Positions 1 to 64,000 of a DNA stretch of 64,000 nucleotides are shown here, piece by piece. Each line of letters begins with the position of its first letter. Positions within the stretch are counted from its first letter, which is position 1. The position numbers and the translations under genes are program-made. The notes below the pieces were generated by a model that searched no databases, was not told the DNA's origin, and saw nothing but the letters and a program-made list of their open reading frames with translations. This DNA is from Candidatus Latescibacterota bacterium (GTDB taxonomy: Bacteria > Latescibacterota > UBA2968 > UBA8231): contig OZ241362.1 of NCBI GenBank assembly GCA_965200315.1, positions 352,001 through 416,000 of the forward strand, read 5' to 3'.

Positions 1-42
1 TTGGGATCGTGAGCACTGGCGCGACTTGTCTGTGGCCCTAGA

Positions 43-657
43 TTGAAAAAGATGCGAGCAGATGGAACGGGCCGAGTGGCCGGCATCATTTTGGCGGCGG
101 GCATGTCCACCCGCATGGGGCAGCTCAAGCAGCTCTTGCCCTTGGGCGGCCGGCCGGCTATTGAATGGATCGCCGAAGTCGTGGGGCAGCGGTTGGATGA
201 GGTGGTGGTCGTGCTTGGCCACCGCGCCGAGGAAATTGCCCCGGTCCTTGCTGATTATCTGGTCCGTTGCGTCGTCAATGCCGACTATCAAACGGGTATG
301 CTCTCTTCCGTACAATGCGCTGTGCGAGCAGTGGATACAGCAGCCGATTACTTGATTTGTCTAGGCGATCAACCCCGACTGAGTGGAGCCGTAGTAGAGC
401 AGGTCTTGCAGGCGAGAACACAGGTCGGCGCGGGCATCATCATACCCACCGCCAATGGGAAAAGGGGGCATCCGGTACTGATCCGCAACCCGTACCGGGC
501 GGAAATTTTGGCATTGCCACTGGATGTGGGATTGAACGCGGTGACGCGGGGCCATCCCGAGGATACGTGCGAGTTGCCTATGGCAGAGGCCGCCATTTTG
601 ACCGACATGGATACGCCAGCCGACTACCAGCGCGAGCTGGAACAGTGGCCAGAGTAA
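43..657 (+). CDS. Molybdenum cofactor cytidylyltransferase (MocA/YgfJ-like NTP transferase)
   Basis: ILAAGMSTRMGQLKQLL N-terminal motif, LGDQP, GKRGHPV, DMDTPADY; next to XdhC. The TTG start overlaps an upstream TGA (TTGA). Confidence 0.85.
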   Translation: MKKMRADGTGRVAGIILAAGMSTRMGQLKQLLPLGGRPAIEWIAEVVGQRLDEVVVVLGHRAEEIAPVLADYLVRCVVNADYQTGMLSSVQCAVRAVDTAADYLICLGDQPRLSGAVVEQVLQARTQVGAGIIIPTANGKRGHPVLIRNPYRAEILALPLDVGLNAVTRGHPEDTCELPMAEAAILTDMDTPADYQRELEQWPE

Positions 658-660
658 GTT

Positions 661-1761
661 ATGGACGACATTATCACTGAAATTATCCGACGCAAGGAGC
701 AAGGCGAGCGCATAGCCTTGGCTTCGCTGGTGTGGAGCACCGGCTCGATTCCCATGAGCGAGCGGGCCAAAATGATCGTCGCCGAGGAAGGGGACGTCGT
801 CGGCACCATCGGCGGCGGATGCCTCGAAGCCGAGGTCTTGAGCGCCGGCCGCACTGCGCTGGCGGCCGGCGAAAACCAGCTCCTGAGCTACACCATGACG
901 GAAAAACAAGCCGGAGAGAGCGGCTTAAATTGCGGCGGCAGCGTGCGAATTTACACCGAAGTCATTGAGCCGGACGAGGCAGCCGACTTCTATGGCCGCG
1001 TGCTAGCAGCGCGTCAGGCGCGCCGCGGTTGCGCGCTGGCGACCCTGCTCAAACGCCGCTTTGACTCGACCGGAGAGGGGCGATTGTGGCTAGGGGCCGA
1101 CGGCAGCATCTGTGGTTCGCTGGGTACGCCCGCAGCCGATCGTCAAATGGAGGAGCGCTTGCCCGAAGTGATCGCGTGCGAGCGCGGCCTAGTATGCACA
1201 CTGGACCCGAGCTCCGAACTGGGCGCGGCCGCAGAAGTATTTATCGAGCCATTCCTGCCCGAGCCGGTGCTCTACGTCTTCGGCGGCGGCCACGTAGGTG
1301 GGCAGATTTGCGCGCTGGCAAAAAATGTGGGCTTTCGCGTCGTCCTCATTGACGACCGCCCGGCGTTTGCCAATCCCGAGCGGCATCCGCAGGCCGACGA
1401 GTGCTTAGTCGCCGGCATGGAAGAGGTATTCGCCGATTTGCCTATTGACGATCAGTCCTACATCATCGCGGCGACTCGCGGTCACCAGCACGACGAAATC
1501 GTCGTCGAAGCGGCGATCAAGACGCCGGCGCGCTACATCGGGATGCTGGGCAGCGAGCGCAAGAAGCTCATTTTGTGGCGGCGGATCGCCGAGCGCGGCG
1601 GCAACCCGCAGCGCTTGGACGCCGTCTTTGCGCCGATTGGGTTCAACATCGGCGCGGACACTCCGGCTGAGATCGCGGTCAGCGTCGTCGCCGAACTGAT
1701 TGAGCAGCGGCGTGGAACGCCCAAAGTGTGGAAGACAAAGAGAAAAACTCATGGGAGATGA
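661..1761 (+). CDS. XdhC/CoxI family xanthine dehydrogenase accessory protein
   Basis: GTIGGGCLE, GLNCGG, FGGGHVG, TRGHQHD, YIGMLGS, PIGFNIGADTPAEIAVS motifs. Confidence 0.93.
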   Translation: MDDIITEIIRRKEQGERIALASLVWSTGSIPMSERAKMIVAEEGDVVGTIGGGCLEAEVLSAGRTALAAGENQLLSYTMTEKQAGESGLNCGGSVRIYTEVIEPDEAADFYGRVLAARQARRGCALATLLKRRFDSTGEGRLWLGADGSICGSLGTPAADRQMEERLPEVIACERGLVCTLDPSSELGAAAEVFIEPFLPEPVLYVFGGGHVGGQICALAKNVGFRVVLIDDRPAFANPERHPQADECLVAGMEEVFADLPIDDQSYIIAATRGHQHDEIVVEAAIKTPARYIGMLGSERKKLILWRRIAERGGNPQRLDAVFAPIGFNIGADTPAEIAVSVVAELIEQRRGTPKVWKTKRKTHGR

Positions 1762-2779
1762 ACTGCGCTACGGGGTGGCCGCCTGTCAGGTTGACCAACC
1801 CAATCCCACCGATCGCGCTGAAATGGCCCGCAACACCGCTCGCATGGTCGAAATGGTCGATATGGCCGTTGAAGGCTATGGGCCGTTCATGGACGTCAAG
1901 CTGCTGGCCTTTCCCGAATTTGGCCACGCCGCGCCGATCTATCCCACCGCCAAGAGCTTGCTGGCCAAATTGACCGTCCCCATTCCCAACGAGCACACGG
2001 TTCGTTGGGAGGACAAAGCTCGCGAATTGGGAGTGTACATTCAAACGGCCACCTTCCTCGAAGAAGATCCCCAATGGCCGGGCAAGGTGTTCAACACGAC
2101 CTGCCTGCTCGGGCCGGAAGGACTGTGGTACAAGTACCGCAAGGTCAACCCTTGGATCCCTTGGGAAGTCCACGCCAGCCCCCACGACTTGGCCGACTAC
2201 GCGGACGAACTGTTCCCGGTGGCCCACACGCCCATAGGCTGCATTGGCGCGGCGATTTGCTACGACTGGCTCTTCCCCGAGCCGCTACGCCAGCTCACGG
2301 TCCACGGCGCTGAAATCCTCGTCCGCGTCTCGGCCTACATGGACCCTTGGGGTGCGACGCCACCGCTGGATTGGTGGACGACGGTAAATCGCTGTCGGGC
2401 CTTGGAAAATACGGCGTATGTGCTCGCCGCCAACCAAGGGGCCGAGCTGAGTCACTATCCCCCCTTTTCTTGGCCGGGCGGCTCAATGGTGGTCGATTTC
2501 GACGGCCGCATCTTAGCCCAAGCCGATCCGGGGGTAGGGGAAAAAATCGTCGTCTCCGAAGTCGATATCGGGGCCTTGCGGCACACTCGCAAGCGGCGCG
2601 CCGGCCACCACACTTTAGCCCATCTGCGCAGCGAGGCGTACCCCATGTACGGACAGCCGTACTATCCACAGGGGAGTTTCTCCGCAGAGGACAATCACAC
2701 CGTCGCCATGAATCAAGAGCGCATCGCCGAGGTTAAGCAGAGGATAATGGTCGTTAAGGAAAGAAGTGGGAAAAAGTGA
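1751..2779 (+). CDS. Nitrilase-superfamily carbon-nitrogen hydrolase (formamidase/amidase-like)
   Basis: Catalytic triad motifs FPEF, YRKVNP, ICYDW; start moved to ATG 1751, overlapping the xdhC end. Confidence 0.88.
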   Translation: MGDELRYGVAACQVDQPNPTDRAEMARNTARMVEMVDMAVEGYGPFMDVKLLAFPEFGHAAPIYPTAKSLLAKLTVPIPNEHTVRWEDKARELGVYIQTATFLEEDPQWPGKVFNTTCLLGPEGLWYKYRKVNPWIPWEVHASPHDLADYADELFPVAHTPIGCIGAAICYDWLFPEPLRQLTVHGAEILVRVSAYMDPWGATPPLDWWTTVNRCRALENTAYVLAANQGAELSHYPPFSWPGGSMVVDFDGRILAQADPGVGEKIVVSEVDIGALRHTRKRRAGHHTLAHLRSEAYPMYGQPYYPQGSFSAEDNHTVAMNQERIAEVKQRIMVVKERSGKK

Positions 2780-2830
2780 GTATCTGATATTACGCAGTTT
2801 CCCAAAAAATTCTCAATTTCACCCAATATC

Positions 2831-3031
2831 TTGGATCAACAGGCTGCGATAAAACACAAGATAGAGAGCCACTGCGTGAAGAACTCAATTCACTCTACTT
2901 ACATGGGTTGTTTGCTTTTTGCCCGACAAAATCCTGTAGAAGCGGCTACTATCGAAGAGGTATTAGCTTATTGCCGGGCGCAGGCTGAGGCTGACAAGCG
3001 TCTCGCCTGTTTTGACGAGTTTTCAATTTAA
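2831..3031 (+). CDS. Small hypothetical protein or gene fragment in an AT-richer patch
   Basis: 66-aa ORF with no recognised motif. Confidence 0.25.
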   Translation: MDQQAAIKHKIESHCVKNSIHSTYMGCLLFARQNPVEAATIEEVLAYCRAQAEADKRLACFDEFSI

Positions 3032-3107
3032 CGGGCAGTGCGGAGGCAATGCGTCCGTTGCGCGAGTCCCATTCTGTCTATCCGTGTTACAGGCGGCACT
3101 GGCAGTC

Positions 3108-3824
3108 GTGAAACGCTACAGCGACCGGCAGATTCGCCGCACCCTGAGCAAGTACGATACTCGGCAGGTGTGCCGCACCTTGGCAACCGGCTGCGAGCTA
3201 CAGTTGACGGCAGTCGGCGATGTAGATGCCTTGGTGGACCGCATGATCGAGCGCGAGGGACGGCTCCAGAAGGTAGAGCGCTTTCCCTATTGGGCCGAGT
3301 TGTGGCCAACGGCGTTGGCCATGGCCCAGTGGTTTTGCTGCGCCAAGGAGCCGATTCCGAGAGGTTGGGTCTGCGAATTAGGCTGCGGTTTGGGGCTGGT
3401 AGGCATTGCCTTAGCCAAGTTAGGTTGGCGCGTCGAAGCGACTGATTTCGTCGAGGATGCGCTGATTTTCGCCGCCCACAATGCCCGGCTCAACAAGGTT
3501 CAGCACAACCACCGGGTGGCTTATTTGGATTGGCGAAATCCCGTGGGAGAGCCACGCGAGTGCTTGGTGGGGGCGGACATCATCTACGAAAAGAAGAATC
3601 ACCGCTATCTCGAGTGCATTCTGCACAAACTACTGCTACCCGGTGGCCGCCTGTACCTCGGGGATCCGCAGCGCAAGGACGCCGATGATTTCGTCGCACG
3701 GCTCGTCGCCCAAGGCTATAGTCAGCGGCGAGAAACGCGGGCCGAGACGTGGAATTCAGTCGAGTACCAAGTCGCTATCTACGTATTTACCAAGCCTCAA
3801 GACGCCAGCAGGGCGCTTAGGTGA
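3108..3824 (+). CDS. Class I SAM-dependent methyltransferase, METTL21/Methyltransf_16-like (putative protein-lysine MTase)
   Basis: PYWAELWP, ELGCGLGLVG (motif I), ATD, ADIIYE (DxxY); start set at GTG 3108. Confidence 0.8.
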   Translation: MKRYSDRQIRRTLSKYDTRQVCRTLATGCELQLTAVGDVDALVDRMIEREGRLQKVERFPYWAELWPTALAMAQWFCCAKEPIPRGWVCELGCGLGLVGIALAKLGWRVEATDFVEDALIFAAHNARLNKVQHNHRVAYLDWRNPVGEPRECLVGADIIYEKKNHRYLECILHKLLLPGGRLYLGDPQRKDADDFVARLVAQGYSQRRETRAETWNSVEYQVAIYVFTKPQDASRALR

Positions 3825-4741
3825 GCAGCTACCGAAGCGGAGGTTCCCTCTAAGTCGTATCCGCCCTCCAGTAGGGAGACGAGGTGGCCCTCGCAGTGGC
3901 GGGTGGCTAGCTGGAGCACCAACTCGGTTAGCTGGCCATAGCCCTCTGCGCTGAGTAAGATTTGCCCGAGGGGGTCGCTGCGATGGGCGTCAAAACCGGC
4001 TGACAGGAGGATGAAATCGGGTTGGAACTGGTCTATGGCTGGAATGATGGTGTCGGCGAAGTGGCGGAGGTAATCGGCATCAGTGCTACCGGCCTGGACT
4101 GGCATATTCAAGGTTTGGCCGCGGCCCGCTCCCAACCCGCGCTCGTCGGCCGCACCAGTGCCCGGATAGAGGGGGGATTGGTGGATGCTGCAAAAAAACA
4201 CCGAACCGTCGGCCTCAAAGATGTGCTGCGTGCCATTGCCGTGATGGACGTCCCAGTCGATGATCGCCACTTTGTCGCAGCCGCATTCGGCCCGCAGGTA
4301 GTGAGCGGCGACCGCCGCGTTGTTGAAGAAGCAAAAGCCCATGATTTCCTCGGCTTCGGCGTGGTGGCCCGGAGGCCGCATGCAGCAGAAAGCATGGTCG
4401 GCGTGGCCGGCGAGCAGGGCGTCGATAGCGGTTAAGGGGGCTCCGGCCGCTAGGAGGGCGGCCCGGTACGTGCCTAAAGAGAATGCGGTGTCTTGGCTCA
4501 CATAGACGAACTGCTCGACCTGTGCGAGGGCCGCTACTCGGTCCAAGTGGGCCGGCGAGTGGGCTCTGAGCAGAGCGCGACGCGGTGCCAACTGCGGCTG
4601 AAGGTGCAGCACTTCGTCCCACAGCGAGCGGTCTTTTAAGTGTTGGACAATGGATTCCAAGCGCGCACGGCACTCTGGATGCCCCTCGCCCGTGTCGTGC
4701 AACAAGGCGTCCGGGTGATAGATCAAGGCCGTCCTAGTCAC
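3797..4741 (-). CDS. Histone deacetylase family protein (Zn-dependent amidohydrolase)
   Basis: HPE, RPPGHHA, GFCFFNN, DWDVHHGNGTQ, SAGFD, LEGGY. Confidence 0.95.
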   Translation of the reverse strand: MTRTALIYHPDALLHDTGEGHPECRARLESIVQHLKDRSLWDEVLHLQPQLAPRRALLRAHSPAHLDRVAALAQVEQFVYVSQDTAFSLGTYRAALLAAGAPLTAIDALLAGHADHAFCCMRPPGHHAEAEEIMGFCFFNNAAVAAHYLRAECGCDKVAIIDWDVHHGNGTQHIFEADGSVFFCSIHQSPLYPGTGAADERGLGAGRGQTLNMPVQAGSTDADYLRHFADTIIPAIDQFQPDFILLSAGFDAHRSDPLGQILLSAEGYGQLTELVLQLATRHCEGHLVSLLEGGYDLEGTSASVAAHLSALLAS

Positions 4742-5195
4742 AGTTTACCACTTCTCCTGAGTCGATGGATGCAATGGCGCGGCGTCCGAGGCGGCGGATG
4801 TCCTCGGCGATGGCGGCATCGCCCAAGGCGGCGTGGTCGCACCAGCGCAATTGCGTGGCTTCGCGGGGATTGACGCGAGCGCGTCCGCTTACTACGCGGC
4901 TAAAGTAAATCAGGTCTATGTGCTGATGGCCCGGTTCGATGTCCTCTAGGAGGATACACGCGGGGCGATGCAAGACGGCGACCTGTCCCCATTGCTCTTG
5001 TCGGCCTAACAACTCAACGGTCAGGCCAGTTTCTTCGCGCACTTCGCGGAGGGCGGCTTCTTCGGGCAGTTCGCCCGGGTCGATGTGCCCGCCCGGGGGC
5101 AGCCAAGCCTGCATTTTCTTGTGCCACAGCAAGAGGGTGGCTCCTTCGTGGACGACAAAGGTCGTCGCCGTAAAGTCGCGGGTAATTGCCGTCAA
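4734..5195 (-). CDS. NUDIX hydrolase
   Basis: Nudix box GGHIDPGELPEEAALREVREETGL; start set at TTG 5195. Confidence 0.9.
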   Translation of the reverse strand: MTAITRDFTATTFVVHEGATLLLWHKKMQAWLPPGGHIDPGELPEEAALREVREETGLTVELLGRQEQWGQVAVLHRPACILLEDIEPGHQHIDLIYFSRVVSGRARVNPREATQLRWCDHAALGDAAIAEDIRRLGRRAIASIDSGEVVNCD

Positions 5196-5378
5196 GGTGT
5201 CCGCTCGTCGCGCTTTTTTGATGAAGAAAAAACAAGGCGTTTGCAGTGCGCTAGAGGTCAATATAGCCGGTCACTTGGTGGAACGAAAGCTCACGATAGC
5301 CCCGCGCTGCATTGACCAGCTTTGCTCGCCAATTATTTTACAAGGCTGAGCTTTGCATTCCTTCAGACTGAGAGAGAT

Positions 5379-6605
5379 ATGGCTACTGAGATCGTCATGC
5401 CCAAATTGGGGCTGACCATGGAAAGCGGCGCAATAAGCGCTTGGTTGGTAGAAGAAGGCCAAGAAGTGCAAAAGGGCCAAGCCCTGTTGGAAATCGCCAC
5501 CGACAAGGTAACGATGGAAGTCGAGGCGCAAGCCGATGGGATTTTGCGCAAAATTCTGGTGCCGGTCGGCGAGGAAGTACCGGTATCGACGACGATCGGC
5601 GTCATCGCCGCCGCCGAAGAAGACATCGGCTCGTATGTCACCGCTGCTCCGAGCGATCCAGCTCCATCGCCAACTACAGCTCCTGCCGCTGCTCTACCGT
5701 CAACTCCGGCTCCACCAACTCCGGCCTCGCCAACCCCGGCCCCTTCTGTTGATTCCGATGGGCGTCGGCCGTATAAGACCTCGCCCAAGGCGCGCAAAAT
5801 AGCTGCCGAGCACAGTCTCGACCTGTCCGGCGTCAGCGGCAGTGGTCCCGGAGGTCGGATCATCAGCGCCGATGTGCTAGCCTTGGTCGAGCAAGCTCAG
5901 ACAGCCCCAGCTCCGGCTCCAGTCCCGGTTTCCGAGGGGCGCATTGAACTGAGCCGAGCCGAGCAAGTGGCGGCCGAGCGGCTGACGGCTAGCTACCAAC
6001 AGATCCCACACATTCACATCAGCATGGACGTGTCGGCCGTGTGGTTGCAGCAATTCCGCACCGGCTACCAGCTAGAGGGCAAGAAAATCTCCTTCAATGA
6101 TCTGATCGTCAAAGCCACGGCCCGCACCCTCAGCGAGTTCCCCCGCGTCAACAGCTTGGCAGAGGGGGGGCATTTCCGCTACGCCTCCCAAATCAACGTC
6201 GGCGTTGCCGTGGCGGCCGAGCAGGGTTTGGTGGTTCCGGTCATTCGCGACGCAGCCAAAAAGACGATCGAGGAAATCTCCTTAGAAGGAACGCGGCTGA
6301 TTGACGCGGCGCGGCGCGGCCAGTTGCATCCCGACGACATGCTGGACGGCACCTTTACCATTTCAAATTTGGGCATGTTCGGCGTCTCTCGCTTTACAGC
6401 GATCATCAATCCCCCCCAAGTGGCGATCTTGGCCGTCGGGGCCGTAGAGAACAGGGTAGTAGCTTCGGGAGCAGACGCATTTGCCGTGCGTCCGCAACTA
6501 ACCTTGACGCTGGCCGCGGATCATCGCGTCGTCGATGGCGCATTGGCCGCCCGTTTCCTCGCGCGACTCAAAGAGGTTCTAGAAACGCCCGGCTTGCTCG
6601 GCTAG
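5379..6605 (+). CDS. Dihydrolipoamide acyltransferase (E2) of a 2-oxoacid/acetoin dehydrogenase complex
   Basis: Lipoyl domain MPKLGLTM...TDKV, Pro/Ala linker, PSBD GSGPGGRI, TISNLG, DHRVVDG; no E1/E3 adjacent. Confidence 0.93.
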   Translation: MATEIVMPKLGLTMESGAISAWLVEEGQEVQKGQALLEIATDKVTMEVEAQADGILRKILVPVGEEVPVSTTIGVIAAAEEDIGSYVTAAPSDPAPSPTTAPAAALPSTPAPPTPASPTPAPSVDSDGRRPYKTSPKARKIAAEHSLDLSGVSGSGPGGRIISADVLALVEQAQTAPAPAPVPVSEGRIELSRAEQVAAERLTASYQQIPHIHISMDVSAVWLQQFRTGYQLEGKKISFNDLIVKATARTLSEFPRVNSLAEGGHFRYASQINVGVAVAAEQGLVVPVIRDAAKKTIEEISLEGTRLIDAARRGQLHPDDMLDGTFTISNLGMFGVSRFTAIINPPQVAILAVGAVENRVVASGADAFAVRPQLTLTLAADHRVVDGALAARFLARLKEVLETPGLLG

Positions 6606-6622
6606 CAGAGCAGCCCTTCACC

Positions 6623-6651
6623 TTGACCCCATCTAGGCCGCCGGTTATCTT
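6623..6651 (+). promoter_or_regulatory. Putative sigma70 promoter of ftsH
   Basis: TTGACC-17 nt-TATCTT upstream of ATG 6730. Confidence 0.5.
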
Positions 6652-6729
6652 CAAAGCCGCAAAAGTCAGGCCCTTTTACCCTTTTGTACCGGGGGTAGAA
6701 AAGCGCGTCCTGGCATTGGAAAATAACGC

Positions 6730-8628
6730 ATGAAATTCGAGAAAAAGACTCAGCTTTCCATTGCGTACGCCGTCCTTACGCTGCTCCTGCTCCTGAGCCT
6801 GCAAAATTATTTCGCCAACCAAAACCGAGTTGAAACGTACAGCCAATTCCGGGAGTGGATCAAAAGCGGGCAGGTCATAGAGTGTACCTTTAGCGGCGAG
6901 TTCATCAAGGGGCGCGCCAATGTCGATGGCCAAGAGATTAGCTTTCGCACTGCCGTCATAGACGATCCCGAACTTATCGGCCTACTCGAAGAACACCAAG
7001 TCGAGTTTACCCGCCAACCTAGTAACAATTGGTTCACGCAGCTTTTGTCGTGGATCCTGCCCGCGCTGATCTTCGTGGGGATCTGGCTGTTTATCATCCG
7101 CCGCATGAGCGGAGGGGCCGGTGGTCTGATGTCCGTCGGCAAGAGCAAGGCCAAGGTGTACATGGAGAAGGGGACGGGCATTACCTTCGACGACGTGGCT
7201 GGCATTGAAGAAGCCAAAGAGGAACTGCTGGAGATCGTCGAGTTTTTGCGCACCCCCGAGCGGTTTCAGGCTCTCGGCGGCCGAATTCCACGCGGCGTCT
7301 TGCTCGTGGGGCCGCCGGGTACGGGTAAGACGCTGTTGGCCAAGGCCGTGGCCGGCGAGGCCAGTGTGCCCTTTTTCTCTCTCAGCGGCTCGGATTTTGT
7401 CGAGATGTTCGTCGGGGTAGGGGCTGCGCGCGTGCGCGACCTTTTTGACCAGGCCAAAAAACACGCCCCGGCCATTATCTTCATCGACGAGCTCGACGCC
7501 TTGGGCAAGGCCCGGGGGGCCGGCTCTTTTGGCGGCCACGACGAGCGCGAGCAGACGCTCAACCAGCTCCTCACCGAGCTCGACGGCTTTGATACCAACG
7601 CCGGCGTGATCCTCATGGCGGCGACTAACCGACCGGAAATCCTCGACCCGGCCTTGCTGCGCCCCGGCCGCTTCGATCGCACTGTGGCCGTGGACCGGCC
7701 CGATGTCAAGGGGCGCACCGCCATCCTCCAGATCCACGCCAAGGAAGTCAAGCTGGCCCCAGACGTAGATCTGCACAAACTGGCCGTGCGTACTCCGGGT
7801 TTTGCCGGAGCGGACTTGGCCAATGTCGTCAACGAAGCCGCTCTCTTGGCGGCGCGGCGAGATAAAAATTCCATCACCATGTCCGAGTTGGAGGAGGCAA
7901 TCGAGCGCTCGGTGGCCGGGCTGGAGCGCAAAAGCCGCGTGCTCAACGAGAAGGAGCGCCGGATTGTCGCGTACCACGAGGCTGGCCACGCCATCGTCGG
8001 CGAGATTTTGCCCGAAGCTAATCCGGTGCAGAAGATCTCCATTGTATCGCGGGGCATCGCCGCCTTGGGCTACACGCTGAATATGCCGCTAGAAGACCGC
8101 TATCTAATGACCAAGGAGGAACTGGAAGATTCCTTGGCGGCGATCTTGGGCGGGCGGGCAGCCGAGGAGATCGTCTTTGGCGAAATATCTACCGGCGCGG
8201 CCAACGACTTGCAACAGGCCACGCAAATGGCCGAGCGGATGGTCAAAGAGTTTGGCATGAGCCAGCGCATCGGCTTGGTCGCCCATCGAACGGACCGCTC
8301 GCAACAATTGCTGGGCATGCCCTCGGCTGATCGCGCGTACAGCGACGAGACGGCCAAGCTCATCGACGAAGAAGTCAGGGCCATTATTGACGCCGGATAC
8401 GTGCGAGCCAAGGACCTACTCACCGAGCATCGGCAAGCGATGGAGGGTGTCGTCGAGATACTCTTTGAGAACGAGGTGATGGACGGCGATCAGCTACGGA
8501 ACCTACTCTCAGAGCATGGGATAGCTCTGCCATCTAGACCCAAGCAAGAGGCGTCGTCCGACAGCCTCGCCGCCGAGCCGGAGGCCAACGGCAATGCTCC
8601 GCAGTCGGAAGAGCGCGAGATCTCCTAG
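6730..8628 (+). CDS. ftsH: ATP-dependent zinc metalloprotease FtsH
   Basis: 2 TM helices, [39 protein letters not shown]. Confidence 0.97.
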
Positions 8629-9080
8629 CCTACGGCGGCGATGACTTCCAACTCGACGGCCGCTCCGAGTGGCAGGCAGGCGACGCCGATGGCCAAGCGC
8701 GCGTGTATTCCCTTATCTCCAAAGACTGAGGCCAGCAGATCGGAAGCGCCATTCACCACGTTGGCGTGGGCCGAGAAACCGGGTGCCGAGGCTACATATC
8801 CTCCCAAGCGGACAATGGAGACCGCGTCGAGGTCGCCGGTTTCAGCTTTGAGAACGCTCAGGGCGTTGAGGGCGCACAACTTGGCGGCCGCATACCCCGC
8901 TTCGACATCCAAATCCTCGCCCACGATGCCCGCATACTGGAGCTGGCCGGCTAGTAGGGGCAACTGGCCGGAGACGAAGAGCAAAGGGCCGCTTTGCACG
9001 GCGCGGGTATAGGTGCCGGCCGGTTGCGGCGGCGGGGGAAGTTGCAGGTTAAGGTCTCTTAGTTTTTCCTCTACAGACAT
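8625..9080 (-). CDS. RidA/YjgF family protein (Atu1372-like subfamily)
   Basis: [32 protein letters not shown]. Confidence 0.9.
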
Positions 9081-9150
9081 GTTGAATCTCCCATGGCTTA
9101 GGGCTGGTTGGCGCTAATATAGGACGCCTGATGACGCCAGCAAGAGAGCG

Positions 9151-10377
9151 ATGCGCAGCATAAAATTCGTCAAAGGGAGCCTTTTGGACCCCTTGAACAA
9201 CGGCGATTTCGTACGCCTATGGCTGGCCAACGGCCTGTGGTGGCTGGCCATGTGGATGGAGATGCTGGCGCTGGGGTGGCTGGCTTTGGAGTTGACAAAT
9301 TCTCCGTGGTGGGTCCAAGTCATCGGCTTTTACCGAGCCATCCCGCTGCTGATTATGGGTTTGTTCGGTGCGGTGATTACCGATCGCTTTAAGCGGCGCT
9401 ACATCGTTTGGACCTTGCAGTTGGTCAATGTGCTGGGGACCGGGCTGTTGGCGCTGTTGCTCTTTTGGGGGCGGCTTGAACTGTGGCATTTGTCGGTGGT
9501 GTCGCTGACATTGGGGGCCTCTTGGGCGCTGGATTGGCCGACCCGGCGCAGCATGGTGCCCGATCTAGTTGGCAAGGCCCGCACGGTCGATGCCATGGTG
9601 CTGGAGAACGTCATTCAAGGGTTTACGCGCATTGCTGGCCCTGTAGCGGCAGGCTATGTCACCGCGGCTTATGGCAGCTTGGGTGCTCTGTTGGTCTTGG
9701 TCGGGCTAGGGATCTTGGCGCTGGTCTTGTTGGCGGGCCTCAAGACAGACTCCAAGGCACCTAGTGCAGGCACGTGGGTGGCGGGGTGGGCCGGGCGGCA
9801 GGGGTGGGCCAGTATGCGGGCTTCTGCGCCGATATTCGGCGTTTTTCTCATCACGATCTTTATGAACGTCTGGGCCTTTCCCTACATGAACCTGTTGCCA
9901 GTTTTCGCGCGCGACGTTTTCGGCCGCGGCCCGGAAGCTATGGGGTGGTTGGGCGCGGCGAGTGGGGGTGGGGCGATTGTGGGCTTGGCTGCGGTCCAGC
10001 TAAGCCGCCGGAAGCTGAGCAACGAATGGCTCTTTGTCGCCGGGTCGTTGCTTGCGTGTACGGGCATCGTCGCCTTTGCCTTGAGCGGGACCTTTGGCCT
10101 CGCCTTGCTAATGCTGTTTTGCTCTGGGTTGGGGCAGGCGGGCTTCAGCATTATGCAGAGCAGTATCATTTTAGTCGAATCTTCGGACGCGATGCGGAGC
10201 CGTGCGATGAGCACCCTAGTCGTGGCCATTGGCGTCGGCCCTTTTGGTCGCTTGCAGAGTGGGGCAATGGCCGAGGCTTGGGGAGCACAAGGCGCGGCGG
10301 GCGTCATGGCACTGTTAGCGGGGATAGGGACTGTGGGAACGGCGGTTTTGGTGCGGGGTTTTCTAGGTAAGAGGTGA
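9151..10377 (+). CDS. MFS transporter (MFS_3/EntS-like)
   Basis: About 12 hydrophobic segments, GAVITDRFKRR motif A, DWPTRRSMVPDLVG. Confidence 0.9.
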   Translation: MRSIKFVKGSLLDPLNNGDFVRLWLANGLWWLAMWMEMLALGWLALELTNSPWWVQVIGFYRAIPLLIMGLFGAVITDRFKRRYIVWTLQLVNVLGTGLLALLLFWGRLELWHLSVVSLTLGASWALDWPTRRSMVPDLVGKARTVDAMVLENVIQGFTRIAGPVAAGYVTAAYGSLGALLVLVGLGILALVLLAGLKTDSKAPSAGTWVAGWAGRQGWASMRASAPIFGVFLITIFMNVWAFPYMNLLPVFARDVFGRGPEAMGWLGAASGGGAIVGLAAVQLSRRKLSNEWLFVAGSLLACTGIVAFALSGTFGLALLMLFCSGLGQAGFSIMQSSIILVESSDAMRSRAMSTLVVAIGVGPFGRLQSGAMAEAWGAQGAAGVMALLAGIGTVGTAVLVRGFLGKR

Positions 10378-10464
10378 ATATGGACGGATTCCCAATTGTC
10401 CGATTCGGCTGGTATATCTACCTTGCACGTGCGTTGAGCTGACCTCATTAAAGGAGTAGGTACT

Positions 10465-11757
10465 ATGCCCCAATCTTTGTTTAGCGACGCCAGCCAACGG
10501 CTGGAGGAAGCGCTGGCGTACGCGTCCATTTCCGACGATGCCATCGAGCGGCTCAAGTTGCCCAAGTCGAGTTTGAAAGTTTCCATCCCCGTGCGCATGG
10601 ACGACGGCACCTTGCGCATTTTTCCGGGCTACCGGGTGCGCTACGACGACACCAGAGGCCCGACCAAAGGCGGTATTCGCTACCACCAAGCCGTGTCCAT
10701 CGACGAGGTCCAGTCTTTGGCCTTCTGGATGACCTTCAAATGCGCGGTAGCCAATTTGCCCTTTGGTGGCGGCAAAGGCGGCATCACGGTCAACCCCAAG
10801 GAACTGTCCCATTTTGAACTGGAACGACTCAGCCGAGGCTACATCGACGCCGTGGCCGACTTCATCGGCCCAGATGTCGATATTCCGGCACCAGATGTCT
10901 ATACCAATCAGATGATCATGGGCTGGATGGTAGATGAGTACAGCATTATCAAGCGGCAGATCACGCCCGCGGTCATCACCGGCAAGCCTTTGACCATGGG
11001 GGGCAGTCTAGGGCGCGATACGGCGACCGCGATGGGTGCTTTTTTCACCATTGAGGCAACTTGGCCCAAGCTCGGCAATGGCTCGCCGGCCGATACGACT
11101 GTGGCCGTGCAAGGCTTTGGCAATGCCGGGGCCATCATCGCTGAATTGCTCTTCAATGCTGGTTATAAGGTCGTGGCCGTAAGCGACTCTAAGGGAGGCA
11201 TTTATCGGCGCGAAGGACTCGACATCCCCAGCGTGCGCCAGTTCAAGGATTCGACCCGCACCCTCAAGGCGGTGTACTGCGAGGGCACGGTATGCAGCAT
11301 CGTCGAGCACGACACCATCACCAACGAGGAATTGCTCGCGCTCGACGTCGATATTCTAGCTCCGGCGGCCTTGGAAAACCAGATCACCGCGGCCAACGCC
11401 CGCGACATTAAGGCCAAGGCCGTGTACGAGCTGGCCAACGGCCCCACCACGCCGGGCGCCGACGAGATTCTGCACCAGCGGGACGTGATAGTATTTCCCG
11501 ACATCTTGGTCAATGCCGGCGGCGTGACCGTGAGCTATTTTGAATGGGTGCAGAATCGCCAGGGCCTGTATTGGACCTTAGAAGAGGTCAACCAGCAGCT
11601 TAAGCAGAAGATGGTCGAGGAAACCGAGCGCATTTGGGCCATTGCCCAAGAGCAGGGAATCGCGCCGCGCACTGCGGCGTACGTCCACGCCTTGAACCGG
11701 ATTGGCGACGCCGTCCAAGCCAAGGGCACCAAGGATTACTTCACGAGTGGGCCATGA
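10465..11757 (+). CDS. gdhA: Glutamate dehydrogenase (Glu/Leu/Phe/Val family)
   Basis: GPTKGGIRY, GGGKGG, DIPAPD, QGFGNAG, ELANGP, NAGGVTVSYFEWVQN; AAGGAG RBS. Confidence 0.95.
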   Translation: MPQSLFSDASQRLEEALAYASISDDAIERLKLPKSSLKVSIPVRMDDGTLRIFPGYRVRYDDTRGPTKGGIRYHQAVSIDEVQSLAFWMTFKCAVANLPFGGGKGGITVNPKELSHFELERLSRGYIDAVADFIGPDVDIPAPDVYTNQMIMGWMVDEYSIIKRQITPAVITGKPLTMGGSLGRDTATAMGAFFTIEATWPKLGNGSPADTTVAVQGFGNAGAIIAELLFNAGYKVVAVSDSKGGIYRREGLDIPSVRQFKDSTRTLKAVYCEGTVCSIVEHDTITNEELLALDVDILAPAALENQITAANARDIKAKAVYELANGPTTPGADEILHQRDVIVFPDILVNAGGVTVSYFEWVQNRQGLYWTLEEVNQQLKQKMVEETERIWAIAQEQGIAPRTAAYVHALNRIGDAVQAKGTKDYFTSGP

Positions 11758-11766
11758 CGGCTTAGC

Positions 11767-11916
11767 ATGAATTACTGTTGCACGACTTGGGTTCAATCAC
11801 GCACCCCGCCACTTTCCGATGTAGGTGAGATCGTCCAGCTTGATGGTAAGGCCCTACGACGTTCCTATGATACGGCCTCGACTCGGGGGGGCGCGGCCCC
11901 GCCCCGCACGGCTTAG
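11767..11916 (+). pseudogene. ISAs1-family transposase relic
   Basis: Short frame translates to ..TWVQS...GEIVQLDGKALRRSYDTAS, resembling the ISAs1 W..GEVIAIDGKTLRRSYD motif; no full ORF or IRs seen. Confidence 0.6.
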
Positions 11917-11927
11917 CTGCCGCTGAA

Positions 11928-11956
11928 TTGACGCTAGGGCGCGCGGCGGCTATATT
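11928..11956 (+). promoter_or_regulatory. Putative sigma70 promoter of the isomerase-LarA-SDR operon
   Basis: TTGACG-17 nt-TATATT, then AGGAG RBS and ATG 11988. Confidence 0.55.
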
Positions 11957-11987
11957 GCGCGGAATTCAGCAAGCTACAGGAGACCCC

Positions 11988-12752
11988 ATGCCTACTTCAG
12001 CGATTGGCGCGCAACTGTTTACAGTGCGTGATTACACCAAAACTTCAGATGACATTCGCCAGACCTTCGCCAAGGTGCGTACCCTCGGCTACGAGGCCGT
12101 GCAAGCCTCGGCCTTGGGGGCGATCGCGCCGGCCGAACTAGCCGCTATAAGCCAAGCCGAAGGGGTGCAGATCGCGGCCACGCACACTAGCTATCAGCGC
12201 ATCTGCGCCGAGCCGCAAGCCGTCGTCGAGGAACACCAGATGTGGGGGTGCCGCCACGTGGCCATCGGCGGCTTGCCCCAAGAATACCGGCACCGCGAGG
12301 GCTTTGTCCGCTTTGCAGCCGAGGCTTCGGCGGCGGCGCGTCCGCTCATCGACGCGGGCCTGACCTTTAGCTACCACAACCACAGCTTTGAGCTGGAGCG
12401 CTTTGCAGGGCGCACGGGGCTGGACATCCTGCGCGAGGAAAGCGATCCAGCCGTTTTTTCCTTTGAAATAGACACCTATTGGATCCAACACGGCGGCGGC
12501 AACCCAGTCTCGTGGTTGGACAAGTTCCGCGACCGCATGCACATCGTCCATCTCAAAGACCTGAGCATGGATGGCGCTAAGCAATGCTTCGCCGAAGTAG
12601 GGGAGGGGAACTTGGAATGGGAGCCTATTCTCACAGCTTGTAAAAGAGCACAGATCGAATGGTACTTGGTCGAACAAGACACCTGCCCGGGCGACCCGTT
12701 TGACAGCTTGGGTCTGAGCCTGCGCAACTTGCGGGCCATGGGCTTGGACTAG
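11988..12752 (+). CDS. Sugar phosphate isomerase/epimerase (xylose isomerase-like TIM barrel)
   Basis: QLFTVR, YHNHSFE, EIDTYW, HLKD, EVGEG, VEQD. Confidence 0.9.
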   Translation: MPTSAIGAQLFTVRDYTKTSDDIRQTFAKVRTLGYEAVQASALGAIAPAELAAISQAEGVQIAATHTSYQRICAEPQAVVEEHQMWGCRHVAIGGLPQEYRHREGFVRFAAEASAAARPLIDAGLTFSYHNHSFELERFAGRTGLDILREESDPAVFSFEIDTYWIQHGGGNPVSWLDKFRDRMHIVHLKDLSMDGAKQCFAEVGEGNLEWEPILTACKRAQIEWYLVEQDTCPGDPFDSLGLSLRNLRAMGLD

Positions 12753-12762
12753 GAGGAAAATC

Positions 12763-13944
12763 ATGCAGGAAATTTTCGTCCCGTGGGCCGCTTGGTACGG
12801 CGAGGCCCCGTTCAAAATGGAGTTTCCCGATCACTGGGAAGTGGCGGTTCACCACATGCGGGGCGGGCCAGACATCGGCGACACTGGCATTCGCCAAGCA
12901 CTGCAAGAGGCCATTGGTGCCCCGCCGCTGCGCGAATTTGCCCGCGGCCGGTCTTCGGCGGCTATCTTGATTGACGACCTGTCGCGCCCCACGCCGGCTT
13001 TTCGGCTCTTGCCCTATGTGCTTGAGGAGTTGGCTGTGGCCGGGATTGAGGCCGACGCCGTAAAGATCATCTGTGCGCTAGCGGCCCACCGCCCGATGAC
13101 CCGCGACGACTTGGTCAAGAAGGTCGGGTTGGACATCGTCGACACCATGCAGGTGCTCAACCACAATGCCTACGAGAACTTGGAATTTATCGGCTACTCT
13201 AGCCGCGGGATCCCGATTTGGGTCAACCGCGATATGACCTCCTGCGAGGTGCGCATCGCCTTGGGGATGATCACGCCACGCGGAGGGATGTTCGGCGGCG
13301 GGGCCAAATTGCTCATCCCCGGTGCATGTGGGCAGCAGACGATTATGCTCAACCACCGCCACGTACACGAAAATTTTCGCGCACACCTGTCCGAGGTGGC
13401 GAAAATGGCGGGGGTGACGTATATCGTCAACCCGCTGCTCAACGAGAACTTGGAGATTTCGGGCTTGGTGGCTGGGGACACGGACGCGGCCTTTGCGCGG
13501 GGCTGCGAGTTAGGGCGCGAGCAATACGCCACCCAAGTGCCCGACTCCTTCGACATTGGCGTATTCAACGCCTTTCCCAAGGATACGGAACTGTGCCAAG
13601 CCGGACTGGCCATGACGCCGTTGAGCGGAACCAAGAAAAACCCCTTCAGCGAAAACTCGACGACTGTCATGTGCTCGGCTAGCCCGGAGGGGCTGGGCTG
13701 GCACTCGGTGTTGGGGCCAGGGACCGCACTGAGGGGAAAGGCCGGGCCGCCTGCCCGGCGCACCATTCTATTTTCGCCTCGGATCAACAAGTGGGATGCA
13801 GCCTCGCTATTTGGCGAGGGGGTTATTTTTTGCAAAACTTGGGCGGCCGTATTGAGCGAATTGGAAAAATACCACGGGGCCAGCGCGAAAGTGTCGGTCT
13901 TTCCGGCAGGTGCGCTACAACGGGCCGCCGACGCCAACTACTAA
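12763..13944 (+). CDS. Lactate racemase (LarA) superfamily protein
   Basis: IDDLSRPTP, AAHRPM, FGGGAKLLIPG, NH, ASPEG motifs. Confidence 0.8.
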   Translation: MQEIFVPWAAWYGEAPFKMEFPDHWEVAVHHMRGGPDIGDTGIRQALQEAIGAPPLREFARGRSSAAILIDDLSRPTPAFRLLPYVLEELAVAGIEADAVKIICALAAHRPMTRDDLVKKVGLDIVDTMQVLNHNAYENLEFIGYSSRGIPIWVNRDMTSCEVRIALGMITPRGGMFGGGAKLLIPGACGQQTIMLNHRHVHENFRAHLSEVAKMAGVTYIVNPLLNENLEISGLVAGDTDAAFARGCELGREQYATQVPDSFDIGVFNAFPKDTELCQAGLAMTPLSGTKKNPFSENSTTVMCSASPEGLGWHSVLGPGTALRGKAGPPARRTILFSPRINKWDAASLFGEGVIFCKTWAAVLSELEKYHGASAKVSVFPAGALQRAADANY

Positions 13945-13956
13945 AGAGGAGAAAAA

Positions 13957-14733
13957 ATGCCACCGCTCGCGCGTTTTGGTCTAGAGGGCAAAGTCGTCAT
14001 TGTCACCGGGGCTGGCCGGGGGATTGGCCGGACAATTGCTTTAGAATGCGCCCAGTCGGGCGCGCACGTTGCCGCTGGCAGCCGCACCACGGCCGAGCTG
14101 GAAACGCTGGCCGCAGAGATTGAGGCTGCGGGTGGGACGTGCTTCTATCATAAGCTCGACGTGACGGACGTAAGCTCTATCGAGCGTTTTATGGCCGCGG
14201 TCGTCGCGCACTTCGGGCGGATTGACGTGCTGGTCAACAACGCCGGCTACAACAAGGTCGGCAAAATCCTCGACTACGACGAGAAGCTCTACGACTTGAT
14301 CGTCGATGCCAACCTGAAGAATGTGTTTTTCTGTAGCCAGATTGCCGCGCGGCAGATGATCGCCCAAGGAAGGGGAGGCAATATCATCAATATCTCTTCC
14401 CAAGCTGGCGTGGTCGGCGCACCAGAGCGCGGCCCGTACTCAGGGGCTAAGGGAGGCGTCAACAACCTGACGCGGACTATGGCCGCCGAATGGGCCGAGT
14501 ATCAGATACGGGTCAACGCGGTGGCTCCAACCGTGACCCGCTCGCCACTGGCCGAGACCGCGATGCGGGAAAGCCAAGCCTTCGCCGATGCGGTGAAGAC
14601 CAAAAATTTGCTGCGCGGTGCCTTGGCCGAGCCGGAGGAAATGTCGGCGCCGGTGATCTTTTTAGCATCAGATGCCGCGTCGATGATCACCGGCCATACA
14701 CTGGTCGTGGATGGTGGCTGGACTATCGTCTAG
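13957..14733 (+). CDS. Short-chain dehydrogenase/reductase (gluconate 5-DH/KduD-like)
   Basis: TGAGRGIG, NNAG, YSGAK, VDGG. Confidence 0.92.
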   Translation: MPPLARFGLEGKVVIVTGAGRGIGRTIALECAQSGAHVAAGSRTTAELETLAAEIEAAGGTCFYHKLDVTDVSSIERFMAAVVAHFGRIDVLVNNAGYNKVGKILDYDEKLYDLIVDANLKNVFFCSQIAARQMIAQGRGGNIINISSQAGVVGAPERGPYSGAKGGVNNLTRTMAAEWAEYQIRVNAVAPTVTRSPLAETAMRESQAFADAVKTKNLLRGALAEPEEMSAPVIFLASDAASMITGHTLVVDGGWTIV

Positions 14734-14796
14734 TATCTCGTTGAATGACAACAGGTTACTAGCTAGTCCTTATGTAATTCCTCAAAGAATTTATGC

Positions 14797-15912
14797 CTAC
14801 AGGCGGTCGCGATATTGTGCTAAGCGGCCGGCGAACATGGAGTCGAGCGCGGCGGCCGAATGCGCCAGCCCGGCGCCAATGCCGCGCTGGGCTACGTGGA
14901 CGAGGAGGCGCATCAGCCCGTTGGCATCGTCGAGATGGATGTACTCCGGGGCCAATTGCGTGCCCGGCCCCGAGTTGTGATAGTTGCCGAGAGGCAGGGC
15001 CACCGCACCCGTGCGATAACCGGCCTGCATTAGCGGGGTAGCTTCGCAAGCACCACTGTCCATCAGCTTGCGTTGATAGCGGAAAGAGGGCTGTTGGGAG
15101 GCCAACTCGTCGGCTAGGGCAGCCAGCCCGCCGCTGATGTCCGGGTCGAACACCCAGAGTCGGTCGCCCACCCGCAAGATCGGCCCCGCGCCCAGCACCG
15201 CCCCAGCCGCCAAGCTAGAGCACTCAATGTTGATGTAGAGGGCGCGGCGCGGCAAGAATTTGGCCTCTAGCGCGGCGAGCATACCGACAAAACCCACTTC
15301 TTCAGCGCGCGTGAGCAAGACGCCGAGGCGGACCGCAGCTTGGAGACGGACCAAAGAATCCAACACGCACAAAGCCACGGCCGCGCCGGCCAAATCGTCG
15401 ATCGCCCGTCCGCTCAAGCGCCGGCCCCGCACCTTAAAGGCCGGCAAATCCCACATCGCAAAGGTCCCCGGCCCTTGGGGGCTGTCGCGTGCTGCGGCCA
15501 CTTCAACTAGGGGATAGCGCGTTTCTTCTGCCTCCACCGTCCGCACGATGGTGCCCGGGATTCCGCGCTGGGTAGCCGGGCGATTCAGGTCGAATATGCG
15601 CACACCTGTCGCCAGCGCTTGCTCTAGGGCGACACCGCCGAGAACCTCGAACAGTGCTCGGCTTGGCCCCTGCGAGCTTCTCCACACTAAGCCGGGGTGG
15701 TCGAGATGAGCGGTTAAGACGATAAATTCGTCGTCTTCCTGCTGGCCGCCGTCGTATAGCAGCAAGCTATTGCCACAGCGGTCGTGGAGCACTTGAATTA
15801 GAGGCCGAGCGGCTGCGAATGAGTGCGCGATGCCGAGAGCAAAATGCTCGTGGAAAGGGGCTGTGGGGGTGCGGATGAGAGGACGGGCGAGTTGGAGAAA
15901 GTCGAATTCCAT
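14797..15912 (-). CDS. Zn-dependent M20/M42-like peptidase/hydrolase
   Basis: APFHE, AHLDHPG, RAIDDLAG, RAEEVGF, GACEAT, GNYHN; metal ligands appear intact. Confidence 0.8.
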   Translation of the reverse strand: MEFDFLQLARPLIRTPTAPFHEHFALGIAHSFAAARPLIQVLHDRCGNSLLLYDGGQQEDDEFIVLTAHLDHPGLVWRSSQGPSRALFEVLGGVALEQALATGVRIFDLNRPATQRGIPGTIVRTVEAEETRYPLVEVAAARDSPQGPGTFAMWDLPAFKVRGRRLSGRAIDDLAGAAVALCVLDSLVRLQAAVRLGVLLTRAEEVGFVGMLAALEAKFLPRRALYINIECSSLAAGAVLGAGPILRVGDRLWVFDPDISGGLAALADELASQQPSFRYQRKLMDSGACEATPLMQAGYRTGAVALPLGNYHNSGPGTQLAPEYIHLDDANGLMRLLVHVAQRGIGAGLAHSAAALDSMFAGRLAQYRDRL

Positions 15913-15957
15913 AACACGGAGGAAAAACCCCCAAAAGACCAGCGCCGTCAACTCCCG

Positions 15958-15986
15958 TTGTCCCAATCAGTTAAGCTACTTATTAT
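15958..15986 (+). promoter_or_regulatory. Putative sigma70 promoter for the 16013-25799 cluster
   Basis: TTGTCC-17 nt-TATTAT in the divergent intergenic gap. Confidence 0.4.
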
Positions 15987-16012
15987 AACACGCCTACCGC
16001 AGGGGGCTCCAC

Positions 16013-18169
16013 TTGCTAAGACGCTTGCCGATTCACTATCTGCACCACCTTGCCGGGCGCGACCAAGCCCTGCTTGCGCCGCTTGGTACCCAGCAGCTAA
16101 CCAGGCGTGCGTTTTGGGTGGGGTCGTTCCTCAGCTTTTTCCTCGCCGTCGGCGCTCCGTACGGCAACATGATCATACGCGGCTCCTACATGGCCTTGGA
16201 CTTCAGTACACCAGGGGCCATTTTTTTATTTCTAGTGCTCATCGGGCTGCTCAATGTGCTGTTCAAAATTGCCTCTAGCCCATCGGGAGCAGCAGTGTGG
16301 GCCTTGGTTTCGAGTGCGCTCTATGGTTTCTATTATGGCTGGGTGGCTCCCCTCGATCCTTTTGCCCCGGGTTTTTTCTTTAGCACTTTCATTCTCGTTT
16401 CGTCCCTGCTCAATATGGTATTGGTCTCTTTCGGGCAAAGTCTGGTCCTCAACCGAGCCGAGTTGATTCTCGTGTACGTCATGCTGTTGATCGTCTCGGC
16501 TCTCTGCACCATGGGCCTGAGCGAACAAATTCTGCCGATGCTCACGGCGATTTTCTACTTTGCCTCGCCGGAAAACAAGTGGCAGGAAATGCTCTTTCCC
16601 CATTTTTCCGCGCGAGAAGTCCTAGTCAACGACGGGAGTGACAACAAGACCTTTTACGAGGGATTGGCATCCGGCGAGGCGATTCCCTACGCAGCGTGGG
16701 TAGAGCCTTTGTGCTGGTGGGCGGTTTTTCTCTTGGCGCTATACGTGACCATGGTATCGGTCGCGGTTATCATCCGTCGGCAGTGGATGGAGCGCGAGCG
16801 ATTGCCCTATCCGATCACGCAGGTGGGGCTGGCGATGGTGCGCGGCGAGGAGCACGGGCTAAAGATCAATACCTTTTTTCGCCAGCCGGCCATGTGGGCC
16901 GGTTTTATGTTACCGATTTTTTTTGGCAGCTTGAGGGCCCTGCACCGCTACGAACCGGCTTTTCCGGTCTTCTCTCTGAGTTCGTCGATGCTCTTAGTGG
17001 GCAAGCAGACCTTGCAACTGAGCGTCAGCTTTGCCATGCTCGGTTTTTCGTACTTCATCAATGCCAATATCGCTGCTGGTATCTGGTTCTTTCACCTCTT
17101 GTCCAAGTTTGAAAAGGAGTTCTTCGCGCTTGCCGGCGTGACATCCGAGCAGAAGGTCACCTTCGGCGTGGCCGATTTCCCCCTGATGGCCTACCAAGGG
17201 GTCGGTGCCTTGCTGGCGATGGTCGGGGTGGGCTTGTGGGTGGGCAGGGAACACTTGGGCAATGTGTGTAAAAAGGCCCTCGGCTTGGCACCAGAGGTGG
17301 AGGATGGGGATGAGATCATGTCCTATCGCTGGTCTTTTTTCGGCGCAGTGGGCGGGGTCTTAGTCATGTCGTGCTGGCTGTGGATCATGGGGACGCCGCA
17401 TTGGGTGGCGTTTGTTTTTGTCGTCTTGGCCCTGTTTATCTTTCTTGGGTTGACGCGGATTGTCGCCGAAGCCGGCTTGGCGGCCGTGCGCGCCCCGATG
17501 ACGGCGCCCGACTTGGTGATCTTGGGGTTGGGAACTGACCTAGTAAGCCGGACTGGGGTGTGGAACTTGTCGTTGGCCTATATGTGGGGCGCGGATGTGC
17601 GGGTGTTCGTCATGGCCACCTGCACCAATGCCCTCAAGCTAATCGAAGAAATGGAACCACGGCTGCGGCGGCTGGTGTTTTGGGCTATTATTCTCGCACT
17701 CTTCATTGGTGCGCTCGGTTCGTTTTGGATGATTTTCCACATGGCCTATCAGCACGGCGGCGTGAACCTCAATGGTTGGTTTTTCAAAGGCGCGCCCGAA
17801 GCCGCGTACAACACCGCGTTACGCAACATGGAACCGGCGGGCGTACACTGGCCGGGAATGGGATTCTTGGCCGGTGGTGGGCTGGTGATGATGGCGATGA
17901 TGTGGGCGCGGCAGCGCCTGCCTTGGTGGCCGGTGCATCCCATCGGCTTTCCCATTGGGGCCAACGGCATGCTCAACGGCGTGTGGTTTAGCGTGTTCTT
18001 GGCTTGGTTTATCAAGAAGATGATCATGCGCTTTGGCGGGGTCGCCTTGTATCGCCGCAGTCAGATGTTTTTTTTGGGGCTGATCTGCGGGCAGGTTTCG
18101 TGTAACGGACTGTGGTTGATCATAGACTACTTCACGGGAAAAGTGGGGAACTCCATTTTTTGGGTATGA
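16013..18169 (+). CDS. DUF6785/DUF6784-like polytopic membrane protein (OPT-related)
   Basis: Many TM segments; TRRAF, ELILVYVM, IIRRQWMERERLPYPI, RIVAEAG, WWPVHPIGF, FFLGLICG. Confidence 0.8.
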   Translation: MLRRLPIHYLHHLAGRDQALLAPLGTQQLTRRAFWVGSFLSFFLAVGAPYGNMIIRGSYMALDFSTPGAIFLFLVLIGLLNVLFKIASSPSGAAVWALVSSALYGFYYGWVAPLDPFAPGFFFSTFILVSSLLNMVLVSFGQSLVLNRAELILVYVMLLIVSALCTMGLSEQILPMLTAIFYFASPENKWQEMLFPHFSAREVLVNDGSDNKTFYEGLASGEAIPYAAWVEPLCWWAVFLLALYVTMVSVAVIIRRQWMERERLPYPITQVGLAMVRGEEHGLKINTFFRQPAMWAGFMLPIFFGSLRALHRYEPAFPVFSLSSSMLLVGKQTLQLSVSFAMLGFSYFINANIAAGIWFFHLLSKFEKEFFALAGVTSEQKVTFGVADFPLMAYQGVGALLAMVGVGLWVGREHLGNVCKKALGLAPEVEDGDEIMSYRWSFFGAVGGVLVMSCWLWIMGTPHWVAFVFVVLALFIFLGLTRIVAEAGLAAVRAPMTAPDLVILGLGTDLVSRTGVWNLSLAYMWGADVRVFVMATCTNALKLIEEMEPRLRRLVFWAIILALFIGALGSFWMIFHMAYQHGGVNLNGWFFKGAPEAAYNTALRNMEPAGVHWPGMGFLAGGGLVMMAMMWARQRLPWWPVHPIGFPIGANGMLNGVWFSVFLAWFIKKMIMRFGGVALYRRSQMFFLGLICGQVSCNGLWLIIDYFTGKVGNSIFWV

Positions 18170-21100
18170 AGCACTCGGCTTACTACATCCTCTGCGTTCT
18201 CGTGCTGATTGCAAACAGCGGTTGGGCACGCGAAGACGGGGTGCGCGAAACCGTCTCTTACCTGTCGTCGCTTGGCTCTAGGATCAGTGGCTATCCTGGG
18301 GCCGCCGCCGCCGCGGATTACGTCGAGCAGCGCCTGCGCGAGATCGGCTTGCCCGAGCTGACTCGCGAATCCTTTGAAGTCACCGTGCCCATCGACCAAG
18401 GAGGTGAGTTATTCCTCACAGAGAGTGGGGAGCGCTACGCACTCTATGGCTTATGGCCCAACTTGGTCCGCACCTCGACCCTGCCCGGATACGAAGGTGA
18501 GATGATCTACGGCGGAGATGGCGAGTGGGAGAATTTCGCGGGCTTTGAGATCGACGGCCGGGTGGTGCTGATGGAGTTCAATAGCTGGAGCCGGTGGTTG
18601 CAGGCCGCCTCGCTGGGGGCGCGCGCCATCGTCTTCATCGAGCCAGAGGAGACCACGCGCAATCAAGCTACAGCTAAGTACTCCACTGCGCCGCTGGACA
18701 TCCCGCGCTTTTGGATTGAAAGAGCCGCCGGATTACAGCTCAAAGAGCGGTTGCTCCAGCACCCGACTTCCGTAGTACTCAAGGGGCGGATGGACTGGCA
18801 GCGCAAAACGGCTTGGAATATCTGGGGCCGGTTCCCTGGCGCCGATCCGACGCTGGCTGACGAGACCATTGTCATCGAAAGCTACTACGACGGCATGTCG
18901 GTGGTTCCCGCCTTGGCTCCGGCGGCCGAAGCGACCAGCGGCATTGCTGCGTTGCTGGCGCTGGCCGAGCATCTAGTGCGTCACCCTCCGCGACGCCCGG
19001 TCGTGCTGGTGGCCACGGGCGCGCATTTCCAAGCTCAGCAGGGGATTGTCCACTTCCTCGAGCGCCACGCTCGCCTCCATCCCTACTATGCCGAGCGGAT
19101 GGAAGAGCCGCTCAAGCCCAAGCTCTTCATCTGCATTGACCTGACGAGTCAGTCCGATGGGCTGGGGATCTGGAACAATACCTTTAGCTACGACCTCAAG
19201 CGGTTCTTCGTGCCTTTTGGACGGCGTTTTACGGCCTATGCCGAGGAGGAGTCCGCTCGGTTGGGTCTGGAGCAGGAGCGGCCGCTGGCCAATGGGATCA
19301 GCCCAATTCGCGGCATGGACTGGTCAACTTTTGTGCCGGGCGGGGTCTCGGTCAGTGGGGAGCAGGCTCTGACTGCTGGGATTATCTCGCTGTCGTTTGT
19401 GACTGTCAACGACGGCCGCTATCTCGTCGATACCCCGTTCGATACGCCCGAGCGAATGAATATCGACAATCTGTCCCGCCAAAGCCGCCTGCTCAACGCC
19501 ATGCTGACGCGGGCCATAAACGACGAGGACCTGTTTGCCGACCTCGAAGACTTTGGCCCGGTGCTCAAGGACAAATTGCGTTCCCTGCGGGTCAAGGTCC
19601 GTTCGTTTCCGCGCCGCAGCCAAGCACCAGACCGCCCTATTGCCGACGCCCTTGTAGTGGTTGATCCTTGGTACAAGTCGCACAAGGGACTTCGCATGGC
19701 GCGGTACCACCTCACAGATGACCAAGGCGTCGCCGATATCCATGGCTTGTGGACCGGGGCCTATCCAGTGGCGGCCTACCAAGTTAATCCGGCGACCGGA
19801 CAGATCGTCTATGCGCCCGATCTATCTAAAAGGGGGCAGCAGTTCAGCGGCGCGGTCGTGAATGGGTGGATGATCGACAGCAAAGTTCGCTGGAATACTA
19901 ACGAAAAGACCATCGTCGTCTTTCCCACCATTTCGCGGCCCTTCTACAGCATGATTGACCCGCGCTATCTCCGGTCGTTCAAGGGGATCAAAATCGTCGA
20001 TGGCAACGGGGTGGAACCTCGGCAGTTCGGGCTAGCGCGGGGGGCGGGCGAGGGCGAAGCCGTCGGTGTGGTGTTTGGAGCGCAGGACGCCGACGAGGAC
20101 GACGGCATCAAGATGCTCATCGACAACCGCATGCTCTTACTCAACAGCGAAGGCTCCGAAAACGAGACGCAGGCGCGGGGACGAGGCTACGCGCTCAGAG
20201 AGGAATCGCTGGTCCGCACCGGGATGCTGGCCGTTGAGGACATGTGGCAGCTCAACGAGGCGCGGCTGCGCACCTTGCGCGAGCACGCCATTGAAAATCA
20301 ACGCTTGGCCCGGTTGCACCAGCGCGGCAAAAGCCTGATCGAAAAAGCGCGACAGGCCGAAGAGGTCAAGGATTGGGAGCGCTATGTCGAGCATGTCCGG
20401 GCCGCGCTGGGGGTGACATCTCGTGCGTATCCAGAAGCACTACAGACGCTCAACGACGTCATCAGCGGCATGGTGTTCTTTCTCGCCTTAGTCATCCCGA
20501 CGGCCTTTTTGGGGGAGCGGTTGCTGTTTGCGGCCGCCGACATCCGCTGGCAGCTAGCGGGGTTTGGGGGGTTGTTGCTTTTGATCTGGATCGCCATCTC
20601 TCAGGTGCATCCAGCCTTTGCCATTGCCCATCCGCTGGTGATCTTGCTGGCCTTTGCCATCATGGCGATGGCGGCGTTTGTCATGGCCATGATTAGCAGC
20701 CGCTTTAACCGCTATATGAAGACCTATCAGGCGCGGGAAGCCCACGTCCACGAGACCGATATCAGCCGCGCCAGTGCCAGCTACGCGGCCTTTATGCTCG
20801 GCATTTCCAATATGCGGCGGCGCAAGCTGCGCACCGGGCTGACCTTGCTGACCTTGGTCTTGCTCACCTTTACGGTGCTCTCCTTCACCTCGTTCAATAC
20901 CCAAATTCGCTACATGGCCTTTGCGATGGACCACGAGGGCCCCTACGAAGGAGTGCTGATCCGCGACCGTAATTGGAACTTGCTAAACCGCCCGACGCTC
21001 GACTACGCCCGCTCCCACTTTGCCGCCGAGGGGGTGGTCGTGCCGCGGAACTGGTATGTTGCCTTTGACGACGAGCAGAAGAAATACATCGAGGTCTTTG

Positions 21101-22569
21101 GCGATACCTCGGTGGTGCGGGCGACCGGAATGCTGGGGCTGGTGCCGGAGGAAGTGCGCGTCACCGGCATCGATAAGGCACTGGTGGGCGGCAGCTTCTT
21201 CGCGCACGAGGACGAAGCAACCTGCCTGATGGCCGAGGGCATGGCCGCGGCGCTGGGCATAGGGCCGGCGGAGCTGGGCACGGCGACGGTGCGGGTATTC
21301 GGCCGGGACTTGGTGGTGCGGGGCGTGTTCGACCCCGACCTTTTTGAGGCGGTCCGCGACCTCGACGACGAGCCCCTGACGCCGGCGGATTTCCAGATGT
21401 CGAGCACCCAAGCACTAGGGCCGGTGGCCCAAGACAAGATGAGCATCGCCGTAGATGAATCCGCGCTCGATATTCGTCCCTTCATCCACCTAGAATCCGA
21501 CAATGTGCTGGTCTTGCCATACGGGACATTGCGGGAGGCGGGGGGCATGTTGCGCTCAGTGGCGGTGCTGCTGGAAGATGGGGAGCGCGGACAGGAGATG
21601 GTCGAGGATTTTCTCCTGCGTCTGGCCATTACGCTCTTTGCCGGCCTGAAGGATCCGGGCGAAGCCGCCATTAAGGTGTTTTCCTATACCTCGATTGGGT
21701 CGCCTGATGTCGAGGGCTTGGGGGCCTTGGTGATACCCATGTTTATCGCGGCGCTGATTGTGCTCAATGCGATGATGGGGGCCGTCTATGAGCGCTTTCG
21801 CGAGATCGGCATTTATTCGTCGGTGGGATTGGCACCGTTACACATTGCCTTGCTGTTTGTGGCCGAGGCCTGTGTCTATGCCATCATTGGCGTTACTTTG
21901 GGCTATATTCTCGGCCAGAGTGTGGGCAAAGCACTCATCGCGCTGGACCTGTTGCAGGGAATAAGCCTCAATTATTCGTCGATGGCGGCGATTGTCTCGT
22001 CCCTGATCGTGATGGCCGTGGTCTTGCTTTCGACTATATATCCGGCTAGGGTAGCAGCCCGCACGGCCGTGCCCGATACGGTCCGGCGCTGGACGCCGCC
22101 GGACCCGGATGGGGACCGCTGGGAAATGGAGTTTCCCTTTATGGTCAGCGAGGGGGAAGTGCGGGGCCTGTGCGGTTTCTTAGCCGGTTACTTCAGTGCC
22201 TATAGCGAGGAGTCCATCGGCGATTTCTACGCCGAGAAGGTCCAGTTGGTCCAAGAAGATGGCGAGCGCGGGCCGGAGTACGCGGTGCAGCTCCTGCTCT
22301 GGCTGGCGCCGTTCGACATGGGGGTGAGCCAGTTCATGCAGCTCGAATTTTTGCCCACCTCGGTCAAATCCGTCTATACGGTGGAGATTTACATTCAGCG
22401 GATCAGCGGTCAGGACACCTTTTGGCAGCGGGTCAACCACCGCTTTATCAATGGGTTGCGGAAAGAGTTCCTGCTCTGGCACACCCTCGCCACAGAGTCC
22501 AAGGCCCACCATCGCGGGGTCGCCGAGCAGATGTTGGCTGAGGCCGCAGAAGTTGAGCGAGTGGAATGA
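18166..22569 (+). CDS. Large FtsX/MacB-type permease fused to an M28-fold + PA ectodomain
   Basis: Signal peptide; SRISGYPG, PA-like segment, M28-like core; SNMRRRKLRTGLTL and VYERFREIGIYSSVGLAP FtsX motifs; ATGA overlap with the upstream gene. Confidence 0.85.
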   Translation: MKHSAYYILCVLVLIANSGWAREDGVRETVSYLSSLGSRISGYPGAAAAADYVEQRLREIGLPELTRESFEVTVPIDQGGELFLTESGERYALYGLWPNLVRTSTLPGYEGEMIYGGDGEWENFAGFEIDGRVVLMEFNSWSRWLQAASLGARAIVFIEPEETTRNQATAKYSTAPLDIPRFWIERAAGLQLKERLLQHPTSVVLKGRMDWQRKTAWNIWGRFPGADPTLADETIVIESYYDGMSVVPALAPAAEATSGIAALLALAEHLVRHPPRRPVVLVATGAHFQAQQGIVHFLERHARLHPYYAERMEEPLKPKLFICIDLTSQSDGLGIWNNTFSYDLKRFFVPFGRRFTAYAEEESARLGLEQERPLANGISPIRGMDWSTFVPGGVSVSGEQALTAGIISLSFVTVNDGRYLVDTPFDTPERMNIDNLSRQSRLLNAMLTRAINDEDLFADLEDFGPVLKDKLRSLRVKVRSFPRRSQAPDRPIADALVVVDPWYKSHKGLRMARYHLTDDQGVADIHGLWTGAYPVAAYQVNPATGQIVYAPDLSKRGQQFSGAVVNGWMIDSKVRWNTNEKTIVVFPTISRPFYSMIDPRYLRSFKGIKIVDGNGVEPRQFGLARGAGEGEAVGVVFGAQDADEDDGIKMLIDNRMLLLNSEGSENETQARGRGYALREESLVRTGMLAVEDMWQLNEARLRTLREHAIENQRLARLHQRGKSLIEKARQAEEVKDWERYVEHVRAALGVTSRAYPEALQTLNDVISGMVFFLALVIPTAFLGERLLFAAADIRWQLAGFGGLLLLIWIAISQVHPAFAIAHPLVILLAFAIMAMAAFVMAMISSRFNRYMKTYQAREAHVHETDISRASASYAAFMLGISNMRRRKLRTGLTLLTLVLLTFTVLSFTSFNTQIRYMAFAMDHEGPYEGVLIRDRNWNLLNRPTLDYARSHFAAEGVVVPRNWYVAFDDEQKKYIEVFGDTSVVRATGMLGLVPEEVRVTGIDKALVGGSFFAHEDEATCLMAEGMAAALGIGPAELGTATVRVFGRDLVVRGVFDPDLFEAVRDLDDEPLTPADFQMSSTQALGPVAQDKMSIAVDESALDIRPFIHLESDNVLVLPYGTLREAGGMLRSVAVLLEDGERGQEMVEDFLLRLAITLFAGLKDPGEAAIKVFSYTSIGSPDVEGLGALVIPMFIAALIVLNAMMGAVYERFREIGIYSSVGLAPLHIALLFVAEACVYAIIGVTLGYILGQSVGKALIALDLLQGISLNYSSMAAIVSSLIVMAVVLLSTIYPARVAARTAVPDTVRRWTPPDPDGDRWEMEFPFMVSEGEVRGLCGFLAGYFSAYSEESIGDFYAEKVQLVQEDGERGPEYAVQLLLWLAPFDMGVSQFMQLEFLPTSVKSVYTVEIYIQRISGQDTFWQRVNHRFINGLRKEFLLWHTLATESKAHHRGVAEQMLAEAAEVERVE

Positions 22570-25500
22570 TGGAAGCGTTTTTTCAAAGACTGTCTGCGTC
22601 TTTTCAGCAGCTATTTGATCGCAAACAAAAAAAGGAGCGCCAGTGGGCGGAGGTTGAAGAGTACCGCGCCTTACTCGAAGCGCCCGAGCCCAACCGCTTT
22701 GATGAAGGTTTTACGATCCGCACCATTATCGGCGTGTTCTTTATCTCGCTGATTATGACTCCTGGCGAGATGTTCCTCGGGCTGTACACGGGTGGCGGCG
22801 TTGGCGCGGCAGCGCAATGGGTGACGGTGATCCTCTTTTTAGAAGTCGCCAAACGTTCGTTTACCTCGCTCAAGCGCCAAGAGATCTACCTGCTAGTGTA
22901 CGTGGCCTCGGCCTTGGTCTCCCGCGAGGAAGGCGCGTTTCTCGACTTACTCTGGCGTCAGTACTTCGTGACCTCGGCCGAAGCCGAGCAATTCGGTATC
23001 TCGCACCGCTTGCCGTCGTGGTGGGTACCCGGGCCCGATTCGGAGGCCATTGCCGAGCGCACCTTTATTCACCGCGACTGGTTGATTCCGATCCTGCTGT
23101 TGGTGGTCGGGACGATCATGGGCCGCATCGCTTGGTTTACGTCCGGCTACATGCTCTTCCGGCTGACTTCCGACCGCGAGCAATTGCCCTTTCCCACCGC
23201 ACCCATGTCGGCGTTGAGCTCTATGGCGCTGGCCGAGGATTCGGGCGCCGAGCGGGAGACGTGGAAGTGGCCGGTGTTTAGCATTGGCGCGGTCATCGGT
23301 GCGTCATTCGGGGCCATCTATGTAGGGGTGCCGGTGGTCACCCATCTCTGGGGATCCAAAGTGGAGATTCTGCCGATTCCCTTCTGGGACCTGACGCCCT
23401 ATTTCGGCAATATACTCCCTGCCACGCCGCTGGGGGTCGTCGTGCACTTGGGGCCGATATTCGCCGGGATGCTCATGCCCTTCTGGCTGGTGGTTGGCTC
23501 CTTTTCCGGGGTGATGCTGCACACGGCTGTTAGCCCCTTTCTCTATGAATTAGGCTATCTCCCGCGCTGGGAAGTCGGTATGGACACCATCCGCACCGGG
23601 ATCGTCACTAGTATCGACTTTTGGCAAGCCTTTTCTATTGGCATTACCATCGCCGTCACCATCGTAAGCTTCTACCAACTCTTTAGCACCGGCCGTGAGA
23701 AGCGGGCCGAACTGCGCGAGAAACTGCAACTTGAGAAGGCTGATCAGTCCACGGTGTGTCAGCACTCGGACTGCCATCGCCCAGCCGAGGTGAGGGGATA
23801 CTGCTTAAAACACCTAGGCCGCGGCGATTTCAATATGTGGGTCTGCGCTTCGCTGTTTTGCGTAGCGGCGATCTATCCGATCGTCTTGGCCAAGGTCTTG
23901 TTTCCCACTTTGGTCAGCACTGGCCTGTTGGTGCTTTTCGTGCTCATCGCCTTTGTTTATGCGCCGATCATGTCCTTTGTCAGCGCTCGGCTCGACGGTT
24001 TGATTGGCGAGAACGTTTCGATTCCCCATGTCGAAAACGCCATCCGCTTTATGACCGGCTTTCGCGGGGTCGAAATCTGGTTCGTGCCCTTTCCTACCCG
24101 CAACTTCGGCGGGAATGCCGAGAGATTTAGGATCGTCGAGTTAGTTGGGATGAAGTTTACCAGCCTACTCAAGGCCGAGCTCTTTATGTTGCCCATCGTC
24201 TTAGGGGTTAGTCTGATGTACTGGACCTTCCTCTGGCGCTTGGGGCCTATTCCCTCGGAAAGCTACCCATACGCGCAGGTCATGTGGCCGCGGCAGGCCT
24301 TTGAACAAGCACTCATCTACTCCGCCACGATGTACAGCAAAATGTGGCGCGCCGGAGGGGAGTTGGAAGGGGATATTGTGCCCAATGGCCAAGTCGTGTG
24401 GAGCCCGAGCAATTTGGAGGACGGTCGTTGGTGGTACTGGCGGGTGAGTACCACTAGGGATTTAGAGGTGCCCGATCCGGTAAAGCGCGACTATGAACCT
24501 TGGTCGCAGACAGGCTACTTCTACACGGACTTCAGCGGCGGGGACGCACCACCGCCGCCGGAGGCCGCCCTAAGGATCGACGCCGAGGCGGGTACTCCGT
24601 CGGATGGCCCCCAGCTACTTTGGCCACCCAATGGCGCGGCCATTGACACGCCGAACCCCAACTTCCGAGCTGCGATCAATTTGGCTCCGGGCGATTCGGT
24701 TGATTTCTACTTTGAAATAGATCGTCTGCCCAGCTTTGATGGCGAGGCTTTGCAACGATCCTCGGACATGCCCTTGCTCTTTGAGGTTCTGTGGCAGGAC
24801 ATGCGCTTTACCGGCAACCGCAAGGACGACGACGGCGATCTCAATATCGCGGCTCTCGTCGAGAGTGTGGATCCGGAGGGGTTGGGAGGCCAGCTTGGAC
24901 TGGCCGACGGCGACCGCCTCCGTGCGATAAACGGCGTCGAACTTCGCGTCCCGCAATGGGATACTGAGCGGATTGATCGGTATTTTACCCAGGGAGCGGA
25001 CTCGGTATTTGCCGCTTGGGAACGGGATGAGAAAACCATGCGTCGCGCTGTGGTGCGTCGATCTGGGGAAGCTCTGGGGCTTGAGTTTGCGGCGGACACG
25101 TCATTCGTCGAGAGTTGGACCGAATACGACGCGGTGCGCGTCACCACCGTAGCCGAAGCAGGGCTAGGCCACCGCTTGGGCTTGCAAGCCGGCGACCATC
25201 TTATGACGATCAACGGCCAAAGCATTGAGCAGGATACGTGGCGTAGCGAGAAGGTAAGGACCGCCTTTGCTGCGGTTGTGGAGGAGACCGCGACTACGGT
25301 GCTAGTCGAGTGGGAGCGGGATGGAGACCGGCTTCAAGGTTTGGTGGCCGATGCGTCGTCTCTCCCGCTAGGCCTGACCTATCGGGCCGGGGCCATCGAG
25401 GGCATCGACGAAGAGCTGGTCAACAACCGCGACGACGATGGCGACGGCCTGATTGACGAGGATACGGACCATCCCCTCGGCGGTAGAAAGTGGCCCATCA

Positions 25501-25799
25501 TCCTCGGCGCAGCGGGATTCGGCTTGACCGCATATTTCACGCTGGCCTTTATGGGAATGCCGATTTTTCTCATCTGGGGATACGTCCAGAGCGTCAACGG
25601 CATTCCGCATGGTCTCATTCCGCAAATCATCGGTGCCTTGATCGCCCGACACTACTTCTGGAAGCGATACGGCATGCAGGAATGGCGGCGCTACGCCATG
25701 GTTCTGAGCGTGGGCTTCGGGGTTGGCATGTCGCTGATCGGCATGTTTAGTGCCGCTTTGGAGATGATCAATAAGGCCGTTTCTTCTCTAGCCTATTGA
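22566..25799 (+). CDS. OPT-like 'peptide transporter' membrane protein with large inserted soluble domains
   Basis: FDEGFTIRT, AAQWVTVILF, SDREQLPFP, PIPSESYPYAQVMW; two PDZ-like GLxxGD units; DDDGDGLIDED repeat; ATGA overlap. Confidence 0.75.
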   Translation: MMEAFFQRLSASFQQLFDRKQKKERQWAEVEEYRALLEAPEPNRFDEGFTIRTIIGVFFISLIMTPGEMFLGLYTGGGVGAAAQWVTVILFLEVAKRSFTSLKRQEIYLLVYVASALVSREEGAFLDLLWRQYFVTSAEAEQFGISHRLPSWWVPGPDSEAIAERTFIHRDWLIPILLLVVGTIMGRIAWFTSGYMLFRLTSDREQLPFPTAPMSALSSMALAEDSGAERETWKWPVFSIGAVIGASFGAIYVGVPVVTHLWGSKVEILPIPFWDLTPYFGNILPATPLGVVVHLGPIFAGMLMPFWLVVGSFSGVMLHTAVSPFLYELGYLPRWEVGMDTIRTGIVTSIDFWQAFSIGITIAVTIVSFYQLFSTGREKRAELREKLQLEKADQSTVCQHSDCHRPAEVRGYCLKHLGRGDFNMWVCASLFCVAAIYPIVLAKVLFPTLVSTGLLVLFVLIAFVYAPIMSFVSARLDGLIGENVSIPHVENAIRFMTGFRGVEIWFVPFPTRNFGGNAERFRIVELVGMKFTSLLKAELFMLPIVLGVSLMYWTFLWRLGPIPSESYPYAQVMWPRQAFEQALIYSATMYSKMWRAGGELEGDIVPNGQVVWSPSNLEDGRWWYWRVSTTRDLEVPDPVKRDYEPWSQTGYFYTDFSGGDAPPPPEAALRIDAEAGTPSDGPQLLWPPNGAAIDTPNPNFRAAINLAPGDSVDFYFEIDRLPSFDGEALQRSSDMPLLFEVLWQDMRFTGNRKDDDGDLNIAALVESVDPEGLGGQLGLADGDRLRAINGVELRVPQWDTERIDRYFTQGADSVFAAWERDEKTMRRAVVRRSGEALGLEFAADTSFVESWTEYDAVRVTTVAEAGLGHRLGLQAGDHLMTINGQSIEQDTWRSEKVRTAFAAVVEETATTVLVEWERDGDRLQGLVADASSLPLGLTYRAGAIEGIDEELVNNRDDDGDGLIDEDTDHPLGGRKWPIILGAAGFGLTAYFTLAFMGMPIFLIWGYVQSVNGIPHGLIPQIIGALIARHYFWKRYGMQEWRRYAMVLSVGFGVGMSLIGMFSAALEMINKAVSSLAY

Positions 25800-25841
25800 G
25801 GGGGTGGATAAGGTCTATTAGCCCTTGTATCTCCGCCATTT

Positions 25842-26162
25842 ATGGACTTACTTACGCGCATATTCCGCGTCGTGCGGGCGCACACTGCTTCTAGCAAGCC
25901 GAGCGACGCCTACGAACACTGGCAGCCCCCGCCGCCGCCTGAGCCTGCCGAAGACCAAGTACTCGCCGGATACTACGCCAATCTGGAACTCCCATACGGG
26001 GCGAATCTGGAAGAGGTGAAGGCCGCGTGGAAGCGGCTGATGAAACAGTACCACCCCGACCGCCACGCACAGGATCCGGCCAAGCGCGAGGTGGCCAACG
26101 CGCTGTGCGCCCAGTTGACGCACGCCTATAAAGAGTTGGAAAAGTCTCTGACGACCCACTAA
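25842..26162 (+). CDS. J-domain (DnaJ-like) protein
   Basis: YYANLELPYGA..EEVKAAWKRLMKQYHPD (HPD motif). Confidence 0.9.
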   Translation: MDLLTRIFRVVRAHTASSKPSDAYEHWQPPPPPEPAEDQVLAGYYANLELPYGANLEEVKAAWKRLMKQYHPDRHAQDPAKREVANALCAQLTHAYKELEKSLTTH

Positions 26163-26180
26163 ACTAGCTGGAGGAAGCTT

Positions 26181-26576
26181 ATGGCTGATTTTGCCACCGT
26201 AAAGGAGTACGTTCTCGAATTGGGCTTTGCCATTGCCGAGGAGATTCCCGAAGAAGAAATCATCATTGTCAACGACGAGGAGCGAGGGGTACAAAACCTA
26301 GTCATTGATTGCGAGGAGGATACAGTCTTGGTGATTGAGCAGCTCATCATCGAGGTCGCGGCTGGAGCTACCGAGGCGTATAAGCGGATTTTGCAGATGA
26401 ACCGCGACTTGGTCTTTGGTGCCTTCGTCCTCAACGAAGAGGGCGATTCGCTGCTCTATCGCAACACGCTGGCGCTGGAGAATTTGGACTTAAACGAACT
26501 GGAGAGCACCATCAACTCCCTCGGTCTCGGCTTGGCTGAGCACGGGGAGGAATTACTAGGATTTGCCGCCAAATAG
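26181..26576 (+). CDS. YbjN/CesT-like chaperone-fold protein
   Basis: Acidic 131 aa; LQMNRDLVFGAFVL, YRNTLALENLDLNE; GGAGG RBS; directly upstream of PspA. Confidence 0.8.
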   Translation: MADFATVKEYVLELGFAIAEEIPEEEIIIVNDEERGVQNLVIDCEEDTVLVIEQLIIEVAAGATEAYKRILQMNRDLVFGAFVLNEEGDSLLYRNTLALENLDLNELESTINSLGLGLAEHGEELLGFAAK

Positions 26577-26587
26577 GAGGATAGGAT

Positions 26588-27298
26588 ATGGCAGGTTTAT
26601 TTCAACGCTTGTTTAAAACCGGTCAGGCCGAGGCCCACGCCATGGTGGATAAGCTCGAAGACCCGATCAAGATGAGCGAGCAAGCGATCCGCGACTTAAA
26701 AAAGGACTTGCAGGAAAGTCTCAAGGCTCTGGCCGAGGTCAAGGCGATTTCCATCAGGCTCAGCCGCGAGTCCGAAGACCACCGCCGGCGCGCCGAAGAC
26801 TACGAGCGCAAGGCCATGCTGCTGTTGCAAAAGGCCGAATCTGGTCAGATAGAGGAGGCTGAAGCCGACCGCTTGGCGCGCGAATCCTTGACCCGCGTCG
26901 AAGAGGCCCAGAGTCGGCACTCAGAAGCCTCCCAACAGGCCCAAGCCCAACAGGCGATGGCCGACAAGCTACAGAGCAATGTCAACGATCTGAAGTCGAA
27001 AATCGCCTCGTACGAAAACGATCTAGTAACTCTCAAGGCGCGCACCAAGACCGCCAACGCTACCCGCAAAATCAACCAGCACTTGGCCAACATCGACTCC
27101 AAGGGGACCACGGCCCTGCTCGAACGGATGAAGGAAAAGACCGAAGAGCAGGAAGCCCTCGCCGAAGCCTATGGCGATATGGGAGACGCGGCGACGAGCG
27201 TTGACGACGAGATCAACAAGGCCCTCGCCGACAGCAAGGGAGCCAAAGTCGACGATTCCCTGGCCCAACTCAAGGCCAGAATGAAGACAGCAAAATAA
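26588..27298 (+). CDS. PspA/IM30 (ESCRT-III-like) family protein
   Basis: MAGLFQRL amphipathic start, LEDP, long coiled coil, ERMKEK, LAQLKARM C-terminus. Confidence 0.93.
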   Translation: MAGLFQRLFKTGQAEAHAMVDKLEDPIKMSEQAIRDLKKDLQESLKALAEVKAISIRLSRESEDHRRRAEDYERKAMLLLQKAESGQIEEAEADRLARESLTRVEEAQSRHSEASQQAQAQQAMADKLQSNVNDLKSKIASYENDLVTLKARTKTANATRKINQHLANIDSKGTTALLERMKEKTEEQEALAEAYGDMGDAATSVDDEINKALADSKGAKVDDSLAQLKARMKTAK

Positions 27299-27321
27299 GG
27301 GTTGCCGCCCGTGCCCATGGG

Positions 27322-28971
27322 ATGAAATCCCTTAGCCGCAGGCAATTTTTCGGCGCATTCGCCGCCGCTGGTAGCTGGGTCGCTTGGAGTGGTTGCTCGT
27401 CTGACCAGCCGCCGCGGCCGGTCCCTGGGCGGATCGTCAACGAGGGGCCTCCGAGTGGACACCTGCTGCGCGATGTGCATTCTTGGGCAGACTTTGCCGC
27501 GGCTGAGCCCGCGTGCGATGTCGCCATTGTCGGCGGTGGGATATCCGGCTTGGCGGCGGCGTGGAAGTTGCGTCGGTCGGGGGTGGAGCGAATCCTCCTC
27601 CTCGACCTCGACGACCAGCTAGGGGGCACCAGTCGCAGTGGGCACTGGGGCGACCAAGTATTCCCTTGGGGCGCTCACTACATCAACATCCCTCCCGCCG
27701 AAGCCGACTGCATCCACGAAATACTGCAAGATCTAGGCGTCATCGACGGCTACGACGCGGCGAATAAGCCGCTGGCCGCCGCTGGGGCGATGCTGCGCTG
27801 GCCGCACGAGCGGCTCTTCTATCGGGGTCGCTGGGTCGCTGGGCTGGACCCGTTTGTCGACGCATCGGGCCGGGAGCGCGAAGCGTTGTTGCGCTTTGAA
27901 GACGAGATGCTGCGCTGGGCCTTGCATCGCGGCCGGGACGGGCGTCGGGCCTTTGCCATGCCTTTGCGCTACAGCACGAGCGATGTCAGGGTGCGGCGTT
28001 TGGACCAGATCAGTATGGCCCAGTACCTCCGCGAGGAAGGCTGGCACGACGACCGGCTGCGCTGGTTGGTCGATTACGCCTGCCGCGACGACTACGGCAG
28101 CACGGCCGCCCAAGTCTCGGCTTGGGCCGGGATTCACTACTATGCCTGTCGGTTTTATGACTACCGATTACACGAATCGTATCCAGCGCACACGCTGACG
28201 TGGCCCGAGGGCAATGGGTACCTAGTTCAGCAACTCGCTAATAGGCTGGGGGAAAACGAGATAAAGCGACAAGCTCTAGTGGCTCGTCTAGCCGAAGAGC
28301 GGGCACAGGTGCGGTTGGGATACGTCGACTTGGCCACCGGGGAAAAGCGGCAACTGACCGCCCGAGCGGTGGTGTACGCCGGCAAGCTCCACACGGCTCC
28401 TTATGCGATTGCAGACTTGCCGGATGCACAAGCTAAAGCCATGGCGGCCATTGAGTATAGCCCTTGGCTGGTAGCGGCGATTTTCCTCAAAGAACCGCTC
28501 GCTGCCCATCAGACCACTTGGGACAATGTCTTGTACGATAGCCCGTCGCTGGGCTACGTGGTCGCCGACCATCAGCAGGGCGGTGGCCGCGTGTTGATGT
28601 ACTATTGGCCCTTTGTCGATAAACTTGCGGACGCCCGGCAGACCTTGCTCGCGCAGGACCATTCATTCTGGACCAAGCAGATCATGGTCGATTTGCGCCG
28701 AGTTCACCCTGAGCTAGACGACCTCATAGAGCGTGTCGATCTATATCGCTGGGGGCACGGGATGATGCGGCCTAGTCCTCGGTCGCTGTGGGGGCCGACG
28801 GCTGCTTGGCGACAGCAGCCCATGGAGCGGATATTTTTTGCCTCGTGCGATGCCACGGGGCTGCCCCTGTGCGAAGAAGCGATCTTTGCCGGTATGCTGG
28901 CGGCGGAGCAGGCCATGGACTGTCTCGGCGTGGCGTATTCCTCCTCGCTGGGAGGGCTTGCGGATGCCTAG
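27322..28971 (+). CDS. Tat-exported FAD-dependent amine oxidase-like oxidoreductase
   Basis: SRRQFF twin-arginine plus WSGC lipobox-like; IVGGGISGL, PWGAHY, YACRDDYG, RWGHGM. Confidence 0.85.
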   Translation: MKSLSRRQFFGAFAAAGSWVAWSGCSSDQPPRPVPGRIVNEGPPSGHLLRDVHSWADFAAAEPACDVAIVGGGISGLAAAWKLRRSGVERILLLDLDDQLGGTSRSGHWGDQVFPWGAHYINIPPAEADCIHEILQDLGVIDGYDAANKPLAAAGAMLRWPHERLFYRGRWVAGLDPFVDASGREREALLRFEDEMLRWALHRGRDGRRAFAMPLRYSTSDVRVRRLDQISMAQYLREEGWHDDRLRWLVDYACRDDYGSTAAQVSAWAGIHYYACRFYDYRLHESYPAHTLTWPEGNGYLVQQLANRLGENEIKRQALVARLAEERAQVRLGYVDLATGEKRQLTARAVVYAGKLHTAPYAIADLPDAQAKAMAAIEYSPWLVAAIFLKEPLAAHQTTWDNVLYDSPSLGYVVADHQQGGGRVLMYYWPFVDKLADARQTLLAQDHSFWTKQIMVDLRRVHPELDDLIERVDLYRWGHGMMRPSPRSLWGPTAAWRQQPMERIFFASCDATGLPLCEEAIFAGMLAAEQAMDCLGVAYSSSLGGLADA

Positions 28972-30484
28972 GCTGGGTGCGCTGTTTTTGCTGGTGGCCA
29001 TTTTCTCGGCCGCAGTCTGTGCCATCGTCTATCAGCTCCTCATCGGCAGTGTGTCTTCCTACTTCCTCGGCAATAGCGTCGAGCAGTTTTCCCTGACGAT
29101 CGGCTTTTTCCTCGCCGCGATGGGGCTTGGCTCTTGGCTTTCGCGCTTTGTCGCCGACGACTTGCTGTTGACGCGACTGGCCCAGCTAGAGATTTGGCTG
29201 GGTTTTTTGGGTGGGCTTTCGGTTGGCGTACTCTACGTGCTCTATGGATACACCGACCACTTTAGGGCTGGCATGTTGGCATTGAGCACGGCGATTGGAG
29301 CATTGATCGGCCTAGAAGTGCCGCTGATCACCCGACTTCTGCGCGGGCACGGTACGCTGCGCGCGGCGCTGTCTAATGTTTTATCCCTCGATTATTTAGG
29401 GGCTTTGTTGGCTTCGTTGCTCTTCCCGTACATCCTGTTGCCCTTCCTCGGCAGCCTGCACACGGCGTTGGTCGCCGGCTTGATCAACGCCGGCCTTGGC
29501 CTCGGCGTGGTGCTTGCGTTTAAGGAGGTGTTGCGAGCGCAGCGCGCCTTCCACTGGCTAGGGGCGCAAGCAGTTGCTGTTATTGCCGTGCTAGGGGCGT
29601 TGGCGTGGCAGGGAGAGGGGTTGCGGGCGCGGTGGGAAAGCGACCTCTACGCAGATCGCATCGTCCACAGCGAGCAATCGACCTACCAGCAAATCGTCCT
29701 GACCCGGCGCGACGAACACCTGCGGCTCTATCTCAATAGCCACTTGCAATTCGCCTCCATTGACGAGCACCGCTATCACGAGGCCCTAGTCCATCCGGCT
29801 ATGGCACTGGCTCCCTCCCGCGAAAGGGTGCTCATCATAGGGGGAGGGGATGGCCTAACGGCGCGGGAAGTGCTCAAATACGAGGAGGTCCAGCACGTCG
29901 ATTTAGTCGATCTCGACCCGGCAGTGACCCGGTTGGCCCAGCGCAACATCTACCTGACGCGGCTCAACGACAACGCCTTGAATCGCCGTCAAGTCCGCGT
30001 GGTCAACGAAGATGGCTTTGTCTTTTTGCAGCGCGAGCACGTGCCGTATGGCGCGATACTAATCGACTTGCCTGACCCTCGCGAGGAGAGCTTGGCCAAG
30101 CTTTATTCGGTCGAGGCCTATAGACTGTGCCGCAAGCTGCTCAGCCCACAAGGCGTCTTGGCGACTCAAGCTTCTAGCCCGTACCACGTCCGCGAGGTGT
30201 ACTGGAGCATTGCTGCCGCCTTGGAGGAAGCTGGCTTTACCGTCCATTCCTATCACTTGCACGTGCCCTCTTTTGGCGAGTGGGGGTTCCACTTGGCGGG
30301 ATCCGCCGGGCTGGATCCGACGGCAGTCGCCTTTGCCGTTCCCACGCGCTATATCGACCGCCAAGTATGGGGGGGCCTCTCGGTGTTCGACGGCGATATG
30401 GCCCGCTTGCCCGTGCAGGCCAACCGACTTGATAGGCCGGTGTTGGCGCGTTATTATCGACAGGGTTGGGACACTCAGTTTTGA
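28964..30484 (+). CDS. speE: Membrane-anchored polyamine aminopropyltransferase (spermidine synthase-like)
   Basis: N-terminal TM bundle, DEHRYHEALVHP, IIGGGDG, DLDP, DLPDP, VPSFGEWGF. Confidence 0.88.
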   Translation: MPRLGALFLLVAIFSAAVCAIVYQLLIGSVSSYFLGNSVEQFSLTIGFFLAAMGLGSWLSRFVADDLLLTRLAQLEIWLGFLGGLSVGVLYVLYGYTDHFRAGMLALSTAIGALIGLEVPLITRLLRGHGTLRAALSNVLSLDYLGALLASLLFPYILLPFLGSLHTALVAGLINAGLGLGVVLAFKEVLRAQRAFHWLGAQAVAVIAVLGALAWQGEGLRARWESDLYADRIVHSEQSTYQQIVLTRRDEHLRLYLNSHLQFASIDEHRYHEALVHPAMALAPSRERVLIIGGGDGLTAREVLKYEEVQHVDLVDLDPAVTRLAQRNIYLTRLNDNALNRRQVRVVNEDGFVFLQREHVPYGAILIDLPDPREESLAKLYSVEAYRLCRKLLSPQGVLATQASSPYHVREVYWSIAAALEEAGFTVHSYHLHVPSFGEWGFHLAGSAGLDPTAVAFAVPTRYIDRQVWGGLSVFDGDMARLPVQANRLDRPVLARYYRQGWDTQF

Positions 30485-30497
30485 AAGGACATGCCAG

Positions 30498-31046
30498 ATG
30501 GGTTTAAGGAAATGGTTCAGTGGTCGCCAAGACGAGGAAGAACCGACCTATCAGGAGTATTCACTCAGCACCATGAAGGTGGGCTTTCTAGTCGATTACG
30601 ACCTCAAAACGTGGCAAGTTACAGGCCGTGGAAGCTATGACTACGAAGGCTATACTACAGAGGAATGGGAATTGCAGGCCGATGGTCAGGTGTGCTTCCT
30701 CGAGTGCGCTATAGAAGACGGCAAAGCCTATTGGACCCTGACGCGGGCGATTGGCATTGACGAAATCGAAGGCGATATTGCGGCGGTGATCATCGCCGAC
30801 GGCGACCCGCCTGAAACTGTACGGTTTGAGGGTGATGAATACGTGGGGAGCACGAGCGATGCGGGCCTGTACCGCAAAGACGGCACCGAGGCGGAGCGCG
30901 AATTTGTCAACTGGTCGTTTGAAGGAGAAGAAGGCAAGGTGCTTTTTATCAGCCAGTGGGGCGAGCGCGACTTTGCCGCGTACGCAGGCTTGGAGGTAGA
31001 AGAATACCAATTCACCGACATCTTGCCGGTGGAGGAGGGCACTTGA
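30498..31046 (+). CDS. DUF4178 domain protein
   Basis: YDLKTWQV, EWEL, PPETVRFEG, ISQWGE..F; acidic; typical context. Confidence 0.8.
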   Translation: MGLRKWFSGRQDEEEPTYQEYSLSTMKVGFLVDYDLKTWQVTGRGSYDYEGYTTEEWELQADGQVCFLECAIEDGKAYWTLTRAIGIDEIEGDIAAVIIADGDPPETVRFEGDEYVGSTSDAGLYRKDGTEAEREFVNWSFEGEEGKVLFISQWGERDFAAYAGLEVEEYQFTDILPVEEGT

Positions 31047-31047
31047 A

Positions 31048-31752
31048 ATGGCTTGGCGCGTTGCGGCCTTGGCGTTGTGGGGCCTGATTGCCTGTGGGTC
31101 AAAAGACCCGGTGCGCGAATTGGTGCGCGACTTAGATCGCTATCCCGAGTACTCCCTGATCGTCGATGATACCCGCATCGAAGATCCCTCATTTTTTCCC
31201 GACTATTTCCTTCGCTTTCAGGTGTTGACCGCTGCGGGACAGCGCGTCGCCGGCCGCGATACCATCGTCTATCAGGAGCGCCGCACTGATTGGATGGAAG
31301 TCCGCGAAGAGACCTTCTACCGCTACAACAACTACGTCGGCATGGTCGTGGCCTCCAAGTCGCTGGACGGTCGCCGCACCGGTACCAATCAAGCGCACCC
31401 GCCCGGCTACCAATACGTCGGCAATCCCCAGTACGGGTTTTGGGGAGGCGGTGGATTTTGGCAATTTTACGGCCAGTACGCGCTGATGCGCGACTTAATG
31501 GGAGGATGGGGTGTTGGCCGCGGCGATTGGGAGGACTATCGCCGCAATCGGGAAAGGGGACGCCCGTACTACGGGCCGGTAAAAGGGGGGCGGCCCACCT
31601 TTGGGTCGCGCGGTTCGCAAACCCAAAAGACGCGACCGCAATTCTACCAACGCCAGCAAAGCCGCCGCCAAGCCTTTAGCGGCCAAGTCAAAAACCGCAT
31701 GGGCCGCACCACCTCTGGGTGGGGAGGCGGGTCCTCGCGCTTTGGAAAATAG
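31048..31752 (+). CDS. Lipoprotein with Gly/Arg-rich tail (PspA-module partner)
   Basis: Lipobox LIAC; PPGYQYVGNPQYG, FWQFYGQYA; low-complexity C-terminus ending SRFGK. Confidence 0.7.
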   Translation: MAWRVAALALWGLIACGSKDPVRELVRDLDRYPEYSLIVDDTRIEDPSFFPDYFLRFQVLTAAGQRVAGRDTIVYQERRTDWMEVREETFYRYNNYVGMVVASKSLDGRRTGTNQAHPPGYQYVGNPQYGFWGGGGFWQFYGQYALMRDLMGGWGVGRGDWEDYRRNRERGRPYYGPVKGGRPTFGSRGSQTQKTRPQFYQRQQSRRQAFSGQVKNRMGRTTSGWGGGSSRFGK

Positions 31753-31762
31753 GGGGAATGCA

Positions 31763-32698
31763 GTGGATATTCTAATGACGATGGCTCAGACCTTAGTCTA
31801 TCTCTTAGAGGCTTTCGTCCTGCTCTTTGTCGCCAAGCAGGTCTATGCCCGGGTTTTTCGCCGGGTCAATCTCAAAGACGAGCTCTACGGCCGCAACAAT
31901 CACGCGCTGGCCGTTGCGGTGGGAGGCTATTTCTTTGGGATTTGCTTGGCGTTGGGGGGGGCGTTGAGCGGCCCTTCGCTGGGTTGGCAAGATCCAGAGG
32001 TGGTGGTGCTTGAAGTCTTGGACGGCGGCGCTCAGCGCGAACAGGCGGTCCGCCACGTCGGGGTCCCCGCTCTGGTGGCTCTGGTCGACCTGCTAGGCAT
32101 TGCTCAGTACGGTCTCTTGGCGATTGTCCTGATGGTCATCGCCGGCGTACTCTGTGAGCGGGTGCTCCTGTTCCACTTCGACAACCGCAAGGAGGTCATT
32201 GAGGATCACAATATGGGGACGGCTTTTGTCGAAGCGGGAATGCACATTGCCAATGGCCTGATCGTTCTGGCTATTGTACTGGGCGAAGGGCCGCTGTGGA
32301 GCGGCGTGGTTTTCTGGCTCCTAGCCCAAGTGGTGCTAGTGGTGGCCGGATTACTCTACGAGTGGATTACTCCCCATTCGATTCACCGCGAACTAGAGCG
32401 CGACAATACTGCGGTTGGCTTGGCCTTCGGCGGTGTGCTGGTGGGCATGGGCAATATCGTCAGCATCGCAGCGGCCGGCGACTACGAAGGGTGGGTCGTC
32501 GGGCTCGCGACCTTTGGCGTGGACGTGGTCTTTGGTTTTGTCGCGCTCTACGCCATTCACAAGTTGACCGATATGCTCTTGGCACCGGGAGTGCGTTTGG
32601 GTGCCGAACAGGTCGAGGAGCAGCCGAATGTGGGGGCTGGGCTTATAGAAGCCTTTGGCTACGTGGGCGGATCGATCCTAATCGTCTGGGTCTTCTGA
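31763..32698 (+). CDS. DUF350 (YjfL-like) domain membrane protein, tandem domains
   Basis: Repeated ELYGRNNHALA / EVIEDHNMGTA / ELERDNTAVG / EQVEEQPNVGAG motifs; start at GTG 31763. Confidence 0.8.
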   Translation: MDILMTMAQTLVYLLEAFVLLFVAKQVYARVFRRVNLKDELYGRNNHALAVAVGGYFFGICLALGGALSGPSLGWQDPEVVVLEVLDGGAQREQAVRHVGVPALVALVDLLGIAQYGLLAIVLMVIAGVLCERVLLFHFDNRKEVIEDHNMGTAFVEAGMHIANGLIVLAIVLGEGPLWSGVVFWLLAQVVLVVAGLLYEWITPHSIHRELERDNTAVGLAFGGVLVGMGNIVSIAAAGDYEGWVVGLATFGVDVVFGFVALYAIHKLTDMLLAPGVRLGAEQVEEQPNVGAGLIEAFGYVGGSILIVWVF

Positions 32699-33712
32699 AC
32701 TACTCCGCCGGCTCCGGTGCCACTGCCACAGCAGGGTGGGGCCACCAACGAAGACATAGGTCAGAGTTGCTAAAGCATGGGTCAACGTGGCGCAGGCCAA
32801 AGCGGTGGCAAGAGGCACCGCGTAGAGGCGGTGCAGGGCTTCGCCGAAGAGGAGGTGATACGAGCCGATCGCCCCGGGCGTCGGAACAATCACGCCTATG
32901 GACGATATGGCCATGATCACCAGCGCGGCGGCGGCGGCGAGGTCGTATGTTTGGTGCAAACCCATACCGATAAAAGCCACGTAGATAATGAACACGTAGG
33001 CTGAGTTGAGCAGGATTGAGCTGACGAGGATTTCAAAGTACGCGGTCGGCTGTTGCCGCAGAGCGGAAAGCCCGCCGATGAAGGTCTCGACGATTTCGAG
33101 GACCCGCTCGCCGCGTCCCCAAGTGAGTCGTGCGAGCAGCGGGCGAATGCTAGTTAAAATTTTTTCCCGATAAACCGATACCAAGACTAAGGCACTCAGC
33201 GCGACCAAGCAGCCGGCTAGGGCTAGCAGGCCGATGGTGTCCCGATCTGCACCGCCCGGCATCCAAAGTACGGGCAGGGCAATATCTATATAGACGACGA
33301 GCCAGAACAAGACGATGAGCCAAAACAGATCGAGAATGCGCTCCACCACGATCGTGGCCATTAGGGCGCTGATGCTCGCCCCGGTGGTCCACTTGAGGCT
33401 GACACACCGCAAGACCTCGCCCGAGCGCGGCACGGCCACATTGGCCGCATAGCATATAGCCAAAGCGAGCGACGCGTTGAGATTGCTCACTTGCGGCGCA
33501 AAGGGCCGCATGAGGACCTGCCAGCGCCAAGCCCGCAATACCAAGGTCCCCAGCGTTGCGACGCACATAACCGCGGCCCAAGCCAGTGAAATGCCGGTCA
33601 TGGCATCCCAGAGTTCCCCGCGGTTTATCCCCTCAAAGGCCCAATAAATAAAAAGCCCCATCAGGCCTAGGCTTAGCCCATACTGGAGGATTTGTTTCAG
33701 GAGCTTGTGCAT
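32678..33712 (-). CDS. Lysylphosphatidylglycerol synthase TM domain (UPF0104) protein
   Basis: RAWRWQVL, PRSGEVLR, VERILD, PTPGAIGSYH. Confidence 0.88.
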   Translation of the reverse strand: MHKLLKQILQYGLSLGLMGLFIYWAFEGINRGELWDAMTGISLAWAAVMCVATLGTLVLRAWRWQVLMRPFAPQVSNLNASLALAICYAANVAVPRSGEVLRCVSLKWTTGASISALMATIVVERILDLFWLIVLFWLVVYIDIALPVLWMPGGADRDTIGLLALAGCLVALSALVLVSVYREKILTSIRPLLARLTWGRGERVLEIVETFIGGLSALRQQPTAYFEILVSSILLNSAYVFIIYVAFIGMGLHQTYDLAAAAALVIMAISSIGVIVPTPGAIGSYHLLFGEALHRLYAVPLATALACATLTHALATLTYVFVGGPTLLWQWHRSRRSSSEDPDD

Positions 33713-33725
33713 CTCACTGGTAAAC

Positions 33726-33758
33726 GCAAAGCAGGGGATCTGGCGACCCCCTGCTGCA
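33726..33758 (-). terminator. Putative intrinsic terminator after cysC
   Basis: AGCAGGGG/CCCCTGCT inverted repeat followed by TTTGCGTTT on the minus strand. Confidence 0.45.
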
Positions 33759-33788
33759 TGGCGGAAGGAATAGGCTGGCTGGATTTGT

Positions 33789-34409
33789 TCAAGCCTGTAT
33801 GGGTTGAATTTTGCCCATTTTCTCTAATAGGTCGATGACCTGCACGGCAGCCTCCGAGGGCGTTGCCATGTTGGTTTTGACGACCAATTCAGGCTCTTCG
33901 GGTTCTTCATAGGGATCTGAAACACCGGTAAAATTGGGTATCTCACCGGCTCGGGCTTTTTTGTAGAGGCCCTTGGGATCGCGCTCTTCACACAGCTCAA
34001 TTGGGGTATCGACAAAAATTTCGACGAAATCGCCCTCTGCCATCAGCGCCCGCACCCCGTCGCGGTCGGCTCGATAGGGGCTGACAAAGCTGGCGAGGGT
34101 TAGGAAACCCCCATCGACAAAGAGCTTTCCTACCTCGCCGATCCGCCGAATGTTTTCCGCCCGGTCGTCAGCGGAAAAGCCCAAATTTTTGTTGAGCCCA
34201 AAGCGAATGTTGTCGCCGTCTAGCACATAGGCTAAATGGCCACGAGCGGCCAAAGCGTGTTCGACTGTATAGGCAATCGTGCTTTTGCCCGAACTCGGCA
34301 AGCCCGTCAGCCAGAGCAAGACCCCTTGTTGGTGCAATAGGCTTTCGCGTTGCTGGCGGCTGACATGGCCCTCGTGTCGGACGATATTGGTCGCTTTAAT
34401 AGCAGTCAA
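33789..34409 (-). CDS. cysC: Adenylyl-sulfate kinase
   Basis: WLTGLPSSGKST, LDGDNIR, ENIRR, RDPKGLY, FTGVSDPYE. Confidence 0.96.
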   Translation of the reverse strand: MTAIKATNIVRHEGHVSRQQRESLLHQQGVLLWLTGLPSSGKSTIAYTVEHALAARGHLAYVLDGDNIRFGLNKNLGFSADDRAENIRRIGEVGKLFVDGGFLTLASFVSPYRADRDGVRALMAEGDFVEIFVDTPIELCEERDPKGLYKKARAGEIPNFTGVSDPYEEPEEPELVVKTNMATPSEAAVQVIDLLEKMGKIQPIQA

Positions 34410-34516
34410 AGTTCACCTCGTGATTTTAGAGATAAGTTCCATGGAAAACTCATAATAACGACCATGCGGCCTTAATTCGTCAAGGAAGCGGCCTAGGTGC
34501 GAGCGGGACTATTTTA

Positions 34517-34546
34517 TTGACGGTTGATAGTTCATATATTTATAAT
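34517..34546 (+). promoter_or_regulatory. Putative sigma70 promoter of the PorV-like gene
   Basis: TTGACG-18 nt-TATAAT in an AT-rich gap; GGAGGAGG RBS before ATG 34595. Confidence 0.6.
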
Positions 34547-34594
34547 ATGACAACATATTACAAGCGCATCTCACCAAGCGGAGGAGGCAAGCGT

Positions 34595-35521
34595 ATGAAA
34601 ATTGCAATTAGCATCACCTGTGCGGCCTTGCTGGCAACGGCCAGCGAGGGTGTAGTCAACATTCAGAATGTGGGTTCGGGGGCGCGCGCCCAGGGGTTGG
34701 GCAACAGCTTTGTGGCGGTGGCCGACAACGCCGATGCGGTGTTTGCCAATCCGGCTGGGTTGGGTCAAGTTTCCCAGCGTCAGGTGGCCTACACCAATGT
34801 GTCGCTTTTGTATGCTGGCATTGAAGGTGACGATCTGGGTCAGCACGTGGTGTCCTATGCGCAGCCGTTGGGCGACAAGCTGGGCTTGGGTTTGGGCTAT
34901 GAGCGGATTGGCTCCTCGCTGATGAGTGAAAACGGGGCGTTTGTGTCGCTGTCGTATCAGGTGGAGCGTCGGCTGCAGGTGGGCGTATCGGCCAAGTATT
35001 TGTTTTGGAGTGTGGGGTCGATTCCCGACGATGACGGGCGTGCCGATCCGCTGTCGAACCAGAGTGCGGGCAATGTCGGGGTTGATTTGGGTTTGCTGTG
35101 GCAGAGTCCGGTGCAAGGGGCGCAGGTGGGGGTGTTGTTGAAGAATCTCAACCAGCCGAATGTGGCCTATGGCAAGGTGGAAGGGGATGCGGATGCGGGT
35201 GCGTTGCCGATGGACGTGCATGTGGGGGTGGGGTATCGTCTGAGCAGTCAGTCGTTGGTTTCGGTTCAGTATGTTCGTCGTGATTTGACGGGTGAGGATT
35301 CGGATCAGGGGTTGGTGGTTGGTGGGGAGACGCAGTTGGTGGAGGGGTTGTTGTTGCGGGCGGGCGGTCGTCGTTTGTTGTCGGAGGACGCCGGCGGTGG
35401 TTTGAATGCGGGGTTGGGGTATCAGTGGAACCAGTTGGTGTTCGACTATGCCTATGACATCGGTTTGGATTTGACCGAGACCAATGGCGCACATCGGTTC
35501 TCCTTCGCATACGAATTCTAA
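34595..35521 (+). CDS. PorV/PorQ (UPF0164)-like outer-membrane beta-barrel
   Basis: Signal peptide, GARAQGLGNSFVAVADNADAVFANPAGL, FDYAY, HRFSFAYEF with C-terminal Phe. Confidence 0.8.
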   Translation: MKIAISITCAALLATASEGVVNIQNVGSGARAQGLGNSFVAVADNADAVFANPAGLGQVSQRQVAYTNVSLLYAGIEGDDLGQHVVSYAQPLGDKLGLGLGYERIGSSLMSENGAFVSLSYQVERRLQVGVSAKYLFWSVGSIPDDDGRADPLSNQSAGNVGVDLGLLWQSPVQGAQVGVLLKNLNQPNVAYGKVEGDADAGALPMDVHVGVGYRLSSQSLVSVQYVRRDLTGEDSDQGLVVGGETQLVEGLLLRAGGRRLLSEDAGGGLNAGLGYQWNQLVFDYAYDIGLDLTETNGAHRFSFAYEF

Positions 35522-35542
35522 AAAAATAAACACCCCGGTGAG

Positions 35543-35578
35543 AAAGGCCGTCCCCCGAGCGGGACGGCCTTTTTGTTT
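35543..35578. terminator. Bidirectional intrinsic terminator
   Basis: AAAGGCCGTCCC/GGGACGGCCTTT hairpin with T-tract, between convergent genes. Confidence 0.75.
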
Positions 35579-36320
35579 ATTCTACGATGTCTTCATCCAC
35601 ATCGGTCACCAAAGTGCCTATGTCTTGACCTCGGCAGATGCGCTCTATGGTTCCCCTGTCAGAGAAGTCAAAAAAGTGCATGGGCATCTTGTGATCGCGC
35701 GCTAACAAGACGGAGGATTGGTCGGCGATGATGAGGTTTTCTTGGATGATCGTGTTGTATTGCATCCGCCGGTACAGCCTCGCGTGGGGATCGGCGTGAG
35801 GGTCGGCTGTAAAGATGCCGCTGACTTGGTTCTTGGCAAAAAGCAGGGCTTGGGACCGCGTCTCAATCGCACGCTGGGCTGCGGTGTAGTCCGTAGTTAC
35901 GTACGGATTGCCGATGCCAGCGGCAAAGATGACTATGTAGTGCTTTTCTAGGTGGTGAATCGCGCGCAGCCGAATAAAAGGCTCGGCTACCGTGTTGATG
36001 GCGATGGCACTCATCACCCGGACTTCGACATCGGATTTAGAGGTGAGGACCCCGCGCAGCATCAGGCTGTTGATCACCGTGCCCATCGTACCGATGTTGT
36101 CGGCTTCGGCCCGTTCAATACCCCACTGATTGGCGAGCGTGCCACGGAATATATTGCCGCCGCCAATGACGATGGATATTTCGACCCCACAGGCGTGCAA
36201 GTTGAGGACTTCGTCGGCAATGTGCTCTAGGGACTCTGGGTCAAAGCCCACGTCGTGCGGGCCGGAGATGGCTTCTCCGCTCAGCTTGAGCAGGACTCGA
36301 TTGTATCGAATAGAGGTCAG
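35577..36320 (-). CDS. pyrH: UMP kinase
   Basis: YNRVLLKLSGE lies upstream of the first canonical start; GGGNIFRG, GNPYVTTD; probable CTG start at 36320. Confidence 0.88.
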   Translation of the reverse strand: MTSIRYNRVLLKLSGEAISGPHDVGFDPESLEHIADEVLNLHACGVEISIVIGGGNIFRGTLANQWGIERAEADNIGTMGTVINSLMLRGVLTSKSDVEVRVMSAIAINTVAEPFIRLRAIHHLEKHYIVIFAAGIGNPYVTTDYTAAQRAIETRSQALLFAKNQVSGIFTADPHADPHARLYRRMQYNTIIQENLIIADQSSVLLARDHKMPMHFFDFSDRGTIERICRGQDIGTLVTDVDEDIVE

Positions 36321-37744
36321 AGTAGTCGCCCCTTTTCGATGGCATGCGCTTCTGGATGGACTGCGGCCAATTCCTCTACCCGGCCGACGAAAAGCTCGAC
36401 TTGCTGGGTGGCCGCGCCCGTGAGGCGACGACTGCGGAAGATCGTGGCGGCGATTTCCTCTTCCCTGAGCGGAAAGCGAGGATCCGCACCCAAGCGACGC
36501 GCCAAATCGCTGGTACTCTGGCCTTGTTCGCGCATGTCGATAGCCGCAGCTAGGGCATGCTCTCTGAGAGCGGTATGGGCCTCTTCGCGGCCAGTGCCTC
36601 GTTGGATGGCCTCCATCAGCAGGGTCGTGGTTGCGAGGAAGGGCAGATAGCGGTCGAGATCGCGGGCGATTACCGCTTCATAGACGCCCATATCGTCGAG
36701 GATGTGGAGCGTGGTTTCGATCATGCCATCAAAGGCGAAGAACCCATCGGGGAGGGCCACGCGGCGCACGACCGAGCAGGAGACATCGCCTTCAAACCAC
36801 TGATCGCCAGCCAGTGCGCCCTGCATGTGGACATAGCCGCCGAGGACGACCTGCAACCCGTTGACTCGCTCGCTGCTGCGGGAGTTCATTTTGTGTGGCA
36901 TGGCCGAAGAGCCGACCTGTCCGGCGGCAAAGCCCTCAGTGAGCATGTCGTGGCCGGCCATCAGGCGGATCACCCGGGCCAAATTGGCAATGCCTGCCCC
37001 AAGTTGGTAGAGGCAGCTTAACACCTCAAAGTCGAGGCTGCGGGGATAGATTTGGCCGACGGCCCCTAGTTCCCGTTGGAAGCCCAGGTGGTGCCGTACG
37101 CGGGCTTGGAGCTGCTCGAGCTTGCCCGCGTCGTCGGCGAGCAGGGTCAGTTGATCGACGGCTGTGCCGACCGCTCCCTTGAGACCCCGCAGGGGATAGC
37201 GCCGGACGAGTTCGTCGAGGCGATCAAAGGCGACCAGCATTTCCTCGCCGAACATGGCAAGGCGCTTGCCAAGCGTCGTGGGTTGCGCAGCCGCGTAGTG
37301 GGTCCTGCCAGCAATTGCGAGTTCCTTCCATTGCAGCGATCGCTGGCCTAGGCGCAAAAGAAGGGCCACGTACTTTACCTGCATGTGTTGCAAGGAGCGG
37401 AGAATCTGGTACTGCTCGACATTGTCGGTCAGATCGCGGCTGGTCATTCCCTTGTGAATGTGCTCAAAGCCGGCCAAGCTGCAAAACTCTTCGATGCGCG
37501 CCTTGACGTCATGCCGCAAAACGGCTTCGCGGTGCGCGATAGATTCGAGGTCAACTTGATCCTTGACGCGCTCGTAGGCGCCTATGGCTGCGGCGGGCAC
37601 ATCGAGCTTTAAGTCGCGCTGTGCTTTGAGGATGGCAATCCACAGTTCACGCTCGAGGACGATGCGCCCGCGCTCAGACCACAGGTCTTGGATCGCTTGG
37701 CTGGCGTAGCGCTGGGCGAGAACGTTGGCAATGGCGGAAGGCAT
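36317..37744 (-). CDS. purB: Adenylosuccinate lyase
   Basis: RHDVKA, HKGMTSRD, GRTH, GSSAMPHKMN. Confidence 0.95.
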   Translation of the reverse strand: MPSAIANVLAQRYASQAIQDLWSERGRIVLERELWIAILKAQRDLKLDVPAAAIGAYERVKDQVDLESIAHREAVLRHDVKARIEEFCSLAGFEHIHKGMTSRDLTDNVEQYQILRSLQHMQVKYVALLLRLGQRSLQWKELAIAGRTHYAAAQPTTLGKRLAMFGEEMLVAFDRLDELVRRYPLRGLKGAVGTAVDQLTLLADDAGKLEQLQARVRHHLGFQRELGAVGQIYPRSLDFEVLSCLYQLGAGIANLARVIRLMAGHDMLTEGFAAGQVGSSAMPHKMNSRSSERVNGLQVVLGGYVHMQGALAGDQWFEGDVSCSVVRRVALPDGFFAFDGMIETTLHILDDMGVYEAVIARDLDRYLPFLATTTLLMEAIQRGTGREEAHTALREHALAAAIDMREQGQSTSDLARRLGADPRFPLREEEIAATIFRSRRLTGAATQQVELFVGRVEELAAVHPEAHAIEKGRLL

Positions 37745-37791
37745 GACGCGACTTATCATAAGCATTGCGCATCATAAACGCCAATGGAGCG

Positions 37792-39198
37792 TCAGATTAG
37801 CCCTAGCCACCGCCAATAGAGTAGGTTGAGCGGACAGAGCAGGACCAAGGATGCCGTGGAAATAAGGCCTTGGGCGAGGATGAGTTGCTGCATGGAGAGT
37901 TGCCGAAAACCATAGGCCACCATGAAAGGTGCCGACTGGTAGGGCAAGAAGGCCAAAGTAGTTGCCATCGCCACGCTGAATGCCGCCGGCAATGGCGCGA
38001 TCCCGTGCTGGGCCCCTAACTCCATTAGGGGGATGGTTGCCACGCCGGCTACAGCGGCGATATCCATCAGGAAATCAAGGGGGAGGGCGACCAAACAAAG
38101 CGACAGGTGCTTGCCCAGCCAGCCGTATTCCTCCAACGCCAGATACTCACTGCAAGCCGCGATGAACAGATGATTAAACCCGGCCGCGTCCAAGGCGTGA
38201 CCCAACGTGAGCAGAGCGACAATGTAGGCTATGAGCGCAAAACGCACCTTGACTAAGTCGCCCAAACGGAGCAGTCCCCAGCGCGGCCAAAGGAACAACG
38301 CCACTAGGCCCAAGCCAATATAGACGGGTTGGATGTGGTGCAAGAAGTCCGTGGCCCACAAGCCCACGCCCGTAAGGAGAATGTACAGGGCGCACCGCTG
38401 GACGCGGGTCAGCGGTGCGCTATTAGAAGAAGGGGTCCGCTGGATAACATGGCCGTCGAGGTGGCGGCCGAAAAGCATCCAGATCACACCGAGCGATACC
38501 AACGTGCGCAAAAAGCCGATGACCGGAAACATCCAATACAGCCAATTGGCCCAAAATATGGGTGCGCCTTGGATTTTTTCGTATTGGCCGGCCAAGACCA
38601 AGTTGGGCACAGAGCCGGTCAAAAGTCCACAACCGCCAAAATACGTGCTGCAAAGCAGAGAGAGCAAAACCGCGGCCTTGAGATGCGGCGATGGACGAAC
38701 GTGCAGGCGCTCGACGAGGGCGATGCCAATCGGCATTAGGAACAGGACGCGGATTACCCCGGACGGGATCAGGAAAGCCATCCCCAGCCCGATCAGGTGC
38801 AATTGGCAAAGTAGGAAAAAGGGGCGTTGCGACAGACGGGACTGAAGCCAAAAAGCCAGCGTATCTCCGAGGCCCGTTTTGGCTACCCCCAAGCTCAGGG
38901 CCATGCCGGCGAGGACGAGCCAGACAGTCTTAGAGACGAAAGGGGCTAGGCTCTGCTCGAAACTCAGTAGGCCAACGGCCGGGATCAGGGCGAGCACTCC
39001 CGCCGAACTCAGGGCGATAGGTATGGGTTCAGTAGTCCAAAAAAACAGGGCAAACAGGGCGATGCCAAGGGCGTTTTGCACGGGGCTAGGCAGTGCAGCA
39101 AAAGGAGCGGCAAAGCCCAAGAGGAGGGCCGCGATACCCAATAGCAAGCCCGCCCATTGTTTGGGCGCTAGCTTGGTCAGAGAGAGTCGGCGGGGCAA
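37792..39198 (-). CDS. SLC13/DASS family permease
   Basis: FWTTEPIP, FLIPSG, LTGSVPN, PYQSAP; highly hydrophobic; start uncertain (39180-39264). Confidence 0.8.
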   Translation of the reverse strand: MPRRLSLTKLAPKQWAGLLLGIAALLLGFAAPFAALPSPVQNALGIALFALFFWTTEPIPIALSSAGVLALIPAVGLLSFEQSLAPFVSKTVWLVLAGMALSLGVAKTGLGDTLAFWLQSRLSQRPFFLLCQLHLIGLGMAFLIPSGVIRVLFLMPIGIALVERLHVRPSPHLKAAVLLSLLCSTYFGGCGLLTGSVPNLVLAGQYEKIQGAPIFWANWLYWMFPVIGFLRTLVSLGVIWMLFGRHLDGHVIQRTPSSNSAPLTRVQRCALYILLTGVGLWATDFLHHIQPVYIGLGLVALFLWPRWGLLRLGDLVKVRFALIAYIVALLTLGHALDAAGFNHLFIAACSEYLALEEYGWLGKHLSLCLVALPLDFLMDIAAVAGVATIPLMELGAQHGIAPLPAAFSVAMATTLAFLPYQSAPFMVAYGFRQLSMQQLILAQGLISTASLVLLCPLNLLYWRWLGLI

Positions 39199-39295
39199 GG
39201 GACCTTGTGGGGCTTGAGGTGGAGCACAAAATAAAAAAGCCCCAGATTTTGGAAAGCGGCCCAAGCCTATTATTTTTGCATAGAGGATACGTGCA

Positions 39296-39679
39296 GTGAG
39301 CTACTGCCAGCTAAAGCAGGTAGCTTCTAACGGAGCACGCATGAGTTGACTACCTCTACGTTACGCTCCGTAGGCCTGCACCGGGCCTGATGCTCAACCG
39401 AAGTTGAGAAACACAGTTACTCCGACCTGTGGTCGGAGACTTGGGTGGGACAACCTGCTGCCAGCGTTTGCAGCTTTGCAGCATCGCGACCGGCTCTTAC
39501 AGCTCTTACAGCCTTGCCGAACGCTCGCTGTAGGTTGACCACGCAACAGATGAGTCCACGTCGATTCATAGACAAAATCTATCGTAGATCGGCTATCGCT
39601 CCGGGCACTACGCGCCCATCGCTCAAGCCGGTCTCCATGCCCCTGTCAGCTAAAGCAAACAGTCCTCTGGAGACTTTTT
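39296..39679 (-). mobile_element. Non-autonomous IS200/IS605-family element (no TnpA/TnpB) with RE/omegaRNA-like scaffold
   Basis: Minus strand ends GAAGCTACCTGCTTTAGCTGGCAGTAGCTCAC (RE hairpin + TCAC) and begins AAAAAGTCTCCAGAGGACTGTTTGCTTTAGCTGACAGGGG (LE hairpin, same GCTTTAGCTG core); no TSD. Confidence 0.72.
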
Positions 39680-41113
39680 ATGGCTCAATTGAAAGCGATC
39701 CGCCTGCGCTTAGACAAGCCTTTGACCGGGCCGTACGACCGCCTTTTGGGCCGCCCTGGTCCCGAAGTCATCTCACTGGCAGCGGGCGAAACCATGGCGA
39801 TCATCCGCGGTGCGCGGCTACTAAAAGCCATGCCCTTGTGGGAAAGCACGGACGCGTGTTATTACTCCAAAAAGACGGCTCCTGGGTGGGCCGCGGAAAA
39901 TTTTAGAGATGTAGAGCAAGCCGAGCGTTGGGCAGAGAAAGGGCTGGTGAATTCGCTGGCTGTGCCCATAGGCTACTTCAAGCTGCCCAATGCCGCTTGG
40001 ATCGGCGCGCTGGCAGCCGAACTGACGCCGTGGACGGCCCAAGCCGTTGAAGCATGGCGGACAGGGATTAAGCGGGACATTTGGCTGACCGTACTGAGGG
40101 TATATGGCTGTGCGCCCGTGCAACCGAAATTTTTGCGGAAAACGGGCGCGGACCCGCTGCGCGTTAGGCCCTTTGAGATTGAGCAATTGCAGCCGGTCGT
40201 TTTAGAAAGAGATATCGAGCGGCGGATGGAACAGATACAAGAGGCTGTAGCACGGCATGCTCGCGGTGGCGGTACCCGTGTGGGCGCAAGCTACGACGGC
40301 CAGGCTTTCACTGCGGAGACTGGCTACAGTGCCGATGAGCTAAAGGGCTGGATTGACCAATTGCAGCGCAAGCAGCAGCTCATTCTATACGGCCCGCCCG
40401 GCACCGGCAAGACGTACTTGGCCAAGTGCTTGGCTCGTTATCTGGTGGATGGCGGCGGTTTCAGCGAACTCGTGCAATTCCACGCCTCGTACGCGTATGA
40501 GGATTTCGTCCAAGGAATTCGGCCGCAGGTCGTGGATGGCGCACTGCACTACGAATTGACCGCCGGGCACTTTCTGCGGTTTTGCGCCAAGGCGCGCCAA
40601 GCCGCAGAAAAGCCCTGCGTGCTGATCATCGACGAAATCAACCGCGCTAACCTCGCGCGCGTTTTTGGCGAGTTAATGTACCTGTTGGAATACCGCGATC
40701 GCCCGATCACGCTGGCCGCTGGCGGCTCCGAGTTTTCGCTCCCGGCCAACGTCTATCTCATCGGCACCATGAACACGGCCGACCGGTCGATCGCCTTGGT
40801 CGATCAAGCCATGCGGCGGCGATTCAGCTTTGTCCGCCTGCGCCCCAACTACCAGCTTTTGGCAAATTATCTCGAGAATAGGAGCTTACCGCCGGATAAA
40901 TTGGTCGCGCTACTAAAAGAAGTAAATCAATCCATTGGGGATGAGGACTGCGAACTGGGTATTTCTTTCTTCATGGTCGCCGATGTCGCAACGGCGCTGG
41001 CGCATATTTGGCAAGGCGAGGTCGAGCCGTATCTGGAGGAGGTGTTTTTCGATCGCCCGGACCAGATGGCGCGCTTTCGCTGGTCCAAAGTCGCCGAGCG
41101 TTTGCAGGATTAG
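39680..41113 (+). CDS. mcrB: McrB-family AAA+ GTPase with atypical N-terminal domain
   Basis: [51 protein letters not shown]. Confidence 0.9.
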   Translation: MAQLKAIRLRLDKPLTGPYDRLLGRPGPEVISLAAGETMAIIRGARLLKAMPLWESTDACYYSKKTAPGWAAENFRDVEQAERWAEKGLVNSLAVPIGYFKLPNAAWIGALAAELTPWTAQAVEAWRTGIKRDIWLTVLRVYGCAPVQPKFLRKTGADPLRVRPFEIEQLQPVVLERDIERRMEQIQEAVARHARGGGTRVGASYDGQAFTAETGYSADELKGWIDQLQRKQQLILYGPPGTGKTYLAKCLARYLVDGGGFSELVQFHASYAYEDFVQGIRPQVVDGALHYELTAGHFLRFCAKARQAAEKPCVLIIDEINRANLARVFGELMYLLEYRDRPITLAAGGSEFSLPANVYLIGTMNTADRSIALVDQAMRRRFSFVRLRPNYQLLANYLENRSLPPDKLVALLKEVNQSIGDEDCELGISFFMVADVATALAHIWQGEVEPYLEEVFFDRPDQMARFRWSKVAERLQD

Positions 41114-41115
41114 GC

Positions 41116-42276
41116 GTGCGACGCTACGCGCTGATCGAAGAGAAAGTAGCCGCGATTCCGGCGGCCGAGCTTGCGGTCGAACAGGCCCTACACCTGCACA
41201 CCCAATATGCAAAAGAGTTGGAGTTCGGCTTCCCTAGCCCGCTCAATGGCCAGTGTTATCAACTCAGATCGCGGGGGTATGTCGGCGTGGTGCCATTGGG
41301 CGCGGATGCCGCCTTGGAAATCAATCCCAAAATCCGCTGCTCACTGCTCATGTCCATGCTGGAGTACGCCTATCAGTTGCCCAAGGTAAGCGAATACAAG
41401 GCCCCAGCTACTATGGGGGATATTTACGAGTTTTGGGCCGAGGTACTCGCACGCAAAGTCTTGCAACGGGTGCGGCGCGGGCTGTTTTGGGATTACCAAA
41501 CCCGCGAAGGCCCCAGTCGGTGGGTGCGGGGGCGCATGTACCCCGAGCGCAGTGCCTTGGGCGTTCATCCCTACTGTCGGTTTGCCGAGCACACGCCCGA
41601 TATCATCGACAACCGCATCTTGGCCAACGCGCTGCATGGCCTGCGGCGCTTTGCCTTTCGCCGCGAAAGCGTTCAGCAAATGGTCGGTCGGGCTTGGTGG
41701 GCACTGAGCGAGCTAAATTACCGCCACATTCGCCCCGCCGATTGTCTCGGCGTAGTGTACCACCAACTAAACGAGGACTACCGACCGATGCATGCCCTGT
41801 GCTATCCCTTGCTCCAACAGCGCAGTCCGGCTTGGGGAGTAGGGGCCGAGGAAGGGCCGGCGTACTTGTTGCACATGCCGACCTTATTCGAGCGGTTTTG
41901 CACGGCGTTTATCGACCACAAGCTCAATCACAGGGTGGAACTAAAAGCCCAGTACCACACGCGACTCAAGGGAACAGAGCGGCTTTCCTTTCGCTTGGAC
42001 ATGGCCCTGTTTTCAGCGGCAACCGGGCAGCCGCTGGCGGTAGTTGATGCAAAATACAAGGCCGCTGGTCCCGTAGAAAGCGATGTGCAGCAGGTGGTTG
42101 CCTATGCGGTGCAACTAGGTACGCGCCGGGCCTTTTTGCTCTATCCCAGCCGCGATATAAGCGAGCAGTTCGAGGTCGGCCCGGTGGCCGTGCAAGCACT
42201 TGGGTACGATCTCGACGCCGAAGATCTAGAGGAAGCGGGACGGCGCGTGATTCGCAAAATAGAAAACAGCATATAA
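41116..42276 (+). CDS. mcrC: McrC-family PD-(D/E)xK restriction subunit
   Basis: GYVGVV, INPK, DNRIL, MPTLFE, DAKYK, DVQQVVAYA, LLYP; follows mcrB. Confidence 0.88.
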   Translation: MRRYALIEEKVAAIPAAELAVEQALHLHTQYAKELEFGFPSPLNGQCYQLRSRGYVGVVPLGADAALEINPKIRCSLLMSMLEYAYQLPKVSEYKAPATMGDIYEFWAEVLARKVLQRVRRGLFWDYQTREGPSRWVRGRMYPERSALGVHPYCRFAEHTPDIIDNRILANALHGLRRFAFRRESVQQMVGRAWWALSELNYRHIRPADCLGVVYHQLNEDYRPMHALCYPLLQQRSPAWGVGAEEGPAYLLHMPTLFERFCTAFIDHKLNHRVELKAQYHTRLKGTERLSFRLDMALFSAATGQPLAVVDAKYKAAGPVESDVQQVVAYAVQLGTRRAFLLYPSRDISEQFEVGPVAVQALGYDLDAEDLEEAGRRVIRKIENSI

Positions 42277-42308
42277 AAATTAATATGTAAACAAAATAAA
42301 CAAAAAAT

Positions 42309-43562
42309 TTAAGACTCAACAAGAAACAAACTCAAATCAGCCCAGTAGGTAATCACGACTAAGCAGGCCAACAAAATCAACAGAAAAGGCAAGGAGACGC
42401 GGTAGAGCCGGTGTACGGGCTGTTCAAAGCGAATGCTGGCAATGAAGAGGTTGAGGCCAACTGGCGGCGTTGAGTAGCCGATTTCCAAATTGGTCAAAAA
42501 AATGATCCCAAGGTGAATGGGATGCACGTCGTATGCTGCGGCAATGGGCAGGATCAGGGGCACGACGATGAGGAGGGCGGAGAACATGTCGATCATACAG
42601 CCAACCGCTAGCAGAAATACATTGAGGAGAATCAAAAACAGTAGGCGGCTGCTAATGTGGGTCTCTATATAGGTGAGCAAGCGCGTTGGAATTTCCGCAT
42701 CAATGAGGTAATTGGTATAGGCCATGGCGGCAGCCAAGACGACGAAAATGCCGCCGACGAGTACCATGCTATCGCAGATGATCTTCGGCAGTTGCCTAAT
42801 GGAGATCTCGCGGCGAATTAGCACCACCACCACCAAAGCGTACAGGGTGCTCAAGGCCGCGGCTTCGCTGACGGCGATTATGCCCCCGTAGATCCCCCCG
42901 AAGATCACCACTGGCAACAGAAGCTCCCAACTACACGCGGCAAAGGCCTGCGGCAATTGACGCCATCCGGTGGGGTGCTCAGGCGCGGTATTGCGCCGGC
43001 CTTGGAACAGGCTGTAGCAAGACAGGGCTCCTACTAGGAGCAAGCCGGGGACGATGCCTGCAATAAAAAGCTGATCTATCGGCGTCTCGGATACGATGCC
43101 GTAAATGATGAGCGGCAGGCTCGGCGGAAAGAGCAATCCCAAGCTGCCCGAGGTGGTAATCAGCCCGAGGGAAAACGAATCGGGTAGGCGCTGTTGTCGC
43201 AGAGCGGGCAACAGCAACCCACCGAGCGCGACAATCGTCATCCCCGACGCCCCGGTCAAAGCCGTGAAGAGGGCACAGACGATAATGGCCACAATGGCCA
43301 GACCCCCCGGCAGCCAGCCGAGCAAAGCTTGGGAGAAGCGCACCAGCCGGGCTGGTGCGCCGCTTTCGGCAAGGAGAAAACCCGTGAGGGCAAAGAGCGG
43401 AATAGCCGTTAAGGTGGGCGTTTCGGCTATCCGGTACATCTCGATAAAGACGACGGTTAAATCGATCTCGGCGAGGGAGAAGTGCAAAATGGCCATCGCG
43501 CTGATGACCACAAAGAGCGGGACGCCGGCTAGGGTGGCTAGGGCGGCTAGGAGACTGCTCAC
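42309..43562 (-). CDS. TRAP transporter large permease (DctM)
   Basis: AIPLF, TGASG, GSLGLLFPPS, TPPVGLNLF; GTGA overlap with DctQ. Confidence 0.92.
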   Translation of the reverse strand: MSSLLAALATLAGVPLFVVISAMAILHFSLAEIDLTVVFIEMYRIAETPTLTAIPLFALTGFLLAESGAPARLVRFSQALLGWLPGGLAIVAIIVCALFTALTGASGMTIVALGGLLLPALRQQRLPDSFSLGLITTSGSLGLLFPPSLPLIIYGIVSETPIDQLFIAGIVPGLLLVGALSCYSLFQGRRNTAPEHPTGWRQLPQAFAACSWELLLPVVIFGGIYGGIIAVSEAAALSTLYALVVVVLIRREISIRQLPKIICDSMVLVGGIFVVLAAAMAYTNYLIDAEIPTRLLTYIETHISSRLLFLILLNVFLLAVGCMIDMFSALLIVVPLILPIAAAYDVHPIHLGIIFLTNLEIGYSTPPVGLNLFIASIRFEQPVHRLYRVSLPFLLILLACLVVITYWADLSLFLVES

Positions 43563-44035
43563 GGGCGAGCTGCCGGCGTACGAAGGCGACGCACGCCCTG
43601 CAAGAGGAAGCGCAGTGCCATCAAGCCAAAGACGAGGGGAAAGCACAGTTGGACGATCCAAGCGGGGATGGCAAAGAAAGCCATCGTGCCGAATGCGCGT
43701 TCGTCGAGCACGAAGTGCCCAGCGATATAGGATAGATAGGAGCAAAGCGCGGCGGCAAAAAAGTCCGCGCAGCTCAAGACGATGGCTCTCACCCGGGTAG
43801 GTAACAGGCGCAACGCAGCGTCAATGCGGATGTGTTTGTCGAGCCGGGTGGCTACCAAAGCGCCAGCCAGTCCAATCCACAACACGAGGTGCCGGACGAG
43901 GCTTTCAGTGCCCAGGAAGGTGATGGAGAATAGATTGCGCACGAGAATCTGCCCGCAGGTCAGCACCAGCAGGCAGACGACCAAAAGGACGAGAAAGCCG
44001 GTCTCGAGGCGGTGGAGGATGGGCTGGCCGCTCAA
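43559..44035 (-). CDS. TRAP transporter small permease (DctQ)
   Basis: 4 TM helices; RHLVLWIGLAGA..A..HIRID. Confidence 0.88.
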   Translation of the reverse strand: MSGQPILHRLETGFLVLLVVCLLVLTCGQILVRNLFSITFLGTESLVRHLVLWIGLAGALVATRLDKHIRIDAALRLLPTRVRAIVLSCADFFAAALCSYLSYIAGHFVLDERAFGTMAFFAIPAWIVQLCFPLVFGLMALRFLLQGVRRLRTPAARP

Positions 44036-45036
44036 GGGGAAGTCTGGCGGAAGTCTTGGAGGTGCCGCGCTATTTGCTCGTGAGCCTCGCGGGAAAAGGC
44101 TTGGCCCACGAGTTCTGCTTCGGCCCTAGCGACGAAGCCCTTGAAGGTCTCTGCATCTTTAGGGTTGACTTCGACTAACGACAGGCCGTTAGCTTGCAAC
44201 ACGGTCATGGCTTCGTCGTTTTCTCGGCGGTTGCGTTGTCCCAAGGCGGCCATGTGCTGTTGCGTTATGCGGCTGATGCGCTCACGATCTTCGGCGGGAA
44301 TTTTATCAAAAGCTCGCTTGTCAATCAAAAGTGCGCCTAGGGTGTAGTTGATGGGCAGTTGGGTGACGTATTTTGCGCGGGTAAACCATTGGAGGACAAT
44401 GGTCGCCGAGGGCGAGGCGTACACCACATCGATTAGGTTGGTCTGCAATCCGAGGAGGACATCCGGGATGTTGAGGGGAACCGAAGTGACGCCGGCTAAA
44501 CGGAAAAGCACGGAGGTCAGCGGTTCATCGGGCAACTGCCATACCTTTTGGGTGCGCATGTCCTCGACAGTAGCCACGGGTTGCTGCGAGAGAATGTGGA
44601 CAAAGCCGATGTCGGCCCAACCGAGAAAGACATAGCCCCGTTCTTCGTATCCTCGTCGATAAAAGGCATCCATTTTCTCGAGCACGTAATCCACTTCGGC
44701 ATAGCTGTCGAAGAGGAAGGGCATTTGCAGTGCGAGCACATCGGGCAAGGTCTGACTGACACCTTGCCCGCCAAAATTACCGCCGTGGAGCTGGCCGATG
44801 CGCATCTTGCGCAAGACGACTTTCTCCTCGCCTTGGACGCCGCCGGGATAGATTTTGAACCCTACGTTGTCCCCTGTCTCCCGCCGCACATCCGCATCAA
44901 TGGTGCGGAGGACATCGGCCCAGCTACTACCCTCCGGGGCGAGGGTCGCAATTTTGAGGAGGTGATTGGGTTGGGCCGCGACAGAGTTGGCTATCAGTGC
45001 GGCGACGACCGCAAAAAGTCCCTTAAAAGAAATCAT
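44032..45036 (-). CDS. TRAP substrate-binding protein (DctP, TPAT P-component)
   Basis: KIATLAPEGSSW, YPGGVQG, KMRIGQL, LQTNLID. Confidence 0.92.
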   Translation of the reverse strand: MISFKGLFAVVAALIANSVAAQPNHLLKIATLAPEGSSWADVLRTIDADVRRETGDNVGFKIYPGGVQGEEKVVLRKMRIGQLHGGNFGGQGVSQTLPDVLALQMPFLFDSYAEVDYVLEKMDAFYRRGYEERGYVFLGWADIGFVHILSQQPVATVEDMRTQKVWQLPDEPLTSVLFRLAGVTSVPLNIPDVLLGLQTNLIDVVYASPSATIVLQWFTRAKYVTQLPINYTLGALLIDKRAFDKIPAEDRERISRITQQHMAALGQRNRRENDEAMTVLQANGLSLVEVNPKDAETFKGFVARAEAELVGQAFSREAHEQIARHLQDFRQTSP

Positions 45037-45892
45037 TGGCTTGGTCTAAGAGGATCTGCGCCTGTCTTTGGGCGGCGATGTTTTGCAAGGTAAGCTCCGG
45101 TACGGCGTCTGCCGAGCTGGTTAGGGCTTGGTTGAGCAGGGATTCGTATAGCTCCCGGTCAAAAGTGCTCCGAGCATAGAATTTGGCCTTGGCTACGTAC
45201 ACCATGAGCACCTGTCCTTTACTGATGGTCGCGGCTCGGTCGAAGTGTTCGGCGGCTTTTTCCGGGTTGCCGCCCAACATCGGCGGCAGGGCAGCGTAAT
45301 AGGACCCCAAGAAGATGTGAGGACTCCCGTATTGAAAGGTTTCGTCTTGGTCCACGATCCACTGCATGAGTTTAATGACTTTGGGCAATTCGGCCAGTGC
45401 CGCCATAGATTCAATGTTGGCACTAATCCAAGCTCCCCAACTCGAAGCGGCCCAGAACACAACCGGCAGGTCTGAAGCCTCTAAGTCGTCAGTGACGCGG
45501 ATAAATTCAACATAGGGTGCTTGGAGCAAGTCGGGTTGCCTCAGGCGTAGAGCAAGGGCTTTGAGGCCATTGACCTTGCCCCGATGATATAGGTGCTTGG
45601 CTCGCTCGGGATCATCGACTTCGACCAAAGTGGCGTAGGAAGTATAGATCTCAGCAGCACTTAAGAGCAGTTGCGGGTCTTGCGGATTGGCCACCAACAG
45701 CCCTTCTAATAAAAGCAAAAAAGTAGGTACGCCCGAGGCGACCAAATCCAAGTCGTCGTGGCGGGCTGTGGCCGTACTGACATCCTCTATCAACGATCCT
45801 ACCAGCGCGGACTGCAACCTAGCTGCACACCCAAGCGGACCAAAGGCGAGAGTTGCCAGCAAGACAGTTGTTAAGATGTGTTTGGCTACCAT
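45023..45892 (-). CDS. TRAP TatT component (TPR lipoprotein)
   Basis: Lipobox-like PLGC, LLLEGLL, LGGNPEKA..HF; directly upstream of DctP. Confidence 0.85.
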   Translation of the reverse strand: MVAKHILTTVLLATLAFGPLGCAARLQSALVGSLIEDVSTATARHDDLDLVASGVPTFLLLLEGLLVANPQDPQLLLSAAEIYTSYATLVEVDDPERAKHLYHRGKVNGLKALALRLRQPDLLQAPYVEFIRVTDDLEASDLPVVFWAASSWGAWISANIESMAALAELPKVIKLMQWIVDQDETFQYGSPHIFLGSYYAALPPMLGGNPEKAAEHFDRAATISKGQVLMVYVAKAKFYARSTFDRELYESLLNQALTSSADAVPELTLQNIAAQRQAQILLDQANDFF

Positions 45893-45920
45893 TCGGACCC
45901 AAGGGATTGACTAAGAGAGT

Positions 45921-46982
45921 CTAAGATGCGTTCCCCACTTCATCTGCCTCTATTGCAACGCGCAAACACTGCCACGGGTCGTCGTCTTCAGCGCAGGCCG
46001 CAAAAATTTCCAAGGCACCAGCTAAGCCCTCGCTACAGGCGCGATAAACAGCATAAAAAAGCGTTAGATTGGCGTTGTAGCGACGATAAGACAAAAGTCG
46101 CGCATTGTTTAGTTCCCACTGAAGGAACCCATCGTACTGGTTGCGACTAAACTGCGCTTTAATGAGGGCGAAATCGCGCTGGCGCTGGGCAAAAACAACC
46201 TGTCGGTCGCGCAGTACAAGGCTGCGAGGCAAATCCAGCGAGTAGAGGCTGTCAAGTGCTGCAACAGTCTCGGCCATGAAGCGCCGAAAGAGGGCCGCAT
46301 CCGCTCGGCGCACTTCGGCCTGTTGCAAAAGCGGGGTATCGGGGCCGAAGTGCTGCGCCAAGAAGAGCAGGGACCCTTGGCGGCCGACGAAGGTTGCCAA
46401 GCTCTCGTTGTAATCGGTCTGCCCGCGGGCATAGACGAGGGCGTGCGTCAGCTCGTGGAGAATCAAATCGGCTAGTTGATCGGGTGCGTAACCGAGCATT
46501 GGGCTGAGAATTGGATCGGAAAAAAATCCCAAGGTGCTGTAGGCACCGACCGGGCGGACCATAGCATCGTACCCTGCGGCGGCGAGGGCATCGCGCTGTT
46601 CGTCAGCCAAATCGCGGCGGAAGAAACCTTTGTAGGGGACCTCACCGACGAGTGGAAAATCCCAAGTATAGGGCGAGAAGCGGTCAGGCGGACAAGCGCT
46701 GACATTCCAACTAATCGGATCGCCGCCCGTATCGTAGAAGGTTGTGTACTGATCGTCTGTTTTCAGACCCACGCTTTCGGCGTAGCCGAGAATGGCTTGG
46801 ATCAGCTCTAGCTGTGTCCGGGTTTGCTCGGCCAAATCGGGGCGGGCGAGGAGGGTTTGGACTGAGATGCGCTTGTACACCACGCGGCTTTGGCCGCGGG
46901 CTAGATGCCAATAGTAATTGAGATTGCAACCACAGAGGCCCAACAGGCCAAGCCCGATGAGAACTCGAAATAAAAGAGGCAT
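45921..46982 (-). CDS. Putative zinc aminopeptidase lipoprotein (DUF2265-like)
   Basis: LCGC lipobox, YKGFF, AYSTLGFFSDP, HELTH, NESLA, LNNARL. Confidence 0.82.
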   Translation of the reverse strand: MPLLFRVLIGLGLLGLCGCNLNYYWHLARGQSRVVYKRISVQTLLARPDLAEQTRTQLELIQAILGYAESVGLKTDDQYTTFYDTGGDPISWNVSACPPDRFSPYTWDFPLVGEVPYKGFFRRDLADEQRDALAAAGYDAMVRPVGAYSTLGFFSDPILSPMLGYAPDQLADLILHELTHALVYARGQTDYNESLATFVGRQGSLLFLAQHFGPDTPLLQQAEVRRADAALFRRFMAETVAALDSLYSLDLPRSLVLRDRQVVFAQRQRDFALIKAQFSRNQYDGFLQWELNNARLLSYRRYNANLTLFYAVYRACSEGLAGALEIFAACAEDDDPWQCLRVAIEADEVGNAS

Positions 46983-47033
46983 CCGCGGCCAACAGCCACT
47001 TGTGCGGCTTAATAGGAGAGCGGGCCCGCCAAC

Positions 47034-47549
47034 CTAGGGTTTGCTGACGATCTTTTCTCCATCGAAGATCACATTGCCTTCTTTGTCGAGGACGCGACCG
47101 TCGCTGGTAAACTCATACTTCATGGATTGACCCAAGGTCAGGTGGCGTTGTACTTCCTCTAAGTCTTGGTATTTCTCGATTAGCTTTTCAATCGGCCCCT
47201 CAAACGAAGTCTGCTGCCACTTGGGTCGATTCTTGTTGTGGGCGGCCCGCTCTTCTGCCGTCATAATGGGCAGGCGCTCGGCAGCGGGGGTAAACCGCCC
47301 GGCCATGGCCTGTTGGCGGCGATACTTCTCGTGGCGCTTTTCCGACTCGGTCAGCATTTCATCGGGAATGGCTTCAAAGCTGGTATCTTGGTCCGCTCCT
47401 TGTTCCCGGCATTTTTGCTGCTCTTCTTGGACCTCGCGCGAAAGGCGCTGTTGGCGCTCGTGGTCCAAACTGGGATCGGTACCTAATCTCCGCAGTACAT
47501 GTCGTGCGGCCTTGTTCATAGGAATGGGCTGCCTCCCTGAAAATTGCAT
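47034..47549 (-). CDS. Hypothetical protein (hydrophilic, coiled-coil)
   Basis: 171-aa ORF filling the gap, co-oriented with the TRAP cluster; no motif recognised. Confidence 0.55.
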   Translation of the reverse strand: MQFSGRQPIPMNKAARHVLRRLGTDPSLDHERQQRLSREVQEEQQKCREQGADQDTSFEAIPDEMLTESEKRHEKYRRQQAMAGRFTPAAERLPIMTAEERAAHNKNRPKWQQTSFEGPIEKLIEKYQDLEEVQRHLTLGQSMKYEFTSDGRVLDKEGNVIFDGEKIVSKP

Positions 47550-47720
47550 GCAGTGTGTTCACAATTGGCTAGCGCTAGAAGATATAAGGGGGCGGATGAT
47601 TTGGCAAATCCAAATCACCTTGGTTATTATAGTATAGACACCAACGGATGCTCTCGATGCCGGGGAGCTCAATACCAAGGCTACAGAGTCGAGATTTAAC
47701 TTTTTGGATGGAGATATAGA

Positions 47721-48740
47721 ATGAGCGTTTTTTCGCGTTTTTTTTCGCATGAAATAGGTATAGACTTGGGCACTGCCAATACTTTGGTGTATGTCAAAGG
47801 CAAGGGAATCGTCCTCAACGAACCCTCGGTTGTCGCCCGCCAAGTCTCTACCCAAAAAGTTATTGCTGTCGGCGCAGAGGCCAAGGAAATGATGGGGCGC
47901 GAAAACGCTGGGATCCAAATAATTCGCCCTTTAAAAGACGGCGTTATCGCCGATTTTGAAGTTACCGAAGAGATGATTCGCAGCTTTATCCGCAAAGTAA
48001 AAAAGAACAAACTTTTCGTGCGGCCCAAGATCGTGGTAGCGGTCCCGGCAGGCAGCACTGAAGTAGAAAAACGGGCCGTGCGAAACTCCTGCGAGCGCGT
48101 GGGGGCTAGAGAAGTCCATCTGGTCAGCGAGCCGATGGCCGCGGCTATCGGCATGGGATTGCCAGTTCATCAAGCCGTCGGCTCAATGGTTATCGATATT
48201 GGTGGCGGGACGACAGAGGTTGCCGTAATTGCCCTTTCAGGTCTAGTCGAACACGAGTCGCTGCGGGTGGCCGGGGAAGCTATGGATCAGTCAATTTCCG
48301 AGTGGATGCGCAGAAAGCACAGCCTGCTTATTGGCGTCCAAGGTGCCGAGAACATCAAGTGGAAAATCGGGTCGGCGAAGGAATTGGGAACAGAAGAGAG
48401 TATGCCGGTGCGTGGTCGCGACACCGTAGCCGGGCTACCCAGAGTCATGCAAGTAGATTCAGTTGAGATACGAGAAGCCCTATCCGATTCCGTAGCTCAA
48501 ATTGTCGCCAGCGTGCGCCGAGTATTGGAGAGGATGCCGCCCGAATTGGCGGCAGATATCCTCGATAGGGGCATGGTACTCTGCGGTGGTGGGAGCATGC
48601 TGCAAGGGCTGAGGGAACACCTGCTTGAGGCGACGGATTTGCCTACGTATGTCGATAGTGAAGATCCCCTCTCGGCCGTGGTGCGGGGCAATGCCCGCAT
48701 TCTCGAAGAGTTTGATAACTACCGCCAAGTTTTGCTCTAA
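47721..48740 (+). CDS. mreB: Rod shape-determining protein MreB
   Basis: GIDLGTANT, RPLKDGVIADF, EPMAAAIG, DIGGGTTE, PPELAADI. Confidence 0.97.
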   Translation: MSVFSRFFSHEIGIDLGTANTLVYVKGKGIVLNEPSVVARQVSTQKVIAVGAEAKEMMGRENAGIQIIRPLKDGVIADFEVTEEMIRSFIRKVKKNKLFVRPKIVVAVPAGSTEVEKRAVRNSCERVGAREVHLVSEPMAAAIGMGLPVHQAVGSMVIDIGGGTTEVAVIALSGLVEHESLRVAGEAMDQSISEWMRRKHSLLIGVQGAENIKWKIGSAKELGTEESMPVRGRDTVAGLPRVMQVDSVEIREALSDSVAQIVASVRRVLERMPPELAADILDRGMVLCGGGSMLQGLREHLLEATDLPTYVDSEDPLSAVVRGNARILEEFDNYRQVLL

Positions 48741-48755
48741 CTGAGTTATGGAGTT

Positions 48756-49517
48756 ATGGCCAATACTCGGGAGCTCATCGTCATTGGACTAGCCTTTGCT
48801 TGCGCCTTGGTTTTGATGAGTTTACCTGCATCCTATAAGACCTATATCGCCGAGCGCTGCCAAGCCGGTTTATTGGCCTCAGGGCAAGCACTATTTTCGC
48901 GATTCATTCGCTCTGCTCGCAACGAGGAAAAGAGCCGTTTTCTCCTGACTCAAAACGTAGCCCTAGCCCTTGATAACATGCAGCTACAGGAAGCTGGATG
49001 GGAAAATGTGCGCCTGCGCAAGGCCCTGTCCTTTCGGCCTCTAGATGGAAGTACGCGCGTTATTTCTGCCGAGGTGATCGGCCGCGACCCCGACCACATT
49101 TATGACGCGATCGTCATCAACGTTGGTCGCGACCACGGCGTAAATAAGGATATGCCCGTGGTGACACCTGAAGGGCTCGTTGGGCACATTACCCAAGTCG
49201 GCGGATCGGACTCGGTCGTGCAGTTGTTGATGCGGACGAGAGTAAGTGCTTTGATCCAAAAAACACGCGCCCAAGGCATTGTCTCGTGGATCGATGGTCA
49301 GTTTCGGTTGCGATTCGTCGAATCGAGCAACTTGGTGCAGGCGGGCGATTTAGTCGTATCATCGGGGTTGGGCGGGCGATACCCCAAGGGCATACCGATC
49401 GGCACGGTGGTGGAGGTGAATCAGGAGAAACGAGCCCCGGTCTTTTTGCGGGTTATCCTCAGGTCGATTGTGGATTTCTCTGCCCTCGAAGAGGTTTTCG
49501 TACTCGGCAAAGCCTAA
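48756..49517 (+). CDS. mreC: Rod shape-determining protein MreC
   Basis: N-terminal TM, ENVRLRKAL, AEVIGRDP, SSGLGGRYPKGIPIG; follows mreB. Confidence 0.92.
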   Translation: MANTRELIVIGLAFACALVLMSLPASYKTYIAERCQAGLLASGQALFSRFIRSARNEEKSRFLLTQNVALALDNMQLQEAGWENVRLRKALSFRPLDGSTRVISAEVIGRDPDHIYDAIVINVGRDHGVNKDMPVVTPEGLVGHITQVGGSDSVVQLLMRTRVSALIQKTRAQGIVSWIDGQFRLRFVESSNLVQAGDLVVSSGLGGRYPKGIPIGTVVEVNQEKRAPVFLRVILRSIVDFSALEEVFVLGKA

Positions 49518-49533
49518 GAAGGGGCTGCTCGCC

Positions 49534-49562
49534 TTGACAGAGCATAAGCCGTGCCATATCCT
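49534..49562 (+). promoter_or_regulatory. Putative sigma70 promoter of the HU/small protein/tRNA unit
   Basis: TTGACA-17 nt-TATCCT. Confidence 0.6.
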
Positions 49563-49625
49563 TTAGAGCTATCTGTTGGCGTGATAGTTACGCAATTTCA
49601 ACCCATCCGAATAGAGAGTGTGGTC

Positions 49626-49967
49626 TTGACGAAAGCTGATATCGTGCGTCTAATCGCCGAGGGAACAGGGCTTACCAAGACGGATACTGCGGCTGTGGTC
49701 GATGGCTTTATTGAATCCGTAGTCGGTGCTTTGGAACGGGAAGATCACATTGAAATTCGCGGTTTTGGCACTTTCAAAGTCGTCGAGCGCGCACCGCGTA
49801 CCGGTCGCAATCCACGCACGGGTGCTGAAGTAAAAATCGCCGGTCGCAAGGCCCCGACATTTAAGCCCTCAAAGGAATTGCGGGCGCGCGTCAACGGGGA
49901 AAACGCAGAGGACAAAGGTCCAGGAGATAGAAAAGATGCCCTGTGGCAGGAAGAGAAAGCGGCATAA
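49626..49967 (+). CDS. HU/IHF family DNA-binding protein
   Basis: TKADIV, IRGFGTF, GRNPRTG, PTFKPSKEL; start at TTG 49626. Confidence 0.93.
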   Translation: MTKADIVRLIAEGTGLTKTDTAAVVDGFIESVVGALEREDHIEIRGFGTFKVVERAPRTGRNPRTGAEVKIAGRKAPTFKPSKELRARVNGENAEDKGPGDRKDALWQEEKAA

Positions 49968-50028
49968 GATCGCTACGCACAAGCGCAAGAAGAGACTGCG
50001 CAAGAATCGGCACAAGAAGAACGTCTAG
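49936..50028 (+). CDS. 30-aa basic protein, bS22/AURKAIP1-COX24 family small ribosomal protein
   Basis: MPCGRKRKRHKIATHKRKKRLRKNRHKKNV, AGGAG RBS; below the ORF-track cutoff. Confidence 0.85.
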   Translation: MPCGRKRKRHKIATHKRKKRLRKNRHKKNV

Positions 50029-50033
50029 GCTAG

Positions 50034-50110
50034 GGGCTAATAGCTCAGCTGGATAGAGCGCCGGTCTCCGGAACCGGAGGTCCCAGGTTCGAATCCTGGT
50101 TAGCTCACCA
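50034..50110 (+). tRNA. tRNA-Arg(CCG)
   Basis: GGGCTAA/TTAGCTC acceptor stem, anticodon loop CT-CCG-GA, GTTCGAATC, encoded CCA. Confidence 0.95.
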
Positions 50111-50143
50111 TTTTGTCGCCAGAGTATGGTCGGATAATTGAGT

Positions 50144-50221
50144 CGGGGTGTGGCGCAGCCCGGCTAGCGCGCTTCCTTGGGGTGGAAGAGGTCGCTGGTT
50201 CAAATCCAGTCACCCCGACCA
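50144..50221 (+). tRNA. tRNA-Pro(GGG)
   Basis: CGGGGTG/CACCCCG acceptor, loop TT-GGG-GT, GTTCAAATC, CCA. Confidence 0.95.
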
Positions 50222-50264
50222 TTTTTATGGTAGTATAGAGATTGCAGCTTTTGCTTCCCCACGT

Positions 50265-50342
50265 CGGGGTGTAGCGCAGCCCGGCTAGCGCACCTGCTTC
50301 GGGAGCAGGGGGTCGCCGGTTCAAATCCGGCCACCCCGACCA
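50265..50342 (+). tRNA. tRNA-Pro(CGG)
   Basis: CGGGGTG/CACCCCG acceptor, loop TT-CGG-GA, GTTCAAATC, CCA. Confidence 0.95.
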
Positions 50343-50344
50343 CT

Positions 50345-50390
50345 AATTAAGTCCCTGTGAGCTTTTGACTTACAGGGACTTAATTTATTT
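50345..50390 (+). terminator. Intrinsic terminator after the tRNA cluster
   Basis: AATTAAGTCCCTGT/ACAGGGACTTAATT hairpin followed by TATTT. Confidence 0.7.
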
Positions 50391-50402
50391 GCGATATGAG
50401 AT

Positions 50403-51494
50403 ATGGCTCTTTCCATCGGCATAATCGGCTTGCCCAATGTGGGCAAATCAACGCTCTTCAATGCGCTGACAGGAGCTGGGGTCGAGGTATCTAATTACCC
50501 GTTTTGCACAGGGACCCCCAACGTGGGGGCCGTCGAGGTGCCAGATTCGCGCTTGGAGCGGCTAAGCGAAGTCATTCAGCCAGAATCTACAACGCCTACA
50601 AGCATCCGCTTTGTCGATATTGCTGGGCTGGTGCGGGGCGCGAGCCAAGGGGCCGGGTTGGGCAATCAATTCCTCTCCCACGTCAGAGATGCGGATGCTC
50701 TGGTTCACGTGGTGCGCTGTTTTGACGCCCCACAGATCAGCCATGTAGATGGGGCGATTGGCCCATTGCGCGATATTGAGACCATTGAAACGGAGTTGCT
50801 ACTGGCTGATTTGGCGGTCATGGAGAAGGCCGTGCCCCATCTAGACAAAGTGGTCCGGTCTGAGCCGCGCAGCACGCATGCACAAGAGCTGGCGGCCTGC
50901 GCCAAGGTCTTAGAGGGCTTGCAGCGCGGAATGGGCGCGGTAGCGATGGGGTTGACCCCAGAAGAAAGGGACGCACTCGCTGCGTATAGTTTGCTGACGG
51001 CAAGGCCGGTGCTTTATGCGGCCAACGTCGGGGAGGTAGAAACTGGCGCGCCGGGGCCGTGGGTGGATCAGCTAGTCGAACGCTATGGAGCAGACCAAGT
51101 GCTAGTTGTATCGGCGCAACTCGAAGCAGAGATGGCCGGTCTGAGCCAAGAGGAGAGAGCGGAATTCATCCGGGAATTGGGGTTGGAGCATGGGGGGATA
51201 GAGTGCTTAGTCCAGGCCGGATACAAGCTGCTAGATCTTATTACCTTTTACACGCTCGCCAACGGCAAGCTACAGGCTTGGCAGTTGCCGCGTGGAGAAA
51301 AGGCCCCACGTGCAGCCGGGCGGATCCACACGGACATGGAGCAGGGGTTTATCCGCGCGGAACTGGCCTCTTGTGAGCAGCTAATCACTATGGGGGGATG
51401 GGCACCGCTGAAAGCAGCCGGACAATTGCGCAGCGAAGGCCGGGATTACGTCGTCGCTGATGGGGATGTCATCACCTTCCTTTTTAAGGCTTGA
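50403..51494 (+). CDS. ychF: Redox-regulated ATPase YchF
   Basis: GLPNVGKSTLFN, NYPFCT, DIAGLV, GLGNQFL, IHTD...GFIRAE. Confidence 0.95.
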   Translation: MALSIGIIGLPNVGKSTLFNALTGAGVEVSNYPFCTGTPNVGAVEVPDSRLERLSEVIQPESTTPTSIRFVDIAGLVRGASQGAGLGNQFLSHVRDADALVHVVRCFDAPQISHVDGAIGPLRDIETIETELLLADLAVMEKAVPHLDKVVRSEPRSTHAQELAACAKVLEGLQRGMGAVAMGLTPEERDALAAYSLLTARPVLYAANVGEVETGAPGPWVDQLVERYGADQVLVVSAQLEAEMAGLSQEERAEFIRELGLEHGGIECLVQAGYKLLDLITFYTLANGKLQAWQLPRGEKAPRAAGRIHTDMEQGFIRAELASCEQLITMGGWAPLKAAGQLRSEGRDYVVADGDVITFLFKA

Positions 51495-51592
51495 GAGCCC
51501 AGAAGAATCGCCTTGGGGAACGCTTTTTGTGTTTTGACGGAAGGTGTTAGGTCGCCTATCTTCTGCCGTTTGAACAAGAGCGAAATAGACCA

Positions 51593-51883
51593 ATGGGACG
51601 CGCCTTGGGCATGATTGAAACCCGCGGTTGGGTAGGCTATGGTCGAAGCGGCAGACGCAATGGTCGAAGCCGCTGATATCGAGGTAGTCGGCTGGCCGCA
51701 AGTAGGCGGCGGACTAGTCTCGGGCATCGTCCGGGGAGATGTGGCCGCTGTGTGCGCAGCTACGGAGGCTGGTGCTGTGGTCGCAGCGAGTGTAGGTGAA
51801 ATACGCTCAGCATCATTCCCCGGCCACATGAGAGCACGGAAGCGGCCCTATCCCTAATCCACCCGCTCGCAACTGCATGGTAA
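51593..51883 (+). pseudogene. Frameshifted BMC-H shell protein (EutM/PduA-like)
   Basis: MGRALGMIETRGWVG |+1| MVEAADAMVEAA..VGGGLV..VRGDVAAV..GEI |-1| IIPRPHE; the start frame hits TGA early. Confidence 0.8.
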
Positions 51884-52707
51884 TTGGGGCAAAAATAATC
51901 TTGGCAACGGCCCTACTGGGCTGGGCTGCATGGTACCTCGAACCGGCTGAGTTGCTTGCAGCCGCTGGGCAGGTCGGCAGGGATAAAGTGCTCGTCTGCG
52001 GGGCCATTGCCCTAGTGGGCATCGGCGTACAATGGATTAAGTGGCAGCTATTGTTGCGCAACCAAATCCCTGAGGCCAACAGGCGCGATGTGCTTTATTC
52101 GCTGCTGGGCGGTGCCGCCCTCGGTCTGGTGACACCGAGCCGTTTGGGCGAACTGGGGCGCGGCGTTTTCTTGGGGCGGAACCGGGCTAGGGCCGCGTTG
52201 CTGACGGCCGTGGACAAGTTGAGTTCGGCCGTGGTCACGTTGGGTTTGGGAGCCGTAGCTGCATGGATTTTATGGCCCCAGCTCAGGGGCTTTTTGCTGT
52301 TGCTGGTCTGCATCCTCGGCGCGATGCTGTATTGGGGCTGGTCCCGCCGGAAAGCGAGCGGGCCAATTGCATGGGGCGCTATCGCCGGGTTATCCGTCTT
52401 GTTCAACTTGGTATTTATGGCGCAATTTTTCTATTTGGTCACCGCCAGTGTGGCCGCCGACTCAACTGTTGTGCTGGCGGTGCCGGTGGTATTTGCCCTG
52501 AAAACCCTGTTGCCCTTGGGGTTTTTGGATTTAGGAGTCCGCGAGGCCGCGGCCATTCTGGTATTTAGCAGCCTCGGCTTAGAGCCGCAACCTGCCTTTG
52601 TGGCCAGTCTCCTGATTTTTGTCTGCAATGTGTGCTTGCCGGCTGGCTTGGGCTGGCTGTGGATTGCCAGCCGTCGCCTGCGGACGGTGGGAAAGGTAGC
52701 CTTATGA
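51877..52707 (+). CDS. Lysylphosphatidylglycerol synthase TM domain (UPF0104) protein
   Basis: KWQLLL, TPSRLGELGR, DK, LGVREAA; hydrophobic. Confidence 0.8.
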   Translation: MVIGAKIILATALLGWAAWYLEPAELLAAAGQVGRDKVLVCGAIALVGIGVQWIKWQLLLRNQIPEANRRDVLYSLLGGAALGLVTPSRLGELGRGVFLGRNRARAALLTAVDKLSSAVVTLGLGAVAAWILWPQLRGFLLLLVCILGAMLYWGWSRRKASGPIAWGAIAGLSVLFNLVFMAQFFYLVTASVAADSTVVLAVPVVFALKTLLPLGFLDLGVREAAAILVFSSLGLEPQPAFVASLLIFVCNVCLPAGLGWLWIASRRLRTVGKVAL

Positions 52708-53426
52708 ATTCGGCGTATGCGATAAAGAAAGAAATATGCGAAGTAGGGCACCGGGTCTATCAGCGCGGGTACGTAGCGGCCAACGACGGCAATATCAGCG
52801 TCCGCATAGAGGACGACCTAGTGCTGTGTACGCCGACTGGAGTGAGCAAGGGCTACCTGAGTGCCGACATGCTGGCCACCTGCGATATGGAGGGCCGGCA
52901 AGTAGCGGGATCGCTAAAAATATCGTCGGAAATCCGCATGCACCTCGAAATCTACAAGTTGCGGCCCGACGTCCGCGCAGTCGTCCATGCCCATCCGCCA
53001 ACAGCGACCGGTTTTGCCGTCGCTGGCATTGAGCTGACTCAGTGCGTATTGCCCGAGGTCATCGTCAGCCTCGGGGGCATCCCACTCGCGGACTACGGTA
53101 CGCCTGGAGGCCCGGATATCGTCGAGCCGATGAAGCCACTTTTGCGGCAATACGACGCCGTTCTAATGGCCAATCACGGAGTGGTAACCGCGGGCCAACA
53201 CGTCATGGACGCCCATTTCAAGATGGAGACCGTCGAACACTTTGCCCAGATCGCCTTGGTGGCGCACCAACTCGGCGGGATCCGCACACTGGGGGGTAAA
53301 GATGTGGAGGATCTCACGAATCTGAGGAAGCACTTTGGAATTGGGGACCGGCCGTCCTGTGAGGTGGCCGGAGAAAGCGATCTAGTCGAGCGGATTACCG
53401 AGGAAGTCCTGCGCCAACTGCGCTAG
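52704..53426 (+). CDS. Class II aldolase (fuculose/rhamnulose-1-P type) with C-terminal encapsulation peptide
   Basis: NDGNIS, TPTGVSKG, SSEIRMH, VHAHPP, MANHG; tail DLVERITEEVLRQLR. Confidence 0.9.
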   Translation: MNSAYAIKKEICEVGHRVYQRGYVAANDGNISVRIEDDLVLCTPTGVSKGYLSADMLATCDMEGRQVAGSLKISSEIRMHLEIYKLRPDVRAVVHAHPPTATGFAVAGIELTQCVLPEVIVSLGGIPLADYGTPGGPDIVEPMKPLLRQYDAVLMANHGVVTAGQHVMDAHFKMETVEHFAQIALVAHQLGGIRTLGGKDVEDLTNLRKHFGIGDRPSCEVAGESDLVERITEEVLRQLR

Positions 53427-53449
53427 CTCGGCATGCGATGCGAGGGAGT

Positions 53450-54448
53450 ATGAGGTTTATAGGACTAATCGCCGCGGTAATCGGGATCGCAGCTCCGGCC
53501 AGTGGCCAAGCCATCGTCGAGGCGGTCCAGCGCGGAGACTCCCTGTTGGCGCAGGGCCAGCCTAAGCAGGCGTTAGCCGAATACGAAAAGGCGTGCGAAC
53601 AAGGTGCTGGCAGCGCGATGTTTCTCAATCGCTTGGCCAGCCTCTACATGGAGACCGGCGGCTATAGTCAGGCGGCCCAATCGCTGCAAAAATCGCTTTC
53701 TGAAGACCCTAGGCAGCTACCGGTATATTCGGCGTTGGGAGAGGCCTTTTTAGCCATGGGCCAGCTAGATTCGTCTATTTTTTACGTCGAACAAGCGAGC
53801 ATTTTGGCTCCATCCTCAACCAAAGTCCACAGTACCCTCGGTTATCTCTACATGCAGGCTGGTCAGAGCGAAAGGGCGAGGGAACGCCTTGACCGGGCCT
53901 TGGCACTGGACGAAAAAAACGCGGAAGCCTATCGCCTATATGGATATTACTACGCGCAAAAGGACTCGGTAGATCGGGCCATTGAATACTATCAAAAATT
54001 GGCGGAGTTGTCGCCGGACAATGTCGAAGCCTACAACAACATCGCCTTCCTCCTCACCGGAGCCGGACGCTATGCGGAAGCACTTGAGTATTACAAACGA
54101 GCGAAAGATCGGGCGCAGGATCCCTACCTAGCCCAGGTAATCACGGCCAAAATCGAAGAGGTACAGGCGCTGCTGGCCGGTGAGATGCGGGCGCGCTACA
54201 TATTGGTCGAAACAGAAGCGTCCGCACTCGAAGTCCTCGAAAAAATGGCTCGAGGAGCCGATTTTTCCCAACTAGCGCAGCAGCTTTCCATCGCGCCCAA
54301 TGCCAATCAGGGCGGAGATTTGGGGTTTTTTGGGCCGGGTGAACTCATGCCCGAGATCGAGGAAATCGTAGTGCAACTGAAGGTTGGAGAACTGAGTCAG
54401 GTCGTGGAATTGCCCATGGGGTATATCGTCGTGCAGAGATTGAACTAG
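53450..54448 (+). CDS. Secreted TPR protein with C-terminal PpiC (parvulin) domain
   Basis: Signal peptide, multiple TPRs, ARYILVE..FSQLAQQLS..GGDLGFF. Confidence 0.85.
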   Translation: MRFIGLIAAVIGIAAPASGQAIVEAVQRGDSLLAQGQPKQALAEYEKACEQGAGSAMFLNRLASLYMETGGYSQAAQSLQKSLSEDPRQLPVYSALGEAFLAMGQLDSSIFYVEQASILAPSSTKVHSTLGYLYMQAGQSERARERLDRALALDEKNAEAYRLYGYYYAQKDSVDRAIEYYQKLAELSPDNVEAYNNIAFLLTGAGRYAEALEYYKRAKDRAQDPYLAQVITAKIEEVQALLAGEMRARYILVETEASALEVLEKMARGADFSQLAQQLSIAPNANQGGDLGFFGPGELMPEIEEIVVQLKVGELSQVVELPMGYIVVQRLN

Positions 54449-54453
54449 CAATG

Positions 54454-54494
54454 AAAAAGGTAGCGGCCAAGACATCTTTCGATGCCTTGGCCGC
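54454..54494 (-). terminator. Strong hairpin, terminator-like in minus orientation
   Basis: Minus strand GCGGCCAAGGCATC-GAAA-GATGTCTTGGCCGC followed by TACCTTTTT. Confidence 0.55.
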
Positions 54495-54613
54495 CAGGGA
54501 GGGATACGAACCATGACCGGAATGGCTCGCATAGGTTAAACGCCCTGAAAAGAAAAGGGTTCCACATTGGCAGTACTTTTTTTGAATGTTCAATATCTCC
54601 AGAGGCAGCAAGG

Positions 54614-55027
54614 ATGAACGCGGATGACCTGCGCGATGTAGCCGAGCGGCTTGAAGCCTTGGAGTCGCTGGCCAAGCTGTTCGGAAATTCATGGCTTGAA
54701 TACGCCAAAAACCAGATACAGGACGAGAAAATCAGGGCCTATCTGACGGTTTTTGACGACGCCTTTCCCGGGATGGACCACGTCGTCGAATTCGTGCGCC
54801 AAAATGCCCACGCCCTTGCTGCCGGCGAGGATGTCCAAGAAAATTTTGCAGGTTTGGCGCAGGTGCTGCTACAGCGGGAGAGCGAAGGCGCGGGTTTTCT
54901 CACCAGCGATGCGGAAGTTGTAGGAGAAATCACTGCGCCCGACGACGAGCAGGAGGAGGCATTAAAACCGACGAGTGATGAAGAAGAGTCGAAAAACGAG
55001 GACCAAATAGATGCCCTTTTTGGCTGA
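54614..55027 (+). CDS. Hypothetical acidic protein
   Basis: 137 aa from ATG 54614, helical N-terminal part, acidic tail ending EDQIDALFG. Confidence 0.65.
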
Positions 55028-55056
55028 ACAAGCCTATCCCAACAGAGCGAGCTGGC

Positions 55057-56421
55057 ATGCCCTATTCCTATAATGCTTGGTTCCAGTGCATCAATTGCGA
55101 CGACGAGCGCTATCCGCTAAACGAAGTAGTCTATCACTGTCAAAAGTGTGGAGGGCTGCTCGAAGTACGTCACGATATGGAATCCTTACAGCGGCGCTCG
55201 GGCGGTGAGTGGCGGACGCTGTTTGATCAGCGCTACATGAGTTCGGTGCATCCGTATGGGAGTTCGGTTTGGGGCAAGAAAGAAATGGTTTGCCCCCTCG
55301 TCGAAGACGAAAACGTGGTCTCCATGTACGAGGGGGGAAGCAATCTGCTCTGGGCCGAGCGCTTGGGCACCGAACTAGGTATGAAAGATCTGTGGATAAA
55401 GCAGTGCGGCAATAGCCACACGGGTTCGTTTAAGGACTTGGGCATGACCGTATTGGTTTCCATGGTCAACCAGATGATTGCCGAGGGCCAGTCTATACCT
55501 GCGGTAGCCTGCGCCTCAACCGGGGACACCTCAGCGGCGTTGGCCGCGTATTGCGCGGCCGCTGGTATTCCAGCCATCGTGTTGCTGCCCAAAGACATGA
55601 TCTCCACCTCTCAACTCATCCAGCCCATAGCCAACGGTGCGCTGACGCTCGCCCTACGCACCGACTTCGACGGGTGCATGGCCTTAGTGCAGGAAATCTG
55701 CCGCCGCGACCAAATTTATCTGGCGAACTCGATGAATTCGCTCCGCATTGAAGGGCAAAAGACCATCGCGATTGAGCTGTTACAGCAATTTCACTGGGAG
55801 GTCCCCGACTGGGTCGTTATCCCGGGCGGCAATCTGGGCAATGTCAGTGCCTTGGGGAAGGGGTTTATCGAGGGCCAGCAAATGGGGCTTATCGACAAGC
55901 TGCCGCGCCTTGCCGTCGCCCAAGCCTCTCAGGCCAATCCGCTTTATCTCAGTTATCTCGATGGGTTCCGCACCTTTGAGCCGCAAACGGCCCGCGACAC
56001 CTTGGCCAGTGCCATCAAGATCGGCAACCCCGTAAGCCGGGAGCGAGCCATCCGCATCTTGCAGCACTTCGACGGCATCGTCGAAGAAGCTACGGAAGAC
56101 GAATTGGCCAACGCCTGTGCAAGGGCCGACCGCAATGGGCTGTTCACCTGTCCGCACACGGGCGTCGCCTTGGCTGCACTAGAGAAAATGATTGCAGCCG
56201 GGCACATCGAGCCCAAGAGCCGAGTGATCGTAATATCCACGGCGCACGGGCTGAAGTTTCCAGATTTCAAGGTGAAATACCACGAAGACCAATTGCGGGA
56301 ATTTCGCGTCGAACCACAGCATCGCAATATGCCCATTGAGATCGAAGCCGAATACGAAGCTGTGCATCGGGCTGTCCTTGAAGCCATAGAGCAGCGGACG
56401 CTGGCTGCGGCCCTCCACTGA
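55057..56421 (+). CDS. thrC: Threonine synthase (plant-like subfamily)
   Basis: [11 protein letters not shown] (PLP Lys), [36 protein letters not shown]. Confidence 0.95.
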
Positions 56422-56433
56422 AAGAGCAAAACA

Positions 56434-57615
56434 ATGAACCACGATGGTTTTGTCGGAGAATCGACCCGTTCCGTACACGGGGGAGGGGAACGAGATAAGT
56501 TTGCCCAGTCACTCATCGACCCCATTGCTCAGACGGCCACCTATACTTTTGCCGATCTAGATGAATTTGTCGCTTTTAAGGCCGGCGAAAAATCGCTCTA
56601 TGAATACGGGCGCTACGGCAATCCGACCCAGCGGGCCGCCGAGCATCGAATAGCCGCCTTAGAGAACGCCGAAGCCGCTTTGCTCTTTCCGTCGGGCATG
56701 AGCGCGATTACCTCGGTGCTCTATGCAATGCTGCGCAGTGGGCAACACTTAGTGCTTATGGAAGATTGCTACCGCATGACGGCCAAATTCTGCGAGGTCT
56801 TGGCCAAATTCGGCATTGAATCTACCCTAGTTAAGCCCGGTAATATGGATGCGTTGGCGGCTGCGGTGCGCCCAGAGACCCGCTTGATATTTACCGAGTC
56901 CCCGACCAATCCCCACCTGCACGTCCTCGACTTGGAACAGCTCGTCGCTTTTGCCAAACAGCGGCGTCTCAAGGTTATCATCGACAGCACCTTGGCCACG
57001 CCAGTCAATCAGCGGCCGCTCGATTTCGGGGTTGATTTGGTCATCCACAGTGCCACCAAATATCTCGGTGGGCACAACGATCTGATGGCCGGTGCCATCT
57101 GCGGTAAGGCTCCTTTAGTCGAGGCCATTGGCGAATACCAACGAATCACCGGCGGGATCGTCGACCCCAACACCTCGTTTTTGCTGATCCGGGGGTTGAA
57201 GACGCTCGCATTACGCGTTCTGCAGCAAAACGATACAGCCCTGACAGTAGCCCGGTTCCTAGAAGCTCATCCCAAAATTCGCCAAGTCTTTTACCCAGGT
57301 CTTGAAAGCCACGTCGATCACTGCGTCGCCAGAGAGCAAATGCGCGGTTTTGGCGGGTTGATCAGCTTTGAGATTGACGGCACCCCCGAACAGACGCGGA
57401 ATTTCGTTCATCGGCTAGCCGTGCCTTATATCGCCCCGAGCTTGGGAGGGGTGGAGACGCTGGTCTCGCATCCGGCGACCGTTTCCTATTACGATTTGAG
57501 CCGGAAGGAACGGCTGGCCATCGGCATCACCGACCAGTTGGTGCGCTATGCCGTGGGCATTGAGGACGCCGATGAGCTCATCGGCGATCTAGAGAGGGTG
57601 CTTGAGGAGGTCTAA
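56434..57615 (+). CDS. metB: Cystathionine gamma-synthase (Cys/Met PLP enzyme)
   Basis: YGRYGNPT, SGMSAI, ESPTNP, HSATKYLGGHND, APSLGGVE. Confidence 0.8.
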   Translation: MNHDGFVGESTRSVHGGGERDKFAQSLIDPIAQTATYTFADLDEFVAFKAGEKSLYEYGRYGNPTQRAAEHRIAALENAEAALLFPSGMSAITSVLYAMLRSGQHLVLMEDCYRMTAKFCEVLAKFGIESTLVKPGNMDALAAAVRPETRLIFTESPTNPHLHVLDLEQLVAFAKQRRLKVIIDSTLATPVNQRPLDFGVDLVIHSATKYLGGHNDLMAGAICGKAPLVEAIGEYQRITGGIVDPNTSFLLIRGLKTLALRVLQQNDTALTVARFLEAHPKIRQVFYPGLESHVDHCVAREQMRGFGGLISFEIDGTPEQTRNFVHRLAVPYIAPSLGGVETLVSHPATVSYYDLSRKERLAIGITDQLVRYAVGIEDADELIGDLERVLEEV

Positions 57616-57619
57616 GGAA

Positions 57620-58048
57620 TCAAAAGTTCAAGTCGGCCAAGAGCACGGTCCAGGGCAGGGAAGAGACTTTGCGGTACAGGTCGCCGTCGCTGGTCACGGC
57701 TTGGCAGCGGATATGGGCCCCTAAGGCAATGAAGCCGGCGGCGTACATGCTGATGGAATGCTCAAAGGCGATTTGCGTGGCTTTGCGGGTAATTTCGGCG
57801 TTGTAGGGCACAATATCCAAGTGCATGTACTCCAAACTGGCCAAGGCGTCGTCTATATAGGTGCGATCGAATTGGCGGCTTTCCTTGAGGACATGAGCCA
57901 GTTCGTATATAGATTGATCGAGTACAGTCAGCGCGATTCTTTCCGCTAGCTGCTCTTGGCGAAGGCCAAGGGCCTTGTGGGTATCCATATCGTGCGCTGG
58001 AGAAAACCACCTCAGCATAACGGAGGTATCTAGCGCGTAGCGAATCAC
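57620..58048 (-). CDS. VapC-family PIN domain toxin
   Basis: ALDTSV, YE, VTSD; overlaps the upstream antitoxin by 4 nt. Confidence 0.8.
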   Translation of the reverse strand: MIRYALDTSVMLRWFSPAHDMDTHKALGLRQEQLAERIALTVLDQSIYELAHVLKESRQFDRTYIDDALASLEYMHLDIVPYNAEITRKATQIAFEHSISMYAAGFIALGAHIRCQAVTSDGDLYRKVSSLPWTVLLADLNF

Positions 58049-58302
58049 CGCGCTTGCCTTTCCGCACGCAGGATCTTAAGAGGATCCCAAGGCAGTGCCT
58101 TTTCGCGCAAGCTGTCTTGGAGCGCCATTCCGTGTTCAATAGCTGCCTGTTTTCGCTGGTACTTGTATGTTGCGTCCCGTTGCTGGCAGTACGCCATAAA
58201 GGATAGGCGCAGGAGCTTGCTGCGGCTTACGCCTTCCTGCTGCGCAACTTGATCAATGCGTTCGAGCAAATCGTCCGGCAGCATGATATTTACGCGCGCC
58301 AT
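58045..58302 (-). CDS. Ribbon-helix-helix (CopG) antitoxin
   Basis: RVNIMLPDDLLERID..GVSRSKLLR. Confidence 0.82.
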   Translation of the reverse strand: MARVNIMLPDDLLERIDQVAQQEGVSRSKLLRLSFMAYCQQRDATYKYQRKQAAIEHGMALQDSLREKALPWDPLKILRAERQAR

Positions 58303-58343
58303 AAGCCCCTTTCCTTTTATCTGACAAGCGGAGGGAAGCTGCC

Positions 58344-58372
58344 AAATTAGCTTTGCTCCAACGGGCTGTCAA
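58344..58372 (-). promoter_or_regulatory. Putative sigma70 promoter of the TA operon
   Basis: Minus strand TTGACA-17 nt-TAATTT. Confidence 0.5.
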
Positions 58373-58430
58373 GACGGGCCTCTTGCCTTAGTTTGGGCCG
58401 GTCTTTAATGTTACAATGTGGGATTAGAGC

Positions 58431-59381
58431 ATGAAGAATCACCTAAAAATATTGTCGGGTTCAAGCAATCCAGACCTAGCCCAAGAGATATGCGAGTACT
58501 TGGCCATTGTGCCTACGCGCCGCCAGATCGTCCGTGCGCCGAACGACAATATAAAGGTCAAAATTGAGGAGAATGTGCGCGAAGACGACGTTTTTGTCAT
58601 CCAGACGTCAGCCCCTCCGGTCAATCATCACTTTGTTGAACTGCTGTTGCTAATTGACGCGCTCAAGTACGCCTCGTCGCGCCGGATTACGGCTGTGTTA
58701 CCCTATTATCCTTATGTACGAGCCGACAAAAAGGATGAGCCCCGCATTTCTATTAGTGCCCGCCTCGTCGCCGACTTGCTCCAAACGGCCGGGGCCGATC
58801 GGATCTTGACCATTACCTTGCACAGCCCGCAAATCGTGGCGTTCTCGCGCATTCCGGTTGACCAGCTATGGGCTACGAGCCTGCTGTGCAATTTTATGCG
58901 GATGAAAGACCTCAGCAACGCCGTAGTGGTGTCGCCCGACGTGGGAAGTGCCGATGAAGCCAGTGTGTATGCGCGCCGGCTCGGCTTGCCGCTGGCTATT
59001 ATGGATAAGCGCCGCCACGCGGACGACGAAAAGGTCGAAATCAAAAATATGATCGGCGATGTCGATGGCCGCGACGCCTTGCTCTTCGACGAGGAGGTGC
59101 TGACAGGAGGGTCCATGATGGAGTCGATACGGGTACTTAAAGAAAGGGGCGTACGCCGAATACTAGCCGGTTGTACGCACGGCGTTTTTTCCGGACAAGC
59201 CTTAGAGAGAATAGAGGCCTCCTCGGTGCAAGCATTCGCCACTACGAATACCATTCCCTTGCCGGCGGGCAAGCCGAGGAGCAAAATCGCCGTGCTGAGC
59301 GTCGCTCGGTTGTTGGGAGATGCGATCAAAGCTATTCACCACGGCGAATCAGTGAGCCGCTTGATTGAGTGGGAGGGATAG
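58431..59381 (+). CDS. prs: Ribose-phosphate pyrophosphokinase, paralog 1
   Basis: ENVRE, PYYPYVRADKK, VSPDVG, DKRR, CTHGVFS, TNTIP. Confidence 0.88.
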   Translation: MKNHLKILSGSSNPDLAQEICEYLAIVPTRRQIVRAPNDNIKVKIEENVREDDVFVIQTSAPPVNHHFVELLLLIDALKYASSRRITAVLPYYPYVRADKKDEPRISISARLVADLLQTAGADRILTITLHSPQIVAFSRIPVDQLWATSLLCNFMRMKDLSNAVVVSPDVGSADEASVYARRLGLPLAIMDKRRHADDEKVEIKNMIGDVDGRDALLFDEEVLTGGSMMESIRVLKERGVRRILAGCTHGVFSGQALERIEASSVQAFATTNTIPLPAGKPRSKIAVLSVARLLGDAIKAIHHGESVSRLIEWEG

Positions 59382-59384
59382 GCA

Positions 59385-59546
59385 ATGCCAAGTAAACTGA
59401 GTATTTTCTTTGAGTTATGGGATTTTATGAAGGTGCGCAAAAAGTGGTGGTTGGGGCCGATCTTTGCCACTTTGATTTTGTTGGGGTTGTTAATAGTCAC
59501 GACTCAAGGGTCGGCGGTGGCCCCCTTTATTTACGCACTGTTTTAA
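59385..59546 (+). CDS. DUF5989-like small membrane protein (53 aa)
   Basis: ELWDFMKVRKKWWLGP...QGSAVAPFIYALF; GGAGG RBS; below the ORF-track cutoff. Confidence 0.85.
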   Translation: MPSKLSIFFELWDFMKVRKKWWLGPIFATLILLGLLIVTTQGSAVAPFIYALF

Positions 59547-59570
59547 GTCCTATAACATGTTATATGTAAA

Positions 59571-60083
59571 ATGAATCTAAAAAAACTCATCCGCGAAATT
59601 CCCAATTTTCCGCAAGACGGCGTCTCCTACAAAGACATCACGCCGCTGCTCAAAGACCCGGCTGGTTTATCGGCCGCGGTCCAAACTATGCTCGCACCCT
59701 TTGTGGACGCCGACGTGGACCTAGTCGTCGGTATAGAGGCCCGCGGATTCGTGTTCGCAACGCCCATGGCACTCGAATTAGGATGCGGTTTTGTGCCAGT
59801 GCGCAAATTAGGCAAGCTACCGGCGGCCACGCTGCGCCGCGCTTACGCCCTCGAATACGGCGAAACAGCCTTAGAAATCCACGCCGATGCCATCACGCCT
59901 GGGCAAAGGGTGTTAGTCGTCGACGACGTTTTGGCCACCGGCGGGACCTTGGCGGCAACAGGTCAAGTGCTTAAAGAACTAGGAGCGGTTGTCGTGGGCA
60001 TCAGCGTGTTGGCCGAGTTGGGCTTTCTGTCAGGCCGCAGCCTCTTGGCCGGGTATAAATTGGAAAGTGCTATCGTCTATTGA
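59571..60083 (+). CDS. apt: Adenine phosphoribosyltransferase
   Basis: KDITPLL, EARGF, RKLGKLP, YALEYG, VDDVLATGGT. Confidence 0.96.
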   Translation: MNLKKLIREIPNFPQDGVSYKDITPLLKDPAGLSAAVQTMLAPFVDADVDLVVGIEARGFVFATPMALELGCGFVPVRKLGKLPAATLRRAYALEYGETALEIHADAITPGQRVLVVDDVLATGGTLAATGQVLKELGAVVVGISVLAELGFLSGRSLLAGYKLESAIVY

Positions 60084-60119
60084 AACCCGAACCCAAAACA
60101 ATGGAGATACTATACCTTC

Positions 60120-60788
60120 ATGTCGAGTGAACGCCGTAAATTGAGCAAGAGTGAACTCCGCGAAGATGAGTTCGTCGAATGGATCATGGAAGCGGTCGAA
60201 TACGTCAAAGAGCGCGCCCGGCTCTTTGTCGGTGGGGCCGTTGCCGTGATCGCGGTCATTGTGGCCATAGATTATTCTATTGAGTCCAAGGAAGCCGATC
60301 AGCTCAAGGCCGCGGCTCTTCTCGGCGATGTGCTGATGGTCGAACAGGGCGGAGAGCCGACCGAGGCAGTCCGCCTAGCCGAGGAGTTGGTGTCCTCCTA
60401 TGCTGGAACCCCGGCTGCGGCTCAAGGGACCATAATTTTGGCCAATCTCCACTACGCGCAGGGCCGTTATGTTGAGGCTCGGGGCTATTATCAGACCTAC
60501 TTGGACAACTACGAGCCGTTGGATGTGTTGGCCTATGCAGCCCAAAGCGGCTTGGGTGCCTGCCTCGAAGCCGAAGGGCAGCTTGTGGCTGCGGCTCAGC
60601 ACTACGAAACGTATGCAGCCGAGCAGGCCGGGACTATTCGCGAGGCCATGGCGCAGATGGAAGCAGCCCGCATATATGGGTTGGCCGGCGAAAGCGACAA
60701 GCAACAGGCCCTACTCGAACAGGTCAGTCGCACCTTCGCCCAGTACCCCATTGCCGCGCAAGCCCGAGCGGCACTAGCCATGTTCTAA
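60120..60788 (+). CDS. Membrane-anchored TPR protein (YfgM-like)
   Basis: ELREDEF, single TM, YAGTPAA, TPR helices. Confidence 0.75.
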   Translation: MSSERRKLSKSELREDEFVEWIMEAVEYVKERARLFVGGAVAVIAVIVAIDYSIESKEADQLKAAALLGDVLMVEQGGEPTEAVRLAEELVSSYAGTPAAAQGTIILANLHYAQGRYVEARGYYQTYLDNYEPLDVLAYAAQSGLGACLEAEGQLVAAAQHYETYAAEQAGTIREAMAQMEAARIYGLAGESDKQQALLEQVSRTFAQYPIAAQARAALAMF

Positions 60789-60796
60789 AGGACCTG

Positions 60797-61723
60797 TTGA
60801 TGGGCAGTGCTGATCTCAAGGTTTTCGCCGGGCGAAGCAATCCCGCATTGGCTGAAGGCATCTACCAGTCGCTGGCCATTGAGCCAGGGCGCATCGAGTT
60901 CATCGACTTTAGCAATGAAAATATAAAGGTGAAGATCTGCGAAAACGTGCGCGGCCGCGATGTGTTCTTCATTCAGACCTCCTGTCCGCCCGTTAGCGAC
61001 TACTTGATGGAGTTGCTCATAGCCCTCGACGCCTTAAAATACGCATCGGCTGGCCGCATCACCGCAGTATTGCCCTACTATCCGTATGCGCTGGCCGACA
61101 GCAAGGACGAGCCGAGAATTTCCGTGACCGGTCGCTTAGTGGCCGATCTGATCGCCGAGGCGGGAGCGGACCGCATTCTAACCATGACTTTACACAGCCC
61201 GCAGACTATGGGTTTTAGCCGGATTCTAGCGGACCAACTAAGCGGCGTCCCGGCAATATGCTCCTACTACGCCGACCTCGACCGAGATAACTTAGTCGCG
61301 GCCGCTCCGGACATCAGCCGCGCCAAGGTCACCGAAACCTACGCCCAGCGGTTGGGGTTGCCCCTCGTCGTCGTCGATCAAGCGGCCGGGGAAAACAGGG
61401 TCATTGGCGACGTAGCCGACCGAGATGTCGTATTCTTCGACGACGCGATCATTACTGGTGCTTCCATTCTCAAGGGAACTGCCGCGGTCAAGGAGCGCGG
61501 GGCGCGCAAAGTCTATGCCGGTTGCGTCCACGGCACCCTAACGAGGGAGAGGATAGCGCGGCTGGATCAATCCAACTTCCAAGCCTTAGCCATTACCGAT
61601 ACGATCCCCTTGCCGGCAGACGCCCGCACCCCTATGGTGCAAGTGTGCTCCGTAGCCTCCCTTTTTGCCAGCGCCATCCGCGCCATCCACGAAGAAACGT
61701 CCATCAGCGCACTGTTCAACTGA
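60797..61723 (+). CDS. Ribose-phosphate pyrophosphokinase-like paralog 2 (degenerate)
   Basis: FSNEN..ENVRGRD, PYYPY, DD..TG, TDTIP; lacks the KRR loop. Confidence 0.8.
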   Translation: MMGSADLKVFAGRSNPALAEGIYQSLAIEPGRIEFIDFSNENIKVKICENVRGRDVFFIQTSCPPVSDYLMELLIALDALKYASAGRITAVLPYYPYALADSKDEPRISVTGRLVADLIAEAGADRILTMTLHSPQTMGFSRILADQLSGVPAICSYYADLDRDNLVAAAPDISRAKVTETYAQRLGLPLVVVDQAAGENRVIGDVADRDVVFFDDAIITGASILKGTAAVKERGARKVYAGCVHGTLTRERIARLDQSNFQALAITDTIPLPADARTPMVQVCSVASLFASAIRAIHEETSISALFN

Positions 61724-61735
61724 GGCGGGTGCCCT

Positions 61736-62458
61736 TTGAAAATCGCAGTACTCGCCGATATTCACGCCAATCTCGAAGCGCTAGAGGCCGTATTGATCGC
61801 TGCGACCCACGCCGGTGCCGAGCGCATTATCTGCTTGGGGGACATCGTAGGATACGGTCCCGATCCTTTGGGCTGTATCTATCGGCTCAAGGAGGCAGAG
61901 GCCCAGATTGTATTGGGCAACCACGACCAAGCGATGCTAGAGCCAGTGTGCATTCAGTCTTTTAATCTGTTGGCCCGTTCTTCGCTCTACCAAGCCTACG
62001 AGATGTTGGGGGAGGAAGAACGCGACTTTTTGCGGCAAGGGGCCTTTCGGCACGTGGAGCGCAATGCGGCTTTGTCCCACGCCAACCCCGTTGAGCCTAA
62101 AGAATGGGAGCCTCTCCTCATGTACGATCGCGTCGCTTGGTGCATGAGCCACCTCAAGTGGTCCTTGGCTTTTGTCGGCCACACGCATGAGGCGCGCATT
62201 TACTGCAAGATGCGCGCCAATCCCATCCCGCTGACTTCGGCTACGGCCGCTGTAGGGAATCACCAATTCTTGGTCTCCGTCGGCAGCGTCGGCCAACCTC
62301 GCGATGGCGATTGGCGGTCGGCGTACACCCTGTGGGATACCGACGAACAATGGGTCGAACTCCAGCGCGTCGAATACCCGGTCAAGCTGACCCAGCAGAA
62401 GATCGACAACCTCGGCTACCCCAACTACCTAGCCGAGCGCCTCGCTAAAGGGGAGTAG
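61736..62458 (+). CDS. Calcineurin-like metallophosphoesterase
   Basis: DIHAN, GDIVGYG, GNHD, GHTH, GSVGQPRDG. Confidence 0.92.
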   Translation: MKIAVLADIHANLEALEAVLIAATHAGAERIICLGDIVGYGPDPLGCIYRLKEAEAQIVLGNHDQAMLEPVCIQSFNLLARSSLYQAYEMLGEEERDFLRQGAFRHVERNAALSHANPVEPKEWEPLLMYDRVAWCMSHLKWSLAFVGHTHEARIYCKMRANPIPLTSATAAVGNHQFLVSVGSVGQPRDGDWRSAYTLWDTDEQWVELQRVEYPVKLTQQKIDNLGYPNYLAERLAKGE

Positions 62459-62469
62459 GCCGGGGCTGG

Positions 62470-63381
62470 TTGCACATGCAGGGCCGCATCATCAGAGTTT
62501 CTGGGCTACAGTGCCTCGTCGAGGTTGAGCAAAGCCACTGGCAGTGCAAAATTAGGGGCCGTCTCAAGACCGGGGACCGCAAGACTAGCTCGCCGGTCGT
62601 CGCTGGCGACTGGGTTGAGGTCGTGCCAATAGCCGAACGGACGGGCGTCATCGAAGCGGTGCATACCCGCTCCTCCAAGTTCTCGCGTGGGGCCAGTGGA
62701 GCGCGTCCGTTTGAGCAGATCCTCTTCGTCAATATGGAGCAATTGGTCGTCGTCGTGGCTGCCAGTCAACCAAAGTGCCGCCGCGGATTTATCGACCGAG
62801 CGGTTGTCATGGCCATAAAGGGCAATCTCCAGCCGGTGGTCTGCATCAACAAGGTCGATTTAGTCTCCCAAGAAGCTGTGGACCTGCTGACCGCACCCTA
62901 CGAGGCGCTTGGTTATCCAATCTATCGCACCAGTGCTCTACGAGGCGATGGCATGGATGCGTTCAAAGCAGCCTTAAGCAACCGCAGCACCGCCGTGGTC
63001 GGCCAATCTGGAGTCGGCAAATCGACCTTGCTCAACGCCGTTGAGCCGGGGTTAGGACTAAAGACAAAAAAAATAATGAAGCGCCACGACCGAGGCCGGC
63101 ACACGACCACGGTCGTGCATTTGTTTAAGCTGCAACAAGGTGGGTATGTGGCCGATACACCAGGGGTTAAAGAGCTCCGCTTATGGGGGGTAAAATCTGC
63201 TGAACTAGCGGCGTATTATCCCGAATTAGAACCGCTACGCGGCCAGTGCCAATTTGGCGATTGCAGTCATTTGCACGAACCCGGTTGTTCAGTCCGGGCG
63301 GCGGTGGCGGCCGGCCGGATCGCGTCGGCGCGCTACGAAGGGTATCGACGTATCTTTGAAAGTTTGAGTAGCGATGAGTGA
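62470..63381 (+). CDS. rsgA: Ribosome small subunit-dependent GTPase A
   Basis: NKVD, GQSGVGKSTL, GRHTTT, DTPG, CQFGDCSHLHEPGC. Confidence 0.96.
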   Translation: MHMQGRIIRVSGLQCLVEVEQSHWQCKIRGRLKTGDRKTSSPVVAGDWVEVVPIAERTGVIEAVHTRSSKFSRGASGARPFEQILFVNMEQLVVVVAASQPKCRRGFIDRAVVMAIKGNLQPVVCINKVDLVSQEAVDLLTAPYEALGYPIYRTSALRGDGMDAFKAALSNRSTAVVGQSGVGKSTLLNAVEPGLGLKTKKIMKRHDRGRHTTTVVHLFKLQQGGYVADTPGVKELRLWGVKSAELAAYYPELEPLRGQCQFGDCSHLHEPGCSVRAAVAAGRIASARYEGYRRIFESLSSDE

Positions 63382-64000
63382 ACTGACCATTAAGAATTTG
63401 CTCGCCACCTACGGGCAGCAACTGCGGTTGAAGCTGATCGCCGGTGTTGAGGGCCTACAGCGGACCATCAACAACAGCGACATCCATCGCCCCGGCTTGG
63501 CTCTAACGGGTTTTGTCGAGCTGTTCACTTTGGATCAGGTACAGCTCTTGGGCAATACAGAAGCAGAATACTTGTGCACCTTGTCCGCATACGAGCGGCG
63601 GCAGGCGCTCAAAATCATATATCAATTTGATATTCCATGCGTGGTTTGGACCGGTAGGGGATGCATGTTTCCCGAGTTGCGACAGCTCGCCGATGAGTGC
63701 GCAGTACCACTGCTGGAGTCTGGATTCAACACGGCCGAATTCACTCATCTCATCCGTTTTTACCTCGACGAGGTGTTAGCACCCCAAGTGTCCATGCACG
63801 GGACGCTGGTCGATATCTCTGGGGTAGGGTTGCTTTTTCGCGGTCGCAGTGGTATTGGCAAAAGCGAGGTCGCCTTGGATTTGGTCGAGCGCGGACATCG
63901 GTTGGTGGCCGACGATGTGGTCATCATCAATCGCAAACCCCAAGGCATTTTGGTAGGCTGTAGCTCGGAAATGCTCCAAGACCACATCGAGATTCGCGGC
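63374..64000 (+). CDS. hprK: HPr kinase/phosphorylase (3' truncated by window edge)
   Basis: Own translation from ATG 63374: IHRPGLALTGF, LGNTE, HGTLVD, GRSGIGKSE.ALDLVERGHRLVADD. Confidence 0.95.
   Translation, partial: MSELTIKNLLATYGQQLRLKLIAGVEGLQRTINNSDIHRPGLALTGFVELFTLDQVQLLGNTEAEYLCTLSAYERRQALKIIYQFDIPCVVWTGRGCMFPELRQLADECAVPLLESGFNTAEFTHLIRFYLDEVLAPQVSMHGTLVDISGVGLLFRGRSGIGKSEVALDLVERGHRLVADDVVIINRKPQGILVGCSSEMLQDHIEIRG

Follow-up and report, generated by a model that had tools for sequence, protein, structure and literature searches.

A widespread bacterial system, apparently unstudied, in which a MacB/Lol-type ATP motor would be joined to OPT-fold carriers

Three overlapping membrane genes

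The window, by which we mean the whole 64,000-nucleotide stretch of Candidatus Latescibacterota DNA that was analysed, contains three very large membrane genes, here A, B and C, all on the + strand. Open reading frame calls confirm that they are joined by ATGA overlaps at 18166-18169 and 22566-22569, as a preliminary description had it. The genes and their features are as follows.

16013..18169, + strand: gene A, 718 aa from a TTG; the gene caller favours the ATG at 16025 (714 aa), the probable start
16790..16813, + strand: ERERLPYP motif of A, from the translation, aligned to the motif of C
18166..22569, + strand: gene B, 1467 aa, predicted pseudo-peptidase and type VII ABC permease
18229..19515, + strand: PA and M28-like ectodomain of B with a degenerate metal site, about residues 22-450
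19570..19929, + strand: transthyretin-like or CnaB-type beta sandwich of B (469-588), from structure comparison
20458..20694, + strand: three extra conserved TM helices of B behind a helical stalk (765-843), from hydropathy, model and conserved columns
20755..22086, + strand: full type VII module of B (864-1307), with TM1, MacB-type periplasmic domain, TM2, coupling helix and TM3-4
22111..22488, + strand: cytoplasmic helix-grip-like C-terminal domain of B (1316-1441), from structure comparison
22566..25799, + strand: gene C, 1077 aa, predicted OPT/YSL-fold carrier
23172..23195, + strand: DREQLPFP motif of C, from the translation; D203, E205, L207 and P210 are invariant in 36 sequences
24327..24764, + strand: Ig-like insert of C (588-733), Z about 5.7 to Ig/FnIII domains
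24846..25385, + strand: PDZ insert of C (761-940), PF17820 E 2e-12, low model confidence

A promoter and terminator scan placed one weak sigma-70-like site at 15958-15986, with 8 sites found against 4.3 expected. Four metatranscriptomes from one study cover the locus, but their contigs are of uniform depth and run across divergent genes and intergenic stretches as well, and transcription is therefore not demonstrated by them.

Structure comparison predicts that C has the OPT/YSL fold of barley YS1. Its model (pLDDT 71) matches 7wst in Foldseek (E 8e-8) and aligns 539 of 600 residues to 7wsr (Z 19.1, rmsd 4.5; next unrelated structure Z 5.7) at 12-14% identity, so that the comparison of the carriers with OPT/YSL structures, run here on C, supports the preliminary assignment. 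C of the window scores below the PF03169 cut-off (23.2 vs 25.8 bits), and that family gives a weak match in 2 of 36 aligned C members; many outside homologues do contain PF03169 and bear the names OPT/YSL or peptide transporter. The Ig-like insert occurs in some paralogues only and is missing from compact ones, while the PDZ insert is lineage-restricted (5/36 aligned C proteins). No relatives of C were present in the plasmids or viral contigs searched.

A matches PF20581 (E 6e-107) and PF20580 (E 2e-28), the DUF6785/DUF6784 families. The suggestion that A and C are distant paralogues is borne out by profile-profile comparison (hhalign 96%, E 4e-9, 464 columns), in which their two motifs align to each other. 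By this homology A is probably a polytopic membrane protein with the OPT/YSL fold. An OPT cluster in the Atlas has DUF6785 in 19% of its members (score 0.87), a lead only for the fold of A; sequence profiles of A and C matched nothing in the PDB.

The domain order proposed for B, a PA/M28 ectodomain, an extra TM bundle, a MacB/FtsX module and a soluble C-terminal domain, agrees with profiles, hydropathy and model; the signal peptide was assigned purely by eye. The profile of the head finds the aminopeptidase 2ek8 (E 3e-24), followed by the ectodomains of the transferrin receptor (5e-9), nicalin (2e-9, over profile positions 151-547) and nicastrin (1e-3). Its metal site was counted in 82 sequences, in the register of the HMMER alignment and against the canonical M28 ligand motif. 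The first His ligand is Tyr in 63/82 (His in 4/82), the bridging Asp is Glu in 60/82 (Asp in 11/82), the catalytic Glu is His in 80/82, and the Glu after it is variable, with Phe in 43/82. Asp325 is retained in 76/82, and the last His position holds Ser, Ala or Gly (His in 3/82). The head does not carry the five metal ligands plus catalytic Glu of M28 aminopeptidases and appears to be a dead M28-like peptidase domain. The beta sandwich behind it aligns to 3e8v (Z 10.6, rmsd 2.7, 81 aligned) and to the carboxypeptidase D domain 1qmu (Z 9.5, rmsd 1.8, 79 aligned).

The predicted model of B (pLDDT 88) has the four-helix type VII module with a periplasmic domain between TM1 and TM2. PF02687 covers 1188-1300, Foldseek returns MacB 5gko (E 5e-10), and the module aligns to YtrF (Z 15.7) and to FtsX 8tzj (Z 13.7, rmsd 2.9, 165 aligned), its periplasmic part to the MacB periplasmic domain 3ftj (Z 12.9, rmsd 3.5, 177 aligned). 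E1209 (80/82), R1210 (81/82), E1213 (76/82), I1214 (81/82) and G1221 (82/82) are conserved in the coupling helix, suggesting that B retains the means of coupling to an ATPase. The C-terminal domain resembles Bet v1-like 1vjh, Aha1, StART-like and KA1 structures (Z 8.0-8.7, rmsd 2.9-3.7, 98-116 aligned), middling scores that support the fold class only; the ESM Atlas gave no usable match for it.

A wider operon and a distant ATPase gene pair

In other genomes, A or C lies within 10 kb in 79/80 B loci, the exception being a 5-kb contig, and the association of the trio is thus not due to chance. B-A fusions occur in 10/80 of these loci and once in the source genome. The view of a three-component machine is not supported: at least six parts belong to the conserved system, among them a small permease (D) and a LolD-like ATPase (E) that are operonic in other lineages. 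Among 80 metagenomic loci anchored on C, where many contigs end early and several loci are near-duplicates, we counted B in 59, X in 27, D in 23, the PqqD-like Q in 22, E in 21 and A in 15. The full order B-C-X-Q-D-E appears in 19 of them and recurs in G098 and G101; in 2 more of the metagenomic loci D-E immediately precedes B-C, and 5/80 genome loci have B-C-(Q)-D-E. B is missing from 21/80 C loci, including about 8 with 7-10 kb of upstream DNA, so the B-C linkage is not strict.

D has four helices and no periplasmic domain, and E adjoins it in 42/42 D loci examined. The best NCBIfam model for E is LolD (E 7e-68, below the model's cut-off), which scores above the ECF ATPase models. Q matches PF05402 (E 3e-11; 40-44 bits vs a cut-off of 23.4 in 4/4 Q proteins scanned) and the lasso RRE TbiB1 (E 1e-7). 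A domain of the PqqD/RRE kind would sooner suggest peptide leaders than sugars, which weighs against the importer reading given below. For X, neither Pfam (above noise) nor the PDB gave a match; the alignment between its two halves is weak (58%, 36 columns), and a PsbP-like fold is a lead only.

That no ABC ATPase accompanies these genes holds for the locus and for the surroundings of all seven B copies, but not for the genome. None is found among the gene calls over window positions 8000-34000, where FtsH is an AAA protease, nor in eight regions around the other six B copies. A single D-E pair lies at C1:4512258-4513777, 4.1 Mb from the locus. Its E, g3556, shares 73% identity with operonic E, against 55-57% for the next LolD-like protein. 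It falls within the clade of operonic E proteins (94/92), and Walker A/B, LSGGQ and H-loop are all present in it. It is very likely that this pair serves B of the window. Rather than being absent, the ATPase has a single gene far from this locus, and it may serve several B bodies and dozens of carrier genes.

Copy numbers follow the same pattern, in genomes that are related and so do not count as independent samples. The source genome has one D-E, seven B (one fused to an A), five C and about 40 A genes (40 matches, some five of them fragments). Across 31 genomes of the class, D is present in exactly one copy in 31/31 and Q in one copy in 30, B in 3-7 copies and DUF6785 in 18 to at least 34-35. 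In a second phylum of small genomes (about 0.9-2.7 Mb), D occurs in 60/65 and B in 59/65; in a third, D occurs in 5/13 and B in 4/13, and all four B carriers also have D. Atlas taxa and one source name extend the range into archaea, Planctomycetota and Armatimonadota, with no assignable loci.

Within 10 genes of an A, we found 27/40 exported proteins of the O family (null 6.7), 58/148 FlgD-tail-type proteins (null 25.1) and 13/29 PPIC proteins (null 4.9), each with p ~0.001 by rotation; seeds were picked from A neighbours and then left out of these counts. No Pfam family or PDB chain matched the O family. In the source genome, A is not enriched near the receptor-like g1530 family (1/10) or ExbB/D-like genes, as labelled by eye. 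A setting among catabolic genes was also considered and dropped when its control failed (Gfo/Idh/MocA 10/98, null 16.8; PhyH 24/156, null 27.0). Solitary A genes of other phyla adjoin alpha-L-fucosidase, CBM4_9, DUF1559, a sugar-binding protein, a LacI/GntR regulator and sulfatase, among 19 neighbours hand-picked from 12 loci with no background.

Import, export or control of the carriers

Our leading, still tentative reading is an ATP-driven importer in which one shared motor serves exchangeable OPT-fold carriers, organised like the group II ECF transporters. B would pair with D, and B-D would dock a dimer of E, in which another E-type ATPase may take part; the single D-E of the source genome would be common to its seven B paralogues. 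ATP-driven mechanotransmission in B-D would move the periplasmic head of B, whose dead peptidase domain would bind or gate cargo, and would also reset the elevator of docked OPT-fold carriers, which would supply a path absent from type VII folds. C would be the constant carrier and the A family the exchangeable, cargo-specific ones, mostly encoded alone beside nutrient-capture genes, with Q and X as single-copy cytoplasmic adaptors. We infer import as the direction, ATP rather than protons as the drive, and glycan fragments or peptides as the cargo. B and C probably touch physically; when C was modelled in complex with two membrane segments of the B from its own locus (L085, 50-row alignments, without folded controls), the result was 0.27 against a mark of 0.32, which is neutral on binding. 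It counts against import that, in the available text of PMC12646458, characterised type VII systems move no cargo across the membrane.

Peptide or protein export, or envelope biogenesis, is unlikely but is the best placed of the alternatives. Q would bind a leader on the cytoplasmic side, C or A would translocate the chain, the head of B would receive it and the motor would free it from the membrane, as LolCDE does with lipoproteins, with A paralogues as client-specific parts. The RRE-like character of Q and the nicalin match of the B head are consistent with this, as is a near-universal single copy in the small genomes, which suits a housekeeping role. True aminopeptidases far outscore nicalin for that head, however, and Q is absent from some operons (L081). 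No RiPP precursor-peptide or modifying-enzyme family was present among the recurrent neighbours of at least 90 aa at the clustered loci. The enrichment of A near exported-protein cassettes fits protein export as well as uptake, and DUF1559 prepilin-type genes flank 2/4 A genes in G033; equally, such cassettes could be outer-membrane uptake modules. Characterised OPT/YSL proteins are uptake porters in the available text of PMC3061005.

Somewhat lower we place, as another unlikely reading, control of carriers that are themselves run by protons: B-D-E would sense a periplasmic ligand and switch them, as BceAB does with its kinase BceS and FtsEX with EnvC. The acidic residues E78, D186, E188, D258 and E447 of C, invariant in 63/63 sequences, could couple protons, and regulation is the easier role to imagine for a single D-E beside about 45 carrier genes. 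As the available text of PMC12646458 describes, type VII systems also exert their effect on partners, some of which are membrane proteins, and form no pore to do so. On the other hand, single-copy D, E and Q beside expanding B, C and A form the pattern of an obligatory energiser, the B-A fusions imply fixed coupling, and no kinase or regulator recurs among the operon neighbours clustered.

It is improbable that two separate things are present: a machine of B, C, X, Q, D and E, and A carriers that are driven by protons, independent of it and frequent as its neighbours. About 33 of the 40 A genes of the source genome lie far from any B, and G032 (1.3 Mb, incomplete) has B, C, D and E with no DUF6785 match. 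A is found in only 15/80 C loci and is absent from most full operons, and thus may work alone on protons. Against such a separation stand the repeated B-A fusion, B loci with A and no C, and the position of A beside six of seven B copies, the seventh being about 9 kb off across an insertion. DUF6785 matched 0/14 control genomes. In a FastTree tree of 58 rows, B-linked A genes are sister to solitary ones at no fewer than four places.

An ATPase-free hybrid, its type VII fold rewired to run without ATP, might be read from the bare surroundings of the seven B copies and from the additional cytoplasmic domain of B, at a place that an ATPase could otherwise occupy, but it is scarcely credible and already largely refuted by D-E being operonic in other lineages, by the orthologous pair in the source genome with D in every class genome, and by the conserved coupling helix of B.

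Taken together, our results describe a widespread bacterial machine that appears to join a MacB/Lol-type ATP motor to OPT-fold carriers and is apparently unstudied; the preliminary view that it lacks a functional characterisation stands, in that the literature searches made found no paper describing such a system. Being nearly universal in a phylum whose genomes measure 1-3 Mb, it is probably central to feeding or envelope building in abundant uncultured organisms. DUF6785/DUF6784, which in Latescibacterota-like bacteria ranks among the uncharacterised membrane families with the greatest expansion, would gain a fold and a testable job. Type VII ABC proteins are held to perform mechanical work and OPT/YSL proteins to run on protons, and type VII-to-OPT coupling, if true, adds a coupling mode to both families. 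The broader claim of a new primary active importer class, in which a genome-wide shared type VII motor powers dozens of OPT-fold elevator carriers, is more doubtful than import itself. If true, ECF-like modularity would have been invented independently here, and the system would give several uncultured phyla a main route of uptake across the inner membrane, working behind an outer-membrane cassette specific to the lineage.

Comparison with known systems

B shares its four-helix module, MacB-type periplasmic domain and coupling helix with the type VII ABC systems (MacAB-TolC, LolCDE, FtsEX, YtrEF, YbbAP-TesA and BceAB-BceS). E, with intact motifs, belongs to the LolD/MacB class of ATPases and would pair with B of the window, and B-D is likely a heterodimer of unlike permeases, as in LolCE. 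A further likeness would be a function set by a partner, as the available text of PMC12646458 gives for type VII systems. Several traits set it apart from those systems. B, at 1467 aa, has a pseudo-peptidase head fused to it, three helices beyond the usual module and a tail of the helix-grip type, whereas D is without a periplasmic domain. OPT-fold carriers would be the partners, together with a PqqD-like protein, and one motor gene pair per genome stands against 3-7 large permeases.

The predicted fold of C, with A as its homologue, is that of OPT/YSL proteins (TC 2.A.67; barley YS1, PDB 7wsr/7wst), which run on protons. C differs from them in its low identity to YS1, in falling below the PF03169 cut-off and in being encoded with an ABC motor. 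The OPT family review mentions peptidase fusions and, in its available text, no ABC link (PMC3061005).

The head of B is like nicalin, nicastrin and the transferrin receptor in having an M28 fold that lacks the metal site and is raised above the membrane by a stalk. It differs in scoring higher with active M28 aminopeptidases and in the fusion to an ABC module, and the comparison offers no evidence of closer descent from nicalin-type ectodomains.

Group II ECF transporters use one shared ATPase module for many scattered, substrate-specific membrane proteins. The system described here is not a member of that group, which has an EcfT/EcfA module and S components: its folds are type VII, in place of EcfT, and OPT, in carriers of about 650 aa in place of small S components, and it has a large periplasmic head. 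What the two would have in common is the genomic logic of one ATPase module shared among scattered carriers, a likeness in how they may work.

Conserved genes and a remote ATPase

The three overlapping membrane-protein genes A, B and C belong to a 5.36-Mb genome (G000) in a single contig, C1, where the window occupies C1:352001-416000. Re-reading the window bears out the lengths of the three ORFs and both ATGA overlaps as set down in the preliminary description. Homologues of its B proteins carry the source labels Latescibacterota, Handelsmanbacteria or Gemmatimonadota.

Features of the locus (window coordinates)
14797-15966, minus strand: M42-like peptidase gene, upstream of A and divergent from it, kept in both close relatives read
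16013-18169, plus strand: A, DUF6785/DUF6784 membrane protein
18166-22569, plus strand: B, large permease, 1467 aa
22566-25799, plus strand: C, second carrier
25842-32698, plus strand: row downstream of C, beginning with DnaJ-domain, CesT/YbjN-like, PspA/IM30 and flavin amine oxidoreductase genes and continuing with membrane spermidine-synthase-like, DUF4178, unknown-protein and DUF350 genes

The make-up of this row suggests a cluster for envelope stress or polyamines, linked to PspA. Its DnaJ, CesT-like, PspA and spermidine-synthase-like genes are also found 3' of C in the gene lists of two close relatives; they did not come up as recurring neighbours in distant loci. Neither they nor the divergent M42-like gene are counted as parts of the system. 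The genes do keep company elsewhere: A or C lies within 10 kb in 79 of 80 B loci from other genomes, and ten of these loci carry a B-A fusion.

That the locus lacks an ABC ATPase holds for window positions 8000-34000, but the genome encodes once, unlinked, a small FtsX-type permease (D) next to a LolD-like ATPase (E). Five of the 80 B loci, all from non-Latescibacterota records, run on into D, there 214 aa long and devoid of a periplasmic domain, and then E; in four a gene for a PqqD-like protein (Q) stands in between. Among 80 C-anchored metagenomic loci, the complete order B-C-X-Q-D-E occurs in 19 (X, 331 aa in G000, has no family and a weak internal repeat) and D-E precedes B-C in two more. 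Over all 80, B is present in 59, X in 27, D in 23, Q in 22, E in 21 and A in 15; these loci are not 80 independent cases, since many of the contigs are cut short and some are almost identical to one another. C stands without B in about eight long loci.

Components elsewhere in G000
C1:4512258-4513777: D and E, adjacent, sole copies
L007:15955-17320, plus strand: X and Q, single copy, behind a C paralogue at 4.03 Mb
L266:778-1479 (C1:1047277-1047978), minus strand: g865, orphan LolD-like ATPase without neighbouring permease

E of G000 has every ATPase motif, is 73% identical to operonic E (next protein, 55-57%) and groups with it in an IQ-TREE phylogeny (50 rows, 94/92) that left out 12 D-centred loci of the same genus and three quarters of 30 loci from the phylum represented by G031. 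The ATPase of the system is not missing, and B, D and E show the testable features of a type VII ABC system. Ahead of its PqqD domain, Q carries a basic/hydrophobic stretch that is conserved. One D gene (G057, L149:1168-1803) has an internal TAG stop, and G099 has two D-E copies, on C6 and C10.

In G000, seven genes encode B, five encode C and about 40 encode A, some five of the latter being fragments; D, Q and X occur once each. The class was covered by 31 genomes: all have a single D and 30 a single Q, with three to seven B copies and from 18 to at least 35 DUF6785 matches. Of 65 genomes of the G031 phylum (0.9-2.7 Mb), 59 have B and 60 have D, the two mostly on separate contigs, and E adjoins D in 30 of 30 fetched loci; among 13 incomplete genomes of another phylum (G032), five have D, four of those have B, and the other eight have neither. 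These copy numbers suggest one motor common to several bodies. B-linked and solitary A genes interleave in a tree, so the solitary copies form no separate family. In the IQ-TREE phylogeny, g865, a second ATPase and an orphan, branches as sister to the E clade (99/90). When it was used as query, 29 of the 31 class genomes each gave two matches at E 1e-75, and in G023 one of these lies within a few kb of B; matches 91-99% identical occur in 17 of 18 genus relatives. A heterodimer of E and such a second ATPase would suit the asymmetry of B and D.

A permease with a peptidase-like head

A profile of 82 B proteins matches PA-containing M28 aminopeptidases (E 3e-24), MacB (5e-16), nicalin (2e-9), YtrF and transferrin receptor. 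Read against the HMMER alignment and the canonical M28 motif, the metal site has lost three of five ligands, and 80 of 82 sequences have His where the catalytic Glu would be. By this reading the head falls outside M28 and is predicted to be a peptidase that is dead but keeps a conserved pocket. A model of B residues 455-1467 (pLDDT 88) begins with a transthyretin-like sandwich, from which a helical stalk leads to the three extra helices. Then comes a type VII module, complete with its MacB-type periplasmic domain, and on the cytoplasmic side a helix-grip-like domain (Z 8.0-8.7 to Bet v1, Aha1, StART-like and KA1 domains). In the coupling helix, the conserved residues stand in 76-82 of the 82 sequences. 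Profile and model agree, signal peptide aside, with the earlier picture of a pseudo-peptidase/MacB-FtsX hybrid with extra TM bundle and soluble C-terminal domain.

Natural fusion
L001:8125-14394, minus strand: B-A fusion, 2090 aa

Such fusions make up eight of 120 B homologues among the matches listed. Three B homologues among the 50% representatives (P0122, P0124, P0126) are very long, at 2769-3053 aa, with more than 1200 added N-terminal residues. Two loci have genes inserted between B and A: by eye, a small toxin-antitoxin-like pair (L008:9260-9900), and about 9 kb of other genes (L004/L005, C1:1901000 to 1909600).

Carriers and their neighbourhood

Family search assigns A to DUF6785 and DUF6784; for C it matched nothing besides a PDZ insert. 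The C model (AlphaFold2, 36-row alignment, pLDDT 71) resembles barley YS1 (Z 19.1, rmsd 4.5, 539 residues; next unrelated chain at Z 5.7; Foldseek E 8e-8). Compact paralogues lack two insertions that C carries near its C-terminus, one an Ig-like domain (588-733), the other a PDZ region (761-940). Distant paralogy of A and C, proposed from shared motifs, is upheld: a comparison of their profiles (46 rows for A, 63 for C) gives 96% probability over 464 aligned columns, with those motifs in register. A would thus have the OPT fold, by way of C.

A rotation control did not bear out an initial impression that catabolic oxidoreductases surround A. Enrichment of A was found instead around a cassette that recurs at about 30 places on C1.

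Cassette examples
L008:14665-19362
L096:3055-9563

Three kinds of protein make it up: exported ones of FlgD-Ig-tail type (a profile finds 152), the O family (42 copies), also exported and about 880 aa long, and a PPIC protein (32) of about 540 aa with two PPIC domains. Within ten genes of A, by rotation and with seeds excluded, lie 27 of 40 O-family genes (null 6.7), 58 of 148 FlgD-tail-type (25.1) and 13 of 29 PPIC (4.9). O-family proteins have no match in Pfam or PDB and end in a conserved hydrophobic strand-like motif. The cassette has the look of a lineage-specific system, as yet undescribed, for outer-membrane uptake or of the cell surface. One C-A-B locus (L002:15485-20000 and upstream, C1:1357000-1363000) is preceded by genes that by eye resemble ExbB/ExbD, by a PPIC protein and by members of the O family.

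Among the neighbours of A in small genomes from other phyla (19 hand-picked proteins from 12 loci, without background) are fucosidase, CBM4_9, DUF1559, sugar-binding protein and sulfatase, which fits glycan uptake. In G033 (L271, L274), DUF1559 prepilin-type genes and CBM4_9 proteins flank A genes. There are hints that DUF1559 proteins are part of the same uptake loci as A. The PqqD-like Q points to peptides as cargo.

Proposed mechanism and known systems

The likeliest reading, though a tentative one, is an ATP-driven importer. Type VII systems act mechanically on partner proteins and do not pass cargo through themselves (PMC12646458), and OPT proteins characterised so far are uptake porters (PMC3061005); both of these halves are present in the gene set. 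An E dimer would act on a B-D type VII core, the B head may capture or gate cargo, and C with exchangeable A carriers would supply the elevator path.

The cassette context of A fits exported clients as well as an outer-membrane uptake module, and protein export or envelope biogenesis is an unlikely yet serious alternative to import. Gating of proton-driven carriers is nearly as probable as that. Independent action of the A carriers is decidedly improbable. A hybrid without ATPase hardly survives the discovery of D and E.

As the preliminary description supposed, no functional characterisation was found, judged by title or abstract start. DUF6785 had no mention in the literature searched, which excluded subscription papers and supplements, and no paper there combined two of DUF6784, DUF1559, Latescibacterota and FlgD. 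Three of OPT family, FtsX, PqqD and ABC transporter came together only in work on other organisms, and the titles listed on Latescibacter, transporters, OPT or MacB did not concern the system. That it represents a new class of primary importer is possible, if doubtful. Below the Pfam cut-off as it is, C matches OPT/YSL proteins in fold and would work like one of them.
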